From the NCBI GenBank assembly GCA_027491355.1, contig JAIXWI010000015.1, positions 34,588 to 98,587 of the forward strand: DNA of 64,000 nucleotides, written 5' to 3'. Source of the stretch: Bacteroidota bacterium (GTDB lineage Bacteria > Bacteroidota > Bacteroidia > UKL13-3). Numbering within the stretch: position 1 is the stretch's first letter; each line of letters begins with the position of its first letter. Shown piece by piece: positions 1 through 64,000 of this stretch. The translations under genes and the position numbers were made by a program. The notes under the pieces were generated by a model. It had not been told where the DNA came from, searched no databases, and worked only from the letters and a program-made list of their open reading frames with translations.

Positions 1-608
1 TCTAATCCAATTATGTACCACCTGTTTCTGTATTGTTTGAGTAAATATGGGTGTAGTGTATATGTTTTAATTTGATCACTATTGAAACGTTTATAAGTCA
101 ATTCACAAATGTTGTAGTTTTTAATGCAGTCTAAAATGGGCGACATGAATTCAAAACCTGGGTCTGCGGTGCTTGTCTCTGCTTGAATGAGTGTTTCCCA
201 GGATTTCCTTGGTAGCTTGGCATTTGCGTGCATGTAATTTTCAAGTTTTTCAATTGAATCTACTAGTTGTTTTGCAGGGTCAATTCCTCCGAATTGTCTC
301 AAAATAGAACAAGCAAATGCAATTGCAGAAAGATCTTCCTCGTTAATAGGAAAATTTGAAATTGAATAATCTGGGTCTTCGTAATAATAACCTTTTTCAG
401 TTTTTGAATAAGCAATAGGAGCAAAGTATTTCAATTCTTCATCATACATCATGTCATATAAGTCTTTTTCTATGGTTCTTAATGAAACCGTACCTAAGTT
501 TTCACAGGCACTGATAAAATCATACTTATTTGGATATTTTTTGAATTTATTCCGCAAACAGGCATCTATTATACGGTATCGGATGATTGCATTTTTATTT
601 TTCGGCAT
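1..608 (-). CDS. WYL-domain (HTH-WYL) transcriptional regulator, C-terminus runs off the left edge (partial)
   Basis: Minus-strand ORF from ATG at 608-606, open to position 1. Translation starts MPKNKNAIIRYRIIDACLRN... and ends ...YTLHPYLLKQYRNRWYIIGL. The N-terminal HTH and the 'RNRWYIIG' WYL signature are typical of Bacteroidota WYL regulators. It is absent from the ORF track because it is incomplete. Confidence 0.6.
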   Translation of the reverse strand, partial: MPKNKNAIIRYRIIDACLRNKFKKYPNKYDFISACENLGTVSLRTIEKDLYDMMYDEELKYFAPIAYSKTEKGYYYEDPDYSISNFPINEEDLSAIAFACSILRQFGGIDPAKQLVDSIEKLENYMHANAKLPRKSWETLIQAETSTADPGFEFMSPILDCIKNYNICELTYKRFNSDQIKTYTLHPYLLKQYRNRWYIIGL

Positions 609-728
609 GCCTGCAATATAATTAAATAATCTTGACAAACACAGAATTACCAATAGTTTCAGCCCGCAAATACACTGCGGAATTGGTTTATAGCTTTGTA
701 CCATCAAATACATTAAATAAAACCGATT

Positions 729-1436
729 ATGACACAGACAAACCTGCAAACCCAACAATTAGAGAACACTTTTCAAACATTGGTTCAAACAAAGCATTTA
801 TTAGCAAAAGCCCACTCAAGTTTAAATTGGGGTTTTGTAAAAACAGCTATTCAGCTTTGTAATGCTTATCTTTTATTTAATCCCGAACACTTAGAAGCAA
901 AATTACTCAAGGCGTATTGTTTATTAAAGAGTGATGAATTGAAGTCTGCATTTAATTTATTTTTTAAACTGAATCAGGTGCACCCAAATTCATTACCCTG
1001 TTTAATAGGTTTAGCCCAATTTCATTTGTACAATGAAAATTATGAGGTAGCTGAACCTTTGTTGTTAAAAGCACTTTCAATGGGGAGAGATGCTTACGCA
1101 AAATCAGAAGTAATAGAAATTCTTGCACAATCATACTTAGACAAAGGAAACCCTAAATTGGCATTGAGAACAATTAATGAAGCAATTGAAATCTTGCCAT
1201 TTGAACATTCCAGCCACCATTTACATGGTGCAATTTTAATGGAAATGGGCAATTATACTGAAGCCAAGAGAAGTTTTGATATTGCAATACAACTCAATAA
1301 AGATGCCGCAGAATCATTCAGAAAAAGAGCCAAATGTTGGATGATGTTGAATAAAGTTGAATTTGGTTTACTAGATATTAAAAAAGCACAAAAAATAGAG
1401 CTTGAAAGGTGCAAGTTTTTAGAAGCATTTGAATAA
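729..1436 (+). CDS. tetratricopeptide-repeat protein (hypothetical)
   Basis: 235 aa with repeated A/L/Y-rich 34-residue helical-pair pattern (LKAYCLLKSDELKSAFNLF..., ALRTINEAIEILP..., AKRSFDIAIQLNKD...). No signal peptide. Confidence 0.5.
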   Translation: MTQTNLQTQQLENTFQTLVQTKHLLAKAHSSLNWGFVKTAIQLCNAYLLFNPEHLEAKLLKAYCLLKSDELKSAFNLFFKLNQVHPNSLPCLIGLAQFHLYNENYEVAEPLLLKALSMGRDAYAKSEVIEILAQSYLDKGNPKLALRTINEAIEILPFEHSSHHLHGAILMEMGNYTEAKRSFDIAIQLNKDAAESFRKRAKCWMMLNKVEFGLLDIKKAQKIELERCKFLEAFE

Positions 1437-1463
1437 AATAAACATTTGATTGACTACCCATAT

Positions 1464-1506
1464 GTCTCATTTTGGGATAATTTTATCCCAATTTGAGACT
1501 TTTTTG
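1464..1506 (+). terminator. rho-independent terminator after TPR gene
   Basis: gtctcattttgggataa-ttt-tatcccaatttgagac, a 17-bp stem with 2 mismatches, followed by TTTTTTG. Confidence 0.45.
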
Positions 1507-1618
1507 TGTACAATCCATAGCCTAGTGATTGCTATAAGTGCCTTATAAATAAACAGATAGTTTTATATAAATAAATTGGTATCATTTTCTCTAAAGATGA
1601 TTATTAAATCTTTTCAAA

Positions 1619-2008
1619 ATGAATATGATTCGCCTTTTTATATTTTTAGGAATTGCATCGATTTTAATGGTGGTTGCTTGCAAAAGAACCAGCATCGAAA
1701 AAAATGGAGAAATACAGCCCCAACAAAGCTTCGGTGAATTAAAAACCGCAGGTCAATTTAATTGGAATACCAACTCCGAGTTAACCTTGCTGTTTTTAGG
1801 CAAAAACAACGACCCAAGAATTGCAGCACTCAAATTAATAGACAATAACGGAAGAGTTTATTTCCAAAGACTCCAGCGAGCAAAAGAAAACTTCCAAACA
1901 AAAATTCTGATCCCTTCTCACGTACAAAATTTAAGGTGGAGTTTTGCGGGTCAATTTCAAAATTTTAATCCAAAAACAGGTAGAATTGTTGTAAGTTTGC
2001 AACCTTAA
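1619..2008 (+). CDS. small lipoprotein, uncharacterised family (paralog A of 9194..9583)
   Basis: 129 aa. Signal peptide with lipobox (ILMVVAC). Shares length and ordered motifs (FNW-T, K-ID-G-F, IL/VP-H) with the ORF at 9194..9583. It sits 21 nt upstream of the LruC gene on the same strand. Confidence 0.5.
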   Translation: MNMIRLFIFLGIASILMVVACKRTSIEKNGEIQPQQSFGELKTAGQFNWNTNSELTLLFLGKNNDPRIAALKLIDNNGRVYFQRLQRAKENFQTKILIPSHVQNLRWSFAGQFQNFNPKTGRIVVSLQP

Positions 2009-2029
2009 TCCCTGATAATCTGAAAGAAA

Positions 2030-3409
2030 ATGAAAAATCAAAGGATCATACAGATTTTTAGAAGTTTTACAGCCCTATTGTTAGTATTTATTGCTGGCAG
2101 GGCTGCTTCACAACCTATATTTACAGACAATGTTACAGACTCGGTGTCAATTACCTACCCAACGGTAGGAGCAAGCAATCCTAGTTTTGTGTATACCAAT
2201 TCTACAAGCATAACAATCAAATGGACTCCTGGAAACGGATCCGGAAGAATTGTATTGGCTTCAACTGATTCTACCATAAACGCCTGGCCCGCTGATAAAG
2301 CCTCTTATACTGCAAATGCAACATATGGCTCAGGTAGTTCTATAGGTAATGCTAAAGTGTTGTATACAGGAAATGGGGATTCTGTTAGCATTTCCAATTT
2401 AAACTCAAACGTGAAATATTATTTTTGGATTATTGAATACAATACCATTGGTTCATTCAACTATTTCGATACACAATATTTTCTAAGAACCTCAACATAC
2501 ACTACATTGCCTGATGCTGATGGTGACAATGTGCCAGATATAGACGATGTTTTTCCCTCAGATCCTTTGAGGGCATTTGTAACAACATATCCACCTTCAG
2601 GTTTTGGAACATTGCTTTTTGAAGATTTATGGCCAGGTATAGGAGATTATGATTTCAATGATCTAGTTCTTGATTACAATTACAGTATCGTTTCAAACGG
2701 CGACAACAATGTTGTTGAAGCAGATTATACTTTTGTTACCAGAGCAATAGGAGGAGATTTACACAATGCTTTCGCATTCCAATTAGATGGTGTAAATCCT
2801 GATAAAATTACCAATGTAACAGGTGCCAATACTGCTGGTGTTACATGGACAACATTCAATCCTAATGGTACTGAATTTGACCAACCCAATCATGCCAATA
2901 TTATCGTTTTTAAAGATGCTTACGATTTGCTGCCAACCTCTGGCGGTTATTGGTTTGTTAATGTAGACCCCAACGCGCCAGATGTAGGAACTGATACGAC
3001 AAAAATACATCTAACTTTTATTGACAATGGAACAGTGCCTTCAGGTGGTACCGTTTCAACAACAATTATGGACGCTGCAGCTTTTAATCCATACATTATT
3101 GTCAACCAACAAAGAGGTAAAGAAATTCACCTTGCTAACAAAATTCCTTCAGACAAAGCAAACTTAGGATTCTTTGGTACCGTAAACGACAATTCTGTTC
3201 CAGGAATAGGCAGGTATTACAAATCACACAACAACCTGCCTTGGGCTCTGGACATCAATACATCTATACCTTACACCAAAGAGAAAGTTGATTTTTTACA
3301 AGCGTATTTGAACTTTTCAATTTGGGCTCAAAGTAATGGCTTAAGCAATCCAGACTGGTATATTGATATGCCGGGTAATAGAAATTCTTCTAAACTAATT
3401 ATTCGCTAA
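2030..3409 (+). CDS. LruC-domain-containing secreted protein
   Basis: 459 aa with N-terminal signal/TM. It has a DADGDNVPDIDDVFPSDP thrombospondin-type-3-like Ca-binding motif followed by FEDLWPGIGDYDFNDLVLDY. I recognise this as the LruC-domain signature of Bacteroidota/Leptospira proteins. Assignment is by motif memory only. Confidence 0.55.
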   Translation: MKNQRIIQIFRSFTALLLVFIAGRAASQPIFTDNVTDSVSITYPTVGASNPSFVYTNSTSITIKWTPGNGSGRIVLASTDSTINAWPADKASYTANATYGSGSSIGNAKVLYTGNGDSVSISNLNSNVKYYFWIIEYNTIGSFNYFDTQYFLRTSTYTTLPDADGDNVPDIDDVFPSDPLRAFVTTYPPSGFGTLLFEDLWPGIGDYDFNDLVLDYNYSIVSNGDNNVVEADYTFVTRAIGGDLHNAFAFQLDGVNPDKITNVTGANTAGVTWTTFNPNGTEFDQPNHANIIVFKDAYDLLPTSGGYWFVNVDPNAPDVGTDTTKIHLTFIDNGTVPSGGTVSTTIMDAAAFNPYIIVNQQRGKEIHLANKIPSDKANLGFFGTVNDNSVPGIGRYYKSHNNLPWALDINTSIPYTKEKVDFLQAYLNFSIWAQSNGLSNPDWYIDMPGNRNSSKLIIR

Positions 3410-3447
3410 CAAGCTTGTATTGAATTGGTTCATTTAAAAGCATTATT

Positions 3448-6400
3448 ATGAAAAAAACACATATACAAAACATGTATTTGTACAAAAAAAGTATAGCACT
3501 GCTAATGATCTTGTTATTCTCAGGAATACAATTTGCATTAAAGGCTCAAACTGCTATTACTCCAAAACATACAGGTACCCTGTCAACATTTTCTTCCATA
3601 TGGACAAGTAGTGGTGTCAATCAAGGAGTAACTGGGAGCAATGATTACCTTGTTTTGAATACAAACAATGCAAGTTTACAAACACCAAATTTAGATTTCA
3701 CAGGCAAAAGAGCCATCGTCTATTTACAATTAAAAGCAGAAACAGGAATAACAAGTCCAGCTATATTATCGATTGAAATTTCAACAAATGGTGGCGCAAG
3801 CTGGGATAACTTAGATGAAGTTTTTGCTGCAGATGAAACATTTTCAACTATTGTAGTCAATGCCAGTGCCTATACAGGTTCTCAAAATATCATCCGTGTC
3901 ATAACCTATACCAATACTGTCAACAATGCTATTGGCCTAGACGATATAACAGTAATAGGGTATGATGAACCATCAACTCAGGCGAGTTCGCTTCAATTTT
4001 CTTGTTTGAACAATAAATCTGTTAGAGTTAGTTGGACCAAAGGTAGCGGGTCAAGAACTGCTGTATTTATGTTAAGAAGTTCTTCTGCAGGTGTTCCTAA
4101 TATTGAAGATGGATTGACTTACAATGTATCTAGTCCTAAAGGAATCAATACAACCAGAGGTAGTCAGTTAGGAGCAAGTGGTTACTACTGCGTTTACAAT
4201 GATACTGGTAGTACTGTTTTAGTTGGCAATTTAAACGCCAATTCCAAATATTGGTTTAGAGTTTATAGTTATTCTTGTGACAGTATTGTATCAGAAATTA
4301 CAATCAATTACAATTCTACAACAGCAGCGTCAAACCCTTCTAGTTACACAACAGCAGCTACTGCGACAAGCTTTCCACTGCCAACTTTAACTGACTTGAA
4401 TGCCTCAAATATTACAACAACTGATGCGATTATTTCTAGTAAGCTAACCGCAAGCGATGAGTGTGATCCTGCAATGTCAAAAGGTTTTGTATGGTCTGAA
4501 ACAAATGTGAATTCAAATCCTTTAATTGGCGGTACTGGAGTTACGAGAATTGTAATTTCCAATCCCGATACTGGATCATTTGGAACAACATTTACAGGTT
4601 TACCTTCAGGTATTTCAATTTCATACAAATCTTATGGTTTAACGCTGAATTCCAATGCTGGCTACTTCTCAACAGGTACTTTTACAACATTGGCACTTCA
4701 GCCAACAATTGCATCCTTAGGTTTACAATTTTCAGCCATTGACACCAATAGCATTCAATTGACTTGGACAAAAGGTAACGGAGCAAAAAGAATAGTAGTG
4801 GCTAGACCATTTGGATCTACCCGATTTGCACCAAGTAATGCAACAGGATACTCAGTTAATAGCAACGCGTACTCAGATTTACTCAATTCAACTACTGGAA
4901 CAAACAATAAAGTTGTTTTCAATGATACAAGTTCAAGTTTCACGTTAACCGGATTGAACCCTGGTACCATTTATGAGTTTGATGTATATGAGTACAATGG
5001 AGACAATGCCAGCGCAAATTACGCAACAAGCTTTTTGAATGGAAATCAATCAACGCTTGCCAGGCAACCTTTGCCTGCTACAAACATAGTTTTTACAAAT
5101 ACCACTGATTCGAGTACCTTGGTTTCATGGACCAACGGTACTGGTTTGAATAGGATTTTAGTAGTAAGATTGGCGAGTACACCTAAAGCAAATCCGACCA
5201 ACGGAACTGCTTATCCCGTAAACAGTGCTTCATTTTCTGATGTTCCTAATTTTTTAACTGGTGCAGGGAACTCTGGAAACGTAGTTGTATACAATGCAAA
5301 TGGCTCTAGTGTAACAGTTACTGGATTAACCAGTTCAACTGCATATGCTTTTGATATTTATGAATACAATGGTAGCGGTGCAACCATTAATTATTCAGCT
5401 GCATTAACTGGTAACAAAACAACATTAAGCGTTGCACCAACATTAAAAGCAAGTGCAATTGTTTTTGGAACAATCACTACCAACAGCATACAAGTTTCAT
5501 GGACCAATGGAAATGGCAACAGACGTATAGTTGTAGCCAGACTTAGTAGTTCAAACAGAACAGCACCTAGTCATTCTGTTGATTATTTTGTTAACTCAGC
5601 AGCATTCTCTGATTTTTCAAATGATTCAACTGGTATCGGAAATAGGGTAGTATATGATGGGAATGGCCAAACGGTAACAGTAACCGGTTTGAGTACTGGA
5701 ACATCTTATACATTTGATGTATATGAATACAATGGCACCGGTAACAGTATAGCTTATTCAGATGTGTTCAATGCGAGCAGAACAACACTTGCAAATCAAC
5801 CTACTGTTATTGCCAGTAACTTAAACTTTAGTAACATCACACAAAGTAGTATGACTTTGGCCTGGACCAATGGAAATGGAAGTGGAAGAATAGTGGTTGC
5901 AAGAGACATCAACACATCCAGAACATCACCTACAAATGCTACACAATACAATGTAAACAGTGCTTCCTATTCAAACTTAAACAATGATACAACTGGAACA
6001 GGTAATATTGTTGTTTACAACGGAACGGGCTCAACTGTTAATGTAACAGACTTGATACCTGTAAGCAGGTATGCTTTTGACATTTATGAATACAATGGTA
6101 GCGGATTATCAACCAATTATTCAAGTAATTTAAGTGGAAATGAAATGACTTTAGATGCTGAACCAAGCAATCAAGCATCAAACATTCATTTTACGAATAT
6201 TACCAAAACAAGCTTTACAATTAATTGGAACAAAGGTGCTGATGCTGATTTTTCAATGGTAATTGTAAAAGCTGGTGCTCCGGTTGATGCATTTCCTTCA
6301 GATGGAGCTAATTATTTGGCAAGTGCAATTTTCGGCAATGGAAATGAACTTGGTTCAGGCAATTACATAACATACATGTCTTCTGGAAATACAATGAACC

Positions 6401-9144
6401 TCTCTGGTTTAACAGAGGGAGTTACCTACCATGTGGCTGTTATTTCTTACAATGCTTCAAACGGTACTTTACATAACTATCAGTTGGACAGTCCAGCAAC
6501 AGGTTCACAAGCAGCACAAAGGGCTACTTTTTATTCAAAAGGAAGCCTAAATCCAGAAAGTTTGACAAGCTGGACCAGCAATAGAGCTGGTACTGGAACC
6601 AATCCATTAGCATTCAATTCTGCCGATAATGAATTCATTATTCAGAATGGACATACCATGACAACAGCATCTAGTTGGAGTTTTGGATCAAATGGTAGTT
6701 CAATTTTAACAATTGAAAATGGCGGTGTTTTAAAAGCAAACCACCCAATTTTAATAGCAGCATCAGATTCTTTTAAATTAGATAACAATGCTAGATACAT
6801 TCATAACCATACAGGTTCATTTACTAGTGGCATTCTAAATGGTAAAGAATTGTTTGATGCCAATAGTATTTTTGAAGTACAAAATTCTCCAAGTATTGGT
6901 CCAAATCAACCAAGTTCAGGATTTGGTCATTTGGCCATCAATATGAATACAGACCCAGGCTATTCAATTCAAATGGGCGGAGGCACACTCCACATTCGTG
7001 GAAATTTTGAAATTCAAAATTTTCCATCTAACAGAGATTGGCAGTTTACCAACAATGCACCTTTGAATTTAAGTATAGATGGTGATTTAAACATTGCAAA
7101 TGGAGGTTTGGATTTTGCATCACAGTCAGGAAATGCCTTTGTAATTGCATCTATAGGAGGCAACTTCATACAAACAGGCGGAACCATCAAGTCTAGTTCG
7201 TCTACAGCCTTGAATTTAAGCTTAATAGGTTTTAATAATAACATTTCTATAACCGGTGGAACTTATCTTCCAAACAATATAAACATTGGCATTGGCATTA
7301 GTGCCACATATACTTCAATGTCTAATTTGAGTTTAGGTAGCTCTAAAAGTTTAACTGTTGATGGCGTTTTAAAAATGGATACTTATCAAATTATTGCAAA
7401 TGGAAACAATGCTTCCATTATTGTCAATGGTACCATTGAAACTGCAGATACAAATGGATTAACTGATCGAGCAAATACATGTATTTCCAACATAAATAAC
7501 CCAAGTGTTGTCATCAACGCTGGTTCAATTATCAAGTACAATGCCAATAGCAATCAATTGGTATCAGCGCGTGCTGATTATGACAATATAGAAATATCAG
7601 GTTTTGGATACAAATACTTGGATGCTGGATTTAGATTAACTTTTAGTGGCAATTTGTCTACCAATGATGCTTTAGTGTTGAAATCTGATGCTTTAGGTAC
7701 AGCATCAATTGGAGAATTACCAAATACAGCCAGCATAACAGGAAAAATCAGCGTAGAAAGATTCATACCTGCAAGAAGGGCCTATCGTTTTCTATCTAGT
7801 CCGGTAACTACATCTGATTACATTATAAACAATTGGCAAAATGGGGCATTCATTACAGGTAATGGAGGAACTGACAACGGATTTGATGTTGGAAACCTTC
7901 AAGGACTTCAGTTCCCTTCTATGTTTACATTAAATGCGACATCACAAGCATGGGATTCTATTCCAAATACAAATGCAACAAACTTAGTTCAGGGAATGGG
8001 GTATAGGATGTTTGTAAGAGGAGATAGAACCATAGATTTAAACTCAAACAATGCCACCCCAACAACAACTATTTTAACAGCAACCGGAACGCATACACCT
8101 GGCGATAAAACTTTCAACACCAGTTCAATTCCAGCTTTGAGCAATCAATTTAATGGCTATACAATGATTGGAAATCCTTTTCCGTCAGCAATTGATTGGA
8201 ACAATGTAACCAAGTCTAATGTGTCATCAAGTTATTGGACATGGCGAGCGCAGGGTGGAGCAAATAACAGAGGTGCTTATGTGAATTACAATGCAAGTGG
8301 TATGATCAGCTCTGATGGGAATGTGAACAAGAATATTGAGTCAGGAAGCGCGATCATTGTTCAAACTTCTGGAGCAAACCCTTCTTTGACCATTAAAGAG
8401 TCAGACAAGACCGCTGCTATGCAAGGCTCACAAATACTTGGAAAATCAGCTGCAGATCAACTGTTAAGAATAACTGTAAATGAAGATGACAGTATTTTTG
8501 CAGATGGTTTGGTTATTTATACAACACCTGAAGCACAAAATACATTCGAAACTTTTGATACAGAAAAATGGATCAATCCCGGTTTTACAATTTATTCTCT
8601 TACAAGTGATAATAAAAAGGTTTCTATTCAAGGAGTTCCTGCTTTTGTTAACCAAAGAAACATTCAACTTGGAATAGAAAAAACTGAAAATAGAACTTAT
8701 ACCATGCAATTTAGTGGAATGGCTTCGTCTGATTTTAAAGTGGAATTATTGGATAAATTTTTAGGAAAGTCAGTAGATATTAGCAAACAAGATGCCTATA
8801 AGTTTGATGTAACTTCTGATATTCAATCTAAATCAAATGATAGGTTCAACTTGGTTTTCACAACAAATAGTACAGGCTTAAACATTGCCGAAATGACCAA
8901 TCAGTTGTCGCTTTATCCAAATCCTGCAAACAATGAAATATATTTGAGTTTGTTGACATCTAATGCTCAATTGTGCACTGTTGAAATTAGCAATCAAATT
9001 GGCCAAGTTGTTTATGCAGGCATGTTAGATTTTATAGAAAACAAAACACAGCGAATCAACATAGATGACATAGCCGCAGGTATTTATGTGGTAAATATTT
9101 CGAGTAAAACCGGATTTTATCAAAAAATCAAGTTCGTTAAATAA
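3448..9144 (+). CDS. giant T9SS-secreted cell-surface protein (1898 aa): N-terminal beta-sandwich domain, 6 Fn3-like repeats, Gly/Asn-rich beta-helix-like region, type-A T9SS C-terminal sorting domain
   Basis: Signal peptide (LLMILLFSGIQFALKAQ). Repeated ~122-aa units (SIQLTWTKGNG..RIVVAR....YEFDVYEYNG). A central region rich in G/N/S/T with repeated 'GG' turns, consistent with a beta-helix. The C-terminal 80 aa (LSLYPNPANNEIYLSL...GIYVVNISSKTGFYQKIKFVK) match a Por_Secre_tail CTD. Uninterrupted 5.7-kb ORF. Confidence 0.8.
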   Translation: MKKTHIQNMYLYKKSIALLMILLFSGIQFALKAQTAITPKHTGTLSTFSSIWTSSGVNQGVTGSNDYLVLNTNNASLQTPNLDFTGKRAIVYLQLKAETGITSPAILSIEISTNGGASWDNLDEVFAADETFSTIVVNASAYTGSQNIIRVITYTNTVNNAIGLDDITVIGYDEPSTQASSLQFSCLNNKSVRVSWTKGSGSRTAVFMLRSSSAGVPNIEDGLTYNVSSPKGINTTRGSQLGASGYYCVYNDTGSTVLVGNLNANSKYWFRVYSYSCDSIVSEITINYNSTTAASNPSSYTTAATATSFPLPTLTDLNASNITTTDAIISSKLTASDECDPAMSKGFVWSETNVNSNPLIGGTGVTRIVISNPDTGSFGTTFTGLPSGISISYKSYGLTLNSNAGYFSTGTFTTLALQPTIASLGLQFSAIDTNSIQLTWTKGNGAKRIVVARPFGSTRFAPSNATGYSVNSNAYSDLLNSTTGTNNKVVFNDTSSSFTLTGLNPGTIYEFDVYEYNGDNASANYATSFLNGNQSTLARQPLPATNIVFTNTTDSSTLVSWTNGTGLNRILVVRLASTPKANPTNGTAYPVNSASFSDVPNFLTGAGNSGNVVVYNANGSSVTVTGLTSSTAYAFDIYEYNGSGATINYSAALTGNKTTLSVAPTLKASAIVFGTITTNSIQVSWTNGNGNRRIVVARLSSSNRTAPSHSVDYFVNSAAFSDFSNDSTGIGNRVVYDGNGQTVTVTGLSTGTSYTFDVYEYNGTGNSIAYSDVFNASRTTLANQPTVIASNLNFSNITQSSMTLAWTNGNGSGRIVVARDINTSRTSPTNATQYNVNSASYSNLNNDTTGTGNIVVYNGTGSTVNVTDLIPVSRYAFDIYEYNGSGLSTNYSSNLSGNEMTLDAEPSNQASNIHFTNITKTSFTINWNKGADADFSMVIVKAGAPVDAFPSDGANYLASAIFGNGNELGSGNYITYMSSGNTMNLSGLTEGVTYHVAVISYNASNGTLHNYQLDSPATGSQAAQRATFYSKGSLNPESLTSWTSNRAGTGTNPLAFNSADNEFIIQNGHTMTTASSWSFGSNGSSILTIENGGVLKANHPILIAASDSFKLDNNARYIHNHTGSFTSGILNGKELFDANSIFEVQNSPSIGPNQPSSGFGHLAINMNTDPGYSIQMGGGTLHIRGNFEIQNFPSNRDWQFTNNAPLNLSIDGDLNIANGGLDFASQSGNAFVIASIGGNFIQTGGTIKSSSSTALNLSLIGFNNNISITGGTYLPNNINIGIGISATYTSMSNLSLGSSKSLTVDGVLKMDTYQIIANGNNASIIVNGTIETADTNGLTDRANTCISNINNPSVVINAGSIIKYNANSNQLVSARADYDNIEISGFGYKYLDAGFRLTFSGNLSTNDALVLKSDALGTASIGELPNTASITGKISVERFIPARRAYRFLSSPVTTSDYIINNWQNGAFITGNGGTDNGFDVGNLQGLQFPSMFTLNATSQAWDSIPNTNATNLVQGMGYRMFVRGDRTIDLNSNNATPTTTILTATGTHTPGDKTFNTSSIPALSNQFNGYTMIGNPFPSAIDWNNVTKSNVSSSYWTWRAQGGANNRGAYVNYNASGMISSDGNVNKNIESGSAIIVQTSGANPSLTIKESDKTAAMQGSQILGKSAADQLLRITVNEDDSIFADGLVIYTTPEAQNTFETFDTEKWINPGFTIYSLTSDNKKVSIQGVPAFVNQRNIQLGIEKTENRTYTMQFSGMASSDFKVELLDKFLGKSVDISKQDAYKFDVTSDIQSKSNDRFNLVFTTNSTGLNIAEMTNQLSLYPNPANNEIYLSLLTSNAQLCTVEISNQIGQVVYAGMLDFIENKTQRINIDDIAAGIYVVNISSKTGFYQKIKFVK
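4699..6159 (+). repeat. 4 in-frame tandem repeats of 366 bp (122 aa Fn3-like unit) inside the giant gene; diverged copies at ~3967-4329 and 6160-~6520
   Basis: Unit boundaries at 4699, 5065, 5431, 5797 and 6160 are exact 366-nt steps (the last is 363). They share DNA strings such as tttga(t/c)(g/a)t(a/t)tatga(g/a)tacaatgg and caa(c/t)ggaaatgg. Protein units start QPTIAS / QPLPAT / VAPTLKAS / QPTVIAS. Confidence 0.8.
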
Positions 9145-9161
9145 AGATCTTATCTTTGACA

Positions 9162-9199
9162 CCATAAAAAAAAGACCGATAACGGTCTTTTTTTTATGG
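9162..9199. terminator. bidirectional rho-independent terminator between convergent genes
   Basis: Perfect 38-nt palindrome ccataaaaaaaagaccg-ataa-cggtcttttttttatgg. The stem is flanked by an A8 run and a T8 run. It lies between the stop of 3448..9144 (+) and the stop of 9194..9583 (-), and overlaps the latter stop codon. Confidence 0.6.
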
Positions 9200-9583
9200 T
9201 GTAATATTTATCAACTTAGAATTGGGCGCAAGGGACTTAGTAACAATTTGGTTTCCTACTTGAACTACCAGCCTTGTTTCATGAATGGGAACCAGCACAT
9301 CTACATCGAAATGCTTTGATAAATCATGATTTTTTGAGAATAGGATATTGCCTTTGACATCTTTAATTGCAACAATCCCTATGCTATTTGCCTGTAAATT
9401 AGGCGTGTATTTAAATTGTATTTTTTGGTAGGTAGACCAATTAAAATCACTGGATACCTGCATTTTGTTAAATTCTGTGGCCCGTTGATTGCGCTGAACA
9501 ATGTCTAGCCTGTGTTTGTTACAAGATGCAACAAGCAATGCAATAGTAATTGTTGACAATGGTATCTTTTTGAAAATGGGCAT
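9194..9583 (-). CDS. small lipoprotein, uncharacterised family (paralog B of 1619..2008)
   Basis: 129 aa with lipobox (ALLVASC). Same length and motif order as 1619..2008, roughly 25% identity by eye. Convergent with the giant gene. Confidence 0.5.
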   Translation of the reverse strand: MPIFKKIPLSTITIALLVASCNKHRLDIVQRNQRATEFNKMQVSSDFNWSTYQKIQFKYTPNLQANSIGIVAIKDVKGNILFSKNHDLSKHFDVDVLVPIHETRLVVQVGNQIVTKSLAPNSKLINITP

Positions 9584-9642
9584 TCTGAATTTGGTTCAGA
9601 AACAAATTAAACAGATTTTAAATTGATATCAAAGTATCAAGA

Positions 9643-9670
9643 AGTAAAAAAAATCCCGGAGTACCGGGAT
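9643..9670 (-). terminator. rho-independent terminator of ferredoxin gene (minus strand)
   Basis: atcccgg-agta-ccgggat stem on the plus strand, preceded by A8. On the minus strand the stem is therefore followed by U8. The stem abuts the ferredoxin stop at 9670-9672. Confidence 0.45.
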
Positions 9671-10014
9671 TAAAGATGCATTCTGTTTTTCTTTTCCAAC
9701 AAGACCTCGTTGGTTTCAACATTGTCAGGATCCGGCACACAACAATCTACCGGGCATACAGCAGCACATTGGGGTTCTTCGTGAAATCCAACACACTCTG
9801 TACATTTAGAAGTTACAATGAAATAAGTATCATCGCTCTTTGGAGAAAATCTTTGGCTTACAGAAATGGCTTCACCATCAATATCAATGGTACCACTTAA
9901 GTTATTTCCATCCGCCCATGCCCACTCTGCACCAGCTTCATAAATTGCATTGTTTGGACATTCAGGCTCACATGCACCACAATTGATGCACTCATCAGTT
10001 ATCATTATTGCCAT
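9670..10014 (-). CDS. 4Fe-4S dicluster ferredoxin
   Basis: 114 aa with [12 protein letters not shown] and [24 protein letters not shown] cysteine motifs. Confidence 0.8.
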
Positions 10015-10093
10015 AAAAAAAATATTAGGTTGAAATGTTCTGCAAGTTTAGTTTTGTTGGAGCAATCCAAAAAATAGAATTAATCTAAATAAT

Positions 10094-11107
10094 ATGAATT
10101 ATTCACAAAGGGTAGAGGCGTTGACATATTTGGGAGACATATTGGGCCAAATCAATGAAACAAATAGGGTACTGTACGATGCACAAGTTCAAAATGCTTG
10201 GTTTACCATTCCAAATCAGTTGCAGGCCATTGAACATTGGTCAAATTTGTTAAAAGCTGAAAAAATTAACATTTGGTTAGGGCAATATCCAATTTCAAAT
10301 GAGCAAATAGACAAGACGGTTGCTATTATCATGGCGGGCAACATTCCTTTGGTTGGTTTGCACGATTTAGTTTGTGCATTTGCCTGTGGCTTCAATTTAA
10401 TGATCAAGCCATCATCAGACGATACAGTTTTGATTGAATGGATTGTAGAATCATTGTATCAGAAATATCCTGAAACTTTGAATCTGATTCAAGTTGTTAA
10501 AGATAAAAAGTTAGTTGGTTTTGATTCTGTAATTGCAACAGGCAGTAACAATTCATTTAGGTATTTTGAATATTATTTTAGAGGTAAGCCAAGCTTACTC
10601 AGAAAAAACAGAAATAGCATTGCAGTTTTATCAGGCAACGAGTCAGACCAAGACCTAGATTTACTTTCAGACGATGTTTTGAGCTATTTCGGACTGGGTT
10701 GTCGCAATGTATCTAAAGTATTCATTCCAGAAGGTTATGACATAAAAAAACTTATCCAAAAGCTAGAAAAATATAACAATTACATTCATCACCATAAGTT
10801 TGCCAATAACTACACTTATCACAAAGCTATTTTTCTTTTAAACATGAATGAGCATTTAGATGCTGGTTTTTTAATCATCAAACAAGACGAAAAAAACACA
10901 GCGCCTATTGGTGTGCTATTTTATGATTTTTATAGAGAATTAAGCGATGTGAATGCATTCTTAAATGAACAACATGAGGCTGTTCAATGCATTGTTAGTA
11001 AATTAGCAATTGCTGGTGCAATACCATTTGGAAGTTCACAACAGCCTGGATTAGAAGTTTATGCAGACGGTATTGATACCATCTCTTTCTTATGTAATCA
11101 GGATTGA
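10094..11107 (+). CDS. LuxC-like acyl-CoA reductase family protein
   Basis: 337 aa. Length, N-terminal region and divergent pairing with a ferredoxin match the short Bacteroidota 'acyl-CoA reductase (LuxC)' family as I recall it. No catalytic motif was verified. Confidence 0.45.
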   Translation: MNYSQRVEALTYLGDILGQINETNRVLYDAQVQNAWFTIPNQLQAIEHWSNLLKAEKINIWLGQYPISNEQIDKTVAIIMAGNIPLVGLHDLVCAFACGFNLMIKPSSDDTVLIEWIVESLYQKYPETLNLIQVVKDKKLVGFDSVIATGSNNSFRYFEYYFRGKPSLLRKNRNSIAVLSGNESDQDLDLLSDDVLSYFGLGCRNVSKVFIPEGYDIKKLIQKLEKYNNYIHHHKFANNYTYHKAIFLLNMNEHLDAGFLIIKQDEKNTAPIGVLFYDFYRELSDVNAFLNEQHEAVQCIVSKLAIAGAIPFGSSQQPGLEVYADGIDTISFLCNQD

Positions 11108-11109
11108 TT

Positions 11110-12084
11110 TTACAGAATTTGATTCAAAATTTCAGCAGCCACTTGAACCATAGAGTTTGTTTGAGGTATATCAGGATTGATTTCTGTAAACTCAAGTGCA
11201 ACAACTTTTGAACTGCTCATTAAACATTTTAGTAATTCAATGGCCTCCATTTTACTCATACCTCCAGGAACAGGTGTGCCAGTACCTTCTGAAACACTAG
11301 GATCCATACTATCAACATCAAACGATACATAAATCAAATCACAAGCAGACAAATAATTTAAAGTTAGTTCGGCAATCTTAACTATTCCTATTTGCTTTCG
11401 ATCATCTGGCGTAAAATTTTTAATTTGCAACTCATTGATAATTGCCGCTTCCTCATTTTCAAAATCTCTTAATTCAATAAATACCAAGTTGTCGGGGCTG
11501 ATTTTAGGACTGATTTTACTATTGCCAATATGTAACAATTCATTCCATTTAGCCATTTCTAAATCCGTAAGTATATTCTTATCGGTTGGGTTGATTTGAA
11601 TTCCTAAAGACATGGCAAGAGGCATACCATGCATGTTTCCGGATGGCGTAGTTCCTGGATTGTGAAGGTCTGCATGTGCATCAATCCAAACTACACCTAT
11701 TTTTTTGTCAGGATAGGACTCTTTAACAGCGCTGATTCCCAAGTGTCCATTACTATGATCCCCACTGATAATTAAGTTGAAGCCGGATTCATTGGCAAAT
11801 ATTTCTTTGATAATGGCAATTGCCGACCCCTGTATTTCTAAAACTGTATCTATTCCTTTTGCATAGGGATGTAGTTGATGGTGGGTGGTATTGATTGGCT
11901 CAATAGAGGTGATAGGGTAATTGATATTACTGATATTCAAATGTTCGATGACAGCTTTAGGTCCTTTGCATGCCCCTTTTTTGCCTGCACCTATATCTGA
12001 TGAAATGGTAATGATATTGATATTGTTCACAAATCCTCCTAGGATGGTATGTTGCGAATATAAATCTTTGAGTTGTAAACTCAT
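11110..12084 (-). CDS. arginase-family ureohydrolase (agmatinase / formimidoylglutamase-like)
   Basis: 324 aa with the Mn-binding motifs of the arginase fold: IISGDHSNGH, VVWIDAHADLHNP and SFDVDSMDP. The agmatinase role is inferred from the neighbouring decarboxylase. Confidence 0.7.
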   Translation of the reverse strand: MSLQLKDLYSQHTILGGFVNNINIITISSDIGAGKKGACKGPKAVIEHLNISNINYPITSIEPINTTHHQLHPYAKGIDTVLEIQGSAIAIIKEIFANESGFNLIISGDHSNGHLGISAVKESYPDKKIGVVWIDAHADLHNPGTTPSGNMHGMPLAMSLGIQINPTDKNILTDLEMAKWNELLHIGNSKISPKISPDNLVFIELRDFENEEAAIINELQIKNFTPDDRKQIGIVKIAELTLNYLSACDLIYVSFDVDSMDPSVSEGTGTPVPGGMSKMEAIELLKCLMSSSKVVALEFTEINPDIPQTNSMVQVAAEILNQIL

Positions 12085-12179
12085 TGGTTGAAGATTGCTT
12101 TTAAATTGTAATTATTTTTTTACATGGTTTCATAGGTATATTTAACCGCATTAATTAACATTGTTGAAAATTTAAAAAA

Positions 12180-13586
12180 TTGAGCAAACCACATATCAAA
12201 AACAGGTATACTGATTTAATACATCAGACGTTTTTCTTTCCAAGACATGGATTTGAGGTGGCGAATAACCAGCTTTTTTTTCATGGATTAGACCTCATGA
12301 AATTGGTTGAAAAATATGGTTCCCCACTTAAGTTTACCTATTTACCCAAAATAGGCTCCCAAATTAACAAGGCAAGAGAATTGTTTGCCAACTCAATGAA
12401 AAAATACGATTACAGAGGGAGTTATAACTACTGTTATTGTACCAAAAGCTCTCATTTTAGCTTTGTATTGAACGAAGTATTGAAAAACGGTGTTGATATA
12501 GAAACTTCATCTGCTTTTGATTTAGACATTATCAAAACATTAGAAAAACAAGGCAAATTCAATAAAAACCAACACATAGTTTGTAATGGATTTAAAAACG
12601 AAGCTTATGTTTTAAAAATGAATGAGCTGGTTGCTGAAGGATTTCAAAACTTAACATGTGTACTAGACAATCCAGAAGAATTTGATTTAATAGAAAAAAT
12701 TGCAACTCAACCTATGCAAATAGGTATCAGAATTGCAACAGAAGAAGAACCAAATTTTTTAGTGTATACTTCAAGATTGGGGATGAGCTACAAAAAAGTA
12801 ATTGATTTGTATGAGAGTAGAATCAAAAATCACCCGTTTTTTAAACTTAAAATGGTTCATTTCTTTGTCAATTCAGGCATCAGAGATACAACCTATTATT
12901 GGAGTGAGTTAACAAGGTTGGTAAATTTGTATTGCGATTTGAAAGAAGTATGCACAGATTTAGAAATCCTTGATATTGGTGGAGGTATGCCTATTTACAC
13001 CTCTTTGGGAGTTGAATATGATTATGAATACATGATAGATCAAATTGTGTTTTCAATAAAAAATATTTGCGACAGTAGAGGCGTATTAGAACCAGCAATT
13101 TTCACTGAATTTGGGTCATTTACTGTAGGAGAAAGTGGCGGCGTATTGTATTCTATCATAGGAAAAAAAGAGCAAAATGATAAAGAAAATTGGTACATGA
13201 TAGACAGTTCCTTTATTACTACATTACCAGATACATGGGGTATAGGTCAAAAGTTTATCTTGCTTGCCGTTAACCAATGGGATCATGAATTTCAAAGAAT
13301 TAATTTAGGCGGATTAACCTGTGATAGTCAAGATTTTTATAACTCAGATACCAATACCAATCAGGTATTTATGCCAAAAATAAATAACAATGAACAATTG
13401 GTAATGGGCTTTTTCCATACAGGAGCTTATCAAGAGAGTTTAGGCGGATATGGTGGCATTCAACATTGTTTAATACCTGCACCTAAACACATCGTAATTG
13501 ACTTAAATGAAAGGGGAGAGCAAGAAATTTCAATATTTGCCGATGCACAAACTTCAGAAGGAATGTTGAAAATTTTGGGATATTGA
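12180..13586 (+). CDS. PLP-dependent (fold-III, Orn/DAP/Arg-type) decarboxylase, probable short-form arginine decarboxylase
   Basis: 468 aa. The size and the divergent pairing with an arginase-family gene match the Bacteroidota 465-470-aa speA-like family. Assignment is by overall pattern only. Confidence 0.55.
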   Translation: MSKPHIKNRYTDLIHQTFFFPRHGFEVANNQLFFHGLDLMKLVEKYGSPLKFTYLPKIGSQINKARELFANSMKKYDYRGSYNYCYCTKSSHFSFVLNEVLKNGVDIETSSAFDLDIIKTLEKQGKFNKNQHIVCNGFKNEAYVLKMNELVAEGFQNLTCVLDNPEEFDLIEKIATQPMQIGIRIATEEEPNFLVYTSRLGMSYKKVIDLYESRIKNHPFFKLKMVHFFVNSGIRDTTYYWSELTRLVNLYCDLKEVCTDLEILDIGGGMPIYTSLGVEYDYEYMIDQIVFSIKNICDSRGVLEPAIFTEFGSFTVGESGGVLYSIIGKKEQNDKENWYMIDSSFITTLPDTWGIGQKFILLAVNQWDHEFQRINLGGLTCDSQDFYNSDTNTNQVFMPKINNNEQLVMGFFHTGAYQESLGGYGGIQHCLIPAPKHIVIDLNERGEQEISIFADAQTSEGMLKILGY

Positions 13587-13619
13587 TTTCGATTGTTATA
13601 TTCGCACAAAATAAATGTT

Positions 13620-13760
13620 ATGGCTACTACCAGATTAAAAAGAAAAGACAGAAGAAATAAAGTAACCTCTGTATTGCGTAAGAACCGCATTAAAGTGAAC
13701 ACTCAACTTGTTAAGATCAAATCTCCTAACAAAGAACAAACTGTCATTATTGAAGACTAA
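13620..13760 (+). CDS. unannotated small ORF, 46 aa, highly basic (hypothetical)
   Basis: ATG at 13620. Translation is MATTRLKRKDRRNKVTSVLRKNRIKVNTQLVKIKSPNKEQTVIIED, ending in TAA at 13758-13760. It is below the ORF-track length cutoff and lies immediately before the terminator at 13785-13818. Confidence 0.25.
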   Translation: MATTRLKRKDRRNKVTSVLRKNRIKVNTQLVKIKSPNKEQTVIIED

Positions 13761-13784
13761 TTCAATAAACACCAATCGTATTTA

Positions 13785-13818
13785 ATAAAAAAAGGACTGA
13801 ATATTCAGTCCTTTTTTT
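13785..13818. terminator. bidirectional rho-independent terminator
   Basis: A7-ggactgaat|attcagtcc-T7 is a perfect palindrome. It sits between the small + ORF and the 3' end of tRNA-Leu on the minus strand. Confidence 0.5.
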
Positions 13819-13819
13819 G

Positions 13820-13903
13820 TGCCGTGAAGGAGACTCGAACTCCTATACCCTTGCGAGTACCACCCCCTCAAGATGGCGTGTCTACCAATTTCACCACCAC
13901 GGC
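13820..13903 (-). tRNA. tRNA-Leu (anticodon GAG)
   Basis: The reverse complement folds as a cloverleaf: GCCGTGGTGGTGAAATTGGTAGACACGCCATCTTGAGGGGGTGGTACTCGCAAGGGTATAGGAGTTCGAGTCTCCTTCACGGCA. It has a 7-bp acceptor stem, 3-bp D stem, anticodon loop TTGAGGG (anticodon GAG), a long variable arm, a GGAGTTCGAGTCTCC T-arm and discriminator A. No CCA is encoded. Confidence 0.85.
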
Positions 13904-13956
13904 AGCTATACAATGGTGCAAATATGACCAATATTCTTTTTAAAGCCAAACAAAGA

Positions 13957-14097
13957 TTAACGACCGGGCCTAATTAAACTTGAAACAAAGTCTAGAAAAG
14001 CTGTAAAACCATCTAATACCGACTGGAAATCAGTTACGAAGAATGTAATAATAAAAGTCACAAATAAAATCATTATTCCTCTGAGGATAATATCCAT
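13957..14097 (-). CDS. unannotated small ORF, 46 aa, single predicted TM helix (hypothetical)
   Basis: Translation is MDIILRGIMILFVTFIITFFVTDFQSVLDGFTAFLDFVSSLIRPGR. It is on the same strand as tRNA-Leu and immediately upstream of it. Confidence 0.25.
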   Translation of the reverse strand: MDIILRGIMILFVTFIITFFVTDFQSVLDGFTAFLDFVSSLIRPGR

Positions 14098-14164
14098 ACT
14101 TTTGGTTTTGTATTCAAACAAATATAAATTTAATTCATATAAGTATCAATTAGCATCAGCATTT

Positions 14165-15037
14165 ATGAACCAAACCATTCAAGCATTTGGAAAAAAATAC
14201 ACTTTCAATTCTAAAGGAGCAGAATTAGTTTCCGCAATTGATTCTGCAAGCGGGTATGAATTCATTTGGCAAGCGGACGCTGCTGTTTGGGCCAGACATG
14301 CACCAATATTGTTTCCAATAGTAGGAAAACTTAAAAATAATAGTTACCAACTAAATGGTAAAAAATTTGAACTCCCGCAACATGGTTTTGCCAGAGACGA
14401 AAGTTTTGAAATTCAAGAAATCTATACAGATTTGATAACATTCAAGCTTGTAAACAATACAAAAACCGAATCTGTTTACCCTTTTCAATTTTCACTTATG
14501 GTGAGTTACCGTGCTATTGAACTTGGAATAGAAATGGTAGTTAGCATTCAAAATAAAGGACAAGATCCTATGCCTTTTAGTTTTGGGCTTCATCCAGGAT
14601 TTCAATTGCCTGAGGCCAATTTAAACGCGTTTGAATTGTTTTCTGATTACCCCTTAAAATGGGAGCGTTCAGAAATTCAAGCAGGTTTATTGACTGGTAA
14701 AAAACAAATAGTTTCTGAATTAAGTGAAAACATTCGCTTAGATACAAATATTTTTAAAGACGATGCCCTTGTTTTTGAACATTTTCTTTCCAAAACCATA
14801 GGCTTGAAACACCTGAACTCAAATTATGAAGTTAAAATGGTTTCAGATGGTTTTAATTATTTAGGAATTTGGAATAAATTCCCCAGTCAAAACTTTGTTT
14901 GTATTGAGCCATGGGCAGGTATTACTGACAATACCGGGGCAATAGGAGACTTGTATCAAAAAAAAGGCATTCAAATTATAAAATGTCAGGAAATTAAGGA
15001 GTTTACTACCCTTATTACCTTGAAAGCGCCAAATTGA
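14165..15037 (+). CDS. aldose 1-epimerase family protein (LacX/GalM-like)
   Basis: The ORF track gives 14102..15037. The internal start MNQTIQAFGKK at 14165 gives ~290 aa, typical for this family. Motifs include PILFPIVGKLKNN and ELPQHGFARD. Confidence 0.55.
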   Translation: MNQTIQAFGKKYTFNSKGAELVSAIDSASGYEFIWQADAAVWARHAPILFPIVGKLKNNSYQLNGKKFELPQHGFARDESFEIQEIYTDLITFKLVNNTKTESVYPFQFSLMVSYRAIELGIEMVVSIQNKGQDPMPFSFGLHPGFQLPEANLNAFELFSDYPLKWERSEIQAGLLTGKKQIVSELSENIRLDTNIFKDDALVFEHFLSKTIGLKHLNSNYEVKMVSDGFNYLGIWNKFPSQNFVCIEPWAGITDNTGAIGDLYQKKGIQIIKCQEIKEFTTLITLKAPN

Positions 15038-15041
15038 GTTG

Positions 15042-15503
15042 TTATTTAAACAGTGAGCGTAATTTTTGCTCGCGGTATTCAAATATTTGTTTCACCTGAT
15101 TGTCTACAAATAACCAATGCAATAAAGGAGCTAGAAAATAGCCCTTAGATTGATACAAAATTGTATCAGTCATTCTTACACCTCCCTCAACTACCTCAAA
15201 CTTATGGGTATGAATCCATGTTGTATAAGGGCCAGATAGCTGCTTATCGGTGAACTCAAATGGCGGATTCCAGGAGCAAATTTCTGTTTTCCATCTCATA
15301 GGAATGAAACCTAACCTGATTTTATAATCAATCAATGCCCCTTTTTTTAAATGAATGGGCAGCGGTGTTAAAATGTTAAAATTTAAAGAGGGTGGAGTGA
15401 TTTCGTTTAAATTTTCAGCCTTACTAAAAAAATCAAATACTTTTTCCAAGGAGTGGGGAATGAAAGTAGTATAGGTCAATTGTTTTTCAAATTTCATATG
15501 CAT
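15042..15503 (-). CDS. SRPBCC (Bet v1/START/polyketide-cyclase-like) domain protein
   Basis: The track ORF is 15042..15587. I prefer the start MHMKFEKQLTYTTFIPHSLEKVFDFFSKAENLNEITPP, which is SRPBCC-like and ~153 aa. This choice leaves the ACATTTGTT motif cluster in the intergenic region. Confidence 0.5.
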   Translation of the reverse strand: MHMKFEKQLTYTTFIPHSLEKVFDFFSKAENLNEITPPSLNFNILTPLPIHLKKGALIDYKIRLGFIPMRWKTEICSWNPPFEFTDKQLSGPYTTWIHTHKFEVVEGGVRMTDTILYQSKGYFLAPLLHWLFVDNQVKQIFEYREQKLRSLFK

Positions 15504-15705
15504 AGTAACAAGTAACTGTTTGTTTTGTTTCTGACAAATTGACATTAATTTGTTATTTAAACAAATGTAAAGTTGTAGATGATACACCTAGAAATATGTT
15601 CATATACAACAGATTACCAATGAATTATAAATAGTTTTTTGATGCATTTATTAACCCCAATCACTTTACATTTGTTTATACTGTATTTAACATTTGTTTA
15701 CAATG

Positions 15706-15741
15706 AAAACATTTGTTAAGTTTGGACTTAACAAATGTTTT
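15706..15741. promoter_or_regulatory. 36-bp perfect palindrome (candidate operator), 15 nt upstream of the HTH gene start
   Basis: aaaacatttgttaag-tttgga-cttaacaaatgtttt. At least four further ACATTTGTT/AACAAATGT copies occur at 15560, 15668, 15690 and 15709. Confidence 0.4.
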
Positions 15742-15755
15742 AACTCACTGATAAC

Positions 15756-16220
15756 ATGAATACTAGCGATACAATCAACCAAAGGGTATTGAAAGTGATG
15801 GCGCTCAAGCAGCTGAGTAGGTCAGCTTTTGTTGCAATTTTAGAAACTTCACTACCTGTGCTTACGCACATCAGTACTGGAAGGAATAAGCCTGGTTTGG
15901 AGTTGATCCAAAAACTGATAGAAAAATTCCCTGATGTATCGCCAGATTGGTTATTAACTGGCAGAGGATCAATGCATAGAGAACTGCACGTTTTGCCATC
16001 ACTGGAAACTGAATTAAATCAACTCAATTCTTTAAAAGCAGAAATAAAAACTCAAATAAAAGCCATTTCACAAATTGAGCAATACCATAGGATATTGCTC
16101 AAGGAAATTAATTATCTTTCTGAATTACAAATCATTATAAACAACAATAACCAAGTCTCCAACCAGCACCTTCAAGATTTAGAAAACATTCAATTGTCCA
16201 TCAAGCAAAAAATGAAGTAA
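15756..16220 (+). CDS. XRE-type helix-turn-helix regulator with C-terminal coiled coil
   Basis: 154 aa. The N-terminal region ends in ...VSPDWLLTGRGSM, the Bacteroidota HTH_3/HTH_19 ending. The C-terminal half is Q/L/E-rich heptad-like sequence. Confidence 0.55.
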   Translation: MNTSDTINQRVLKVMALKQLSRSAFVAILETSLPVLTHISTGRNKPGLELIQKLIEKFPDVSPDWLLTGRGSMHRELHVLPSLETELNQLNSLKAEIKTQIKAISQIEQYHRILLKEINYLSELQIIINNNNQVSNQHLQDLENIQLSIKQKMK

Positions 16221-16324
16221 TACTTTAATTTGGCAAGTATAAATTTCTGATAAAAAGACACTTAAATAATTAAAAAACTTAAATTAGTTTATTAACTTAA
16301 AGCCTGTTCAGTAAATTTGTCAGC

Positions 16325-17041
16325 TTAATTTTTACTAGTTTTAAGTGACTGAATGTGCTGAATTCTTTTTCGAGTGTCTGGATGGGTAGATAAAAAAGTT
16401 GTCAGCTGGTTTGAATTGGTTTGTTCCATTTTTTTGAAAAATGAAATGAGCCCATCAGTATCAATTTGATTTGATTGCAACATATGAAAAGCAAATTCAT
16501 CTGCAGCCTGTTCATCTGATCTGCTAAATTTCAATTGAACCAACTCTAAACCTAAGCCCAGCCATGAGCTATTGATACCTAAAATACCTTCTAAAACAAA
16601 TTGAAAGCCATATTGCTGGATGATTTGTTGTAAACTGTGCCTGAGTTCTGCATGAGCAATTTCATGTGCTAAAACACCTGCAATTTCTGATGAATTGTCT
16701 GTAAGGTTGAGTAGTCCTGTATATACAAAAACATGTCCTCCAGGTAGGCAAAAAGCATTGACAGTACTGTCATCTTTGATAAAATGTATGTTCCATTTGA
16801 AATCTTTCTGGTGTAAGAGCATTTCAGATTGGGTCAATTTATCAAATTGCTGCTTGCATGCAAGCATTTTTTGATTGTTTCCAATGCTATCAATGAGTCT
16901 GTTTGCTTCCTCATTACAAACTTGTTGTTCTATCAATGCACCCAATTCCACATCTATTAAAGTAGGCATGTAACTCGCCAAATTTAATTGGCAAGATTCC
17001 AATAAAAATAAGCAAACTAAGAGTGTAATGCGATTTACCAA
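16325..17041 (-). CDS. M48-family zinc metallopeptidase (lipoprotein)
   Basis: HEIAHAELRH (HExxH) motif and an N-terminal signal ending in LLESC. Confidence 0.7.
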   Translation of the reverse strand: MVNRITLLVCLFLLESCQLNLASYMPTLIDVELGALIEQQVCNEEANRLIDSIGNNQKMLACKQQFDKLTQSEMLLHQKDFKWNIHFIKDDSTVNAFCLPGGHVFVYTGLLNLTDNSSEIAGVLAHEIAHAELRHSLQQIIQQYGFQFVLEGILGINSSWLGLGLELVQLKFSRSDEQAADEFAFHMLQSNQIDTDGLISFFKKMEQTNSNQLTTFLSTHPDTRKRIQHIQSLKTSKN

Positions 17042-19056
17042 ATGACTACGCGTTCTTCAGGTTTTTTATACATTTGCTGGCCTTTTTGAATTCCAAATGC
17101 TTCAAAAAATGATGGCATATTACTCAAAGTGCCCAGTACCCTGTATTCTCCAGGAGAATGTGGGTCGGTCATGATCAATTGACGGATGGCTTCAGGCCTT
17201 GCATTATTTTTCCAAACTTGTGCAAATCCAATGAAAAAACGCTGTTCAGGTGTAAATCCATTGATAATTGGTAATGGATTTTTTCTTGTATACATTTTTA
17301 AAGCTTCGTATGCAATGGTCAATCCTCCAAAATCAGCAATGTTTTCGCCCAAAGTTAACGCTCCGTTAATTGGTAAACTGTCAAGCATTTTATAGGAATT
17401 GTATTGTTCAATTAATTTTTGAGTACGTTTTTCAAATTGAATTTTGTCTTCATTGGTCCACCAGCTCTTTAAATTTCCATCTGCACCATATTTACTGCCT
17501 TGGTCATCAAATCCATGAGTCAATTCATGACCAATTACAGCACCAATGCTCCCAAAATTGATAGCTGGATCAGCTTTAGGATCAAAAAAAGGTGCTTGCA
17601 TAATGGCTGCCGGAAAGACAATTTCATTCAAAGTAGGGCTGTAGTATGCATTTACAGTTTGTGGCAACATGCTCCATTTGTTACGGTCTATTGGTTTTCC
17701 TAATTTAGAGAGCATGTCTTTGTGTGAAAATTTTGCTGCTCTAAAATAGTTTTCCAAATATGAATCCGGTTTGACCTCTAAATTTTTAAAGTCAGTCCAA
17801 ACATCCGGATAGCCAAATTTTCTATTAAATGAATTCAATTTGATTAGAGCCATTTTTTTGGTTTCAGCAGACATCCATTCCAATTGATTGATACGTATTT
17901 TAAATGCCTCTACAATCAAATCAACCATTTCATTGACTTGTTTTTTGGAATCTGGCGTGAATACTTTCTCAACAAACAATTGACCTAGTAATTCACCTAC
18001 AACAGAATTTGCTGCAGTTATGCCTCTTTTCCATATAGGTTTTTGCTCTTTTGCACCACTGAGAATTGTTCCATAAAACTCGAAGTTCTTGCGCTCATAA
18101 CTAGATCCTAGGTAACCCATTGATGTGTTAAAAGCATTCCACAAAACATATTGTTTTAGTTGAAAAACGCCCAAAGAATCAAATAAACTGTTCAAATGAG
18201 CAAAGAATGCAGGTTGACTTACAATGATGCTATCCGGGTTACTAATTTTATTGGCTTTAAAATACAAATCAAACTTCAAATTCGGATAAAGGGCTAATAA
18301 GTCAGCAAATGCATATTTATTATACTGTTTCTCTTGGTTTCTTCTCTCAGTTCTGGTCATTGAATATCTTGCCAATTCATTCTCAATTGCAAACACATCA
18401 GAAGCAAAATTTGAATCAACAATACCAAACAATTTAGCACTTTCAGTTATGTGTTTTTTGTACGCATTTCTTATTTCTTCTGAGCGTCTATCTGTTTTTG
18501 TGTAATAGTCGCGATCAGGTAAACCCAAGCCACTTTGGGAAAGATAACAGATGTATGAGGTAGAATTCTTTAAATCTTGTGAAACGTAAAAACCAAAGAA
18601 ACTTCTGATACCCATTTCATGTAATTCAGCTACATTACTGATTAATTCAGTTTTATTTTGTATGTCGTTTATTTTCTGATATACAGGAACCAATGGCATG
18701 ATACCTTGTGCATCTCTTTTTAGGGTATCCATGAATAATCTGTAAAAAGTGCCTACCTTTTGAATGGTAGAGCCTACAGGAGCATTTGTATTGGCAGCAG
18801 CATTTTCTAAAATTTGCTTTAAAACTTCATTGTTACGTTCTGTTACAATATTAAAGTTACTCCATTTGGATTCACTTGCGGGAACTGGATTGTTTGCTAG
18901 CCATGTGCCATTTGCATATAAATAAAAATTGCTTCCAGGATTTACTTTTTTATCCATGCTAGATTCATCAACACCGGTTTGGCTATCTATTATTGCGAAG
19001 GAAAATAAAAAGAAGGCTGTTACGAAGACAATACCATACAATACGTGCTTGTTCAT
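17035..19056 (-). CDS. M13-family endopeptidase (neprilysin/PepO-like)
   Basis: 673 aa with an N-terminal signal. Motifs HELTHGFDDQGSKY (HExxH), GENIADFGG and NAYY. Confidence 0.85.
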   Translation of the reverse strand: MNKHVLYGIVFVTAFFLFSFAIIDSQTGVDESSMDKKVNPGSNFYLYANGTWLANNPVPASESKWSNFNIVTERNNEVLKQILENAAANTNAPVGSTIQKVGTFYRLFMDTLKRDAQGIMPLVPVYQKINDIQNKTELISNVAELHEMGIRSFFGFYVSQDLKNSTSYICYLSQSGLGLPDRDYYTKTDRRSEEIRNAYKKHITESAKLFGIVDSNFASDVFAIENELARYSMTRTERRNQEKQYNKYAFADLLALYPNLKFDLYFKANKISNPDSIIVSQPAFFAHLNSLFDSLGVFQLKQYVLWNAFNTSMGYLGSSYERKNFEFYGTILSGAKEQKPIWKRGITAANSVVGELLGQLFVEKVFTPDSKKQVNEMVDLIVEAFKIRINQLEWMSAETKKMALIKLNSFNRKFGYPDVWTDFKNLEVKPDSYLENYFRAAKFSHKDMLSKLGKPIDRNKWSMLPQTVNAYYSPTLNEIVFPAAIMQAPFFDPKADPAINFGSIGAVIGHELTHGFDDQGSKYGADGNLKSWWTNEDKIQFEKRTQKLIEQYNSYKMLDSLPINGALTLGENIADFGGLTIAYEALKMYTRKNPLPIINGFTPEQRFFIGFAQVWKNNARPEAIRQLIMTDPHSPGEYRVLGTLSNMPSFFEAFGIQKGQQMYKKPEERVVIW

Positions 19057-19607
19057 TTTGATAGATTTGCTGCTAAAATACGAATTTGATGTTTATTTAT
19101 TGTTTTGTGAATATGTTTTAATGCCGCTTGAATAGAACAAGCCTCAGATTCTTCAACTATTTCAAGGGTTTGAATGAATTCGAAGTAAAAATCAGGGTAG
19201 CGCCGTATGATAGTCAACATTACGTACAACGCATTGACCCGAACAGCCAAAGGGCTTGATAAATTCAATACCATGGCATTACAAATATCATACAACTGAA
19301 TGGTTGTTTTAGCTTTAATAGGCTGTAAAAGATACAAGCAGCCTAATAAATTCCTATTAACTGCAATTGCTTCTTGTTGATTTACGTGCTTTGCAATCTG
19401 AATGTAAAATGAATGTAAAGCTAAATGGTTTTGTTTTGCATAAGTGTGCAAAATCCATGCTACATTAGATTTTAGTTGAACATTGCTTGCATCCAATAAA
19501 TTGACAAGCTGTTTGATAGAAACTTCAGAACAATCTATTTTTATACAAAACCAATTGATTTGTTGTTTTGATTTAATTGCAATTATTTCATTTTCAAGCA
19601 ATTTCAT
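19053..19607 (-). CDS. hypothetical protein (all-alpha, HEAT/ARM-like)
   Basis: 184 aa with no signal peptide. Its stop overlaps the M13 peptidase start (ATGA), suggesting translational coupling. Confidence 0.3.
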   Translation of the reverse strand: MKLLENEIIAIKSKQQINWFCIKIDCSEVSIKQLVNLLDASNVQLKSNVAWILHTYAKQNHLALHSFYIQIAKHVNQQEAIAVNRNLLGCLYLLQPIKAKTTIQLYDICNAMVLNLSSPLAVRVNALYVMLTIIRRYPDFYFEFIQTLEIVEESEACSIQAALKHIHKTINKHQIRILAANLSK

Positions 19608-19615
19608 TCATTAAT

Positions 19616-20320
19616 TTATTTAACTAAACTTTTTAAATAATTGATTTCTTGATTTTCAAATGGAACAAGTTCTCCAGGTTTTAAATGGCCTAATTTTATT
19701 TCACCTATTTCAATCCGAATTAATTTGGTTACTTTTAATCCAAAAACATGGCACATTCTTCTAATTTGTCGGTTTAAACCTTGTTGGAGGCAAATTTGAA
19801 TAGCTGAATCATTTATTTTTTCTATTTGACAAGGTAAAGTCATTTGACCTAAAATTGAAACACCCATTCGCATTTCTGCAACAGCATCATCATGTATACA
19901 CTGATCTAATTCCACATAATACTTTTTCCAAACAGGAGTGGAGTGACTTCTTAAAATTGGATCATGTAATTGACCTGTATTTGTTAAAATCAATAAGCCT
20001 TCGGAAGCCTTGTCCAACCTACCCAAATGAAATAGCGCTTCATCATGTGGCAAGTATTTGGATAAATTATTTGCAACAAGTTGGCTCATTGTACATTCAA
20101 CGCCAACGGGTTTAAAGAATTTGTAAAACAATGGCCTTGTGTTTGGAAAAATGAGTTTGTTTTCAAAATAAACTTCATCAAAAATACCAATAGGCACATT
20201 TTCATAAATGGTTAAATTATTTACTTTAATTTTTCCATTTTGAATGAGTTCATCAACTGCTTTATTTGAAATTTGAAGCGTTTTAACCAGAGAATATTTT
20301 ACTTTGTTTCTGAAACTCAC
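19616..20320 (-). CDS. pseudouridine synthase (RsuA/RluB family)
   Basis: 234 aa with an N-terminal S4-like region and the catalytic motif GRLDKASEGLLILTNTG. Confidence 0.75.
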   Translation of the reverse strand: MSFRNKVKYSLVKTLQISNKAVDELIQNGKIKVNNLTIYENVPIGIFDEVYFENKLIFPNTRPLFYKFFKPVGVECTMSQLVANNLSKYLPHDEALFHLGRLDKASEGLLILTNTGQLHDPILRSHSTPVWKKYYVELDQCIHDDAVAEMRMGVSILGQMTLPCQIEKINDSAIQICLQQGLNRQIRRMCHVFGLKVTKLIRIEIGEIKLGHLKPGELVPFENQEINYLKSLVK

Positions 20321-20327
20321 AACAACT

Positions 20328-21638
20328 TTAATTGACTTGATTGTTCAGACCAATTAAAAAATCTGCAACGACAAAAGTGCTGCCACCAATAAAAATTAAA
20401 TCGTTTGATGACGCAGCTTTTATGGCTGCTTGATAAGCTTCAATTACAGTTGGATATGCTGCTCCATTCAGGTTGTAAGTCAATGCTAAGTTTTGTAATT
20501 CATTTTCTCCTAGCGCTCTTGGCAAATGTGCTTTGGTGAAATAATAGGTTGCAGCTGTTGGCAATAAATGAAGCACAGCGGCATGACTTTTATCCTTCAC
20601 CATTCCAAGTATACAATGAATTTTACCATTTGTAAATCCTTTTAATTGTTGGCAAATCTGTTGCATGCCATGTTCGTTGTGCCCAGTATCACAAATTACC
20701 AAAGGACTTTCGCTTATTTTTTGCCATCTCCCCATTAAGCCAGTATTGATAATGGTTTTTTCAATCCCTTTTGCAATGGCTGGTTCTTTACTTTTTAATA
20801 AATTTAATTTCAAAATTTGGCAAGCAGCAAGCACTGTGCTAATATTTTGAATTTGATAAATTCCATGAAGAGGAGATAAGACCTGTTTTAAGCCTTCCTC
20901 ACCAATTACATTATAAGTAAACATTGAATATGTCCCTTTTGGGACAAAACTTTCAAACTTTATGATGTCATTTGCAAAGTAAATCGGAGATTTTTCATCT
21001 GTTGCTTTTTTTAAAAAAACTGGTTTTGTTTCTGCAACAGTTTCTCCAATAACTACAGGAACTTGAGCCTTAATGATTCCTGCTTTTTCAAAAGCAATTG
21101 TTGCTAAATCATTACCAAGCAAATCAGTATGGTCTAGACCAATATTGGTTACAACAGACAAAAGAGGGTTTATGATATTGGTAGAATCTAACCGTCCTCC
21201 TAAGCCAGTTTCAATAATGGCGATGTCAACTTTCTCTTTTGCAAAATGATGAAAACACAAAGCCAATGTCCATTCAAAAAAAGAGGGCTGAATGTGTTCA
21301 AAATGAGTAGCATATTTTTCAACAAATTCAATCACATCATTTTCGGAAATATCTTTGCCATTGATTTTGATACGCTCCCTGAAATCGATTAAGTGTGGCG
21401 AAGTATACAAGCCAGTTTTATAACCAGCTTCTTGAAAAATTGATGCAAGCATATGACTGGTAGAACCTTTTCCGTTGGTTCCTGCTACATGTATACTCTT
21501 GAACTCCTTTTCAGGATGATCCAAACATTTAACCAATTGAACAATGTTATGTAAGTCTTTTTTATAAGCTGCAGCACCAACCCGGGAAAACATAGGCAGC
21601 TTTTCGTATAAATAATTGAGTGTTTCTTGATAGTTCAA
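20328..21638 (-). CDS. folC: bifunctional folylpolyglutamate synthase/dihydrofolate synthase
   Basis: 436 aa with the Mur-ligase P-loop HVAGTNGKGSTS and FolC-like architecture. Confidence 0.8.
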   Translation of the reverse strand: MNYQETLNYLYEKLPMFSRVGAAAYKKDLHNIVQLVKCLDHPEKEFKSIHVAGTNGKGSTSHMLASIFQEAGYKTGLYTSPHLIDFRERIKINGKDISENDVIEFVEKYATHFEHIQPSFFEWTLALCFHHFAKEKVDIAIIETGLGGRLDSTNIINPLLSVVTNIGLDHTDLLGNDLATIAFEKAGIIKAQVPVVIGETVAETKPVFLKKATDEKSPIYFANDIIKFESFVPKGTYSMFTYNVIGEEGLKQVLSPLHGIYQIQNISTVLAACQILKLNLLKSKEPAIAKGIEKTIINTGLMGRWQKISESPLVICDTGHNEHGMQQICQQLKGFTNGKIHCILGMVKDKSHAAVLHLLPTAATYYFTKAHLPRALGENELQNLALTYNLNGAAYPTVIEAYQAAIKAASSNDLIFIGGSTFVVADFLIGLNNQVN

Positions 21639-21643
21639 CTGAA

Positions 21644-22510
21644 TTACTGTCTAAATCTGAATACAAATGTGATGTAGCCAAATTGTTCTTCTGGACCATC
21701 TGATTTAGGTGAAAATTTAGTTTGCAAAGCACCTTGCTTTGCTTTTTCTAAAAGCGCACTTTCAATGGTAGTAGAACCTGGTTGACCCGGAACAGCTTTT
21801 ATCACATTGCCCTCTCTGTCAACTACAATTCTGACTACTACTTTACCAATAGACTTAGAATTGTCTTCAATAGCAGGTAGTTTTTTCATTGAACGACCTG
21901 CCAACTCAAATTTGAATGGCCCATCTCCGCCTTTTCCATTCCCTCCAAGTCCAGAACCTTGTCCATCCGGAGAGCCATTTGGATCACCATCCGGTCTGCC
22001 CTCATTGCCTGGAATTTCACCATCTCCAAAACCACCATTCCCACTTTGGCTATTGGCACTTTTTTTAAACAATGACCTTTGGTCTACTTTTCTAGGTAAG
22101 TCAAGCGCGGGTGTGCTGGTATTTTCTGTCTGTTGCACCTTTTCCTTTACTATTTTCTTTTCTGTCTTTTCTTTTACCTCTTTGTTTACTTTTTTTTCAG
22201 GCAGTGCAATACTTTCATCTATTTCTTGAGTAACAGGAGTTGGCGCAGAGGCTTCCGTTTGCTCTGAAATTGGAGTGTAATTTTCTTGAGGCATTGGATT
22301 TTCAACTGGAGATTCTGCTGGACCTCCCATGTTTTCTTCACCCAAACTCATCATCATACCCATTGACTCTAATGGTGGATTTGGCGGGTATATCACTATA
22401 AAAAAAAGAATGCATGCCAAAACCCCATGAATAATAAAGGTACCCGCTAAACCGCTGTACTTATGCTTGTTATTTGACCTATGAATGGTATAGTTTTGGC
22501 TTTGTATCAT
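21644..22510 (-). CDS. TonB-family protein (energy transducer, C-terminal TonB domain)
   Basis: N-terminal TM helix, a Pro/Glu/Lys-rich spacer, then a C-terminal ~80-aa domain (VVVRIVVDREGNVIKAVPG...ITFVFRF). Confidence 0.55.
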   Translation of the reverse strand: MIQSQNYTIHRSNNKHKYSGLAGTFIIHGVLACILFFIVIYPPNPPLESMGMMMSLGEENMGGPAESPVENPMPQENYTPISEQTEASAPTPVTQEIDESIALPEKKVNKEVKEKTEKKIVKEKVQQTENTSTPALDLPRKVDQRSLFKKSANSQSGNGGFGDGEIPGNEGRPDGDPNGSPDGQGSGLGGNGKGGDGPFKFELAGRSMKKLPAIEDNSKSIGKVVVRIVVDREGNVIKAVPGQPGSTTIESALLEKAKQGALQTKFSPKSDGPEEQFGYITFVFRFRQ

Positions 22511-22597
22511 TTGAATGTAAAACTAGCTTTGACACGAATGAATAGCTAACGAAATTCTTCCGCTTATCAACATGTAGATTTTTAAAATGTTGACTGA

Positions 22598-24493
22598 TTA
22601 GGGCATTATTTTGAATTCCGTTCTTCTGTTTTTTTGTCTACCATCATTTGTTTTATTGTCAGCAATGGGTTGTTGGTCTGCGTATCCTTTGTAAGAAATT
22701 CTCTGAGCTACTACTTGCTTACTTAATAAAAAATCGTAAACAGCTTTTGCACGATTGGTAGATAAAATTTTGTTTTTAACAGGATCACCTGTGTTGTCTG
22801 TATGACCTCCAATTTCTATTTTAATTTGAGGATTCATTGTTAAAAACTGAATCAACTTTTCTAGTTCAATCTCCGATTCTTTTTTTATTACAAACGCATC
22901 AGTATCAAAAAATATATTATTCAATACAACTTTTGCGCCAGATGCGATTGGCTGTAATGCGACATCCATATTCAGTGGCTCAGTTGCAGATTGATTTGCT
23001 AGGCCAAAGTTTTCAGAATAAAACAAATATCCTGGTGCTGATACATTGAGTGCATAATTTTTGTTACCAAGCAAATTCAATAGAAATTTACCCGTTAACT
23101 TATTTGAATATGACTCTACTATTGTTTTACCTGAACTCAATTCTATGAGTTCTAATTTAGCTCCAATTTTTTTAGAGCTAACAGCATCAAATGTGGTACC
23201 GCTGATGTAACCGGTTTTGATAGGTCTATTTTTTTCAGGTAGTTCAAACCTATACAAATCTAATCCTCCATAGCTATCTGAGCCCTCTCTTGACATATAA
23301 GCATCAACACCATTTGAAGCAATTACGATACAAGTTTCATCCAATTCAGTGTTGATTGGGTAGCCTAAATTTTGGGCAGTTGACCACCTACCATTACTTT
23401 TTTTTGCAACAAATAAATCTACTCTTCCCATACCAGGATGTCCATCACTGTTGAAATAGAGGGTTTCGTCATCTTTGGCAATAAATGGCGATTGTTCATC
23501 ACCTGGGGTGTTTATTTCAGGACCTAGATTAACAGGAACAGACCATTTTCCATTTTTATAGGTAGTACTCCAAATATCACTTTTACCAAAACCACCAGGT
23601 CTGCTACTACTGAAGTAAACAGTTTTTCCGTCAAAACTTACAGATGGTTGACTTTCCCATGAACTTGAATTAACCGGATATCCTAAGTTGGTTGGATTGG
23701 TCCATGAATCGCCGTCTAGTCGAGACAAATAGATATCACAACTTCCAAAACCACCCTGCTTATTGCATGCTGTATAAAAAATATATTGACCATCTGAACT
23801 CAAAGAAACTGTTCCTTCGTTTCTGTCTGTATTAATAGGCTCTCCTATGTTTTGAGCAGGAAGCCAATTGCTATTGTGTTTTTTACTGATAAAAAAGTCT
23901 TCGTTGTTTCCATCAGTCAATCTGGTAAATATTAAGGTATTGTCATCAGCAGTTATGCCTGGAAAGTATTCATTTTCAGATGTGTTTATTTGAGCTCCTA
24001 AGTTAACCGGGTTAAATTGAACAGGATTAACTATTGCTGTTTTTGCAAAAAGTGCAGATGCTTTTAATTTATTAACCTCTTCCTTTTTTCTATAAAAATC
24101 TGATAATTTTAAATACGTATCAGCATTTCTAATTACAGCATCATAATTTTTTTGTTGAAATGAAATGATTGCTAAATAATAATAACTCAGTGGGAAGTTG
24201 GGGTTAATCTGCACTACTTCGTCATAGATGATTGAAGCATTTTTTGAATCACCTGCAGTTCTAATAATTTCAGCAAGTAACATCTTTGCATCAATAAATT
24301 CAGGGTCATATTGGATAGCCTTTTCAATGTTGCGCTTGGCAATAACTTCCTCCATTGCTTGGTAAGCCTTTAAAGCTTCTCCAAAGTAAAATTCAGCTTT
24401 TTTATTTTTGGTACTTGAAAAAGGAAGTTCTTGCCCCTTGGCTTGAACAAAAAATAAAAAGAGACAACTAAATGCAATTACATTTTTTTTCAT
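22598..24493 (-). CDS. OmpA-family protein with TPR and PD40 (WD40-like beta-propeller) repeats
   Basis: 631 aa with a signal peptide. C-terminal OmpA_C motif GHTDNTGDPVKNKILSTNRAKAV, and repeated 'SVSFDGKTVYFSS' PD40-like units. Confidence 0.75.
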   Translation of the reverse strand: MKKNVIAFSCLFLFFVQAKGQELPFSSTKNKKAEFYFGEALKAYQAMEEVIAKRNIEKAIQYDPEFIDAKMLLAEIIRTAGDSKNASIIYDEVVQINPNFPLSYYYLAIISFQQKNYDAVIRNADTYLKLSDFYRKKEEVNKLKASALFAKTAIVNPVQFNPVNLGAQINTSENEYFPGITADDNTLIFTRLTDGNNEDFFISKKHNSNWLPAQNIGEPINTDRNEGTVSLSSDGQYIFYTACNKQGGFGSCDIYLSRLDGDSWTNPTNLGYPVNSSSWESQPSVSFDGKTVYFSSSRPGGFGKSDIWSTTYKNGKWSVPVNLGPEINTPGDEQSPFIAKDDETLYFNSDGHPGMGRVDLFVAKKSNGRWSTAQNLGYPINTELDETCIVIASNGVDAYMSREGSDSYGGLDLYRFELPEKNRPIKTGYISGTTFDAVSSKKIGAKLELIELSSGKTIVESYSNKLTGKFLLNLLGNKNYALNVSAPGYLFYSENFGLANQSATEPLNMDVALQPIASGAKVVLNNIFFDTDAFVIKKESEIELEKLIQFLTMNPQIKIEIGGHTDNTGDPVKNKILSTNRAKAVYDFLLSKQVVAQRISYKGYADQQPIADNKTNDGRQKNRRTEFKIMP

Positions 24494-24972
24494 TTTGATT
24501 GGTATAAGAAAACAACCTTATTGTTTTCAAGGTTAAAATCGTGCCAATTTTCAACATTTGATTCAATCACACAAAAAGAAGCAGGAGGGAAATGGATCGC
24601 ATCTGCTTGCATACAATTCTCAACTAACATATTTAATCCTGGGTTATGTCCAATCAGAATGATTTGCTCTGGATTACCTTCTATGTTTTTAATGAATGAT
24701 AACAATTCTTCAAGAGATGCATGGTACAAATTGGTTTCAATTGATAATTGCAACTGCACTTTGCCCATTGCCTCACAAATTGCAGCCATTGTTTGTTTGG
24801 TTCTTGTTGAAATACTGACATAAAAAACAGGAGAGTCGTGCAGAAAACTTTTAAATTTTGGAAACAAATGAGCTACAGATAGTTTTCCTGATTTGGTCAA
24901 AGGCCTATCAATGTCTGTTCCTGGAAATTCACTTTTTGCTTTGGCATGACGCATTAAAATCAAACTTTTCAT
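24490..24972 (-). CDS. sixA: histidine phosphatase family protein (SixA-like)
   Basis: 160 aa. The sequence MKSLILMRHAKA carries the RHA catalytic His motif. Confidence 0.65.
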   Translation of the reverse strand: MKSLILMRHAKAKSEFPGTDIDRPLTKSGKLSVAHLFPKFKSFLHDSPVFYVSISTRTKQTMAAICEAMGKVQLQLSIETNLYHASLEELLSFIKNIEGNPEQIILIGHNPGLNMLVENCMQADAIHFPPASFCVIESNVENWHDFNLENNKVVFLYQSK

Positions 24973-25436
24973 TCTGATTTTCTTTGTGACTTTCTAACCT
25001 TGGTTCTTGACTCTTGGGAACTTTCATCAAGTTTAGCCATACAAAAGAAGGCAGCATATATAAATCCAGCAATCATTAAAATACCACCAATTGGTGTAAT
25101 GACACCAATGCCATTCAAATACAAGCTAGGGAACAAAACGTTGCACGACAATACAAAAAGAGAACCAGAAAACAGGGTAATACCAACAATCATTAACAAC
25201 AATGCTGTTCCTAAACGGTAATTAAAATGCCTGTGATTGATTGCCAATGTTAAAATCCCTAATCCTTGAAAAAATAAATACTTGACAGCAGTATCAAATA
25301 TTGACAAATCGTTTTCTGGAAGTACTTTTTTTAAGTAATGTGCTCCAAATGCTCCTGATGTAATACCTATAGCACAAATGATCAAAGCTGATTGGGTGTA
25401 AAATTTCCATTTCATAAATTGCAAATTATGAGTCAA
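24969..25436 (-). CDS. DUF423 membrane protein
   Basis: 155 aa with 4 TM helices and the GAFGAHYLKK motif. It overlaps sixA by 4 nt. Confidence 0.55.
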   Translation of the reverse strand: MTHNLQFMKWKFYTQSALIICAIGITSGAFGAHYLKKVLPENDLSIFDTAVKYLFFQGLGILTLAINHRHFNYRLGTALLLMIVGITLFSGSLFVLSCNVLFPSLYLNGIGVITPIGGILMIAGFIYAAFFCMAKLDESSQESRTKVRKSQRKSE

Positions 25437-25528
25437 AAAATATTCAAAATGCTATTTTGGACATTTAACTGTTGACAAATTAAACATATTATTCATGAAT
25501 GTGGAAGTAATTTCGTTGTGAATTGTAA

Positions 25529-28240
25529 ATGATGAACAAACAGTTTGCTACCATAGCGAGTATTTTAATTTCCATAACCCTTGGATTGCTGATTTATTTC
25601 CTGTTTTTTGAGATTGGGGATAAACGGATCAAGCCTATTCAAGTTGTTCCAGAAAATGCAGCATTGGTCATTGAAACAAATCAGTCTAGTCAACTCATCA
25701 AGCAATTCAAGACTTTAGAGTTTTTTAAGGTTTTGTTGAACAACAACAGCTTTGCAAATTATTACAGTCAATTGGACTTAATAGATTCTCTTACAAAAGT
25801 AGATAAAAACACCTATGCATGGATAGGAGATGGAGAATGCGTATTTTCTATGCATGTAAATTTAAACAAACAACCTGCATTTTTTATGGCCATGCAAATC
25901 AAACAAACGCCTAAAATCGCAGAACTCAACAAGTTTGTATCAGGTATTTTTCCGGGAAGATTTCAGGCAATTACCAGAAAATTCCAAGGAGAAGAATTGA
26001 TCGATTTTCAAGATTTTAAAGGTGCCTATAGCTTTAGTGTCGCATTCAAGTCGAGGCTACTTATAATGAGCTTTGACGGCTCTCTTGTGGAGCAAGCAAT
26101 TGTTAAGTTTAAGCAAATCAATCCTGAAAAACAATTGAGTGAAAATGAAGCCTATTTATCTAAAGCAAACAAAGATTTCAATTGCTACATCCAATACAAA
26201 TATTTATCGCAATTTTTATCAGGTACACTCAATACTCAAAGTACTTCAAACTTTCCAATTCTGGAACAGTTTGCCGACAAGGGTTTTTATCAAATTCAAG
26301 CTGATCAACATGATGTAACTTTAAAAGGAGCTGCTTACACAAATCCCAAAAAATTTCAATTTCTAGATTTGTTTAACGGTCATGCACCTGCTGAAAACAA
26401 AGTGATCCCTTATTTAACTGAAAGCATGGTATTTAATTTAAATTTCTGTTTCAATGCATATCAAAAATGGATGCCTAATTTAACAGAGTATTTACACTAT
26501 AAACAATTAGACGTTCAATACAACAATTTTGCAGACAGTATCAATAACCATTGTTTCAAGTCATTGCAGCTTGATTTTACTCATTTAATAGGAAACCAAG
26601 CAGGTTTATTTGCATGTCAGGTTCCGGGAATTGGAAATGACAGTTCTATCGTCACTTATTTTGAAGTAAATGACACTTTAGGTTTTGATAATTTCATGAA
26701 AAAAGTCAATGACTTGAACGTTCAGCCTCAAACAGATTCCTCAACGGTAACAATGACTCAAAATACAATTCAACCATACCCTCTGGGAGATTATCAAAAA
26801 GTTCTCTTTGGTGATCTATTTGAGGGATTGAGTGGAAGTTGTTACATTAGAAAAAACAATTTTGTTTTCATTGCTAATTCAGCTCTTTTGTTAAACCATG
26901 TCCAACAATCATGGAGCAACAAGTTGCTTTGGATTGGACAAGAAAGGGCTTTGAATTTTAAACAAAAATTAATTCCTCAAAGTAATTTCGAGCTATTGGT
27001 TGATGTTACCAAATCATCGAAGTTAACCATGGATTACTTTAATGAAAATTGGTACGGCAATTTTGCCAGAAACCTTGGCACCATCAAAAAAATAGGTTTA
27101 TTGGGATTCCAATTCGGTGGAAGCATAGATAAAACATTCCCCAGCCAAATTCACATACAATTCGATTCAAAACAGAGCGATAAATCTGAGAAACTTTGGG
27201 AAATCAAACTCGATACCATTGCAATAGGTAAGCCGCAATGTGTTTTCAGTGCTAAATTAGGCGAACAAGTGTTGATTTTACAAGACATTCAAAACCAGGT
27301 TTATCAAATTGACATCACAGGTAAAATATGTTGGAAATACCAAGCTGATGGGCCTATCATTTCTACAATTCATGAGTTAGATTTATTCAAGAACAACCAA
27401 AAACAAATAGCTTTTAACACAGAGAAATTCATCTATGTTCTAAACGAAGATGGCAAATCAATACAAGGTTGGCCAATATGGATACCAACATCTACTCATT
27501 ACAGCATGTTGCCTGTCCCAATCAATTCAGAAAACGACATGGCTTTTTTTGTGACTGGCAGGTTTTATAAACTGAGTGCTTTCAATGCTCAAGCAAAACT
27601 ACTTCAGGGATGGAACCCTTTATCTATATACCCTAATCTACAATCAGAATTGTTTAGCATATACAGTAAGGGGGAACTTATCCTTATGGGATTGAATGAA
27701 AAAGGCTACATTTCTTCATTCAATTTGAAGGGTGAAAGTATTCATTCTGTGATAGCAGACTCAACTCAATTGTTCCAAAAAATCATATTGATACAAACAG
27801 ATTCTAATCAAATGCAATTGATTGGTGCTGATAGTAACCAGCTAGTTTTAAATGCATACAAAAATGAACGTTTGGTGTTTAAAAATAAATTAGCCATTCA
27901 GGGCCCAGTTAAATCCTTACAAATCAATAAACAAAACAACAGTATTTACTTTGAAACAGCAAAAAATATAATGGAGTTAGATTTCAATGGTAAGGTATTG
28001 TACAAGACTGAAAATACAGATACTACATTCAAACAAATCACATTCAATCCTTTTGGTGTTTCAGGTCAATCAATTCGTTACAATACGGTAAAAAAGCAGA
28101 TTGAAAGTAGCTTGGAAATGTATCCATTCCCAACACCTTCCAATGGTGTTTATGCCACTGGAGACTTATTCAAAACTCAAGATCAATTTCTAGTTACTGC
28201 TGATACAGCAAACTATATTCATTTGTATAAAATCAAATAG
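25529..28240 (+). CDS. large membrane-anchored protein, DUF3352-like (hypothetical)
   Basis: 903 aa with a single N-terminal TM. The sequence pattern resembles Bacteroidota DUF3352 proteins. No catalytic motifs. Confidence 0.35.
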   Translation: MMNKQFATIASILISITLGLLIYFLFFEIGDKRIKPIQVVPENAALVIETNQSSQLIKQFKTLEFFKVLLNNNSFANYYSQLDLIDSLTKVDKNTYAWIGDGECVFSMHVNLNKQPAFFMAMQIKQTPKIAELNKFVSGIFPGRFQAITRKFQGEELIDFQDFKGAYSFSVAFKSRLLIMSFDGSLVEQAIVKFKQINPEKQLSENEAYLSKANKDFNCYIQYKYLSQFLSGTLNTQSTSNFPILEQFADKGFYQIQADQHDVTLKGAAYTNPKKFQFLDLFNGHAPAENKVIPYLTESMVFNLNFCFNAYQKWMPNLTEYLHYKQLDVQYNNFADSINNHCFKSLQLDFTHLIGNQAGLFACQVPGIGNDSSIVTYFEVNDTLGFDNFMKKVNDLNVQPQTDSSTVTMTQNTIQPYPLGDYQKVLFGDLFEGLSGSCYIRKNNFVFIANSALLLNHVQQSWSNKLLWIGQERALNFKQKLIPQSNFELLVDVTKSSKLTMDYFNENWYGNFARNLGTIKKIGLLGFQFGGSIDKTFPSQIHIQFDSKQSDKSEKLWEIKLDTIAIGKPQCVFSAKLGEQVLILQDIQNQVYQIDITGKICWKYQADGPIISTIHELDLFKNNQKQIAFNTEKFIYVLNEDGKSIQGWPIWIPTSTHYSMLPVPINSENDMAFFVTGRFYKLSAFNAQAKLLQGWNPLSIYPNLQSELFSIYSKGELILMGLNEKGYISSFNLKGESIHSVIADSTQLFQKIILIQTDSNQMQLIGADSNQLVLNAYKNERLVFKNKLAIQGPVKSLQINKQNNSIYFETAKNIMELDFNGKVLYKTENTDTTFKQITFNPFGVSGQSIRYNTVKKQIESSLEMYPFPTPSNGVYATGDLFKTQDQFLVTADTANYIHLYKIK

Positions 28241-28241
28241 A

Positions 28242-29198
28242 TTGAATTTATTTAGGTTCATTAAGTCGGTTTTTTTTATCAGTACCGGAATCTTTCTGAT
28301 TTGGATGACAATCCAAAAAATAGCCTTTGATGATTTAAAAATTGCCTTACATCAAAGTTTAAATTGGCGGTTAATTCCAATTCTTTTAACTTCCGTTATG
28401 GTTGTTATTTTGAGGGCAAAACGGTGGCAATTACTTTTAAAAACACAAGAAGAAGCTGTTAGTCCATTCCCATTGTTTCATGCTTTGAATATCGGTTACC
28501 TTGTAAATTTTGCAATTCCTAGATTGGGTGAAATTTCAAGGGCTTTCCTTTTAAAAAATAACCAGCTCATTCCTTTTAATAAATCAATAGCAAGTATCAT
28601 TTTTGAAAGGCTTTCTGATTTAATAGTATTGGGCTTCATTTTAATTTCTGCACTGGTTTTAGAGTATTTTTTTAATGAGGGTGTTGTAAGTCATTTAATT
28701 TACTCAATTCAACTGAATCCTTTCATGCTTCTGATTTTCAGCTGTTTTGTTGCCATTATAATTGGTTTAATGATACAGTATTGGCAAAAAATTAAAGCAA
28801 GAATTGGAATTTGGGCACAAGAGTTCATACAGTATTTTTCGATGTTAATCAGACTCAAAAACAGAAAAAAGTTTATTTTATTGACAACAGGAATTTGGGT
28901 CGGTTTTTATTTAATGACAATGCTTTGGATTTTTGTTTTTCCAGTTAGCACCCAGCTGTCGTTTTTTGCTTGTTTTGAAGTGATGTTGGTTGGTGTGTTA
29001 GCTAGAACATTGCCCATTCAAGCAGGATCAGCAGGTGCTTATCATTTTGCAGTAACGAGTGCTTTTGTTTATTTTGGACTACCTCAAAATCAAGCTTTAA
29101 ATATGGCTTTGATGATTCATGGATTTCAATCAGTTTTAACGATAATACTGGGTGTATTCTCTTATATTTGGATACTCTATCAACAGAAAAATGCATAA
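28242..29198 (+). CDS. lysylphosphatidylglycerol-synthase-TM-like / flippase-like (UPF0104) membrane protein
   Basis: 318 aa with ~8 TM helices. The N-terminus MNLFRFIKSVFFISTGIFLIWM...RAKRWQLLL is typical of this family. Confidence 0.55.
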   Translation: MNLFRFIKSVFFISTGIFLIWMTIQKIAFDDLKIALHQSLNWRLIPILLTSVMVVILRAKRWQLLLKTQEEAVSPFPLFHALNIGYLVNFAIPRLGEISRAFLLKNNQLIPFNKSIASIIFERLSDLIVLGFILISALVLEYFFNEGVVSHLIYSIQLNPFMLLIFSCFVAIIIGLMIQYWQKIKARIGIWAQEFIQYFSMLIRLKNRKKFILLTTGIWVGFYLMTMLWIFVFPVSTQLSFFACFEVMLVGVLARTLPIQAGSAGAYHFAVTSAFVYFGLPQNQALNMALMIHGFQSVLTIILGVFSYIWILYQQKNA

Positions 29199-30318
29199 AT
29201 TCCTTGTTTGCCTTCTCTTATTTGTATTTTATAACAACTCAGCTCAAGTGCCCAAATTAGGAAATGATAGCACGTTCGAATTTGCCACTTGGAATGTTTA
29301 TTGGCTTGGAGACAATACCCCTGGAAATGGCCCTGCAGATGAAACTTTACAATACAACAATGTAAAGCAGTTCATTCAACAAAGTGATTTAGATTTAATA
29401 GCAATTCAAGAGTTGAGCAACCTCAATACTTATTACCAATTGAATAAAGATTTATCAAAATACGCGTCCATGCTTTCGGACATTGATCAAGTTCAAAAAA
29501 TGGGGCTATTCTGGAAAAAATCTCATTTTAATTTAATTCAGGCCTATTCATATACTATTTTAAACGACCAATCCTATAATTTTGGTCGAGCACCTATGCA
29601 GGTTTGCTTACAGCTCAACAACGATAATAAAGATACCATCTTTTTTATCGTTCTACACATGAAAGCATTTGGAGATCAGGATTCATACAACAGACGGATG
29701 AATGCTTCCATTGGATTGAAAGCCTACATAGAAACTTCACTTCAAAATAAAAAATATGTAATTTTAGGCGATTGGAACGATGATTTGAATTACTCTACCT
29801 ATCAAAAAATGGTATCGCCGTACCAAAATTTACTAAATGCAGGCTATCATTTTCCAACAAAAGAACTCACTGATCAAGGAAAAAGAAGCTATGCTTATTC
29901 AAAAGTTATGTTTGACCACATACTTCACTGCCAATTAATTCAAGACAGTTTTTATATTCCAAACAGCTCAGCTGTATTTGATATTGCACCTAATTACATC
30001 ATTAATTTTTCCAGATCTACTTCTGACCATTATCCTGTTTATGCACAGTATAATTTTAAATTAGCAACTGAAAAAGGCACAGGTTATGATGATCATTTCC
30101 AAATCAACCAATTTGATATTTATCCAAATCCATCAAACAGTATGATTTGGATCTCAAATACAACTGCACCCACACCATATGCTATTTTCAACTCACTTGG
30201 TGAATTGGTTTTGAGTGGGATTGGCTGTTTTGTTGACATTGAGAAAATTCCCTCTGGAATCTATCTCATTGAGAGAAAAGGGTATAGAGTTGCCCGATTT
30301 TGCAAATATTTGAATTAA
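29191..30318 (+). CDS. endonuclease/exonuclease/phosphatase (EEP)-family secreted protein with T9SS type-A C-terminal domain
   Basis: Start chosen at MHKFLVCLLLF (the track ORF begins at 29152). The sequence has an EEP pattern (WNVYWLGD..., IAIQEL, LGDWNDD, SDHYPV). The C-terminus FDIYPNPSNSMIWIS...GIYLIE is a Por_Secre_tail-like sorting domain. Confidence 0.6.
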   Translation: MHKFLVCLLLFVFYNNSAQVPKLGNDSTFEFATWNVYWLGDNTPGNGPADETLQYNNVKQFIQQSDLDLIAIQELSNLNTYYQLNKDLSKYASMLSDIDQVQKMGLFWKKSHFNLIQAYSYTILNDQSYNFGRAPMQVCLQLNNDNKDTIFFIVLHMKAFGDQDSYNRRMNASIGLKAYIETSLQNKKYVILGDWNDDLNYSTYQKMVSPYQNLLNAGYHFPTKELTDQGKRSYAYSKVMFDHILHCQLIQDSFYIPNSSAVFDIAPNYIINFSRSTSDHYPVYAQYNFKLATEKGTGYDDHFQINQFDIYPNPSNSMIWISNTTAPTPYAIFNSLGELVLSGIGCFVDIEKIPSGIYLIERKGYRVARFCKYLN

Positions 30319-30380
30319 TGTTGGTATCTTCATTTTGCACCTATTCAGATTTTGGCTAATTTTGCCAAAACCCAAATCAA

Positions 30381-32776
<2,396 letters not shown>

Positions 32777-32790
32777 TTGATTCAAAAAGC

Positions 32791-33084
32791 ATGAAAGCAC
32801 TGATCAAAAATAAATACTTTTTGGCAACAATTGCTTTCATGCTGCTGCTCATCCTCAATGACAGAAACAGCATTATAGATCAATACAGGTATCAAGTTGA
32901 GCTAAATGAGGCTAAAGCAAAACATCTCTTTTACACAAAAGAAATTGAACGCCTAAAAAAAGAGAAGTTTGAACTATTGGGCGACCAATCTAAAGTTGAA
33001 AAGTTTGCAAGAGAAAAATACTTCATGAAAAGAGACGATGAGTCTGTTTTCATTATGGAGAAAACCTCCGAAGAAAAAGAATGA
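32791..33084 (+). CDS. septum formation initiator (FtsB/DivIC-like) protein
   Basis: 97 aa with one TM helix followed by a coiled coil (EIERLKKEKFELL). It sits immediately downstream of eno, as is typical in Bacteroidota. Confidence 0.55.
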   Translation: MKALIKNKYFLATIAFMLLLILNDRNSIIDQYRYQVELNEAKAKHLFYTKEIERLKKEKFELLGDQSKVEKFAREKYFMKRDDESVFIMEKTSEEKE

Positions 33085-33087
33085 ATA

Positions 33088-33765
33088 TTACTTTTTCTTT
33101 TTGTAAAGACCTTTACCCAACGAATTTAAAAACTGAGACCAAGCAAATACATCTAAAACTGGCATTGGCTGCTGTTGGCCTGCATAATAAGCCCTGTTAG
33201 CCACTTGGTTAAATGTCCAGCTCGAATTTGCCAACCCATCATTTTGCAAGCTATTTCCAAAAGCCAACAAGGGCTTAACTCTTAGGTTATTTTGAGCAAT
33301 GGTCAATTGATCCATTGGCACATTGATTCGGCTAAACATGTATTCAAACTCCTCGGGTGTTGGATTTGCTTTAAAAACCATTTCAGGTAAAAAAAATGTG
33401 TCTTCAACCAATGCAATAACTGTATTTAATTTTGAAGACTTAACTCCTTTGGGCACAATAAATTGCTTAGGTTCAAAACCAATACAACTAAAAACAATGA
33501 CATCATTTTCTTTGGCTACCAAAGAAAAATAACCTTGCATGTCAGCATAACTACCTCTATTGGTACCTTTAATTTTGATGCTTGTATAGGGTAAAATACT
33601 GCTGCTGTCTGCAGTAACTACAAAGCCAGAAAATTGAACCAAAGCCTTGCTATTTAAGCTGTCTTTACCTTGTTGAGCATACATACTAAATGACATGATG
33701 AATGCAAATAGGGCAATAAGATTATTTTTTAATGACATTGAATATTGGTCTGAATTGTGAATCAA
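33088..33765 (-). CDS. hypothetical secreted protein with carboxypeptidase-regulatory-like beta-sandwich
   Basis: Signal peptide; the sequence SGFVVTADSSSILPYTSIKIKGTNRGSYADMQGYFSL resembles a CarbopepD_reg fold. Confidence 0.35.
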   Translation of the reverse strand: MIHNSDQYSMSLKNNLIALFAFIMSFSMYAQQGKDSLNSKALVQFSGFVVTADSSSILPYTSIKIKGTNRGSYADMQGYFSLVAKENDVIVFSCIGFEPKQFIVPKGVKSSKLNTVIALVEDTFFLPEMVFKANPTPEEFEYMFSRINVPMDQLTIAQNNLRVKPLLAFGNSLQNDGLANSSWTFNQVANRAYYAGQQQPMPVLDVFAWSQFLNSLGKGLYKKKK

Positions 33766-34989
33766 TTATACTAAAAATCCTGCTAAGAGCGTAACAATTA
33801 CTATAATTGGGCTTGGAATTTTAGTAGTGAGTAAAACAAAAAAGGTTGACAACAAAACAATCATATTAGATTGGTTAATTGCCAATGGAATGAAAAGTAA
33901 ATATGCTGAAGTAATAACCAATCCTGCCGAAACTGCATTAATTCCTTCTATGGCATTGGCAATAGGCGTATACGCTCTAAGTTGATCCCAAATTGGATAC
34001 ACAAAAAAAATCAACAAAATGCCAGGCAAGAAAATTCCTACAGCAGCAATGAATGCACCTAGTAACTGTAAATTCAAGCCTTCATTTGACATAACCAGAG
34101 CACCAACATAACTTGCAAAACTAAATACAGGTCCAGGTATGGCTTGCAGGATGCCTAAACCTGCTAAAAAATCATTGGCATTTAAATAACCCTTGAACAC
34201 GACAAACTGGTTGTACATCATAGGAATGAGTACATTGCCACCGCCGAAAACCAAGCTACCATATCTGTACATGTTTTCAAATAACCTGAACAGTTTATCT
34301 TGAGTGGCAAATCCCAATAGTGCTGCTGTTATAAATACCGAAAAAAACAACAACAGGTTACTCCAGTTGACTGCTTTAATGACATGTATTTGTTGTACTT
34401 GTTGTTTTTTATTGATCAAACTACTGATAAAACCACCAGCAATTAACAGAATAGGGAAGACATATGGTGTACTTGCAATGATTCCTGTTATTGCAGTAGC
34501 AATTAGAAGTACCCAATGGTAAAATTTATGGATGAACAATTGTACAAATTGAAAGGCACCATAAATTATAAATCCTGAAGCCATAGGTTGCAAATACTTA
34601 AAAAAAGGGAGCGCTTGAACAGTAATTCCAAAACGCGAAACAAGCAAAGCAAAACAACCCATGATGATACATGCTGGACTGATCCAAATAGCTAGTGTAA
34701 GGAAAGCTAATTTAGGTCCACCTTTTTTAAATCCAATGGCTGTAATTATTTGAGTTGATGTTGGTCCGGGCAAAATGCTACACAATGAATTCAATTCAAT
34801 CAACTCATCTAAATTTAAATATTTTTTACGTTCAACAAGAACACGCTTAAACTGGGTAAAATGTATTTGAGGACCACCAAAAGCTGTACATGAAAGCTTT
34901 AGTACATCAAACAAAAATAGCAATTGTCTGAATTTAGACCTATTGTTAGCTTGTTCAATTTTCATGTGTATTTTCAGTGATAGAGTCAA
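33766..34989 (-). CDS. chrA: chromate transporter (ChrA, duplicated CHR domains)
   Basis: 407 aa with two homologous halves, each containing a GGP motif (AFGGPQIHF..., VFGGGNVLIPM). Confidence 0.7.
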   Translation of the reverse strand: MTLSLKIHMKIEQANNRSKFRQLLFLFDVLKLSCTAFGGPQIHFTQFKRVLVERKKYLNLDELIELNSLCSILPGPTSTQIITAIGFKKGGPKLAFLTLAIWISPACIIMGCFALLVSRFGITVQALPFFKYLQPMASGFIIYGAFQFVQLFIHKFYHWVLLIATAITGIIASTPYVFPILLIAGGFISSLINKKQQVQQIHVIKAVNWSNLLLFFSVFITAALLGFATQDKLFRLFENMYRYGSLVFGGGNVLIPMMYNQFVVFKGYLNANDFLAGLGILQAIPGPVFSFASYVGALVMSNEGLNLQLLGAFIAAVGIFLPGILLIFFVYPIWDQLRAYTPIANAIEGINAVSAGLVITSAYLLFIPLAINQSNMIVLLSTFFVLLTTKIPSPIIVIVTLLAGFLV

Positions 34990-36346
34990 ACGGCAAATTC
35001 ATCTGAATGCCCATCAAAATAAAGAATAAGCTAAATGCGACACCCAATTGAGTTTGCAAAATAGGCTCTACTTGGAAAGCAAAAAAGAGTAACAAATAAA
35101 TACCATACAAAGCTGGATTCAACCTTTTTCTAAAATACCACAAGGGATAAAAAAAGGACATCGAAAAAAACAACAAACCTGTAATTCCAGTTGCTGCTAA
35201 TAAAAACAAAAACTGATTGTGTGGCAAAATTGGCTTGCTAACATCTGGAAATGTCTGTTTGAAGATTTGTGTATTTAAATCGTTGATATCGCCCAATCCA
35301 CAGCCAAATAGCCAACTCGTTTGATTGCAAATTTCTATTGCATTTTTGTATGATATGAGTCGGCTTGCAAGCGATTGATTATTGGCGGAAGCATTATTAG
35401 AAATTACTGCCAAATCTTGCCCAGTATTGATGAGTTTATTCTTAAAAGTAGGTGAGTTCAGGAGCACTATACTACCTACCAAAGCGAGCATTATGAAAGC
35501 TACTATCGCTTTAAATTTATTGGTTTGAAAGCCATACTTAATTGTTTCTGCAATTACAAGAACGTACAGAACAAGCATTCCTATCCTGACTGAAAATACA
35601 TGAACAAAAACAAATAGAAATACTGACATTATCAAAAAAATTGGCTTTTCAATTTTTGACCAATTGGTCTGACTTTTATCTGTAAAAAGTTGCCAAGCTA
35701 AAAATGTGGCAAAGGCTGACATTAAACTAAAAGTTGGGTGGTGAGTAACCAATGTAGGCATTACTTGACTATGCAAATACAATTCATTTACCAAGTGTTG
35801 GTTGAACAAATAATACAATATTGCTTTGAGGGCAACAAAAAATACACCCGATATGAACCATTTGTAACAAAACATTAATTCCTTCTTGGACAAAACTGGT
35901 GCTATCATCCAACAGAGTGGTAAAACTAAATAGGGAACGTTGATTTGTAAACGTTCTAAGTAATACTCAAGGTTATCTGAATAAAAATAGGAGGGCAGCA
36001 GTAGCAAAAAACAAAAGGCAATGCTGCCGTATAATTTTATCCTATTTTGACTGGTATTTTTATTTAAAATTAAATGTATGATAGCTGTTAAACTCATTCC
36101 AATCATTCCAATACTAGCCAATGCTCTGGCAACGTCTATCAGCAACATGCCAGTAATGGTTAGCAGACAGAATAAAAAGTATAACCTTTTAATGTATGAT
36201 GGATGAATTTTCATGAGCCAACTTGTAATTTTTGTATTCTCCCAATCGATAGCCCGTAAACCGTTCAATGAAATAAAGGATTTTTTTTCTAATTCCAATT
36301 TTCTTGTTTTGAATTTGGGGAGTAAAATGCCAATTCTTCGATTCAA
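34955..36346 (-). CDS. polytopic membrane protein, O-antigen-ligase (Wzy_C)-like; start probably internal
   Basis: ~10 TM helices. The track start overlaps the upstream gene by 158 nt, so internal ATGs at ~36214 or ~36148 are more plausible starts. Confidence 0.35.
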   Translation of the reverse strand: MNRRIGILLPKFKTRKLELEKKSFISLNGLRAIDWENTKITSWLMKIHPSYIKRLYFLFCLLTITGMLLIDVARALASIGMIGMSLTAIIHLILNKNTSQNRIKLYGSIAFCFLLLLPSYFYSDNLEYYLERLQINVPYLVLPLCWMIAPVLSKKELMFCYKWFISGVFFVALKAILYYLFNQHLVNELYLHSQVMPTLVTHHPTFSLMSAFATFLAWQLFTDKSQTNWSKIEKPIFLIMSVFLFVFVHVFSVRIGMLVLYVLVIAETIKYGFQTNKFKAIVAFIMLALVGSIVLLNSPTFKNKLINTGQDLAVISNNASANNQSLASRLISYKNAIEICNQTSWLFGCGLGDINDLNTQIFKQTFPDVSKPILPHNQFLFLLAATGITGLLFFSMSFFYPLWYFRKRLNPALYGIYLLLFFAFQVEPILQTQLGVAFSLFFILMGIQMNLPFDSITENTHEN

Positions 36347-37085
36347 TTCGCTGCTGCATCACAATTGGATGGGTACCCTTAAACAAACTCAACGAATCAA
36401 TGGCGTTGTAATCAAATGACTCTTGAATTTGCTTTTGTTGTGCTTGAATCCATTCGTCAGAATGCCATAATTGATGAAAATGCTTTATTTTCTTAGACAT
36501 CATTTGGGGATGTCTGACCCAACCATAATGATAGATGTAGGCATCAACCAGTTGAACCAGTAGCTTTCGATTGTTTTTTCTGAAACCTTGTGCATCTTGA
36601 TATGAAGCAATTTGCACATCATTTCTGATGATCCTAATCTCATGCCTGTAGAAATCTCTTGAAGTAGCCACATAATCGTAGCTTCCAAAGAAATGAATGT
36701 ACTTGAACAGTAAACCTTCAATTTGATGCTGATGCTTACATTTGTTCATTGCAGAAAGTAACGTGTCATAAGATGTTTCAGGAATGACTTCATCAGCTTG
36801 GAGATAAATACACCAATCAGCATGAGCAGAAACCAATTGCTTTGCCTTGTCCGTTTCTGCAGCTAATACACGTCCACCGGCTCTGAGCGAATCATCCCAT
36901 ACCGAATGGTGGATTTTTATTTTAGGAGAATTAATAGATTGAATCAATTGTTCTGTCTCGTCTTCTGAATTGCCAATTAAAACAATTACTTCATCACACA
37001 AGGGCAATAAAGACTGAATGGATGCTACAACTGGATAGTCATATTTAACAGCATTTCTTACTATAGTAAATCCACTTACAAACAT
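36189..37085 (-). CDS. glycosyltransferase (GT2-like) family protein
   Basis: 298 aa. The N-terminus FTIVRNAVKYDYP...DEVIVLIGNSEDET resembles a GT-A fold with a DxD-like motif. Confidence 0.4.
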   Translation of the reverse strand: MFVSGFTIVRNAVKYDYPVVASIQSLLPLCDEVIVLIGNSEDETEQLIQSINSPKIKIHHSVWDDSLRAGGRVLAAETDKAKQLVSAHADWCIYLQADEVIPETSYDTLLSAMNKCKHQHQIEGLLFKYIHFFGSYDYVATSRDFYRHEIRIIRNDVQIASYQDAQGFRKNNRKLLVQLVDAYIYHYGWVRHPQMMSKKIKHFHQLWHSDEWIQAQQKQIQESFDYNAIDSLSLFKGTHPIVMQQRIESKNWHFTPQIQNKKIGIRKKILYFIERFTGYRLGEYKNYKLAHENSSIIH

Positions 37086-37086
37086 G

Positions 37087-38352
37087 TTATTTTGACCTTA
37101 TTGCTTCTACCGGATCTAATTTAGCAGCTGACAATGCAGGAATAAAGCCAGAAACTATTCCTATAATAACCGATACCAATAAACCAGTTATGATATTCTT
37201 TTGACTCAAGTATAAATTCATATCCAGTCCTGATTTTACCCCTAAGGTAATGAGATAGACAAATAGTAAACCAATTAATCCACCTAATAAACAAAGCAAA
37301 ACGGATTCAACTAGAAACTCTACTAAAATAAAATAATTCTTAGCACCAAGGGCCTTTTGAATGCCAATTTGTTGAGTCCTTTCTTTTACACTGACAAACA
37401 TGATGTTAGCAATGCCAAATCCTCCAACAAGCATAGCAAATCCACCAATAACCCAACCTGCAATACTGACTACACCAAATAACTGTTTGAGAGGTCCTGA
37501 CAATAACGTAGTTTTATTGATTGCAAAATCAGGTTCTTCCATTGGCTTTAGCTTTCTGACACTCCGCATCACGCCTTTTAACTCGTTTTCTAGTAAATCT
37601 ACAGTAACTCCAGCTTTGGCTTTAACATGAATCCTACTATTTATTTGATTTGAATTAGCCCTGATATAGGTATTTGCAGCTTTAATTGGAATGATGAACA
37701 CGTTGTCCATACTGTTATTGATTAAACTTTCACCTTCTTTTTTAATAACACCACATATTTTGAATGGGTTACCATTAATTTTGATCAGGTGGTCTAATGG
37801 ATTGATTTGTGATGGAAATAAATTTTGGTAAATTTCCCATCCAATGACTGTTTTTGCTTCTCCATTACTGGCTTCATTTTCAGTAAAATACCTTCCAAAC
37901 TCAAAATCCATTTGTCGGATATCTACATATTCAAAAGATGCAGCCATTCCTTTTACACCCTCTGCAGCATACTTGCCATTTTTAACAGTATAGTTGGGTA
38001 AGTCAATGGTAAGCGCTGCTGTAGATTGTAAACTGGTATTGTTACTGACTTTTTTCAATTCAGCTAAATTTGGATTGGGTCTGTTCATGTACTTCCACCA
38101 TTTGTAATCAGGACCAAACTCCCAAGGCCATTTTTCAACAAATGCTACATCCTTTCCCAAGGAATCTACACTGTCTTCTAAGTTTTTTTCAAGAGAATCA
38201 ACCACACACAACACCATAATGATACAAAAAATGCCAATGGTGATACCTAAAGTAGAAAGAAAAGTTCGGGTTTTGTTATTCCTCAACGCATCAAGTGCAA
38301 ACGAAGCGCTTTCGGCCAATTGTTGGTATAGGATTCTTAATTTTCGCATCAA
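37087..38352 (-). CDS. ABC transporter permease (FtsX/MacB-like)
   Basis: 421 aa with an N-terminal TM, a large periplasmic domain and a C-terminal 3-TM FtsX domain. Confidence 0.75.
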   Translation of the reverse strand: MMRKLRILYQQLAESASFALDALRNNKTRTFLSTLGITIGIFCIIMVLCVVDSLEKNLEDSVDSLGKDVAFVEKWPWEFGPDYKWWKYMNRPNPNLAELKKVSNNTSLQSTAALTIDLPNYTVKNGKYAAEGVKGMAASFEYVDIRQMDFEFGRYFTENEASNGEAKTVIGWEIYQNLFPSQINPLDHLIKINGNPFKICGVIKKEGESLINNSMDNVFIIPIKAANTYIRANSNQINSRIHVKAKAGVTVDLLENELKGVMRSVRKLKPMEEPDFAINKTTLLSGPLKQLFGVVSIAGWVIGGFAMLVGGFGIANIMFVSVKERTQQIGIQKALGAKNYFILVEFLVESVLLCLLGGLIGLLFVYLITLGVKSGLDMNLYLSQKNIITGLLVSVIIGIVSGFIPALSAAKLDPVEAIRSK

Positions 38353-38405
38353 CAGTACAATAATACAATGCTTCTGAGAATTCTTATCATATTAAAATGA
38401 GATTA

Positions 38406-39086
38406 TTACTCATCTAGTTGCCAATTAATAGGTAAGACGCCTTGTAATGCAAGCCAATCATTGGCTTTAGAAAATGGCTTTGTTCCAAAAAAACCTTGAT
38501 AAGCAGATAAAGGTGAAGGATGAACAGCTGTCAGAACCAAATGTTTTTTACTATCTATTAAAACTAGTTTACTCTTAGCATAATTTCCCCAAAGTATAAA
38601 AACACAATGCGCTTGCTCACTAGATATTTTTTGAATTACAGCATCTGTAAATAACTCCCAACCTTTTTTTTGGTGACTTCCTGCCCTATGAGCTTCTACA
38701 GTTAATGTGGCATTTAATAGAAAAACCCCTTGTTTTGCCCAATTACTTAAATCTCCGTGCAATGGTAACTTTTTGACCTTTAAATCTTGTTGTAATTCTT
38801 TGTAAATATTTTTCAATGAAGGGGGAATAGCTATGCCTTTATTGACTGAAAAACACAAGCCATTGGCTTGTCCTGGTCCATGATATGGATCTTGACCCAA
38901 GATAACTACTTTTACTTGATGTAAAGGTGTAAAATCAAATGCGTTAAAAATTTGTGAACCTGGTGGATACAAAACTTTCCCTAACTGTTTTTCTTGCTTT
39001 ATAAATTGCAAAAGATAGCTGAAATAAGGCTTAGAGAATTCCTCATCCAGAGCTTTTTTCCAACTGCTTTCAATTTTAATATCCAT
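38406..39086 (-). CDS. ung: uracil-DNA glycosylase (family 1)
   Basis: Carries [22 protein letters not shown] and HPSPLSA motifs. Confidence 0.9.
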
Positions 39087-39127
39087 GTTTGTTTGTAAAT
39101 ATGGCTATTTGATTTGAATTTTGCCAC

Positions 39128-39940
39128 ATGACATTACAAGAAACAATAGAAAATGCTTGGAACGATAGAAGCCAACTGAATCACCCAGAAACAATTGCAG
39201 CAATCAATGAAGTAATAGAAAGTTTAGACAAAGGTATACTCAGAGTGGCAGAGCCAAATGGTAATGAATGGCAAGTAAACGATTGGATAAAAAAAGCTGT
39301 TATACTCTATTTTCCTACCAGAAAAATGGAAACAATGCATGCAGGTCCAATGGAATTTCATGATAAAATGGCGCTAAAATCTAACTATGAAGCATTAGGT
39401 ATTCGAGTAGTTCCACATGCTGTGGCTAGGTATGGTGCATTCATTGCAAAAGGTGTGATTTTAATGCCATCATATGTAAACATTGGTGCTTTTGTAGATG
39501 AAGGTACGATGGTTGACACTTGGGCCACCGTTGGAAGTTGTGCTCAAATAGGTAAAAATGTTCATTTATCAGGGGGGGTAGGTATTGGCGGTGTGTTAGA
39601 ACCTGTTCAAGCGGCACCAGTAATCATTGAAGACAATTGCTTCATTGGTTCAAGGTGTATTGTTGTAGAGGGAGTTAGGGTAGGAACAGGAGCTGTATTA
39701 GGAGCAGGAGTAACCCTTACCATGTCAACAAAAATTATTGATGTGACTGGTCCTGAACCTATACAATATCAAGGGTATGTTCCTGCAAACAGTGTTGTCA
39801 TTCCTGGCATGCATGAGAAAACATTTCAAGCGGGAAAATACCAGGTACCTTGCGCACTCATTATTGGCAAAAGAAAGCAAAGTACCGACTTAAAAACATC
39901 GCTCAATGCAACACTTAGAGCGTTTGAGGTAGCCGTTTAA
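39128..39940 (+). CDS. dapD: 2,3,4,5-tetrahydropyridine-2,6-dicarboxylate N-succinyltransferase
   Basis: 270 aa with a left-handed beta-helix of hexapeptide repeats and a DapD-like N-terminal domain. Confidence 0.8.
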   Translation: MTLQETIENAWNDRSQLNHPETIAAINEVIESLDKGILRVAEPNGNEWQVNDWIKKAVILYFPTRKMETMHAGPMEFHDKMALKSNYEALGIRVVPHAVARYGAFIAKGVILMPSYVNIGAFVDEGTMVDTWATVGSCAQIGKNVHLSGGVGIGGVLEPVQAAPVIIEDNCFIGSRCIVVEGVRVGTGAVLGAGVTLTMSTKIIDVTGPEPIQYQGYVPANSVVIPGMHEKTFQAGKYQVPCALIIGKRKQSTDLKTSLNATLRAFEVAV

Positions 39941-40043
39941 GGATAGCCTTAAAACAAGTCATTTTAAGAAAAAAATATAATTATAATTTACTGAATATCA
40001 GATATAAAAAACAAAATGAATCAAGTCAGTATTATTTTTCATC

Positions 40044-41033
40044 ATGAAAAAATATACGCTATTACTTTGTTTCATTTTTATATTTTCTACCATTTATTCT
40101 GAAGTAAAAGCATGGGGATTTTTTGCCCATCAACTTATCAATGAACTTGCCATTTATGCCTTGCCGCCAGAATTATTTGAGTTCTACAAACAACATGTTT
40201 CTTATTTAAAAGCTCATGCTGTAGATCCAGATAAGAGAAGGTATATCAACCCAAAAGAAGCAAGTCGGCATTACATAGATTTAGATTATTATGAACACGC
40301 ATCGCCCATTGATTCTTTACCAAGAACATATTCGGCTGCAGCCCTTAAATACAGCCTTGATACTATTGTAAAGCATGGCACTGTTCCCTGGCAAATTCAA
40401 TTTACGTTAAACAACTTGGAAGCTGCATTTTGTGAAAACAATGTATCATTGGTATTAAAATATTCAGCAGACTTAGGACATTACATGGCAGATGCACATG
40501 TTCCTTTACACAATACTGCAAATTATAATGGTCAGCTAAGTGGTCAGGTAGGTATACATGGTTTATTTGAAAGCAGGTTGCCTGAATTATTTGCAAACCA
40601 ATACCAAACCATTGCTCCTAAAGCTATTTACTTGTCAAACCCACTTCAATTTACTTGGAACACAATTCAAGAGGGATACGCGCTTCTTCCAATCGTATTT
40701 GAAAAAGACAAACTTGTTAGAAAAAAGATAGCACCAAACAAACATTTTGGATTTGTAAAAAAAGGAAATAAATGGGTAAAAATATGGTCTTTTGAATATG
40801 CTACTGCCTATCACAATGCATTGAATGGGATGGTTGAAAAGAGAATGATGCAAGCCGTTTATGCAATAGCTAGTTTATGGTATACTGCTTGGGTAAATGC
40901 TGGGCAACCAACTTTGTACAAAGTGAAAATACCCACAAATCCACTTCCCGATTCATTGGTTGATATTGAAGAAATAAACTGGTATGACCGCAATAACAAC
41001 TTGAATAATTTAATTTTAGAAAGTACACAGTAA
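40044..41033 (+). CDS. secreted zinc-dependent phospholipase C / S1-P1 nuclease superfamily protein
   Basis: Signal peptide followed by AWGFFAHQL, with His/Asp-rich spacing. Confidence 0.4.
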   Translation: MKKYTLLLCFIFIFSTIYSEVKAWGFFAHQLINELAIYALPPELFEFYKQHVSYLKAHAVDPDKRRYINPKEASRHYIDLDYYEHASPIDSLPRTYSAAALKYSLDTIVKHGTVPWQIQFTLNNLEAAFCENNVSLVLKYSADLGHYMADAHVPLHNTANYNGQLSGQVGIHGLFESRLPELFANQYQTIAPKAIYLSNPLQFTWNTIQEGYALLPIVFEKDKLVRKKIAPNKHFGFVKKGNKWVKIWSFEYATAYHNALNGMVEKRMMQAVYAIASLWYTAWVNAGQPTLYKVKIPTNPLPDSLVDIEEINWYDRNNNLNNLILESTQ

Positions 41034-41173
41034 AAGGGTGAATGATTGTGCATAACTTATATTTGACTGCATGCTATTCACGAGTATTTTTGTTAGTCTT
41101 CTGAAAGTATTAAATTTGATGCAATCAGAAGTTCACAATAGCGGAATACGCTTTAATAATTGATTTATACAAT

Positions 41174-42295
41174 ATGAAATTTATAGTAAACAGCAGTGTA
41201 TTGTTAAGACATTTGTCTTATGTTGATGGTGTAATTGTTGCAAAACCGATTATTCCTATTTTGAACAATTTCTTGTTTGATATCAAAGGGGGTGTATTGC
41301 ATATTTCTGCTACCGACTTGGAAACAACCATGAGTACCAGTATCAAGGTAGATGCAAAAGAAGATGTTTCAATAGCAATCCCATCGAAAACAACCATGGA
41401 ATTGTTAAAATCCTTGCCAGACCAACCATTGGCATTTTCTATCAATTTAGAAAAAGGATTTGTTGAAATTAAATACGAATCTGGTCGTTTCAAATTAACA
41501 GCACAAAGGGGTGAGGAGTTTCCAAAATCACCTGAAATTGAAGCTGCTAACCAATTTAAAATACCTTCAAAAGTATTGCACAAAGGCATTGTTAAATCAA
41601 TTTTTGCTAGCAGCAATGATGAATTGAGAATTAACCTCACAGGAGTTTATTTCCAATTGTCTAACAACAATATCACTTTTGTGGCAACTGACGCAAACAG
41701 ATTGGTAAGAATTTCTAGAAACGACATCAAACCAGGTGTGGAAGAGTCTTTTATATTACCTAAAAAGGCACTGAATTTGCTCAAATCAGCCTTACCTTTA
41801 GATGAGACTGAGGTACAAATTAACTTCAACCGTTCAAATGCATTTTTTCAGTTTGGTGAAGTCAGCATGATTTGCCGTTTAATTGATGAAAAATACCCTG
41901 ATTACAAAGCCGTTATTCCTACAGATAACCCAAATAAGTTAACCATAGACCGTGCTGAATTTTTAATGTCAGTAAAACGCGTTTCAATTACTTCAAACAA
42001 AACTACTCATCAAATTCGTATCAAACTTGCAGGAAGCGAATTGACAATTAGTGCAGAGGACATCGATTACGAAAACGAAGCACAAGAGAAATTAACTTGT
42101 AGCTACGAAGGAGCTGACATGGAAATTGGATTCAATTCAAAGTATTTATTAGAAATGCTCAATTCAATGGATGCACCTCAAGTAACCCTTGAAATGTCAC
42201 AACCAAACAGAGCTGGTGTTATTGTTCCAGCAAACCAAGAGCAAGATGAAGAAATGCTCATGTTAATCATGCCAATGATGTTGAATAACTACTAA
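41174..42295 (+). CDS. dnaN: DNA polymerase III beta subunit (sliding clamp)
   Basis: 373 aa with a three-domain clamp pattern (MKFIVNSSVLLRHL...). Confidence 0.9.
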   Translation: MKFIVNSSVLLRHLSYVDGVIVAKPIIPILNNFLFDIKGGVLHISATDLETTMSTSIKVDAKEDVSIAIPSKTTMELLKSLPDQPLAFSINLEKGFVEIKYESGRFKLTAQRGEEFPKSPEIEAANQFKIPSKVLHKGIVKSIFASSNDELRINLTGVYFQLSNNNITFVATDANRLVRISRNDIKPGVEESFILPKKALNLLKSALPLDETEVQINFNRSNAFFQFGEVSMICRLIDEKYPDYKAVIPTDNPNKLTIDRAEFLMSVKRVSITSNKTTHQIRIKLAGSELTISAEDIDYENEAQEKLTCSYEGADMEIGFNSKYLLEMLNSMDAPQVTLEMSQPNRAGVIVPANQEQDEEMLMLIMPMMLNNY

Positions 42296-42326
42296 TACTT
42301 TCTGTTAACACGTATCAAAGCTTACA

Positions 42327-43037
42327 TTATTTCTTGAATAACTTACTAATTTTTTCATGTAATAGTTTGTGCACCTGTACGGGATCAAAATAATAACTGA
42401 TACCAACGCTATGATTCAAAAATTGATCGTATCCATAGTGTTCTAAATTGGGCTTACCTTCTGCTTTGTCATTGTTTGTGATACCGTAAACGGATTGAAC
42501 CGTAAGTGTGAGGTGAGGTATCATATTAATTTTAAAACCAAGTCCTGCTAATAAATTGAATTCGTTTTGATGATTTTCATCAAAATCGTGGTTGTGATGA
42601 AGATGAATTGAATCTATTCTGCTCATACTTCTGGCGCCAATGCCAACAGACAAATATGGTTGTACCTTTTTAAAACGGTTACCGAACACTTTGTACCTCA
42701 GACTCAAGTCTGAAGAAATGAAACGGGTATTGAAGTTTTTATCTTCAGCCAAATAATACCCCCATTCACCATAATTCATTGACAAAGCTAAATCAACCCT
42801 AGGATTCAAATACATATACAAAGACATGCCTACAAAACCAGGATTAGAAGTCTTAGAAGTACCTGTAACTGGCCTTGATTTAAATGAAAATTGACCAAAT
42901 CCATTTCCTAAATCTCCAGTATATTCTGAAAGTCCTGTCTGAAATCCAATAGCTAATTTTTTTTCTTCAGTTTGGGCATTGACTGTTAAAAAGGCAAAAC
43001 CAGTGAATGCAATTAATCCTAATTTTTTAAAATTCAT
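42327..43037 (-). CDS. outer-membrane beta-barrel protein (OmpA-N-like/porin family)
   Basis: Signal peptide, alternating amphipathic strands and a C-terminal aromatic residue. Confidence 0.5.
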   Translation of the reverse strand: MNFKKLGLIAFTGFAFLTVNAQTEEKKLAIGFQTGLSEYTGDLGNGFGQFSFKSRPVTGTSKTSNPGFVGMSLYMYLNPRVDLALSMNYGEWGYYLAEDKNFNTRFISSDLSLRYKVFGNRFKKVQPYLSVGIGARSMSRIDSIHLHHNHDFDENHQNEFNLLAGLGFKINMIPHLTLTVQSVYGITNNDKAEGKPNLEHYGYDQFLNHSVGISYYFDPVQVHKLLHEKISKLFKK

Positions 43038-43054
43038 ATGTATTCGTTTAGTCC

Positions 43055-43076
43055 CTCTAAAATAGCTATTTTAGAG
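43055..43076. promoter_or_regulatory. 22-bp perfect palindrome upstream of the OMP beta-barrel gene
   Basis: ctctaaaatagctattttagag, 18 nt upstream of the start codon at 43037 (minus strand). Confidence 0.25.
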
Positions 43077-43163
43077 CTAAATTCAAGTATTTGAATCAAA
43101 TTAAAAAGTATGTAAGCAATTGTATGCATTTTCGTTAAGTTTGAAAATAGAAGCAGCATTTAC

Positions 43164-43922
43164 ATGAAAATAGGCATCATAGGCAGCGGTAAACTAGCAA
43201 GAGTAATTGCAACAGCATGCATTCAAGAAAAAATGCAATTGAATTTTGTATACAGTAAAACAAAAAGCCGTGCTTTAAAATTTGCGCAACAATTTAACAC
43301 TCAGCACATAGAACACATTGAAGACATCCCCAAAAATCTTGATTGTTATTTTATTTGTGTAAACGACGACTCAATCCTAGCAGTTGCTAAATCAATACAA
43401 GTCAATGGGCTCGTCATTCATTTTTCGGGATCTCAATCAATAGATTTATTGAATATACATGCCCAATACGGTGTTATATGGCCAATTCAGAGCTTTAGCA
43501 ACGGCACCTTTAACTCCTTAAAAGAAATACCTGTTTTAATTGAGGCCAATTCATTGACTTCAGAAATGGAATTAAGAAAAATTGCAAACAAGCTCTCAAA
43601 TACAGTACTAGTTGTTAGCGAAAATGAAAGAAAACTGTACCATCTTGCCGCAACTTTTGTAAATAATTTTAGCAACCATCTGTATACCAATGCAGCTAAG
43701 TTACTTCAAAACAATAATTTAAATTTTGAGTTAATGCTTCCTATTTTAAAGGAAACCGTGAGAAAAATTGAAACATTACCACCATTTGAAACACAAACTG
43801 GGCCTGCTATTAGGCATGATCAACAAACAATTCAGACGCATTTGGATCTCTTAAAAGATGAACCAAACGCAAAAGAAATTTATCAAGTTATGACGCTTTC
43901 AATTCAAAATATACATGGCTAA
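43164..43922 (+). CDS. Rossmann-fold NAD(P)-binding protein (DUF2520-like)
   Basis: The N-terminus MKIGIIGSGKLARVIA carries a GxGxxG motif. Confidence 0.4.
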   Translation: MKIGIIGSGKLARVIATACIQEKMQLNFVYSKTKSRALKFAQQFNTQHIEHIEDIPKNLDCYFICVNDDSILAVAKSIQVNGLVIHFSGSQSIDLLNIHAQYGVIWPIQSFSNGTFNSLKEIPVLIEANSLTSEMELRKIANKLSNTVLVVSENERKLYHLAATFVNNFSNHLYTNAAKLLQNNNLNFELMLPILKETVRKIETLPPFETQTGPAIRHDQQTIQTHLDLLKDEPNAKEIYQVMTLSIQNIHG

Positions 43923-45183
43923 AATTAAACAACTATGCTTTCTTTTGGCACTTATTATTATGTCTAAACATACATTGGCAAGCCGTATTTTGATACCAAT
44001 GGATGAACAACAAAATAACCATTTAAAAGCCTACGGATTAACTTATTGGGTACTCAAAAACGGGGAAGAAGCAAATTGGTTGCTCAATTACAGAGGCGGA
44101 AGTTTTATGTTGCCTTATAAACAAGAATTTGAAAGTGAATGCAGAATTAGAAGTATTAAATACGAAGTTATCAGTGAAGGCCAAGTATCAGATATTCTGT
44201 TAAACATAGCCAAACCTGATGTAAACATGGAATTGGTAAAACTTTTAAAAGCCCCCAAAATAGCTGTCTATTCACCCAAAACAAAACAACCTTGGGATGA
44301 TGCAGTTACAATGGTTTTAACATACGCTGAAATTCCCTATGATGTTGTTTTTGATGATGAAGTATTAACAGGTAAATTACCTACCTACGATTGGTTGCAT
44401 TTGCACCACGAAGATTTTACGGGTCAATATGGCAAATTTTACAGTCAATTTGCGCAAGCAGCTTGGTACAAAGCTGAGGTTAAAGAAAATGAAAATACTG
44501 CGGCAAAACATGGATTTGGAAAAGTTTCAGAAATGAAATTAACTGTAGCCAAAAAAATAAGGGATTTTGTATTTGGTGGCGGTTTTTTATTTGCTATGTG
44601 TAGCGCTACAGATACCTATGATATTGCCCTGGCAGCAGATGGAATAGACATTTGTGAGCGTGTTTTTGACGGTGACCCTGCAGACCCAATGGCGGATCAA
44701 AAACTAGATTTTTCGAAAGGATTAGCTTTCAAAGATTACCGCTTGTATTTAGATCCGTATACTTATGAACACAGTTACATAGATGCTATGCAAGGAACAA
44801 GGGCTGTTTCAGAGCAAAATGATGTTTTTTCGTTGTTTGATTTCTCTGCCAAATGGGACGTAGTTCCTACTATGCTTGTTCAAAACCATACTTCAACTAT
44901 CAAAGGTTTTTGGGGGCAAACTACAGCTTTCAGAAAACAATTCATTAAAAGTGAAGTCAGCATTTTGGGTGAGAATAAAACGCTAGGGGAGGCAAAATAC
45001 ATTCATGGAAATTCAGGAAAAGGAACCTGGACTTTTTACGGCGGACATGACCCCGAGGACTATCAGCACCAAGTAGGAGAACCACCTACAGATCTTAACC
45101 TGCATCCAAACTCACCTGGATACCGCTTAATATTAAACAATATATTGTTTCCAAGTGCACAGAAAAAGAAACTAAAAACTTAA
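43915..45183 (+). CDS. secreted hypothetical protein (~420 aa; Bacteroidota family sometimes mislabelled 'asparagine synthetase B')
   Basis: Signal peptide. The sequence FGGGFLFAMCSATDTY has a Cys in a GATase1/DJ-1-like context. It overlaps the upstream gene by 8 nt. Confidence 0.3.
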   Translation: MAKIKQLCFLLALIIMSKHTLASRILIPMDEQQNNHLKAYGLTYWVLKNGEEANWLLNYRGGSFMLPYKQEFESECRIRSIKYEVISEGQVSDILLNIAKPDVNMELVKLLKAPKIAVYSPKTKQPWDDAVTMVLTYAEIPYDVVFDDEVLTGKLPTYDWLHLHHEDFTGQYGKFYSQFAQAAWYKAEVKENENTAAKHGFGKVSEMKLTVAKKIRDFVFGGGFLFAMCSATDTYDIALAADGIDICERVFDGDPADPMADQKLDFSKGLAFKDYRLYLDPYTYEHSYIDAMQGTRAVSEQNDVFSLFDFSAKWDVVPTMLVQNHTSTIKGFWGQTTAFRKQFIKSEVSILGENKTLGEAKYIHGNSGKGTWTFYGGHDPEDYQHQVGEPPTDLNLHPNSPGYRLILNNILFPSAQKKKLKT

Positions 45184-45947
45184 TTGCTCATAATAGTTTG
45201 ATGAATCTTGTCCCATAATTTTATTCTATGATTCAAGGCCATCTCAGCGGCTATCTTTACTTCATTCCACTTCACACTGTCTTCTCCACACAATGAAGCA
45301 GTCATTTCTATTGCAAGGTTTGAGTGGTGAGAACCATCTACTTCTATATGCCTTTCCAAGTAGTAAATAAATTGGTCGAATTTGCCTTGAAATTGTTGGT
45401 TCAATTCTTTCACCATGGCTATAAACATTCCCGGAATTAAATCTTCTCTTCCGAAGGTAAAAACACCTGCTTTAATGTGAGTAGGGGCTGTAAAAGCTGT
45501 TGTTAAAGTATTGTTTACAAATGGGAATACCGCTTTTGGCAATTGTAATTCCAATTGATTGAAATCAAACTCAGATTTTCCAATCAAATCAACAAATGAA
45601 GTTATAACAGAAGTATTGGCTTGAACTGCTTGCATAGCGGCTAAATACATTTCAAAATGGCTCGACCTTTTACCTTCCAAATTCAAATCGCTTTCCTCAC
45701 CACATACAATTTCGTTGATTAAAAATCTTGTATTTGCTGTACCTACAGGTCTCCAAGGCAATTGAACGCAAGTTAAATCTAGCTGAAGTGATTTGAGTAA
45801 ACTCATAAAATCCCAAACAGCAAAAACATGGTGTTCCATAAAAATTTGAACATGTTCCATGGTTTTGATGGAGCCATATAGTTTGTGCGTGAATAATTTT
45901 TCTCTTAAAGGAGCTAACTGTAAATTGATGTCTTGTATTGGATTCAT
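45180..45947 (-). CDS. DUF3050 (heme-oxygenase-like fold) protein
   Basis: HHVFAVWDFMSLLKSLQ..LPW matches my recollection of DUF3050. Confidence 0.5.
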   Translation of the reverse strand: MNPIQDINLQLAPLREKLFTHKLYGSIKTMEHVQIFMEHHVFAVWDFMSLLKSLQLDLTCVQLPWRPVGTANTRFLINEIVCGEESDLNLEGKRSSHFEMYLAAMQAVQANTSVITSFVDLIGKSEFDFNQLELQLPKAVFPFVNNTLTTAFTAPTHIKAGVFTFGREDLIPGMFIAMVKELNQQFQGKFDQFIYYLERHIEVDGSHHSNLAIEMTASLCGEDSVKWNEVKIAAEMALNHRIKLWDKIHQTIMSN

Positions 45948-45978
45948 TTCTTTTAAACAATTAAATCATGAATTGTTT

Positions 45979-47316
45979 TTACCTGTTGAATACTAAACGC
46001 ATGCCAACTTTTTCTGATTGAATAGTATGGTTTGCATAAACCAAATTACCACTAACAATGGTATGGGTTATTTGAGCAGGAAAAGTATGCCCTTCAAAAG
46101 GACTCCATTTGCATTTAGAATAAAGTTCATCTTTGATAACCTTTGTGTATATACCAGGGTTTAAAATTGTTAGGTCAGCATAATAACCCTCTCTAATAAA
46201 ACCACGTCTGTCAATTTCAAAAAGCATGGCAACATGATGTGCCATTTTCTCTACTATTTTTTCTAAACTAATTTTACCTTGAGTAAACAACTCATACATC
46301 GTTAAATAACTGTGTTGGATCAATGGTCCGCCACTTGGACATTGAAAATAATTCCGCGCTTTTTCCTCTAATGTGTGAGGTGCATGATCTGTTGCAATGA
46401 CATCAATTTTGTTATCAACAATTGCTTGTAAGATAGCATTGGAATCAGTTTTCGTTTTGATGGCAGGATTCCATTTAATAAGGCTACCAAGCTTATCGTA
46501 ATCTGAATCATTGAACCACAAATGATGTATACAAGCCTCAGCTGTTATTTTCTTCTGCATAAGTGGCAGTGCATTGCTAAACAATTCCAGTTCTTTAGCA
46601 GTACTGATATGAAGTACGTGTAAACGTGTACCAAATTTTTTTGCCATATCAACTGCAAACGAAGAAGACGCATAACATGCAGCTTCACTTCTAATCAATG
46701 GATGGTATTTAACTGGAATTGCTTCTCCAAATTCTGCTTTATATCTTTTAGCATTTTCAGCTATAATGTGGTCATCTTCACAATGTGTCGCAATCAAGCT
46801 TCCGCATTGGCTAAAGATGGCTTCTATTGCTTTAGGGTCTTCAACAAGCATATCGCCCGTACTCGAACCCATGAATATTTTTACCCCACAAATTTCGCGG
46901 TCATTTACCCTCAAAATTTCTTCTAAATTATGAGCAGTTGCACCCATATAAAAACTATAATTGGCTGCAGAAACCTGAGCTGCTCTTTGGTATTTTTCCT
47001 CTAATAATGACAAGGTAGTTGCTGGTGGTAACGTGTTGGGCATTTCCATGAAAGTTGTTATACCTCCGGCTACAGCTGCTCTAGATTCAGTATAGATATC
47101 TGCTTTGTGTGTTAATCCTGGCTCTCTAAAGTGGACTTGGTCGTCAATTGCGCCAGGTAATATAAAGGCACCCTCGGCATCTATAACAGTGTCTGCAGGC
47201 ATGGAAATTCCTTGTTTTTCAATTTTTTCTATAAACGCCCCTTTGATCAAGACATCCGCAAAATACTGTTCACCTTCATTAACCAATTTGGCATTTTTGA
47301 TTAAAATTCTATTCAT
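45979..47316 (-). CDS. pyrC: dihydroorotase (cyclic amidohydrolase)
   Basis: 445 aa with DDQVHFREPG (metal-binding HxH) and DHAPH. Confidence 0.7.
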   Translation of the reverse strand: MNRILIKNAKLVNEGEQYFADVLIKGAFIEKIEKQGISMPADTVIDAEGAFILPGAIDDQVHFREPGLTHKADIYTESRAAVAGGITTFMEMPNTLPPATTLSLLEEKYQRAAQVSAANYSFYMGATAHNLEEILRVNDREICGVKIFMGSSTGDMLVEDPKAIEAIFSQCGSLIATHCEDDHIIAENAKRYKAEFGEAIPVKYHPLIRSEAACYASSSFAVDMAKKFGTRLHVLHISTAKELELFSNALPLMQKKITAEACIHHLWFNDSDYDKLGSLIKWNPAIKTKTDSNAILQAIVDNKIDVIATDHAPHTLEEKARNYFQCPSGGPLIQHSYLTMYELFTQGKISLEKIVEKMAHHVAMLFEIDRRGFIREGYYADLTILNPGIYTKVIKDELYSKCKWSPFEGHTFPAQITHTIVSGNLVYANHTIQSEKVGMRLVFNR

Positions 47317-47373
47317 TCTACAAAGGTAGTAAACAAGCCTATCTTAAGCATATAAAAATGTATATTTGTACCG

Positions 47374-48579
47374 ATGAAAAAAATTGATTTCACCATAATT
47401 GGAGCAGGCATAGTTGGACTTTCAACTGCCTATCAACTGCTTCGTAAAAATCCTTTACTTAAAATTTTAATTCTTGAAAAAGAAAATGAGGTAGCCAAAC
47501 ACCAAACTGGTCATAATAGCGGTGTCATTCATTCTGGAATATACTACAAACCAGGTAGTTTAAAGGCTCAAAATTGCATCAATGGGTACAAATCATTGAT
47601 TGAATTTTGTGATACTTATGAAATTCCTTACGAATTGTGCGGTAAGATTATTGTTGCAACCAACAAGAATGAAATTCCTGAACTAAATAAATTATACCAA
47701 AGGGGCCTTGAAAACGGTTTAAACAAGATTAAACTACTCAATCAAGAACAAACAAAAGCAATTGAACCCAATGTCAATGCAGTTCAATCAATACAAGTTC
47801 CTTACACCGGTATTATCAGTTACATTGAGGTTTGTAAAAAACTTCAGCAAATCATATCAGAACTTGGTTGTGAAGTTAGGTTCAATGAAAAAGTGAATAA
47901 AATTGAAGAAAAAGGACATTTGGTTTACATTCATACTGATTCAGGATATTTTGAGACCAAACAATACATCAATTGTGCAGGATTGTATAGCGATAAGGTT
48001 GCTCAATTAACCAGCCCGCAATTAGACACAAGAATTATCCCATTCAGAGGAGAATATTACCTCATCCGACCTGAAAAACAAGGTTTGGTAAAACATCTAA
48101 TTTACCCTGTTCCAGACCCAAACTTTCCATTTTTAGGAGTACATTTTACACGCATGATCAACGGTCACATAGAGGCCGGACCTAATGCTGTATTTGCATT
48201 TCAAAGAGAAGGTTATGAAATGTCCGATGTAAATGCCAAAGAAATGTTTGAATCTTTGAGTTGGCCAGGTTTTCAATTGGTAATGAAGAAATATTGGAAA
48301 ACCGGAATGGGTGAATTTTACAGAAGTTTCTCTAAAGCGGCATTTGCTCATGCATTACAAAAACTAATTCCTGCAATCAATGAAGATGATTTGATGCCTG
48401 CTGGGTCAGGAGTAAGAGCGCAAGCATGCGACAGAATGGGTGGTTTGTTGGATGATTTCAAAATTGTTGAACAAAATAGGGGCATTCACCTTTTAAATGC
48501 CCCTTCTCCAGCAGCTACATCAGGACTTTCAATTGGTAATACAATTGCTAACTTGGCATTAAACAGAACACAATGGTAA
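47374..48579 (+). CDS. lhgO: L-2-hydroxyglutarate oxidase (FAD-dependent)
   Basis: FTIIGAGIVGLSTAY is an FAD-binding GxGxxG motif. 401 aa with LhgO-like length and pattern. Confidence 0.65.
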   Translation: MKKIDFTIIGAGIVGLSTAYQLLRKNPLLKILILEKENEVAKHQTGHNSGVIHSGIYYKPGSLKAQNCINGYKSLIEFCDTYEIPYELCGKIIVATNKNEIPELNKLYQRGLENGLNKIKLLNQEQTKAIEPNVNAVQSIQVPYTGIISYIEVCKKLQQIISELGCEVRFNEKVNKIEEKGHLVYIHTDSGYFETKQYINCAGLYSDKVAQLTSPQLDTRIIPFRGEYYLIRPEKQGLVKHLIYPVPDPNFPFLGVHFTRMINGHIEAGPNAVFAFQREGYEMSDVNAKEMFESLSWPGFQLVMKKYWKTGMGEFYRSFSKAAFAHALQKLIPAINEDDLMPAGSGVRAQACDRMGGLLDDFKIVEQNRGIHLLNAPSPAATSGLSIGNTIANLALNRTQW

Positions 48580-48983
48580 GTGCATCAACTCAAATAAGGG
48601 TTAGGTATGCCGAAACTGATCAAATGGGGTATGTCTATTACGGAAATTATGCACAGTATTTTGAAGTTGCTAGGGTTGAGCTACTCAGAAATTTAGGCAT
48701 GAGTTACAAAGGTTTGGAAGATTCTGGGATCATGATGCCAGTAATCAGTATGAGTTCAAAATACATCAAACCAGCCAAATATGACGACCTTTTGACCATT
48801 ATAACAAGTATCAAAGAAAAACCTCAAATCAGGTGTAGATTTGATTACGAAATTTTCAATGGTGCAGGAGAACTCATACACCAAGGAGAAACCACTCTTG
48901 TATTTGTTAACATGCAAACAAATAAGCCCATACTTTATCCTGATCAAATTGCAGTAAAATTTGACCCTTTTTTTAATTTGTAA
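48573..48983 (+). CDS. acyl-CoA thioesterase (YbgC/4HBT hotdog)
   Basis: RVRYAETDQMGYVYYGNY. Confidence 0.7.
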   Translation: MVSASTQIRVRYAETDQMGYVYYGNYAQYFEVARVELLRNLGMSYKGLEDSGIMMPVISMSSKYIKPAKYDDLLTIITSIKEKPQIRCRFDYEIFNGAGELIHQGETTLVFVNMQTNKPILYPDQIAVKFDPFFNL

Positions 48984-48985
48984 GC

Positions 48986-49972
48986 TTGAAACAACCAGCC
49001 AATATATTCAACAAACCACTTAAATGGTTTTATAAAACATTCTCAAGTATTACCATGCCCGGTATTCAAGGTGTCAGTATTTTTGCTGTTTTTGAATTTT
49101 TTATTCGAAAAATAAGTAACAGCGACCTCAATACCAGAGCATCTGCATTGTCTTTTACTTTTTTTTTAGCATTGTTTCCTACCACTATCTTTTTCTTTAC
49201 TTTAATAGCCTATCTACCTCTAAATTATTCACACGATGATATTCTGTTTTTTATACAAGAGGCTATTCCAAAAAATGTATATGAAACCATCAAAGAAACA
49301 CTTGAAGACATCCTGAAAAACCAAAGAGGAGGCTTGCTTTCAATTGGTTTTTTATCAGCTATTTACTTCTCTACCAACGGCTTTCACAGTTTAATGGTAC
49401 AATTAAATAAATTCAGCCATTCTAAAGAAACACGTAGTTTTTGGAGACAAAGGATGGTTGCAATTTTACTTGCCATCATCATTACTTTACTAATTATTCT
49501 ATCGGTTTTAACACTGACAGGTGGTACCATCATCATCAGTTACTTAGAAAAAGTAAAATACTTCCCATCTAAAGTAGTTCCATTCATGCTATCGAGCTTT
49601 AACTTGTTAATTGTATGGTTTATTGTCATTGGAATAGTTGGTTCCATCTATTTTTTTGCTCCGGCCAAACAACGCAAATGGCGCTTTTTTTCAGCTGGTG
49701 CTGTATTTGCAAGTATCGTAATTTTACTAACCACCTATGGGTTTTCTCAATATGTTAACCATTTTAACTCGTACAACAAAGTATACGGCTCCATTGGGGT
49801 TTTGATTGTGATCATGATGTTGATTTACATCAACACCTTTATTTTGTTACTGGGTTATGAATTCAACATTGCATTACTGATGGCAAAAGAGCAGGAAGAC
49901 AAAAACAAAGCCAGAAAGAACAAAGAAAATAAAATCATTTACTTGGCAACAGAAGCTCAAAAACCAAATTAA
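48986..49972 (+). CDS. YihY/BrkB-family membrane protein
   Basis: 328 aa with 6 TM helices, and a SALSFTFFLALFP motif. Confidence 0.65.
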   Translation: MKQPANIFNKPLKWFYKTFSSITMPGIQGVSIFAVFEFFIRKISNSDLNTRASALSFTFFLALFPTTIFFFTLIAYLPLNYSHDDILFFIQEAIPKNVYETIKETLEDILKNQRGGLLSIGFLSAIYFSTNGFHSLMVQLNKFSHSKETRSFWRQRMVAILLAIIITLLIILSVLTLTGGTIIISYLEKVKYFPSKVVPFMLSSFNLLIVWFIVIGIVGSIYFFAPAKQRKWRFFSAGAVFASIVILLTTYGFSQYVNHFNSYNKVYGSIGVLIVIMMLIYINTFILLLGYEFNIALLMAKEQEDKNKARKNKENKIIYLATEAQKPN

Positions 49973-50120
49973 TTAGCAAACAATTGTTGTTCGTAAAAAA
50001 ATTAAATAGTTTTTTTAAAAAAAATGGCACAGGTGTACATTTTAAGCTAAATAACATAGAAATTGTGGATTACAGCAGCAAATTAAAAGTTAGTTTCGCT
50101 GTTTGAGATAGCGAAGGCAG

Positions 50121-52793
50121 ATGGAAGAAATAAACGAAGAAAACAAAGAAAGTAGACAAGAATACCATGTTATAGCAGTCAATGGACTGTATGAAAATTG
50201 GTTTTTAGATTACGCATCCTACGTAATTTTAGAAAGGGCTGTTCCTGCAATTGATGATGGTTTAAAACCTGTTCAACGTAGAATTTTACATGCCATGCGA
50301 GACATGGATGATGGAAGATTCAATAAAGTGGCCAATGTGATTGGGCAAACCATGCAATACCACCCACATGGTGATGCTGCTATTGGTGATGCTATGGTAA
50401 ATTTGGGTCAAAAAGATTTATTAATTGAAACCCAAGGAAATTGGGGTGATGTAAGAACTGGTGATGCAGCTGCTGCACCAAGGTATATTGAAGCCAGACT
50501 CTCGAAATTTGCATTGGAGGTAGCATTCAATAAACAAACAACCATTTGGCAAAATTCTTATGATGGCAGAAAAAAAGAGCCTGTAGCATTGCCAATGAAA
50601 TTCCCATTGTTATTAGCTCAAGGTGTTGAGGGCATAGCTGTAGGTTTAGCAACTAAAGTGCTTCCTCATAATTTCATTGAGTTACTTCAAGCGAGTATTG
50701 ACTACTTAAAAGGAAAAAAATTTGAGTTATACCCTGATTTTGCAACTGCTGGTTTAATCGATGTCTCCAACTACAACCAAGGCAAAAAGGGCGGGAAAGT
50801 TCGTGTCAGAGCTAGAATTGAAGAGTCTGATAAAAAAACATTGCTCATTAAGGATGTACCTTACGGGGTAACCACTAACCAATTGATAGATTCTATTATC
50901 AAAGCCAATGATTCAGGTAAAATTAAAATCAAAAAGGTTATTGACAATACAGCTAAAGATGTTGAAGTTGAAATACAGTTAGCTCCAGGGGTTTCCCCAG
51001 ACAAGACAATTGATGCTTTGTATGCATTTACAGATTGTGAGGTAAGTATTTCCCCAAATGCTTGTGTAATTGTAGACAACAAACCTGTTTTCATAGGTGT
51101 AGAAGATTTGTTAAAGTTATCTACAGAACGTACCAAGGAATTACTGAAACAAGAGTTGGAAATCAAAATGAATGAATTAGAGGCCTCATGGCATGCCAGT
51201 TCATTAGAAAAAATATTCATAGAAAAACGCATTTACCGTGATATAGAAGAATGTGAAACATTCGAGGATGTGATTGATACCATTTGGAGAGGCATGAATA
51301 AGTTTCGCAAATTGTTCAGAAGAGATTTAACAGAGGAAGATATTTTAAAATTGACCGAAATAAAAATCAAGCGCATTTCAAAATACGACACATTTAAAGC
51401 AGATGAATACATTAAAGGACTTGAAAATCAACTAGAACAAGTTAAGAACGATTTAGAAAACTTAAAGCAATATGCCATCAAGTATTTCGAAAACCTACTC
51501 AAGAAATATAGTAAAGGAAAAGAGCGCAGAACTGAAATCAAAACATTTGACAACATTGATTCAAAAACCGTGGCCATTGCCAATCAAAAACTATATGTAA
51601 ACAGGGCGGAAGGATTTGTAGGCTATGGCTTAAAAAAGGATGAGTTTGTTGTAGATTGTTCAGACATTGATGACATCATTGTTTTCAGACGAGATGGAAA
51701 AATGTTGGTCAGCAAGGTGCAAGAAAAGGCATTCATGGGCAAAGACATCATTCATGTAGATGTATTTAGGAAAAATGATGAGCGCAGAACATATAACCTC
51801 ATTTATTTGGATGGTAAAACTAAAACCAGTTATGCCAAACGTTTTCCAGTTACAGGAATAACCCGTGACAAAGAATACGATTTAACCCAAGGTACTGCAA
51901 ATTCCAGAATACTTTATTTCTCTGCAAATCCATCAGGTGAAGCAGAAATTGTAGCTGTTACGTTAAGCCCTTTGAGCCACGCTAGAAAGCTTTCATTTGA
52001 TTTTGATTTTAGCACATTGGCTATTAAAGGCAGGGGAGTTCAAGGAAATATCTTGAGTAAATATTTAGTCAAAACAATTAAGCTCAAACAAAAAGGAGTG
52101 TCTACACTAGGTGGAATAGACATTTGGTTTGATTGGGCTATTGGTAGGTTAAATGTGAATGAACATGGAAGCTATTTAGGAAATTTCTCAGGTGAAGATT
52201 TGGTTCTCTCTGTATACAAGGATGGCAATTATGAGTTAACAAATTTTGATTTGTCAAACCATTTTGACTACGAGCAATTGCTGTTGATTGTTAAATTCAG
52301 GGCAGATAGAGCCCTTAGTTGTATCTATTTCGACGGGAAAGCAAAGCAAAACTACCTCAAACGCTTTGTAATTGAAACACTCACACTCAATAAAAAGTTC
52401 TTATTTATCAGTGAAGAGAAAGGTTCTCATGTTGTTTTTGTGAGTGATCACAAACAACCAAAAATCAAACTACTTATCGGTAAAGGTAAAACTGCACAAG
52501 AAGAAGAATTGGTTTTATCAGATTTGATTGAAGTAAAAGGATGGAAAGCAATTGGCAATAAATTTACCACCAAAGATTTGGTAAAAATTGAATTATTGAG
52601 TGAAGACGAAGTAGATGAAGTTTTGCCATCCACAGATGAAAATGAGCCTAATTTAACTGAAGACTTGTTCAAGGAGGAGGAAGAAAAGATTAAAAAGCTC
52701 CTTGCAGATGATGAAGACGTGTTCAACAAAAAAAGCATTGCAACTAAGAAACCAAAACCAGAAAACCCTTCAGATCAACCTAAACTATTCTAA
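50121..52793 (+). CDS. parC: DNA topoisomerase IV subunit A (gyrase A-like)
   Basis: 890 aa with YASYVILERAVPAIDDGLKPVQRRIL and the active-site Tyr region. Confidence 0.8.
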   Translation: MEEINEENKESRQEYHVIAVNGLYENWFLDYASYVILERAVPAIDDGLKPVQRRILHAMRDMDDGRFNKVANVIGQTMQYHPHGDAAIGDAMVNLGQKDLLIETQGNWGDVRTGDAAAAPRYIEARLSKFALEVAFNKQTTIWQNSYDGRKKEPVALPMKFPLLLAQGVEGIAVGLATKVLPHNFIELLQASIDYLKGKKFELYPDFATAGLIDVSNYNQGKKGGKVRVRARIEESDKKTLLIKDVPYGVTTNQLIDSIIKANDSGKIKIKKVIDNTAKDVEVEIQLAPGVSPDKTIDALYAFTDCEVSISPNACVIVDNKPVFIGVEDLLKLSTERTKELLKQELEIKMNELEASWHASSLEKIFIEKRIYRDIEECETFEDVIDTIWRGMNKFRKLFRRDLTEEDILKLTEIKIKRISKYDTFKADEYIKGLENQLEQVKNDLENLKQYAIKYFENLLKKYSKGKERRTEIKTFDNIDSKTVAIANQKLYVNRAEGFVGYGLKKDEFVVDCSDIDDIIVFRRDGKMLVSKVQEKAFMGKDIIHVDVFRKNDERRTYNLIYLDGKTKTSYAKRFPVTGITRDKEYDLTQGTANSRILYFSANPSGEAEIVAVTLSPLSHARKLSFDFDFSTLAIKGRGVQGNILSKYLVKTIKLKQKGVSTLGGIDIWFDWAIGRLNVNEHGSYLGNFSGEDLVLSVYKDGNYELTNFDLSNHFDYEQLLLIVKFRADRALSCIYFDGKAKQNYLKRFVIETLTLNKKFLFISEEKGSHVVFVSDHKQPKIKLLIGKGKTAQEEELVLSDLIEVKGWKAIGNKFTTKDLVKIELLSEDEVDEVLPSTDENEPNLTEDLFKEEEEKIKKLLADDEDVFNKKSIATKKPKPENPSDQPKLF

Positions 52794-53527
52794 TTAGCCA
52801 GTTTGATGAATTTGGATTGTAAGCGCAATCCTTTGTCTGTATACATTTCAATCCAATAAGCCCCCTCGGCAATTGAATTGAGGTTCAAAGTTGAAAGATT
52901 TCCTTGTGTTAATATTTGACTACTCACATCCATGCTTACCCCCAGTAAATTAATGAGTTTAGCTTGTTTAATGACATTGTTTTGAGGTATTAAAAAATCA
53001 ATCGTTTGATTAGCGGGATTTGGATATGCCGCAAGTTTTAACGCTGCTGTTTGATTGGTTCCACTTGGCATAATTACCTTAAAATCTATGGTACTTTGGT
53101 CTAATTTCTCTAACTGATTAGATAAGCCTTTTATTTTAAAATAGGTGTATACCTTAACCAAAATTGCCCAAGTTTTGACATCCTTCTCTGTTGCAACACC
53201 ATAAATTCTTGCACAACCTCTTGCGCCTCCTGCCCAGGTCATATTCGGAGAATTGGTTTCATAAGCAAAGCCAGGAGGGTAATTCTCAATAGACAAAACT
53301 ACCGCTGAATCAACTGAAACATTGTACATGGTTCCACCAATCTCTAAAACACTGTCTTTAGGAACCAATAACGATATCACTTGACTGTATGATTCTCCAA
53401 CTATCGCATCGGCCAATCTGCTCGGAGAAATTCCGGGTATAACCATAGATTGATCAGGAGTGCATTGGGCTTTTAGATTGAATTGAACAAAATATAAAAG
53501 CGTCAGTAATGTAAAAAAAATTTTCAT
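52790..53527 (-). CDS. T9SS type-A C-terminal-domain secreted protein (hypothetical cargo)
   Basis: Signal peptide and C-terminal LAAYPNPANQTIDFLI...GAYWIEMYT. Confidence 0.55.
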   Translation of the reverse strand: MKIFFTLLTLLYFVQFNLKAQCTPDQSMVIPGISPSRLADAIVGESYSQVISLLVPKDSVLEIGGTMYNVSVDSAVVLSIENYPPGFAYETNSPNMTWAGGARGCARIYGVATEKDVKTWAILVKVYTYFKIKGLSNQLEKLDQSTIDFKVIMPSGTNQTAALKLAAYPNPANQTIDFLIPQNNVIKQAKLINLLGVSMDVSSQILTQGNLSTLNLNSIAEGAYWIEMYTDKGLRLQSKFIKLAN

Positions 53528-53598
53528 CCTAAAATATTTAGCTTCTCGAAAGTACCAGTTTCAATTAAATTTTATGTACAAATTTCCAATTCAATTGT

Positions 53599-54042
53599 TC
53601 ATGATTTGGAAAACATCGCATAAACATAATACAACATGAGGACAAAACCTGAAATGAATGGAATCAGGGCAAAATGCTTTAAATCTTCAAAGAAAAACTC
53701 AGAAAGCATCCACCAAGCATTGGCAGAAATCCAACAAAATACGGCCATGCTCGATATTCTTTGAAAGAAATCTTTACTACTTTTAATCACAAAATAAAGA
53801 GCGAAAGAGAGGGTAGGTGCCACCATAATGAGACCCACAGTTTTTAAATTGAGCATCCAACAGGCATCTTTAATGAGCCAAAGCAATACATGAAAATTCT
53901 CTAAATGAAACCTTGAAAAAAAGTCATTTTGGGGCTTCATTGTTTTTGAATCTGTTCTCGAAACATTACAGTAATCACAATTTTCGCCATTTTCAAGTAC
54001 CTGTCTTCCTTCACATAACGGGCAAACATATCCGCAACTCAT
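53599..54042 (-). CDS. zinc-ribbon (CxxC..CxxC) membrane protein, hypothetical
   Basis: The N-terminus CGYVCPLCEG...CDYCN is followed by 3-4 TM helices. It overlaps the miaA stop by 4 nt. Confidence 0.4.
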   Translation of the reverse strand: MSCGYVCPLCEGRQVLENGENCDYCNVSRTDSKTMKPQNDFFSRFHLENFHVLLWLIKDACWMLNLKTVGLIMVAPTLSFALYFVIKSSKDFFQRISSMAVFCWISANAWWMLSEFFFEDLKHFALIPFISGFVLMLYYVYAMFSKS

Positions 54043-54941
54043 ACCAAAAAAGTGATGCAGGTTTCAAATAATTTCTTTTGATCTAGTTGGGCATTTAGCC
54101 AATTTATTTTAAGGCCATCGCGTTCCATTTTCCTAAAGTAAGTCATTTGTCTTTTGGCATATTTTCGAATTTCAATATACAATTGGTGCTTCATATCATC
54201 AAAACCCATTTCATTTTGCAAATAAAGTACCAAGTATTTATACTCCAATCCCAATCTTTTTAAACGCTCAGGATTGACCCCAGCTAGAAGTAAATTTTCA
54301 ACTTCAGCCAACATGCCTTCTTGAAATCGATTGTTGAGTCTTATTTCTATATGTTGCCATCTTTGTTTTGCCGGTAAATCTAAACCAAATACTATTGGCT
54401 TAAATGGTTCCATTTTTAAAGGTTCAGCAGCGTATTGTTTGTGTTCAATTTTTCTAATGAGCTGGTATTTGGTAATCGACAAAGCATCAAATTGAACTTG
54501 CTGTTTTTGCGCCATTTTTTTTAATTGTTCAACTGTCAAAGTTTCCAAATGTTTTCTGTGTGCTTTGTCTACTGCTGAATCATACAAATTAAATGGCTTA
54601 AGCATGGATTCTAAATACATTCCAGATCCACCACAAATTACAGGAATTGAACCATTTTTTGTTGTTTCCTCTTTCACTAGTTGGTGTGCTTTGATAAAAT
54701 CAACCAAGGTAAATTCTTGTTCCAATGAACAACAATTAATGAGTCGGTATGGAATCTTTTTGTTGGGTAGTTCATATTCAGCTAAATCTTTACCACTACC
54801 TATATTGAGTTCTTTGTATACCTGTCGAGAATCGGCCGATACAACCATTGAATTGAAATACGCTGCCAATTGAACTGCCAATTTTGTTTTACCAGATGCA
54901 GTAGGTCCTAATATTACAATGGAATCAAATGGTTTGTTCAT
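54039..54941 (-). CDS. miaA: tRNA dimethylallyltransferase
   Basis: P-loop ILGPTASGKTKLAV. Confidence 0.9.
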   Translation of the reverse strand: MNKPFDSIVILGPTASGKTKLAVQLAAYFNSMVVSADSRQVYKELNIGSGKDLAEYELPNKKIPYRLINCCSLEQEFTLVDFIKAHQLVKEETTKNGSIPVICGGSGMYLESMLKPFNLYDSAVDKAHRKHLETLTVEQLKKMAQKQQVQFDALSITKYQLIRKIEHKQYAAEPLKMEPFKPIVFGLDLPAKQRWQHIEIRLNNRFQEGMLAEVENLLLAGVNPERLKRLGLEYKYLVLYLQNEMGFDDMKHQLYIEIRKYAKRQMTYFRKMERDGLKINWLNAQLDQKKLFETCITFLV

Positions 54942-55650
54942 CTTTTCTCAAGTCTAAGGTGAATTTCATGCTAGCGCCCATTAAAGTACCAAGATTGGTT
55001 TTAGCCAATTGACTTTTGAAGCCTAATTTTTCGAATGAATGCCCATTTCCCCAATTCAAATCAGCATAAGTCATAACATGCTCGGCTTTGGTTTCCAATA
55101 AAAAAGCTTGTAACAATTTACCCATGCCTCCAATAACTGTAGTATGACTCAAAGAAGCATAGCGCAGCCATTCATGCGAATGATAAGGTTTTAACTCTTG
55201 AGTCATTAAACGTGGTTTGGCAAAAGTTGCCAATGCCTGTAATTCGCCTACTGAATTGTAAAGCCCTAATCGGTGTTTAGCACTACAGGTGCCAAAAAAA
55301 TGATTGTTCTCTAAAAAAGTTGCAGCAGTATCTTTGTCAACTCGATCTATTTTACAGTCTTTAGCAAGTATACGGTTCCTTTTTTTCCACAAACTCAATA
55401 ACCTGTTTTGCACCAATTCTTGCTTGGTCTTCCATAATTCTTCAGGAATCAAAACAAAACGGTTACCATTTTGATTGGCTTCTTTCCGGATTTGTTCAAG
55501 CAATGAAGGTGTAATTTTTGTCTGCTGTTCAATGACGGTAATTTGAATTTTAGCATCTGTGGCAAAGAGCGAAATAGGAAATTCATCCAAAACCTGAATT
55601 TCAATGGCATGTGTTGCCAAAAATTGACGAATTGCTGAATTAACTGACAT
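54925..55650 (-). CDS. hypothetical protein
   Basis: 241 aa with no recognisable motif. Co-directional with miaA and overlaps it. Confidence 0.35.
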   Translation of the reverse strand: MSVNSAIRQFLATHAIEIQVLDEFPISLFATDAKIQITVIEQQTKITPSLLEQIRKEANQNGNRFVLIPEELWKTKQELVQNRLLSLWKKRNRILAKDCKIDRVDKDTAATFLENNHFFGTCSAKHRLGLYNSVGELQALATFAKPRLMTQELKPYHSHEWLRYASLSHTTVIGGMGKLLQAFLLETKAEHVMTYADLNWGNGHSFEKLGFKSQLAKTNLGTLMGASMKFTLDLRKDEQTI

Positions 55651-55699
55651 GTAAATGAATATTGCAAAATTAATTGTATAAAGTGGTAATTTCGATACC

Positions 55700-57673
55700 T
55701 TGAAAAATTCAATTCAATACCTGTTAAAATCATGCTTTGTTCTATTTCTAGGACAAGTTAACCTTTTACATGCGACTACCAATAAAGAAATTGTATTGGA
55801 ATCCTCTCAAATTAATTATTTGTCAGGCAATTGGAAAATGTATTGGAATCAAACGGCCTTGACCATTGATTCTTCCTCAAAGAATCCAATAACGATACAG
55901 GTACCAGATTCTTGGCATGATACAAACATCCAACAAAAAGGATTTGGAACTTACCAATTGCTTTTAAAAAACCCATATCCAAAATCAAGTAAGCTAGGTT
56001 TAAGAATTGGACAAATTGGAACATCCTATAGGTTGTATATCAATAAAGTATTAGTTGGAAGTGCAGGTAATTTTGCAACATCAAGACAAAATGAAGTACC
56101 TAATTATTTGTCACAAACCGTTTATTTTGAACCAAATGCTGATAGCATAGAGCTACTGTTGGAGGTTTCCAATTACCAATACAGAGTTGGTGGTATCTGG
56201 TCTAATATTGAGTTGGGTACTGAACACCAAATCAAACAAAAATCAAACCTACTATTAATTGGTGATACCCTTTTATTGGGCGTATTGATTTCTATGGCAT
56301 TGTTTTTCTTGTTTTTGTACTTGTACAACAAAACAGATAAAACCAGTTTGTATTTTGTTTTAATTTGTATAGGAGCTGCTTTGAGGGTATGCTCAACAGG
56401 CGAAATCTTGTTCAGGAAAATGGAAATTCCAATTTCATTTGAATCACTTGTAAAATGCGAATTCATTTCTATGCAATGCATGATTTTCTTTGGAATCGTA
56501 TACATCCATCATTTGTTTCCTAAAGATAGCAAAGCCATCATTACTAAAATTTTAAGTTTAATGAATGGAATTTGGTTTTTGATTTTTACACTTACTCCTA
56601 TAGAAATTGGATCCGTATGGATGGGATATTACTTAATACTAGCAACCCTTCAACTATTGTATCTGGGATATTTTCTTGTGAGCGTATTTATCAAGAAAAG
56701 ACCTTATTCAGTTTTGGTAACAGGGGTGTGTTTATTGGTTGTTATTCTTGGAATCAACGATATTTTGTACAGCCAACAATTACTCAATACAACCTATTTG
56801 GTTACCTATGGTATTCTTATTTTTACTTTTGCTCAATCTTTAATTCTCATCAGTAAATTCAGCAGAACAGGTCAAAAAGCTGCTTTATTGACCCAAAAAC
56901 TTGGAAATACTAAAATTAGACAAGAAAGAGAATTAATTGAAAAAACAGCTCAAATTCAATCTAAAACAGAAGAATTGATTAAACTCAATAGCATCAAAGA
57001 CCGTATTTTCTCTATAGTATCTCACGATTTACGTGCTCCTTTAAAATCATTGGCCACACTTTTAAAATTTGCAGATGACAATGATTTAACAAGAGATGAT
57101 CTTGCGAAGTATTTGAAAAACATACGTAAAAACATCGACAGTTTAAATTTAACGCTAGAAAACATATTGGTATGGTCTACCAACCAACTCAATGGGGTAA
57201 AATCAAGTGTTGAACTCATTGATATAAGAAGTCTTATCCAAGATAAAATTGCCTTATATACACCTCAAGCCGCTGAAAAACAATTAGCTATCCAAAACAA
57301 TATTCAACAACGCTTATTGGTGTATGTTGACAAACACCAACTCAGTTTTATTTTGAGGAACTTGATAAACAATGCCATTAAGTTCACTGAAAAACAAGGA
57401 AAAATTGAAATCAATGCCACCCATTTAGATGATGACAATACCCTCATTAGTGTAAGCGATTCAGGTATTGGTATGCAAGCAGAGGCAATTGCCGCTCTGT
57501 TGAATAAATCAGAAATATTTAGTTCTTATGGCACTGAAAACGAGAAAGGAACAGGACTTGGCTTGATGCTTTGCAAGGAATACATTGAACACAATGGTGG
57601 AAGGTTAACCATAATCAGTGAACCTGGAAAAGGCACTACCATTCAATTTACAGTTAGAAACAATACTGTTTAA
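55700..57673 (+). CDS. 7TMR-DISM sensor histidine kinase
   Basis: Signal peptide, extracellular 7TMR-DISMED2-like domain, 7 TM helices, HisKA (SHDLRAPL) and HATPase_c (GTGLGL). Confidence 0.8.
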   Translation: MKNSIQYLLKSCFVLFLGQVNLLHATTNKEIVLESSQINYLSGNWKMYWNQTALTIDSSSKNPITIQVPDSWHDTNIQQKGFGTYQLLLKNPYPKSSKLGLRIGQIGTSYRLYINKVLVGSAGNFATSRQNEVPNYLSQTVYFEPNADSIELLLEVSNYQYRVGGIWSNIELGTEHQIKQKSNLLLIGDTLLLGVLISMALFFLFLYLYNKTDKTSLYFVLICIGAALRVCSTGEILFRKMEIPISFESLVKCEFISMQCMIFFGIVYIHHLFPKDSKAIITKILSLMNGIWFLIFTLTPIEIGSVWMGYYLILATLQLLYLGYFLVSVFIKKRPYSVLVTGVCLLVVILGINDILYSQQLLNTTYLVTYGILIFTFAQSLILISKFSRTGQKAALLTQKLGNTKIRQERELIEKTAQIQSKTEELIKLNSIKDRIFSIVSHDLRAPLKSLATLLKFADDNDLTRDDLAKYLKNIRKNIDSLNLTLENILVWSTNQLNGVKSSVELIDIRSLIQDKIALYTPQAAEKQLAIQNNIQQRLLVYVDKHQLSFILRNLINNAIKFTEKQGKIEINATHLDDDNTLISVSDSGIGMQAEAIAALLNKSEIFSSYGTENEKGTGLGLMLCKEYIEHNGGRLTIISEPGKGTTIQFTVRNNTV

Positions 57674-57722
57674 TTCTACAAATGATATGTAGAACCAAAA
57701 ATTAACACAATATTTGCAGTGC

Positions 57723-58823
57723 ATGAGTAAGAAAGGCAAAATTTTGGTAGCCATGAGTGGCGGAATTGATAGTACAGTTGCAGCTGTAATGTTAAAAGAA
57801 GAGGGCTATGAAGTAATTGGTATTACCATGAAAACCTGGGATTACCAAAATAGTGGAGGCAGTAAGAAAGAAACAGGATGTTGTAGTCTAGATTCCATCA
57901 ATGATGCCAGAAGCATTGCTGTTGAACATGGAATACACCACATGATTTTGGACATACGTGACGAATTTGGTGATTTTGTAATTGATAATTTTATTGACGA
58001 ATATTTAGCTGGAAGAACTCCAAACCCCTGTGTTCTATGTAATACGCATATCAAATGGGAAGCTTTGTTAAAAAGAGCTAACCAATTAGATTGTGAATTT
58101 ATTGCAACAGGACATTATGCACAAACCAGGTTCGAAAATGAGCGATATGTCATCTCAAAAGGTTTGGATGAAAACAAAGACCAATCCTATGTATTGTGGG
58201 GTTTAACACAAGAAAGTTTATCAAGAACAAAGTTTCCATTGGGTGGCTTTCATAAAACAGCCATCAAACAAATGGCCTTAGATTGGGGTTACCAAGAATT
58301 GGCAAAAAAAGCAGAGAGCTATGAAATTTGTTTCGTACCTGACAATGATTACCGTTCCTTTTTAAAACACAAAGTTCCAGGCTTAGAAGCCAATGTAGCT
58401 GGAGGTAATTTTGTTAATTCTCAAGGAAAAGTATTAGGCAAACACAAAGGCTATCCTTTTTATACGATTGGTCAACGAAAAGGTTTAGAATTGGCATTTG
58501 GAGAACCCATGTTTGTCTTAGAAATTATTCCTGAAACAAATACGGTTGTCATTGGCCGAGAGGAAGAATTGAAGAAAAAAGGCATGATGGTTCGCAATTT
58601 AAACCTTCAAAAATATGCCCAACTAGACAAACCATTAGAAAGTATCACTAAAATCAGGTACAAAGACCCAGGAGCAACTGCAATACTTGAACAGCTTGAC
58701 AACCAAATGAAAGTTCATTTTTTACAAGAAGTGAAAGGCATCGCACCTGGTCAATCTGCCGTTTTCTATGAAGGAAACGATGTTATAGGAGGGGGTTGGA
58801 TTCAAACTAGTTTCGACTACTAA
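57723..58823 (+). CDS. mnmA: tRNA 2-thiouridine(34) synthase
   Basis: PP-loop AMSGGIDSTVAA and catalytic Cys residues. Start chosen at MSKKGK. Confidence 0.9.
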   Translation: MSKKGKILVAMSGGIDSTVAAVMLKEEGYEVIGITMKTWDYQNSGGSKKETGCCSLDSINDARSIAVEHGIHHMILDIRDEFGDFVIDNFIDEYLAGRTPNPCVLCNTHIKWEALLKRANQLDCEFIATGHYAQTRFENERYVISKGLDENKDQSYVLWGLTQESLSRTKFPLGGFHKTAIKQMALDWGYQELAKKAESYEICFVPDNDYRSFLKHKVPGLEANVAGGNFVNSQGKVLGKHKGYPFYTIGQRKGLELAFGEPMFVLEIIPETNTVVIGREEELKKKGMMVRNLNLQKYAQLDKPLESITKIRYKDPGATAILEQLDNQMKVHFLQEVKGIAPGQSAVFYEGNDVIGGGWIQTSFDY

Positions 58824-58831
58824 TAAAGGTT

Positions 58832-59191
58832 TTACCTCAATATTTTATCCAAACTTTTGCCTTTTGCCAATTCATCAACCAATTTGTCTAAATACCTGAC
58901 TTTTCGTGTCAAAGGATTTTGAATTTCCTCTATGCTGTATCCACAAATGACACCCCTGATCAAAGCCGCATTAGGATGAAGTTCTGCCCGTTCAAAAAAC
59001 ACATCAAAGTTTATTTCCTCTTCAATCATAAACCTTATTTGCGTTTGTGTAAAACCCGTCAACCATTCAATTATTTTCAACAATTCAGCTTCTGAACGAC
59101 CTTTTTTTTCAATTTTTAAAAGGTAGTGTGGGTATACTGATGCAAAAGTCATTACCGCAATTCGCTCGTTGTGTTTAGCTGTCGTTTTCAT
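58832..59191 (-). CDS. small cytoplasmic protein (DUF2200-like)
   Basis: Start chosen at MKTTAKHNERIAVMTFASVYPHYL. Confidence 0.35.
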   Translation of the reverse strand: MKTTAKHNERIAVMTFASVYPHYLLKIEKKGRSEAELLKIIEWLTGFTQTQIRFMIEEEINFDVFFERAELHPNAALIRGVICGYSIEEIQNPLTRKVRYLDKLVDELAKGKSLDKILR

Positions 59192-59234
59192 TTTGAACGC
59201 ATTTGTAAAAAGACAAAGTAGGGTGCACTTATGC

Positions 59235-59269
59235 AAAAAAAATCCCCGACATGTATGATATCGGGGATT
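59235..59269 (-). terminator. rho-independent terminator of 59290..59805 gene
   Basis: Stems aatccccga and tcggggatt flank an 11-nt loop. The stem is preceded by A8 on the plus strand, which gives a U-tract on the minus strand. Confidence 0.45.
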
Positions 59270-59289
59270 TCAATTACATATACAGTTAC

Positions 59290-59805
59290 TTATGCAGCTT
59301 TCTTAAACAAAGGCACATTAATGGTAATTAAATAATAAGATCCAAACAATGCAGATGCATAAAACAAATCACCCATTAAAGCATTTTTAAGAAAAGGAAT
59401 ACCTGCTAAATAAGATGACACAACACCATCTAAAGTATGTGGATACAAGGTAACAGGATAAAACAATGCAAAGTTTGTAAACAAGAAAAACACCAAACTA
59501 CTTACCATAGAAACTCCCAAAACGTTGATGATTCCAGCTTTGTTTCTTAACATAAAACCCATTAAAATGGTTAAACCGAAACCCACATAAGGTACAATCA
59601 TTTCATAGCCATACAATCCTATGTACAAATCGCTGATAAACAAGGCCAAAAATGGAACCAAAATAGCCATGAACCTGTTGGCAATCATGGCACCTGAAAA
59701 CAAAGCAATTGCACCTAATGGTGTAAAATTTGGCAAATGAGCAATTAATCTAAATGTAGTTGCCAATAAGATAAGTCCAGTAATGAGTATAAAACGATTT
59801 TTCAT
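59290..59805 (-). CDS. small polytopic membrane protein (DUF6580-like putative transporter component)
   Basis: 171 aa with 5 TM helices and the motif LPNFTPLGA. Confidence 0.4.
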   Translation of the reverse strand: MKNRFILITGLILLATTFRLIAHLPNFTPLGAIALFSGAMIANRFMAILVPFLALFISDLYIGLYGYEMIVPYVGFGLTILMGFMLRNKAGIINVLGVSMVSSLVFFLFTNFALFYPVTLYPHTLDGVVSSYLAGIPFLKNALMGDLFYASALFGSYYLITINVPLFKKAA

Positions 59806-60020
59806 GATTCAGTGATTTCTATTTTTTTTAGTAGCTACGAAAGTAACGTGCTTTGTTAAAAATCAAAAGTCAAAATACACTTGGTTGTACACATTCGGCT
59901 ATTTTTTTACACAATATGCAACGCTGTTACCTGTTATATTGACAATAAAAAAACTTGTCGCAATGCCTTATAAGGCTTATTTTGCAACGATTTATAAACA
60001 AAAAACATTTATTATATCAT

Positions 60021-62933
60021 ATGAACAAACAAGTAATTGTACGAATTCTCTTGGCTGTTTTCTTGGTTCAATTAACCGGAAATCTATTGGCTCAACAAGC
60101 TGCTGGAACAGCCACAAACACCAATCAAACCCAACTCATTGAAAAGGTAACTGCTAATCCTGGTGAACTTAAAATTGCCTATGAAAAGTACCGTTTACCT
60201 AACGGCTTAACCTTAATTGTACACGAAGACCATTCAGACCCAATTGTGCATGTGGAAGTAACTTACCATGTTGGTTCGGCAAGAGAAACTCCAGGTAAAT
60301 CAGGTTTTGCTCACTTTTTTGAACACATGATGTTCCAAGGTTCATTACACGTTAAAGATGAAGAGCATTTTAAAATAGTTCAGGGTGCTGGTGGTCAAAT
60401 GAACGGTACTACCAATAGAGATAGAACCAACTACTTTGAAACCATGCCATCTAATTACCTTGAAACAGCTTTGTGGTTAGAGGCTGACAGAATGGGCTAT
60501 TTATTGGATTCTGTTACCCAAAAGAAATTTGAAGTTCAACGTGCTACTGTAAAAAATGAAAAGGGCGAAAGAGTTGACAACAGGCCTTACGGAAAAGTTG
60601 ACGAAATCAAAGATGCTACTTTATATCCTGCAGGTCACCCGTACAGCTGGCCTACCATTGGTTACCTAGAGGACTTAGACAGAGTAAATGTAGATGACTT
60701 GAAAAACTTCTTCATGCGTTGGTATGGACCTAACAATGCTTGTGTGGTTGTAGCTGGAGATGTAAACCCTGCTGATGTAGTTAAACTAGCAGAAAAATAT
60801 TTTGGAACCATTCCTAGAGGACCTGAAGTAAGAGCACAAAGAATTGAACCAGTCAGGTTACCAGATAACCGTTATGCAAATTATGGTGACAATGTGTTTT
60901 TACCGTTGTATTACATTGTATACCCAACTGTAAAAAGTTACCATGCAGATGAGCCAGCTTTAGATTTATTAGGAACTATCTTGGGTTCAGGCAACAACTC
61001 TATTTTTTATAAAAACTTTATCAAATCTGAAAAAGCATATGAAGCTTCAGTTTTTCATTCTTCAAGCGAATTAGCTGGTGAATTCACTTTGGCTGTATTG
61101 CCTTTACCAAATATTGATGGTGACATTGATGTAGAGAAAATGGTAGCAACTACGCTTGAAGAATTTGAAAAGAATGGCATCAACGATGATGACTTGGCAA
61201 GAGCTAAAGGAAGCCTAGAAAGCAATGTAATATTCAGCATGCAAAGCGTTGCAAGCAGAGCAAGCACCATCAGTACTTTATGGTATACTTCTCATGGTAA
61301 CCCAAGATTAGATAAAAATTACAACATGAATGATGAATTGGCACGTTACCAAAAAGTAACAAAAGAGGACATCATGCGTGTTTACCAAACTTATATCAAA
61401 AACAGAAAATATGTGATGGTAAATGTATTTCCTAAAAAAGCAAATGCTGCTGTATCAAAGGAAGAAACCAAATCACAAACAAGCTCTGGTACTTCAGTAA
61501 AATCAGAATTAGAATACAAAGGACTTTCATATACCACTCCTAAAGACAATTTCGACAGAAGCAAAAGACCTGATGCTGGTGCCTCAAAATCACCTGAAAT
61601 TCCTTCTTTCTACTCTGCAAACTGGCAAAATGGAATCAAAGTAATTGGCAGTGAATCTAAAGAATCGCCGGTTGTTACTTTGTTATTGACCATGAAAGGC
61701 GGAAACATAGCAACTGGAGACCCTGCTAAAACAGGATTGGCTGGCTTAACAGCTGACATGATGGAAGAAGCCACTCAAAACTATACTTCTGAGCAATTCG
61801 AAAACGAATTGGCCAAAATTGGTAGCTCAATCAGTTTCGGTGCTTCATCAGATGCAACAACTGTTCAAGTGATTACCTTAAAAAAGAACATTGATGCAAC
61901 TTTAAGATTGTTCGAAGAAAAATTGATGAAACCAAAATTCAATGCAGATGAATTTAAACTGAATCAATCGCAAACATACCAAGGCATCAACTCACAAAAA
62001 TACGATGCAGGCGCAACTGCAAGTTTAGCTTTCAACAAATTGATTTTCGGTAAAACCATTGCGGCTGAGCCAGTTGAGGGTACCTTGAAATCAATCAAAG
62101 CAATTTCAGTAAAAGACATTCAAAACTTCTATGACAAATTTTACGGTCCTGATTTTGCCACTTTAACCATTGTGGGTGATATCACTGAATCAGAAATCAT
62201 GTCTAAATTGGATTTCTTGAAAAACTGGAAAAAGAAAAACATTGTTTTCCCTACTTTACCTGAACCTCCTGCAGCTCAAGCAAACAACAAACAAATTTAC
62301 TTAGTTGACAAATACAAAGCAGCCCAATCAGAAATCAGAATTGGCATTGTTGGTCAAAAATACGATTGGAACGGCAGGTACTTTAAAACCAATGCCATGA
62401 ATTTCCCTTTGGGAGGCAATTTCAATAGCCGTTTGAACTTAAATTTAAGAGAAGACAAAGGTTTCACCTATGGCATTCGTTCAAGCAATTTTGGCTTCAA
62501 AGACAGGGTAGGAGCCTATCAAATTGCAACTGGCGTTAGAACATCAGCTACTGACAGTGCTTTGAAAGAAATCATGATTGAAATGAACAACTATGCTGAA
62601 AAAGGCATAACCGATGAAGAAATGAAGTTCATGAAGAATTCAATTACACAAAGTGATGCTTTAAGATACGAGACAACCTTCCAAAAAGCAGGCTTCCTGA
62701 ACCGTTTGGTTGAATACGATTTACCAAAAGACTACATCAAACAACAAAACGACATTTTGAATTCCTTGACCAAAGAAGAAATTAACCAATTGGCTAAAGA
62801 AATTCTCCAATCAGATAAAATGACAATTTTAGTTGTTGGTGACAAGGACAAAATCAAAGCTAACTTAGAAAAATTAGGCTATAAAACTGTTGATTACAAA
62901 GAAGTTGAAGTAGCAACCCAAGAAAGAAATTAA
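60021..62933 (+). CDS. M16-family (insulinase-like) zinc peptidase, tandem two-unit
   Basis: HFFEHMMFQGS is the inverted HxxEH zinc motif. Signal peptide and ~970 aa. The track ORF starts at a TTG (59955); the ATG at 60021 is preferred. Confidence 0.8.
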   Translation: MNKQVIVRILLAVFLVQLTGNLLAQQAAGTATNTNQTQLIEKVTANPGELKIAYEKYRLPNGLTLIVHEDHSDPIVHVEVTYHVGSARETPGKSGFAHFFEHMMFQGSLHVKDEEHFKIVQGAGGQMNGTTNRDRTNYFETMPSNYLETALWLEADRMGYLLDSVTQKKFEVQRATVKNEKGERVDNRPYGKVDEIKDATLYPAGHPYSWPTIGYLEDLDRVNVDDLKNFFMRWYGPNNACVVVAGDVNPADVVKLAEKYFGTIPRGPEVRAQRIEPVRLPDNRYANYGDNVFLPLYYIVYPTVKSYHADEPALDLLGTILGSGNNSIFYKNFIKSEKAYEASVFHSSSELAGEFTLAVLPLPNIDGDIDVEKMVATTLEEFEKNGINDDDLARAKGSLESNVIFSMQSVASRASTISTLWYTSHGNPRLDKNYNMNDELARYQKVTKEDIMRVYQTYIKNRKYVMVNVFPKKANAAVSKEETKSQTSSGTSVKSELEYKGLSYTTPKDNFDRSKRPDAGASKSPEIPSFYSANWQNGIKVIGSESKESPVVTLLLTMKGGNIATGDPAKTGLAGLTADMMEEATQNYTSEQFENELAKIGSSISFGASSDATTVQVITLKKNIDATLRLFEEKLMKPKFNADEFKLNQSQTYQGINSQKYDAGATASLAFNKLIFGKTIAAEPVEGTLKSIKAISVKDIQNFYDKFYGPDFATLTIVGDITESEIMSKLDFLKNWKKKNIVFPTLPEPPAAQANNKQIYLVDKYKAAQSEIRIGIVGQKYDWNGRYFKTNAMNFPLGGNFNSRLNLNLREDKGFTYGIRSSNFGFKDRVGAYQIATGVRTSATDSALKEIMIEMNNYAEKGITDEEMKFMKNSITQSDALRYETTFQKAGFLNRLVEYDLPKDYIKQQNDILNSLTKEEINQLAKEILQSDKMTILVVGDKDKIKANLEKLGYKTVDYKEVEVATQERN

Positions 62934-62956
62934 GTTTCAATTTAAATTGATTGTTA

Positions 62957-62995
62957 AAAGAGGTGCAATTCTGTTGCACCTCTTTTTTTGTATAC
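62957..62995 (+). terminator. rho-independent terminator after M16 peptidase
   Basis: aaagaggtgcaa-ttctg-ttgcacctcttt, followed by a T run. Confidence 0.6.
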
Positions 62996-63033
62996 ATACT
63001 ATTTGATTACATTTGTTTAAATAATTCCGATTC

Positions 63034-64000
63034 ATGAAAAAATTGATTTTGGCACTATTGATGAGTGCCTCGTTCAGCACATTTGCACAAAAAAACAAGG
63101 TAGAATCTGCAGCACTTTACCTCAGAAACAATGAAATGGAAGATGCAAAAAACGCCATCAACATGGCTGTTGAGCATCCTGACACCAAAACCGACCCCAA
63201 AGCTTGGTTTTATTATGCTGCCATTTATGATACCATATACAGAAACCCTGCTTACAACAACTTAGCAGACCAAGATTTAACAGAAAAATTTTATACCGCT
63301 TGTAAAAAGTGCATAGAATACGATGCCAAGGAGCGTTACAGTTATTATTGCAAAGACCAGGGTATCATCAACTCAGCCTTCATGACTTATTCAAAAGGGA
63401 TTTCAGCTTATGAAGCGAAAGATTTTAAGAATGCCATTAAGTATTACCAAATGGCCTTGGAAGTAATTCCTATGGACAAAAATGGTGACCTCAAAAAGAA
63501 CAATTTATCTGAGAAAAACGTGTATTTGTACATGGCTTATGCTGCCATTCAAGACAAAGACAACGCTAAAACCAAACAATATTTGCAAAAGTTAATGGAT
63601 TTGAACTACGAAGACCATATCATTTACATGCAAATGGTAAATATTCATTTAGAGGAAAAAGATACGGCAACAGCTATGAAGTTTTTGGAATCGGCTCGTC
63701 AAAAATTCCCAACTGAAAAAGACCTCATCAACCAAGAATTGAATATTTACATCACGCAAGGCAAACAAGATTTGTTGCTAGAAAAAATCAATGCAGCCAT
63801 TGAATTGAATCCAGAAGATTACCAATTAATTTATGTGAGAGGCAATGTATTTGATAACATTGCAAGCGATGAGGCTAAGAAAGCAAAGCAATTCAAAGAC
63901 AGTATTGGAATTTACAACAAAAAGAAAGCAACACCAAAGGCTCAAAATGCAGCAAAACTTGCAGACCTAGCTAGTTCAAGCGCAAAAGCACATGTTAAAA
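63034..64000 (+). CDS. TPR-repeat lipoprotein/secreted protein (3' end beyond window)
   Basis: Begins MKKLILALLMSASFSTFAQ and contains multiple TPR-like helical repeats. The ORF is open to the window end. Confidence 0.5.
   Translation, partial: MKKLILALLMSASFSTFAQKNKVESAALYLRNNEMEDAKNAINMAVEHPDTKTDPKAWFYYAAIYDTIYRNPAYNNLADQDLTEKFYTACKKCIEYDAKERYSYYCKDQGIINSAFMTYSKGISAYEAKDFKNAIKYYQMALEVIPMDKNGDLKKNNLSEKNVYLYMAYAAIQDKDNAKTKQYLQKLMDLNYEDHIIYMQMVNIHLEEKDTATAMKFLESARQKFPTEKDLINQELNIYITQGKQDLLLEKINAAIELNPEDYQLIYVRGNVFDNIASDEAKKAKQFKDSIGIYNKKKATPKAQNAAKLADLASSSAKAHVK

What the first reader, a model, noticed from the sequence alone, without database searches (positions are those of the whole stretch)
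1619..9583. Accessory surface module: lipoprotein, LruC-domain protein and 1898-aa T9SS cargo, bracketed by inverted paralogous lipoproteins
This is the only locus in the window that is not housekeeping. Three co-directional, tightly spaced genes (21-nt and 38-nt gaps) encode a small lipoprotein, a secreted LruC-domain protein with a thrombospondin-type-3-like DADGD..D Ca-binding motif, and a giant protein. The giant protein has an N-terminal beta-sandwich, six Fn3-like repeats, a Gly/Asn-rich putative beta-helix and a Por_Secre_tail sorting domain. The module is closed by a diverged paralogue of the first lipoprotein on the opposite strand, sharing a perfect palindromic terminator. LruC-domain proteins and their partners have no established function. 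The constant pairing of a small lipoprotein with an LruC protein and a giant T9SS adhesin is unusual. If it is conserved across genomes, it would suggest a dedicated surface-assembly or adhesion system.
Basis: partly seen in the sequence, partly recalled or inferred. Interest (0 to 1): 0.6.

Follow-up and report, generated by a model that had tools for sequence, protein, structure and literature searches.

The report
Small lipoprotein paired with LruC protein
The four genes are real, and the main result is that the small lipoprotein belongs to an undescribed family that almost always sits next to, or is fused to, LruC-domain proteins across Bacteroidota, whereas the giant secreted protein is only a local neighbour.

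Summary
Observation confirmed. The four ORFs, the 21- and 38-nt gaps, the LruC/DUF4842 and T9SS-tail HMM hits, six Fn3 repeats, the diverged inverted paralogue and the perfect 20-bp terminator are all present.

Interpretation partly supported. The 129-aa lipoprotein ('lp') has no Pfam or NCBIfam model, yet has at least 330 cluster representatives. AlphaFold2 predicts a 7-strand beta-sandwich.

In 80 Bacteroidota loci fetched with the LruC protein, I could assess 78 LruC genes:
- 42 have an lp gene directly upstream on the same strand, with a median gap of about 21 nt.
- 30 carry an lp-like domain fused at their N-terminus.
- 3 have lp downstream.
- 3 have none.

Six of six assessable distant lp homologues lie next to a DUF4842 gene.

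The lipid anchor follows lp. Separate LruC proteins have ordinary signal peptides, and fusions carry the lipobox. The LruC domain is always C-terminal, behind variable passengers such as ice-binding, cadherin-like, LamG and Fn3 domains.

My best reading is that lp and LruC form a split or fused membrane-anchoring pair. This is inferred from gene fusion, not shown.

The giant T9SS cargo is not a conserved partner. It occurs only in close relatives, and T9SS neighbours are not enriched elsewhere. The role of the second lipoprotein is unexplained.

The parts
1619..2008 (+). lp1: a 129-aa lipoprotein (signal peptide, lipobox Cys21) of an undescribed family. The mature part is a predicted 7-strand beta-sandwich preceded by the conserved F-x-W-x-T motif (F47, W49).
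2030..3409 (+). LruC-domain protein, 459 aa. It has an ordinary signal peptide with no lipobox, one Fn3 module, an acidic Ca-binding-like motif, and a C-terminal LruC/DUF4842 domain.
2153..2464 (+). Fn3 module of the LruC protein (aa 42-145). It is the same subtype as the six repeats of the giant protein.
   Evidence: BLASTP shows up to 41% identity to the giant's repeat 5. The repeat profile gives E 5.6e-37.
2507..2569 (+). Acidic D-x-D-x-D-G..D motif (aa 160-180), thrombospondin-type-3-like, immediately before the LruC domain.
   Evidence: D162, D164, D166, D173 and D178 are invariant in alignment A2. PF13448 DUF4114 matches aa 155-215 at its cut-off.
2606..3361 (+). LruC / DUF4842 domain (aa 193-444), at the extreme C-terminus.
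   Evidence: TIGR04456 E 1.8e-65 and PF16130 E 4.4e-50.
3448..9144 (+). Giant 1898-aa T9SS cargo. In order it has a signal peptide, an unassigned N-terminal region, six Fn3 repeats, an Asn/Gly/Ser/Ile-rich unassigned region (aa 1009-1820) and a type A C-terminal sorting domain.
   Evidence: Orthologues are 77% identical and align without a single gap over all 1898 aa. The unassigned regions have no family hit.
3967..4287 (+). Fn3 repeat 1 of the giant protein (aa 174-280).
4678..6471 (+). Fn3 repeats 2-6 of the giant protein (aa 411-1008), head to tail.
   Evidence: Pfam fn3 and Pur_ac_phosph_N hits.
8911..9141 (+). T9SS type A C-terminal sorting domain (aa 1822-1898).
   Evidence: PF18962 E 1.2e-10 and TIGR04183 E 2.9e-10, both above their cut-offs.
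9159..9202 (.). Bidirectional intrinsic terminator shared by the giant gene and lp2. It has a perfect 20-bp stem and a 4-nt loop, with A/T runs inside both arms. It overlaps the last 9 nt of lp2.
9194..9583 (-). lp2: a 129-aa lipoprotein and distant paralogue of lp1. It is an orphan, with no LruC gene downstream of it, and converges on the giant gene.
   Evidence: It is conserved at the same position in L004 and L005. It is only about 20% identical to lp1 and 58% to its own orthologues.

Best explanation
The conserved core of this locus is a two-part envelope module. One part is a small lipoprotein of an undescribed family (lp). The other is a secreted protein whose C-terminus is an acidic Ca-binding-like motif followed by the LruC/DUF4842 domain.

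I propose that lp supplies the lipid anchor and docks the LruC-domain protein. This would tether whatever variable passenger precedes the LruC domain to the outer membrane. Here the passenger is a single Fn3 module.

In other Bacteroidota the same two parts are one polypeptide: lipobox, lp domain, passenger, LruC domain. The window therefore shows the split form of a fission/fusion pair.

Shown:
- The near-obligate adjacency of the two genes.
- The existence of fusions.
- The lipobox always travels with lp.
- The LruC domain is always C-terminal behind variable passengers.

Inferred:
- A physical lp-LruC complex.
- Its anchoring role.
- Which face of the membrane it occupies.

The 1898-aa T9SS cargo is probably co-transcribed, since the gaps are 21 and 38 nt and the one strong terminator comes after it. 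It also shares the Fn3 subtype with the LruC protein. It is nevertheless a lineage-specific addition, not part of the conserved module. lp2 is a second, orphan copy of the anchor protein with an unknown partner.
For: Forward census:
- 90 LruC ORFs were found in 80 species-representative Bacteroidota loci.
- 42 have a 121-171-aa lp gene immediately upstream on the same strand. Gaps mostly run from -17 to 51 nt, with a median of about 21; the window's gap is 21.
- 30 have an lp-like domain at aa ~31-120 of the LruC protein itself. This was scored with a profile that excludes the signal peptide.
- 3 have lp only downstream, 3 have none, and 12 are cut by contig ends.

Specificity: all 47 stand-alone lp hits among 994 ORFs lie within three genes of an LruC ORF, and 44 are directly adjacent.

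Reverse census: six of six assessable distant lp representatives lie next to a DUF4842/LruC gene.

The anchor follows lp:
- 37 of 42 split LruC proteins scored as having no lipobox. By eye the other five also end in the ..AQ signal-peptidase-I pattern.
- The fusions begin with a lipoprotein signal (..SCKK..).
- Minimal fusions (lipobox-lp-LruC) with no passenger exist: P0218, P0236 and P0251.

Constant C-terminal module: DUF4842 ends within about 15 residues of the C-terminus in 20 of 20 proteins. It follows Ice_binding, pAdhesive_15, Fn3, CHB_HEX_C_1, beta-helix, Big_9/cadherin/CshA or Laminin_G_3 passengers.

Against: - No direct evidence of an lp-LruC contact. I could not run a complex prediction.
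- The census covers only the 80 closest of 562 LruC relatives, all Bacteroidota. Leptospira, Vibrio and Shewanella LruC proteins were not examined.
- The solved relative 3oqq is not matched by the lp profile.
- Three LruC genes have no lp (L049, L068, L072).
- lp1 and lp2 lack the K-(D/E)2 surface-export signal, and only 11 of 133 family members have it.
- Split LruC proteins have no T9SS tail, so there is no known route to the cell surface. Yet several passengers, such as ice-binding and cadherin-like domains, look extracellular.
- Leptospira LruC is reported on the periplasmic side of the outer membrane (PMC9901810).
- In fusions the passenger lies between lp and LruC. That would also fit lp being a simple stalk domain rather than a docking partner.
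Confidence: 0.6

Rival explanations
1. The lipoprotein, the LruC protein and the giant T9SS adhesin form one dedicated three-component surface-assembly or adhesion system that recurs across genomes.
For: - The three genes are co-directional, with 21- and 38-nt gaps and a single strong terminator after the third.
- The block of 129/459/1898/129 aa is kept with identical lengths in relatives.
- The LruC protein and the giant share one Fn3 subtype.
Against: - All loci with the giant also share the flanking genes (WYL, TPR, ferredoxin, arginase). The conservation is therefore synteny within one narrow clade.
- Outside that clade no neighbour family recurs in more than 5 of 80 loci.
- T9SS-tail proteins are not enriched next to LruC genes: 4 of 97 adjacent ORFs against 27 of 994 overall.
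Confidence: 0.1
2. lp is not a stable anchor. It is instead a dedicated helper for the LruC domain, such as a pilot or chaperone for folding or export, or an inhibitor that masks the domain until it is in place.
For: - The adjacency and short gaps fit.
- Split LruC proteins lack any known route across the outer membrane.
Against: - One-to-one fusions of lp and LruC in a single chain are common: 30 of 78 assessable genes, plus the minimal fusions P0218, P0236 and P0251. That fits a permanent partnership better than a transient helper.
Confidence: 0.2
3. The pair sits on the periplasmic face of the outer membrane and serves an envelope-structural or Ca-dependent role. It would not be a display device for extracellular passengers.
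For: - lp1 (C-K-R-T-S) and lp2 (C-N-K-H-R) have no K-(D/E)2 export signal (PMC5080379).
- The LruC protein has only a signal peptide.
Against: - Passengers fused to the LruC domain include ice-binding, ice-binding-like adhesive, cadherin-like/CshA and chitobiase-type domains (PMC9957290). From general knowledge of these families they act outside the cell.
- The family does have a partial signal-like bias: K at +3 in 97 of 133 members and D/E at +4 in 64 of 133.
Confidence: 0.3
4. The neighbourhood is coincidental. lp is an unrelated small lipoprotein that happens to lie beside the LruC gene.
For: None beyond the absence of experimental data.
Against: - 75 of 78 assessable LruC genes have lp adjacent or fused.
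- There are no lp hits elsewhere among 994 ORFs.
- The reverse census gives 6 of 6.
Confidence: 0.02

Closest known systems
LruC-domain / DUF4842 proteins (TIGR04456, PF16130): Leptospira LruC and LIC13086, and Bacteroides ovatus BACOVA_00967 (PDB 3oqq)
   Different: - Leptospira LruC and 3oqq are themselves lipoproteins. Here the LruC protein has no lipobox, and a separate lipoprotein is encoded 21 nt upstream.
- I found no published function for the Bacteroidota members. The only functional data are host-protein binding by Leptospira LIC13086 (PMC8280789).
- The partner lipoprotein is not mentioned in any of the papers found.
T9SS type A cargo proteins (Por_Secre_tail, TIGR04183)
   Same: The giant protein has a signal peptide and a C-terminal sorting domain above both curated cut-offs. 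Its long array of Fn3 modules is typical of Bacteroidota adhesin-like cargo.
   Different: About 1100 residues have no family assignment: aa 30-175, 281-410 and 1009-1820. The lp and LruC proteins have no T9SS tail, so they are not cargo of that system.
TssJ, the small outer-membrane lipoprotein of type VI secretion, which anchors the complex by binding the C-terminal domain of TssM
Cohesin-dockerin pairs and other constant C-terminal anchoring modules (PEP-CTERM, T9SS tail, LPXTG)
   Same: A constant C-terminal module, preceded by a Ca-binding-like acidic loop, sits on many different passengers. It comes with a dedicated small beta-sandwich partner. In sea-ice ice-binding proteins DUF4842 occupies the position that PEP-CTERM occupies in others (PMC9957290).
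   Different: There are no cohesin or dockerin HMM hits. The LruC domain is far larger than a dockerin, at about 250-300 aa. No binding has been demonstrated.

Membership tests
LruC domain / DUF4842 (TIGR04456, PF16130) | HMM score above the curated cut-off | tested here: met
   TIGR04456 scores 221.5 bits (cut-off 36) and PF16130 scores 171.2 bits (cut-off 22), over aa 193-444.
LruC domain / DUF4842 (TIGR04456, PF16130) | Fold shared with the only solved member, PDB 3oqq | tested here: met
LruC domain / DUF4842 (TIGR04456, PF16130) | The protein is itself a lipoprotein, as are Leptospira LruC and 3oqq | tested here: not met
   The N-terminus MKNQRIIQIFRSFTALLLVFIAGRAASQP contains no Cys. The lipobox is on the separate upstream lp1. 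Lipidation is not part of the domain definition, so domain membership stands.
T9SS type A cargo | Por_Secre_tail domain at the extreme C-terminus, above the cut-off | tested here: met
   PF18962 scores 42 bits (cut-off 27) and TIGR04183 scores 40 bits (cut-off 23), over aa 1822-1898 of 1898.
T9SS type A cargo | N-terminal Sec signal peptide | tested here: met
   By inspection only, the sequence reads ..KKSIALLMILLFSGIQFALKAQ. No signal-peptide predictor was available.
T9SS type A cargo | T9SS machinery (SprA/PorV/PorU and others) present in the genome | not testable with these tools
   Only 64 kb of the genome is available. Two other tail-bearing ORFs in the window make a T9SS likely.
Fibronectin type III | fn3 HMM above the cut-off, and repeated units | tested here: met
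   PF00041 scores 104.6 bits on the giant, which has six units. The LruC protein's single unit is below the Pfam cut-off (16.4 bits) but is 31-41% identical to the giant's units.
Thrombospondin type 3 repeat | TSP_3 HMM hit | tested here: not met
   Pfam returned no TSP_3 family at E<=0.1 for the LruC protein. Only the D-x-D-x-D-G..D pattern is shared. DUF4114 matches exactly at its cut-off.
Bacterial lipoprotein (lp1, lp2) | Signal peptide ending in a lipobox Cys | tested here: met
   LMVVAC (Cys21) in lp1 and LLVASC (Cys20) in lp2. The Cys is invariant in 129 aligned members, and 122 of 142 small representatives show the pattern. Lipidation itself was not tested.
Bacteroidota surface-exposed lipoprotein | Lipoprotein export signal K-(D/E)2 or Q-A-(D/E)2 just after the Cys (PMC5080379) | tested here: not met
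   lp1 reads C-K-R-T-S-I-E and lp2 reads C-N-K-H-R-L-D. Only 11 of 133 family members have K-(D/E)2.
TssJ (T6SS lipoprotein) | Sequence or strong fold similarity, and T6SS gene context | tested here: not met
Any described protein family, for lp | A hit in Pfam-A (2025) or NCBIfam 20.0 | tested here: not met
   129 members were scanned. There was no consistent family, only scattered weak signal-peptide-type matches in at most 6 members. There was no PDB sequence match.

The most novel reading that the evidence does not exclude
lp and the LruC domain form a previously unrecognised, T9SS-independent display system in Bacteroidota. In this reading a constant C-terminal LruC module docks in a Ca-dependent way onto a dedicated small lipoprotein, so that interchangeable passengers (ice-binding, adhesin, lectin-like and Fn3 domains) are held on the cell envelope. 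This would work in the manner of a cohesin-dockerin pair, and it would give the first function to the DUF4842/LruC domain.
Probability: 0.3. Interest if true: 0.75.

Novelty: new variant of a known kind. Interest (0 to 1): 0.55.

Why it matters
LruC/DUF4842 is a widespread domain with a solved structure but no known function. It occurs in Bacteroidota, Leptospira antigens and polar ice-binding proteins.

This work shows that in Bacteroidota the domain comes almost invariably with a small lipoprotein of an unannotated family, either as the next gene or fused in one chain. That gives the domain a concrete, testable partner and a plausible role in membrane tethering of variable passengers.

It also defines a protein family that annotation pipelines currently label 'hypothetical'. 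For this window, it separates the conserved core (lp plus LruC) from a lineage-specific giant T9SS protein.

Tried and rejected
- **Word-indexed homologue search of lp1 and lp2**. It found only 7 and 3 close relatives, which wrongly suggested a tiny family. The exhaustive profile search corrected this.
- **Metagenome scan with the broad lp alignment**. I replaced it with seven exact look-ups of distant lp representatives.
- **Searching for an lp-like domain inside the first 120 LruC homologues**. That set held mostly split forms, so it gave only insignificant scores. Fusions appeared only in the genome loci and were confirmed with a profile lacking the signal peptide.
- **Long proteins that matched a short part of the lp profile several times** (P0156, P0177, P0192). 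They did not match the mature-domain profile, so I dismissed them as spurious.
- **Fold search of lp1**. It gave only generic beta-sandwich matches, so no function can be read from it.
- **Fold search of the LruC model**. It gave only 3oqq plus Fn3 hits.
- **The AFDB Foldseek library** was unavailable.
- **Family scans of the four unassigned regions of the giant** found nothing.
- **The organism** could not be named. The nearest named record is the MAG 'Bacteroidetes bacterium RE-27jun17-100'.
- **The Verma 2012 LruC paper** is not held in the library.
Full report
**1. The observation**

- lp1: 1619-2008 (+), 129 aa.
- LruC protein: 2030-3409 (+), 459 aa.
- Giant protein: 3448-9144 (+), 1898 aa.
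- lp2: 9194-9583 (-), 129 aa.

The gaps between the three co-directional genes are 21 and 38 nt.

The 459-aa protein hits TIGR04456 LruC_dom (E 1.8e-65) and PF16130 DUF4842 (E 4.4e-50). The giant hits fn3 (E 3.3e-30) and the T9SS sorting domain at aa 1822-1898 (PF18962 E 1.2e-10; TIGR04183 E 2.9e-10).

A profile seeded on one repeat finds six Fn3 units in the giant, at aa 174-280 and at five consecutive units from 411 to 1008. It finds a seventh unit of the same subtype at aa 42-145 of the LruC protein, up to 41% identical to the giant's repeat 5.

The acidic D-x-D-x-D-G..D motif is invariant among 26 homologues, but it is not a Pfam TSP_3 hit.

The two small proteins both have a signal peptide ending in Cys. 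They are real but old paralogues, with 20% identity (E 1e-8) and a 40-bit score from the lp1-family HMM on lp2.

The shared terminator is a perfect 20-bp hairpin at 9159-9202.

Two points were not verified:
- No model matched the giant's proposed N-terminal beta-sandwich or beta-helix.
- The locus is not the only non-housekeeping one. Two other T9SS-tail ORFs are in the window.

**2. Close relatives**

lp1 and lp2 have very few close homologues. Every contig carrying them shows the same block of 129/459/1898/129 aa inside the same flanking genes. Those flanks are WYL and TPR on one side, and ferredoxin, a LuxC-like gene, arginase and Orn/Arg decarboxylase on the other.

Identity to the window falls in this order:

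| Protein | Identity to window |
|---|---|
| LruC | 85-87% |
| Giant | 77%, with no gap over all 1898 residues |
| lp1 | 69-71% |
| lp2 | 58% |

So the block is a stable chromosomal feature of one narrow, uncultured freshwater-type Bacteroidota clade. By itself this says nothing about a general system.

**3. The small lipoprotein is a large, undescribed family**

An exhaustive profile search of 1.84 billion cluster representatives found 330 relatives at E<=1e-3 and 48 at E<=1e-10. Nearly all are 120-150 aa.
- 122 of 142 small representatives show a lipobox.
- The Cys and F47 are invariant, and W49 and P99 nearly so, in 129 aligned members.
- None of the 129 has a meaningful Pfam or NCBIfam hit, and no solved structure matches by sequence.

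AlphaFold2 with this alignment gives a confident model (pLDDT 90.4) of a 7-strand beta-sandwich at aa 52-126, preceded by the conserved F-x-W-x-T segment.

**4. The census**

I scanned one genome per species (GTDB) with an alignment of 26 LruC homologues. This found 562 relatives, and the 80 best loci were fetched. They are spread over Bacteroidales, Chitinophagaceae, Cytophagales-type genera, Flavobacteriales and many unclassified MAGs. I called ORFs and searched them with lp and LruC profiles.

Using an lp profile that excludes the signal peptide, the 90 LruC ORFs divide as follows:

| Class | Count |
|---|---|
| lp gene immediately upstream, same strand (median gap about 21 nt) | 42 |
| lp-like domain at aa ~31-120 of the LruC protein itself | 30 |
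| lp only downstream (tandem arrays) | 3 |
| No lp | 3 |
| Cut by a contig end | 12 |

Thus 75 of 78 assessable genes are linked to lp.

The lp profile is specific. All 47 stand-alone hits among 994 ORFs lie within three genes of an LruC ORF, and 44 are directly adjacent.

In the reverse direction, I looked up seven distant lp representatives by exact sequence. Six lie next to a DUF4842/LruC gene. The seventh contig ends before the neighbour's C-terminus.

By contrast, no other neighbour family recurs in more than 5 of 80 loci. T9SS-tail proteins are no commoner beside LruC genes (4 of 97) than in the loci overall (27 of 994).

The conserved unit is therefore lp plus LruC, not the trio.

**5. 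Anatomy that suggests a mechanism**

Where lp is a separate gene, the LruC protein begins with an ordinary signal peptide ending ..AQ and has no lipobox. This scored 37 of 42, and the other five look the same by eye. Where lp is fused, the protein begins with a lipoprotein signal (..SCKK..) followed by the lp motif. The lipid anchor therefore always travels with lp.

Minimal fusions with nothing between lp and the LruC domain exist: P0218, P0236 and P0251.

In 20 of 20 proteins scanned, DUF4842 ends about 15 residues from the C-terminus. It is preceded by the acidic DUF4114-like motif. The N-terminal or middle part varies:
- Ice_binding
- pAdhesive_15
- Fn3
- fifteen CHB_HEX_C_1 units
- beta-helix
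- Big_9/cadherin/CshA repeats
- Laminin_G_3

A published survey of sea-ice ice-binding proteins likewise found DUF4842 as a C-terminal appendix, in the position that PEP-CTERM occupies in other proteins (PMC9957290).

A constant C-terminal module on interchangeable passengers, together with a dedicated lipidated partner that is sometimes fused to it, is the signature of an anchoring pair. I therefore propose that lp tethers LruC-domain proteins to the outer membrane. The fusion evidence makes a functional partnership very likely. The physical contact, its Ca dependence and its location are inferred.

**6. What remains open**

*Topology.* This is unresolved.
- lp1 and lp2 lack the K-(D/E)2 export signal of surface lipoproteins (PMC5080379). 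Only 11 of 133 members have it, although K at +3 (97 of 133) and D/E at +4 (64 of 133) are common.
- Yet several passengers look extracellular, and split LruC proteins have no T9SS tail.

*lp2.* This is unexplained.
- It has no LruC gene after it and converges on the giant gene.
- It is conserved in that position in relatives.
- It is no closer to lp1 (about 20%) than to the lp beside a second LruC paralogue in the sister MAG (31%).
- It is therefore not a recent inverted copy of lp1.

**7. The giant protein**

It is a bona fide T9SS type A cargo with six Fn3 modules and about 1100 residues without any family assignment. It is probably co-transcribed with lp1 and LruC, and it shares their Fn3 subtype. 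A local functional link in this clade is therefore possible. It is not part of the conserved module.

**8. Verdict**

The pairing of lipoprotein and LruC protein is real, general in the Bacteroidota sampled, and stronger than proposed because it also occurs as a fusion. The giant adhesin is a lineage-specific neighbour, and 'surface assembly system' is not shown.

The locus consists of known kinds of genes. The new elements are the unannotated lp family and its near-obligate link to the LruC domain. I rate it a new variant of a known kind, with interest 0.55.

Noticed in passing
window 29152-30318 (+) and 52790-53527 (-): Two further ORFs carry a T9SS C-terminal sorting domain. One is a 388-aa Exo_endo_phos nuclease/phosphatase-family protein, and the other is a 245-aa protein with no other domain. 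The studied locus is therefore not the only secreted-protein locus in the window.
   Followed up: partly
L014:9359-10927 (+), with the lp gene directly upstream: An ice-binding (PF11999) protein ends in a DUF4842 domain and is preceded by a 130-aa lp gene. This ties the lp-LruC pair to the DUF3494-DUF4842 ice-binding proteins reported from Arctic sea ice (PMC9957290).
   Followed up: partly
L017, L027, L039, L048, L058 (tandem pairs); L009 and L086 (two lp genes before one LruC gene): The lp-LruC unit is often duplicated in tandem, and lp alone is sometimes duplicated. Such arrays would be natural material for testing partner specificity.
   Followed up: no
L007:4472-6814 (+) and the following 128-aa ORF: The closest named MAG (RE-27jun17-100) has a second LruC paralogue of 780 aa, 54% identical. 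Its lp gene lies downstream instead of upstream.
   Followed up: partly
L001, L004, L005 versus window 1619-9583: All four proteins keep exactly the same lengths (129/459/1898/129 aa) in relatives. The giant protein aligns without a single gap at 77% identity. This is unusually strict for a repeat-rich surface protein.
   Followed up: partly
window 1448-1515: A long imperfect inverted repeat (33-nt arms, 73% complementary) followed by a T-run lies between the upstream TPR gene and lp1. It is probably the TPR gene's terminator, which would make lp1 the first gene of its transcript.
   Followed up: partly
window 9652-9671 (-): A separate terminator-like hairpin (8 bp, 5 G-C pairs, then a T-run) follows the ferredoxin gene just upstream of lp2. 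This suggests that lp2 is transcribed on its own.
   Followed up: no
L016, L027, L030, L035, L043 and other ~490-505-aa LruC proteins: Many split LruC proteins share an N-terminal domain that starts with a conserved C-E-S-G-N-R-x-I-E-x-x-N-C-W motif containing two Cys. It has no Pfam assignment. In the window's protein an Fn3 module takes its place.
   Followed up: no
window 55700-57673 (+), 22598-24493 (-), 13819-13903 (-): Other features seen while surveying the window: a 7TMR-DISM histidine kinase, a TPR-PD40-OmpA protein, and a tRNA-Leu (GAG).
   Followed up: no

Follow-up and report, generated by a model that had tools for sequence, protein, structure and literature searches.

A small lipoprotein family encoded beside or fused to LruC domains in Bacteroidota includes a candidate detached lipid anchor

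The window analyzed here, a 64-kb stretch of Bacteroidota DNA, contains two short genes, copy A (1619..2008, plus strand) and copy B (9194..9583, minus strand), in a block that also encodes an LruC-domain protein and a giant T9SS protein. The ORF of a TPR protein (729..1436; Pfam/NCBIfam scan) lies ahead of A, separated from it by a 182-nt intergenic stretch (1437-1618), and at the equivalent place in related loci a 41-aa ORF is called (L001 17993-18118). A is followed on the plus strand by the gene for the 459-aa LruC-domain protein (2030..3409; TIGR04456 E = 1.8e-65, PF16130 E = 4.4e-50), which is ordered as a leader, an FN3 passenger with a weak fn3 match, a Ca-binding-like DxDGD stretch and a C-terminal LruC/DUF4842 domain, the last scoring 221.5 bits against a cut-off of 36. 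Its N-terminus, MKNQRIIQIFRSFTALLLVFIAGRAASQP, is a signal-peptidase-I type leader without a Cys or a lipobox. The same strand then encodes an 1898-aa FN3-repeat T9SS protein (3448..9144) with five Pfam fn3 matches, Por_Secre_tail (E = 1.2e-10) and TIGR04183. Farther along, a single tRNA-Leu(GAG) gene lies on the minus strand (13819-13903), and Rfam returned no family at gathering score anywhere in the 64 kb.

Only 21 nt separate A from the LruC gene and 38 nt the LruC gene from the giant gene, and no convincing terminator was found in either gap. Between the stops of the convergent giant gene and B sits a bidirectional intrinsic terminator (9159..9202). It is a perfect palindrome, its stem measuring up to 20 bp, with flanking A- and T-runs, and its right arm overlaps the last three codons of B (Thr-Pro-stop); a second terminator hairpin, 3' of the ferredoxin gene (9652..9671, minus strand), sets B apart from the upstream minus-strand gene. 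The short gaps and the hairpins around B thus point to A as the head of an A-LruC-giant operon and to B as a separate unit: co-transcription of the A, LruC and giant genes is probable, and B, with hairpins on both sides, is predicted to form its own transcription unit. A sigma-70 promoter scan performed no better than shuffles (33 found versus 33.9 expected), and the Bacteroidota TAnnTTTG -7 motif gave relaxed matches only, upstream of A and B. The first-pass annotation had described the two copies as bracketing a giant adhesin; they do lie at the ends of the block, but the LruC gene separates A from the giant gene, and A and B therefore bracket LruC plus giant and not the giant alone.

Both 129-aa ORFs and both lipoboxes called in that annotation were borne out. 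Substrates of signal peptidase II were recognized by a positively charged n-region, a hydrophobic h-region and a lipobox of the form [LVI][ASTVI][GAS]-C, and such leaders are present in A (MNMIRLFIFLGIASILMVVA-C21) and B (MPIFKKIPLSTITIALLVAS-C21), with hydrophobic stretches running into V18-V19-A20-C21 and V18-A19-S20-C21, respectively. PF08139 also matches B weakly in Pfam (E = 0.02). From leader and lipobox, A and B are predicted to be lipidated, and we treat both as lipoproteins. The start of A is ambiguous, with in-frame ATG codons at 1619 and 1625, and several orthologues are called from the second (127 aa). Beyond the lipobox (VVAC) and Cys21, A continues with a flexible linker of ~25 aa and a 7-strand beta-sandwich at residues 52-127; B has a leader, lipobox (VASC), Cys21 and a 7-strand beta-sandwich as in A. 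The fold is modelled as an Ig/transthyretin-like 7-strand beta-sandwich, with pLDDT ~90 over residues 50-120 in the AF2 model of A; the models of A and B share one shallow alignment of 8-9 sequences and have a mean pLDDT of 72-74. Sequence searches of the PDB with A, B and the family profile returned nothing significant, the best hits being signal-peptide matches and CueP (4gqz, E = 0.03).

A and B are homologous. Their full-length Smith-Waterman score is 90, compared with 27.2 +/- 4.7 in 2000 shuffles (z = 13.5), and without the signal peptides it is 77 against 26.7 +/- 4.8 (z = 10.5), a value reached by 0 of 2000 shuffles; BLASTP aligns 86 aa at E = 1e-8. The score thus stands far above the shuffled controls that had been proposed as the check, and the homology holds. 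Identity is lower than the ~25% first estimated, at 22 of 129 positions in a gapless global alignment (17%) and 20% in the local one. Among the motifs that had been pointed out, FNW(N/S)T at 47-51 and (I/V)L(I/V)PxH at 96-101 are present in both copies, but the K-(L/I)-ID motif is one residue out of register: within the middle block D75, G78 and F82 align, while KLID at 72-75 of A stands opposite AIKD in B. No third copy was found within the 64-kb window by tblastn or a two-sequence HMM. These results support the earlier description of A and B as anciently diverged lipoproteins of one family that are too unlike to serve as a recombination substrate.

How far that family extends was determined by profile searching. 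A word-indexed homologue search recovered seven close relatives of A and three of B, which form two clean clades in a gapless alignment with 12 invariant columns. An exhaustive profile search among 1.84 billion proteins then gave 330 cluster representatives at E <= 1e-3, nearly all of them 120-140 aa long and matched over their full length, and A and B both fall in this one widespread family (128 bits for A and 107 bits for B against an 80-sequence family HMM). Cys21 and F47 never vary in the 80-sequence alignment, and conservation is at least 90% at W49, T51 and P99; a lipobox is recognizable in 115 of 135 small members, with a conserved C-K-K-(D/E/Q)-L after it. Neither A nor B was assigned to a family by Pfam or NCBIfam, and public sources annotate the members only as 'hypothetical protein'. 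By profile similarity, therefore, A and B are members of a Bacteroidota family of predicted lipoproteins of ~130 aa that is widespread, unnamed and uncurated. Separately, positions 37-84 of the family profile match five to seven times each in the giant proteins P0036, P0057 and P0072, which consist of Ig repeats of the ASH / Cep192_D4 / HYDIN type, a hint that this repeat class and the module are remotely related.

Three longer proteins of 445-476 aa (P0098, P0116 and P0131) matched the family profile library-wide at E = 3e-8 to 4e-7. Each is a fusion in which a leader, a lipobox and the family module precede a DUF4114-like region and DUF4842. To survey this link, we scanned for LruC domains in one genome per species, confirmed 487 and kept the best 80, corresponding to 79 loci, all from Bacteroidota; these are the ones most similar to the LruC domain of the window and not a random sample, and many derive from related MAGs. 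Six-frame ORFs of the 79 loci were searched with the module HMM and an LruC-domain HMM. Membership in the module family was defined by a full-length profile match of ~110 aa after the lipobox together with F-x-W-x-T and P99, a definition that A and B both fit. Excluding the window's own orthologues and requiring at least 2 kb of upstream sequence, we found that 65 of 70 independent LruC domains are immediately preceded by a co-oriented module, fused in 31 and encoded as a separate gene in 34. Nearly all of the 74 module matches in 1.10 Mb sit at the position ahead of LruC, and since the matches are nearly confined to that position, the remaining flank of each locus serves as an internal control. 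In three of the five exceptions the module lies immediately downstream of LruC (L007, L025 and L037), and in the other two (L045 and L050) the LruC proteins are lipoproteins themselves. The co-occurrence with LruC genes that had been proposed for statistical testing is thus strong for A, which precedes its LruC gene by the 21-nt gap, but does not extend to B, which has no LruC gene downstream and lies on the opposite strand, 5.8 kb away and with terminators on both sides.

The position of the lipobox follows the same division. In each of the 34 fused LruC proteins the leader is followed by a Cys, whereas the LruC proteins of split loci have an AXA-type leader and no lipobox (40 clear cases, 2 false regex flags and 1 ambiguous, L021). 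Searching in the reverse direction, from small proteins picked across the E-value range, we found an LruC gene whose product has a non-lipoprotein leader 5-38 nt downstream of each of P0029, P0070, P0051, P0099 and P0140; this accounts for five of five informative cases, the sixth contig being too short to judge. A neighbour-joining tree of LruC domains requires at least four changes between the fused and split states, and the link between module and LruC has therefore survived repeated rearrangement. Nor do split loci look like a fused gene simply cut in two: their LruC proteins have gained a leader of their own and, in many cases, another N-terminal domain.

Several of the surveyed loci have features of their own. 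L007 (CANHRW010000012.1, 5912-7208) is a second LruC locus of the MAG that holds L005, an orthologue of the locus in the window, with the small gene of L007 immediately 3' of LruC, and the order is likewise reversed in L025, where the LruC gene comes first and the small lipoprotein gene after it. Tandem arrays of small-lipoprotein/LruC gene pairs occur in L017, L018, L027, L029, L034 and L086. One of these loci, L027 (CAZGVO010000008.1), is titled 'uncultured Bifidobacterium sp.', but its layout and protein N-termini match those of L029 (Bacteroidetes bacterium RE-27jun17-99), and it is probably a mislabelled or contaminated bin.

In split LruC proteins the passenger domains vary while the C-terminal LruC domain stays constant. 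The passengers include Ice_binding (PF11999, L015), pAdhesive_15 with FN3 (L013), Big_9/cadherin (L023 and L040) the FN3 part of the window protein and several unannotated modules, a variety in keeping with the DUF4842 domains reported to lie behind ice-binding domains in sea-ice bacteria (PMC9957290), and it suggests that the LruC domain may act as a constant C-terminal docking module. An unannotated N-terminal module of ~190 aa that starts 'LNCESGNRAIEQGNCW' recurs in L024, L035, L042, L027, L029, L034 and L088. Varied N-terminal regions were also noted in the LruC genes of L051 and L053 and in that of the window (2030-2500).

Because the module is either fused to LruC or encoded just upstream of it, A most likely anchors the LruC protein and not the giant adhesin. 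Our main reading, to which we assign a probability of roughly 60% on the strength of the observed homology, fusion, adjacency and complementary lipobox distribution, is that A is a detached lipid anchor of the neighboring LruC protein, that B is a second, separately descended member of the family, and that the adhesin is not their client. The A gene would most likely be co-transcribed with the LruC gene, and A, once exported, would be lipidated at Cys21 and become part of the outer membrane. The LruC protein, with its FN3 passenger and C-terminal LruC domain, would be Sec-exported in a soluble, non-lipidated form. We infer that the beta-sandwich of A physically binds this protein and so tethers it to the outer membrane. 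A and LruC would then make up in two chains the architecture that other species make as a single chain. A separate module gene immediately upstream of an LruC protein that has lost its lipobox is found in roughly half of the LruC loci sampled.

On which face of the membrane this would take place is indicated by two lines of evidence that point in different directions. In Capnocytophaga, Bacteroides and Flavobacterium the surface-export signal of lipoproteins is C-X-K-(D/E)2-X right after the lipidated Cys (PMC5080379), a rule whose transfer to the present organism is an extrapolation. A begins its mature part with C-K-R-T-S-I-E and B with C-N-K-H-R-L-D, neither having two consecutive acidic residues at +4/+5, a feature confined to 17 of the 135 family members. 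Proteins of the LruC type are known to be lipoproteins of the outer membrane (PMC9901810, PMC8280789); Leptospira LruC has been assigned to its inner face (PMC9901810), and LIC13086 is described as an outer-membrane protein that binds host components (PMC8280789). By analogy, the missing export signal and the location of Leptospira LruC suggest that A would act on the periplasmic face, while the types of passenger, ice-binding and adhesin-like, suggest that a surface function may be served, and the host-component binding described for LIC13086 stands on that side too.

Two other accounts of the small lipoproteins have to be weighed against a tether. The first-pass annotation found the pair reminiscent of chaperone/usher-like or anchor/cap arrangements, in which A and B would be accessory lipoproteins of the giant adhesin that assist or hold a surface fibre. 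What speaks for this is that A and B stand at the two ends of a block containing the 1898-aa adhesin and that the A-LruC-1898 aa-B layout recurs with identical gene lengths in L001, L002 and L006 (L003 to L005 are truncated); a T9SS (CHU_C) adhesin also follows a small-gene/LruC pair elsewhere, in only two related Cyclobacteriaceae loci. L001-L006, however, also have the TPR, ferredoxin, LuxC-like and arginase genes on their flanks in common, and with all surrounding genes shared in one narrow clade the conserved layout amounts to a single phylogenetic observation. Among the 54 independent loci whose sequence continues for at least 3 kb past LruC, only 6 have a same-strand ORF of at least 800 aa there, and most of the neighbors checked are housekeeping genes (they include Ile-tRNA synthetase, a TPR protein, an oxidoreductase, an S8 protease, a histidine kinase and an OmpA-family protein). 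The T9SS sorting domain gives the giant protein its own route of export and attachment, and that domain (PF18962/TIGR04183 or CHU_C) was found in the 1898-aa protein only, not in A, B or the LruC protein. Pfam and NCBIfam scans returned no PapD-like chaperone or usher domain either. The family tracks LruC, at 65 of 70, and not large adhesins, so that an accessory role for A and B at the adhesin is highly improbable, having been largely refuted by the survey, and the giant T9SS protein is best regarded, on comparative gene order, as a clade-specific neighbor that is neither a client nor part of the conserved module. Across the clade it is kept at 1898 aa with 77% identity (3448-9144 versus L001 10435-16131), its least conserved block (60%) being the T9SS sorting domain in the last ~100 aa. 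The other account accepts the tie to LruC but makes the small lipoprotein a periplasmic factor for assembly, folding or transport, or a transient inhibitor or regulator. Genomic linkage would fit such joint functions equally well; a transient factor, however, would hardly be expected to be permanently fused to the N-terminus of about half of the LruC proteins, nor to hold the only lipobox of the pair in strictly complementary fashion, and we consider this account unlikely.

A detached anchor for the LruC protein explains A; B breaks the adjacency rule, and the tether model consequently leaves half of the original observation unexplained. All four loci that reach the site of B (the window, L001, L002 and L006) have the gene, no other locus of the sample does, and its distal, inverted and separately terminated position is unique to this clade among the sampled loci. 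Its best matches outside its own clade are P0029 (56 bits) and L017 (49 bits), compared with 42 bits for the best A-type protein. A local inverted duplication was rejected, as each copy scores higher against other family lineages than against the other copy; being nearer to other members than to each other, A and B are separate lineages. The old duplication claimed at the outset thus stands as common descent from an ancient family, but not as local copying of A from B or the reverse. B is the fastest-evolving gene of the locus, with 56% identity to its L001 orthologue (A, 70%; LruC, 87%; ferredoxin, 96%) and the highest dN/dS of the locus between L001 and L002 (0.171, against 0.088 for A). At 0.09 and 0.17, both A and B are under purifying selection. 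B as a decaying relic was rejected on its dN/dS and conserved length. It therefore appears, from its matches and distribution, to be a conserved orphan member of the family, separately descended and kept only in this narrow clade. That B was severed from LruC, as the survivor of a pair whose LruC gene was lost, and now has another envelope function or is drifting, is quite possible though not what we favor: no LruC gene follows it, terminators flank it, its lineage differs from that of A, it is confined to this clade and it evolves faster than any other gene of the locus. Yet a dN/dS of 0.17, the exact length of 129 aa and the retention of the family-invariant F47, W49, T51 and P99 argue for function within the constraints of the family. 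Moreover, two small genes precede one LruC gene in L019 (copies 55% identical) and L091 (35%), which makes a second anchor a recurring arrangement, and because that arrangement recurs elsewhere, B is, by analogy, probably an additional or alternative anchor.

A broader generalization, which we offer tentatively and regard as rather doubtful, is that the small lipoprotein and the LruC/DUF4842 domain form a general two-part envelope-anchoring system of Bacteroidota. The LruC domain would be a docking tag behind interchangeable passengers (FN3, ice-binding DUF3494, ice-binding-like adhesive, cadherin/Big_9 and several unannotated modules), with the small lipoprotein as a membrane receptor dedicated to it and extra paralogues such as B providing alternative anchoring sites or stoichiometries. 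If true, two-part anchoring would be the first function for the long-uncharacterized DUF4842.

LruC/DUF4842 proteins are widespread and include Leptospira vaccine candidates and sea-ice ice-binding proteins. What is new here is that the lipidated N-terminal module of LruC proteins is a discrete family of at least 330 sequence clusters for which there is no curated model, and that the module, which carries the lipobox, occurs interchangeably as a fusion or as a separate upstream gene. This offers a testable hypothesis for how LruC proteins are held at the membrane, gives a name and a context to hundreds of 'hypothetical' 130-aa lipoproteins and would justify a new Pfam or NCBIfam model.

Compared with known systems, the pair differs clearly from chaperone/usher pili, for which we required one cluster to encode both a PapD-like periplasmic chaperone with two domains and an outer-membrane usher of ~800 aa. 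PapD_N, PapD_C and Usher had no Pfam match in A, B, the LruC protein, the giant protein or the TPR protein. Unlike such systems, A and B are single-domain and predicted to be lipidated, with 108 mature residues, the block lacks a barrel gene of usher size (~800 aa), and it is LruC, not fibre subunits, with which the family is associated. A and B were also compared with the small lipoproteins that serve type VI secretion at the outer membrane (TssJ / Lip / VasD), and neither TssJ/SciN sequence membership nor a T6SS gene neighborhood was found. The closest counterparts are the single-chain LruC/DUF4842 lipoproteins (TIGR04456, PF16130), represented by Leptospira LruC, LIC13086 and the 'putative lipoprotein' of PDB 3oqq. 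The ~240-aa LruC/DUF4842 domain itself was found in neither A nor B, at E <= 1 in Pfam/NCBIfam or with the LruC HMM, and resides in the neighboring protein (2030..3409). The N-terminal module of the Bacteroidota single-chain proteins (P0098, P0116, P0131 and 31 loci) is homologous to A and B and has in common with them the leader, the lipobox, the FxW.T motif and the predicted beta-sandwich. Unlike the single-chain form, the window has its module and its LruC domain on two polypeptides, the LruC protein having a non-lipoprotein leader. We therefore see in A and its neighbor no new mechanism or kind of system but what appears to be a two-gene form of the known LruC lipoproteins.

Follow-up and report, generated by a model that had tools for sequence, protein, structure and literature searches.

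A 252-nt gap in the 64-kb stretch of Bacteroidota DNA analysed here (the window) separates a minus-strand SRPBCC/START-like gene from a divergent, plus-strand gene for a 154-aa helix-turn-helix (HTH) protein and holds five near-palindromic boxes. These are real and strongly conserved, in their enrichment, spacing, and position as well as in being inherited together with the HTH gene. We consider it probable that the five boxes form a multipartite autoregulatory operator of the adjacent XRE-type HTH protein, which in the window lineage would also control the SRPBCC gene. Autoregulation is the better supported half of this reading, while control of the SRPBCC gene would hold only where that gene is the neighbor. 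That the HTH protein is the binder we infer from the co-occurrence of gene and boxes alone. A putative multi-site operator had been suggested by a first-pass annotation of the same DNA, and that suggestion gains support from 8-mer enrichment, from helically phased box positions, from the retention of the array with the HTH gene, and from remote homologues.

Boxes in the intergenic gap

The repeated unit is a near-palindromic box, T-W-W-ACA-WW-TGT-W-W-A, and the five window copies collapse to a single form, W-AAACA-WW-TGT-W-AA, with a core (ACAWWTGT) that mismatches its own reverse complement at the central two bases only. Exact copies of ACATTTGTT occur in the gap at 15560(-), 15668(+), 15690(+), 15709(+), and 15730(-), i.e., five rather than the "at least six" first counted, the additional candidates (15534-15555) being degenerate, with at least two mismatches to ACATTTGTT. 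The reported clustering beside the HTH gene is real: ACAWWTGT occurs five times in the 252-nt gap and as nine singletons in the other 63.7 kb (Poisson P of at least five in the gap, 4.6e-10), and the 64-kb window holds eight exact matches to ACATTTGTT against 3.0 expected, with a maximum of 7 in 100 shuffles.

Distal box S1 (15558..15573, TAAACAAATGTAAAGT, core 15561-15568) is centered 61 nt from the ATG of the SRPBCC gene (15042..15503, minus strand, 153 aa). The other four boxes occupy what we call slots A to D relative to the ATG of the HTH gene (15756..16220, plus strand), namely S2 in slot A (15663..15678, ACTTTACATTTGTTTA, core 15668-15675, center at -84), S3 in slot B (15687..15700, TTAACATTTGTTTA, core 15690-15697, center at -62), S4 in slot C (15706..15721, AAAACATTTGTTAAGT, core 15709-15716, center at -43), and S5 in slot D (15726..15741, ACTTAACAAATGTTTT, core 15731-15738, center at -21). 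Centre-to-centre spacings of the five boxes are 107, 22, 19, and 22 bp.

S4 and S5 are the left and right arms of a perfect inverted repeat. The 36-bp perfect palindrome that had been described here does exist at that length, but it consists of 16-nt arms (15706-15721 and 15726-15741) around a 4-nt centre, not of a 15-N6-15 arrangement, and it ends 14 nt, not 15 nt, before the ATG (15756). Viewed against the orthologues, this palindrome amounts to the slot-C and slot-D boxes inverted relative to each other, their flanks being complementary by happenstance in the window lineage. A second perfect 16-nt inverted repeat, missed at the time, is formed by S1 and S2 (15558-15573 / 15663-15678, TAAACAAATGTAAAGT / ACTTTACATTTGTTTA), whose arms are 89 nt apart. 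In relatives at 70-75% (L002:~636-652, and L004), the distal box reads ACTTTACA(C/G)TTGTTTAAG, the reverse complement of which agrees with the window (15558-15574, TTAAACAAATGTAAAGT) at 16 of 17 bases; the box appears to have been inverted in place, the near-palindromic site having undergone inversion or conversion on a small, local scale, and this change is why the perfect S1/S2 repeat is found in the window only. A phase-variable invertible promoter, with the 16-nt repeats flanking an 89-bp segment, was rejected, since the arms are two of the putative operator boxes, no recombinase gene lies nearby, and the orthologues are without the extended repeat.

Conservation and co-inheritance of the array

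A scan of species-representative genomes yielded 52 loci, nearly all titled Bacteroidota metagenome-assembled genomes and many bearing lake or pond isolate names. For the comparison, the 300-nt upstream regions of 41 orthologous HTH genes were set against 697 kb of their own flanks, with no motif assumed. The resulting unbiased 8-mer ranking is topped by ACAAATGT/ACATTTGT, which is present in 41/41 regions and was observed 143 times against 0.74 expected. The first-pass annotation had considered that the motif might occur at a similar density genome-wide and so be just an AT-rich word. ACAWWTGT instead has a density of 16.9 per kb upstream of the 41 orthologues and 0.09 per kb in the flanks, a 190-fold difference, which makes the ACATTTGT boxes more than an AT-rich word.

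The arrangement of the boxes is conserved as well. The distance between neighboring boxes in the orthologues is typically 19-23 bp, and minor peaks occur at 41 and 12 bp. Of 42 upstream regions (those of the 41 orthologues and of the window), 27 have their array anchored by an exact pair of boxes at a distance of 19-20 bp, which fill slots B and C. Among these 27 anchored arrays, a slot-A box precedes the pair in 24 and a slot-D box comes after it in 23, both at a distance of about 22 bp, giving an array spaced at 22, 19/20, and 22 bp at fixed distances from the ATG. In the commonest geometry the slot centers lie at about -96, -74, -54, and -32; the window and its nearest relative have them at -84, -62, -43, and -21. 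One to three extra boxes are found upstream of slot A, often 96-107 bp from it. A position matrix built from 202 boxes reads T(74%)-W-W-ACA-T/A-T/A-TGT-W-W-W. A right-anchored profile and a MAFFT alignment (14 leaders) confine conservation to the four boxes and to the ~14 nt that precede the ATG, the spacers being variable. That last stretch (-14 to -1; e.g., L022:9984-9997) is a conserved A/T-rich AtCAAtA.tTTAt in most orthologue leaders, replaced by CTGATAAC in the window clade; a role as translation-initiation context is possible, as is the presence of a degenerate fifth box (ACTATTGT) just upstream of it.

No second box cluster was found anywhere in the 64-kb window, nor in the 10 kb flanking each of the 41 orthologues on either side; the other matches there are singletons, and a single cluster per locus is consistent with a local regulator. 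A metagenome-wide scan for three phased boxes (ACAAWTGT-N13-15-ACAWWTGT-N10-13-ACAWWTGT) returned at least 120 stretches, with 80 loci readable, of which 79 are unrelated 21-bp tandem repeats with different flanks; the lone true orthologous array (L109) stands beside an ORF of the HTH family. Swamped by these 21-bp repeats, the scan is uninformative on a regulon. Two of the contigs, L084 (1811-2007) and L085 (1021-1196), carry about ten tandem 21-bp repeats of gaaACAAATGTtttgatgact, iteron-like and with box flanks that resemble the operator box, and no ORF of the HTH family was detected on either contig.

The genes around the array are also kept together. In the contigs of nine among the ~20 close homologues of the HTH protein, the order reads arginine decarboxylase, a small ORF, aldose epimerase, SRPBCC (-), a gap of ~260-275 nt, HTH (+), and M48 and M13 peptidases (-), and this synteny of housekeeping neighbors is retained in more than 25 species-level genomes. 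In view of the conserved chromosomal synteny, plasmid or phage iterons and a replication origin were set aside, and a prophage CI/Cro immunity switch was likewise set aside, the neighbors being housekeeping genes in conserved synteny. Several smaller features of this neighborhood were noted. At 15520-15541, 20-40 nt upstream of the SRPBCC start, an element TTTTGTTTCTGACA(A/G)TTTG(A/G)C is kept in the window, L002, and L004 amid a diverged spacer and might belong to the leader or promoter of that gene. In some relatives (L005:1262-1992, L006:1606-2291, L007, and L009:1632-2288), two small genes of ~100 aa and 117-134 aa, with no Pfam match and absent from the window, immediately follow the SRPBCC gene and seem to share an operon with it. 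In the window, the arginine decarboxylase gene is closely followed by a very basic 55-aa ORF (13593-13760, plus strand, MLYSHKINVMATTRLKRKDRRNKV...), at the position where a 45-46-aa gene is called in orthologous contigs, and a tRNA-Leu (GAG) gene (13819-13903, minus strand) separates this small ORF from the gene for aldose epimerase.

The SRPBCC gene is the divergent neighbor in 27 of 42 loci, and in 20 of these 27 a box lies 49-100 nt from its start codon. The array is still found upstream of the HTH gene where the usual SRPBCC gene is missing or replaced, e.g., next to a same-strand aldose epimerase gene (L028), a DUF1456 gene (L049), or a different, same-strand SRPBCC-like gene (L043). Remote homologues (e.g., from Bacteroidales and Bacteroidota bacterium records) have in common the HTH domain and its SH(I/V)xSGRNKPG helix only, with different C-termini and genomic contexts, and TTTACAnnTGTAAA-type boxes lie directly upstream in 9 of 10 of them. 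Because the boxes travel with the HTH gene across 41 genomes and these remote homologues, a protein that recognizes its own boxes would be the simplest explanation.

The HTH protein, the operator model, and competing readings

On the predicted structure, the 154-aa protein is a divergent XRE/Cro-type HTH joined to a long helix. The AlphaFold2 model (built from a 19-sequence alignment; mean pLDDT 82) has a five-helix domain (residues 7-68; helices 7-17, 22-29, 33-37, 45-57, and 63-68) at moderate pLDDT (61-81 across the N-terminal domain), and residues 84-153 form one uninterrupted 70-residue helix with pLDDT ~95, presumed to be a coiled-coil oligomerisation module. In a Foldseek search of the PDB, the N-terminal domain matches P22 c2, 434 Cro/repressor, SinR, P2 C, TP901-1 CI, and DdrO best, and also HigA and C proteins, with probabilities of 0.99-1.0 and target TM-scores of 0.6-0.75, yet with weak E-values of 0.03-0.2. 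AlphaFold2 and Foldseek together give the five-helix bundle with an HTH from helices 2 and 3 that defines XRE/Cro-C1 domains, and the HTH plus long helix described in the first-pass annotation is what the protein models as; the SRPBCC assignment of the divergent gene also stands, though as a weak Polyketide_cyc-type match below the Pfam cut-off, accompanied by a weak match to the N-terminal domain of 3oh8.

At the sequence level, no significant Pfam or NCBIfam assignment was found for the window protein, the sole match, PG_1098_N, being sub-threshold, and a profile search against PDB sequences returned XRE and coiled-coil matches only, all non-significant (E 0.05-0.9). Homologues found through the N-terminal domain do exceed the HTH_3 cut-off of 23 (P0025, 25.2 bits; P0029, 26.3; P0032, 39.4; L058, 37.4; and L055, 30.9), so HTH_3 membership of the window protein would be transitive only, through these homologues. 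Across 19 orthologues that are 42-75% identical overall, the recognition region SLPVLTHISTGRNKPGLE / SLPVLTHIS(S/T)GRNKPGLE is (near-)invariant. An exhaustive phmmer search with residues 1-78, which superseded a word-indexed protein search with the N-terminal domain alone (one match), returned 5,307 50%-identity clusters at E <= 1e-3 and 175 at E <= 1e-10. Four proteins of 500-670 aa (P0023, P0026, P0040, and P0055) carry 4-6 tandem copies of the same HTH domain per chain, six HTH_3 stretches in the case of P0055, and such single-chain proteins might read phased arrays of similar boxes.

In the operator model that we favor, the protein would dimerise, or form higher oligomers, through its 70-residue C-terminal helix, and each dimer would read one near-palindromic box, TTWACA-WW-TGTWAA. 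Spacings of 22, 19, and 22 bp are about two helical turns each, so all four proximal boxes would share one face of the DNA and would be bound cooperatively. The proximal boxes probably cover the promoter and 5' leader of the regulator gene, which would result in negative autoregulation, while the fifth box, set about ten turns (107 bp) further upstream and with the SRPBCC start codon ~60 nt away, would extend the same control to the divergent gene, with looping between distal box and proximal array also possible. In Bacteroidota, the -7 element of sigma-A promoters reads TAnnTTTG and spans -12 to -5 (PMC9723704), a consensus that TACATTTG fits. The minus strand of S1 is ACTTTACATTTGTTTA and includes TACATTTG facing the SRPBCC gene, and S2 includes TACATTTG facing the HTH gene as a candidate -7 element; since both boxes contain TAnnTTTG, a bound protein would probably occlude the -7 elements directly. 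Sequence inspection revealed no -33 element (TTG/TTTG) at a suitable spacing, 17-23 nt upstream of S1 and S2, and because neither candidate promoter has a convincing one, the promoter positions given here are putative. Slot C carries TAnnTTTG facing the HTH gene in 17 of 27 orthologues and has TT at its centre in 24 of 27, and the slot-C box of the window is without the TA of the -7 consensus.

These matches allow for a more elaborate, and in our view unlikely, reading, in which the operator box would have evolved to coincide with the sigma-A -7 element (TTTACATTTGTA contains TAnnTTTG), such that the regulator mimics or competes for -7 boxes. As the regulator has no ligand-binding domain, its signal would in that case come from elsewhere, either from the divergent SRPBCC ligand-binding protein acting as an anti-repressor-like sensor partner, or from unfolding of the 70-residue coiled coil with conditions such as temperature, as in TlpA; the tandem proteins of the same subfamily, with their 4-6 HTH domains, would read similar phased arrays as single polypeptides.

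It is quite unlikely that the boxes are simply stacked sigma-A promoter elements, i.e., tandem or divergent promoters without a dedicated repressor, even though TACATTTG fits the -7 consensus (PMC9723704), S1 and S2 carry it toward their respective genes, and slot C does so toward the HTH gene in 17 of 27 orthologues. It is the palindrome ACAWWTGT that is conserved, including the C of ACA and the final T, which are invariant and not demanded by the -7 consensus, while A is found at the first central position in 38 of 202 boxes and at the second in 19 of 202, so that a minority are without TTTG. Furthermore, the boxes have either orientation and are also found downstream of every plausible start site, and a generic -7 element would be common elsewhere, yet the flanks hold 0.09 boxes per kb despite their many promoters.

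Very unlikely, too, is that the boxes are operators of another regulator encoded elsewhere, e.g., a winged-helix repressor of the BlaI/MecI/CopY type, with the HTH gene merely a target. The box core TACAnnTGTA is identical to the published "cop box" core TACANNTGTA of that family (PMC7253601), and about half of the box flanks in the position matrix read TACA / TGTA. However, the refined CopY operator RNYKACANNTGTMRNY (PMC7253601) is unmatched, in that its core ACANNTGT fits but its flanks do not: S2 is CTTTACATTTGTTTAT, with CTTT before ACA, S4 is GAAAACATTTGTTAAG, and the flanks of the 202 boxes are W-rich without an R/Y pattern. Moreover, the boxes travel with the HTH gene in 41 genomes and in remote homologues from unrelated contexts, no other box cluster (e.g., at a blaI-blaR1-type promoter) was found in the 697 kb of flanks, and the adjacent regulator is XRE-like and the adjacent peptidase M48, not M56/BlaR1.

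It is highly improbable that the 36-bp palindrome works at the RNA level rather than as a DNA site, as a 5' leader hairpin through which translation or stability of the HTH mRNA would be controlled. The window leader does fold to an 18-bp stem (-19 kcal/mol; z = -3.8 vs shuffles), but the RNAalifold consensus of 14 orthologous leaders is a weak -4.6 kcal/mol with an unfavourable covariation term (+0.22) and pairs box cores only, the arm extensions that perfect the window stem are not complementary in orthologues, boxes also lie far upstream and outside any likely HTH transcript, and there is no Rfam match. Finally, a chance pile-up of an AT-rich word in an AT-rich spacer, as a genome of 35% G+C and the absence of window-wide enrichment of the 10-mer with one mismatch (30 vs 26.7 expected) might have suggested, is excluded by the cluster probability (P ~5e-10) and by a 190-fold enrichment with conserved position in 41 genomes.

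Relation to known regulatory systems

Transcription factors of Bacteroidota outside gut Bacteroides are poorly characterised, and literature on the box sequence and on XRE/coiled-coil regulators in Bacteroidetes yielded no description of this HTH family or motif. The present analysis supplies a specific DNA motif (TTWACAWWTGTWAA) and an operator architecture for an unannotated HTH family, and the predicted unit of repressor and operator, being compact, conserved, and self-contained, might be of use as a genetic part for this phylum, whose promoters are unusual.

Lambdoid and temperate-phage repressors of the CI/Cro type (P22 c2, 434 repressor, TP901-1 CI, and P2 C), the best structural matches, share the XRE/Cro five-helix fold and likewise have several near-palindromic sites within one divergent intergenic region, together with autoregulation, which is predicted here. 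Such systems combine cooperative binding with looping between separated operators, and by analogy the conserved distal box at 96-107 bp would permit CI/Cro-like looping. Unlike them, our locus is not in a prophage and lies in conserved chromosomal synteny, the protein has a single long helix instead of an S24 peptidase or CI-type C-terminal domain, and four equally phased proximal sites replace the OR1-3 layout. The box is also shorter, with half-sites 2 bp apart and half-site centres ~8 bp apart, tighter than in classical lambda/434-type operators, which speaks against the operator model. A precedent for such geometry is the MqsA antitoxin, an XRE-type HTH dimer that reads a short palindrome with half-sites ~2 bp apart and autoregulates from two palindromes in its own promoter, which makes tight half-site spacing feasible for an XRE fold, whereas the locus described here has no toxin partner or zinc-binding N-terminal domain, a different half-site sequence, and five sites instead of two.

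Small XRE-family regulators such as SinR of Bacillus subtilis, C.AhdI, and C.EcoT38IS are also among the fold matches. SinR has a C-terminal helical oligomerisation module, and SinR and the C proteins bind adjacent repeated boxes cooperatively, the C proteins upstream of their own gene. The fold alone is held in common, with no sequence relationship; box sequence and spacing differ, the phylum here is Bacteroidota, and neither a SinI-like antagonist gene nor restriction-modification genes are found near the window locus. Operators of BlaI/MecI/CopY (PMC7253601) share the inner palindrome ACA-NN-TGT with the boxes here, in many cases flanked by T/A, and a promoter often has at least two boxes. 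In contrast, those repressors are winged-helix proteins where ours is modelled as XRE-type, their 16-base CopY consensus is unmatched, and no BlaR1- or CopA-type partner is adjacent. Taken by analogy, the locus, although its protein family is unstudied, would resemble an autoregulatory switch of the CI/Cro, SinR, or C-protein type, i.e., one of a familiar kind and mechanistically unsurprising.
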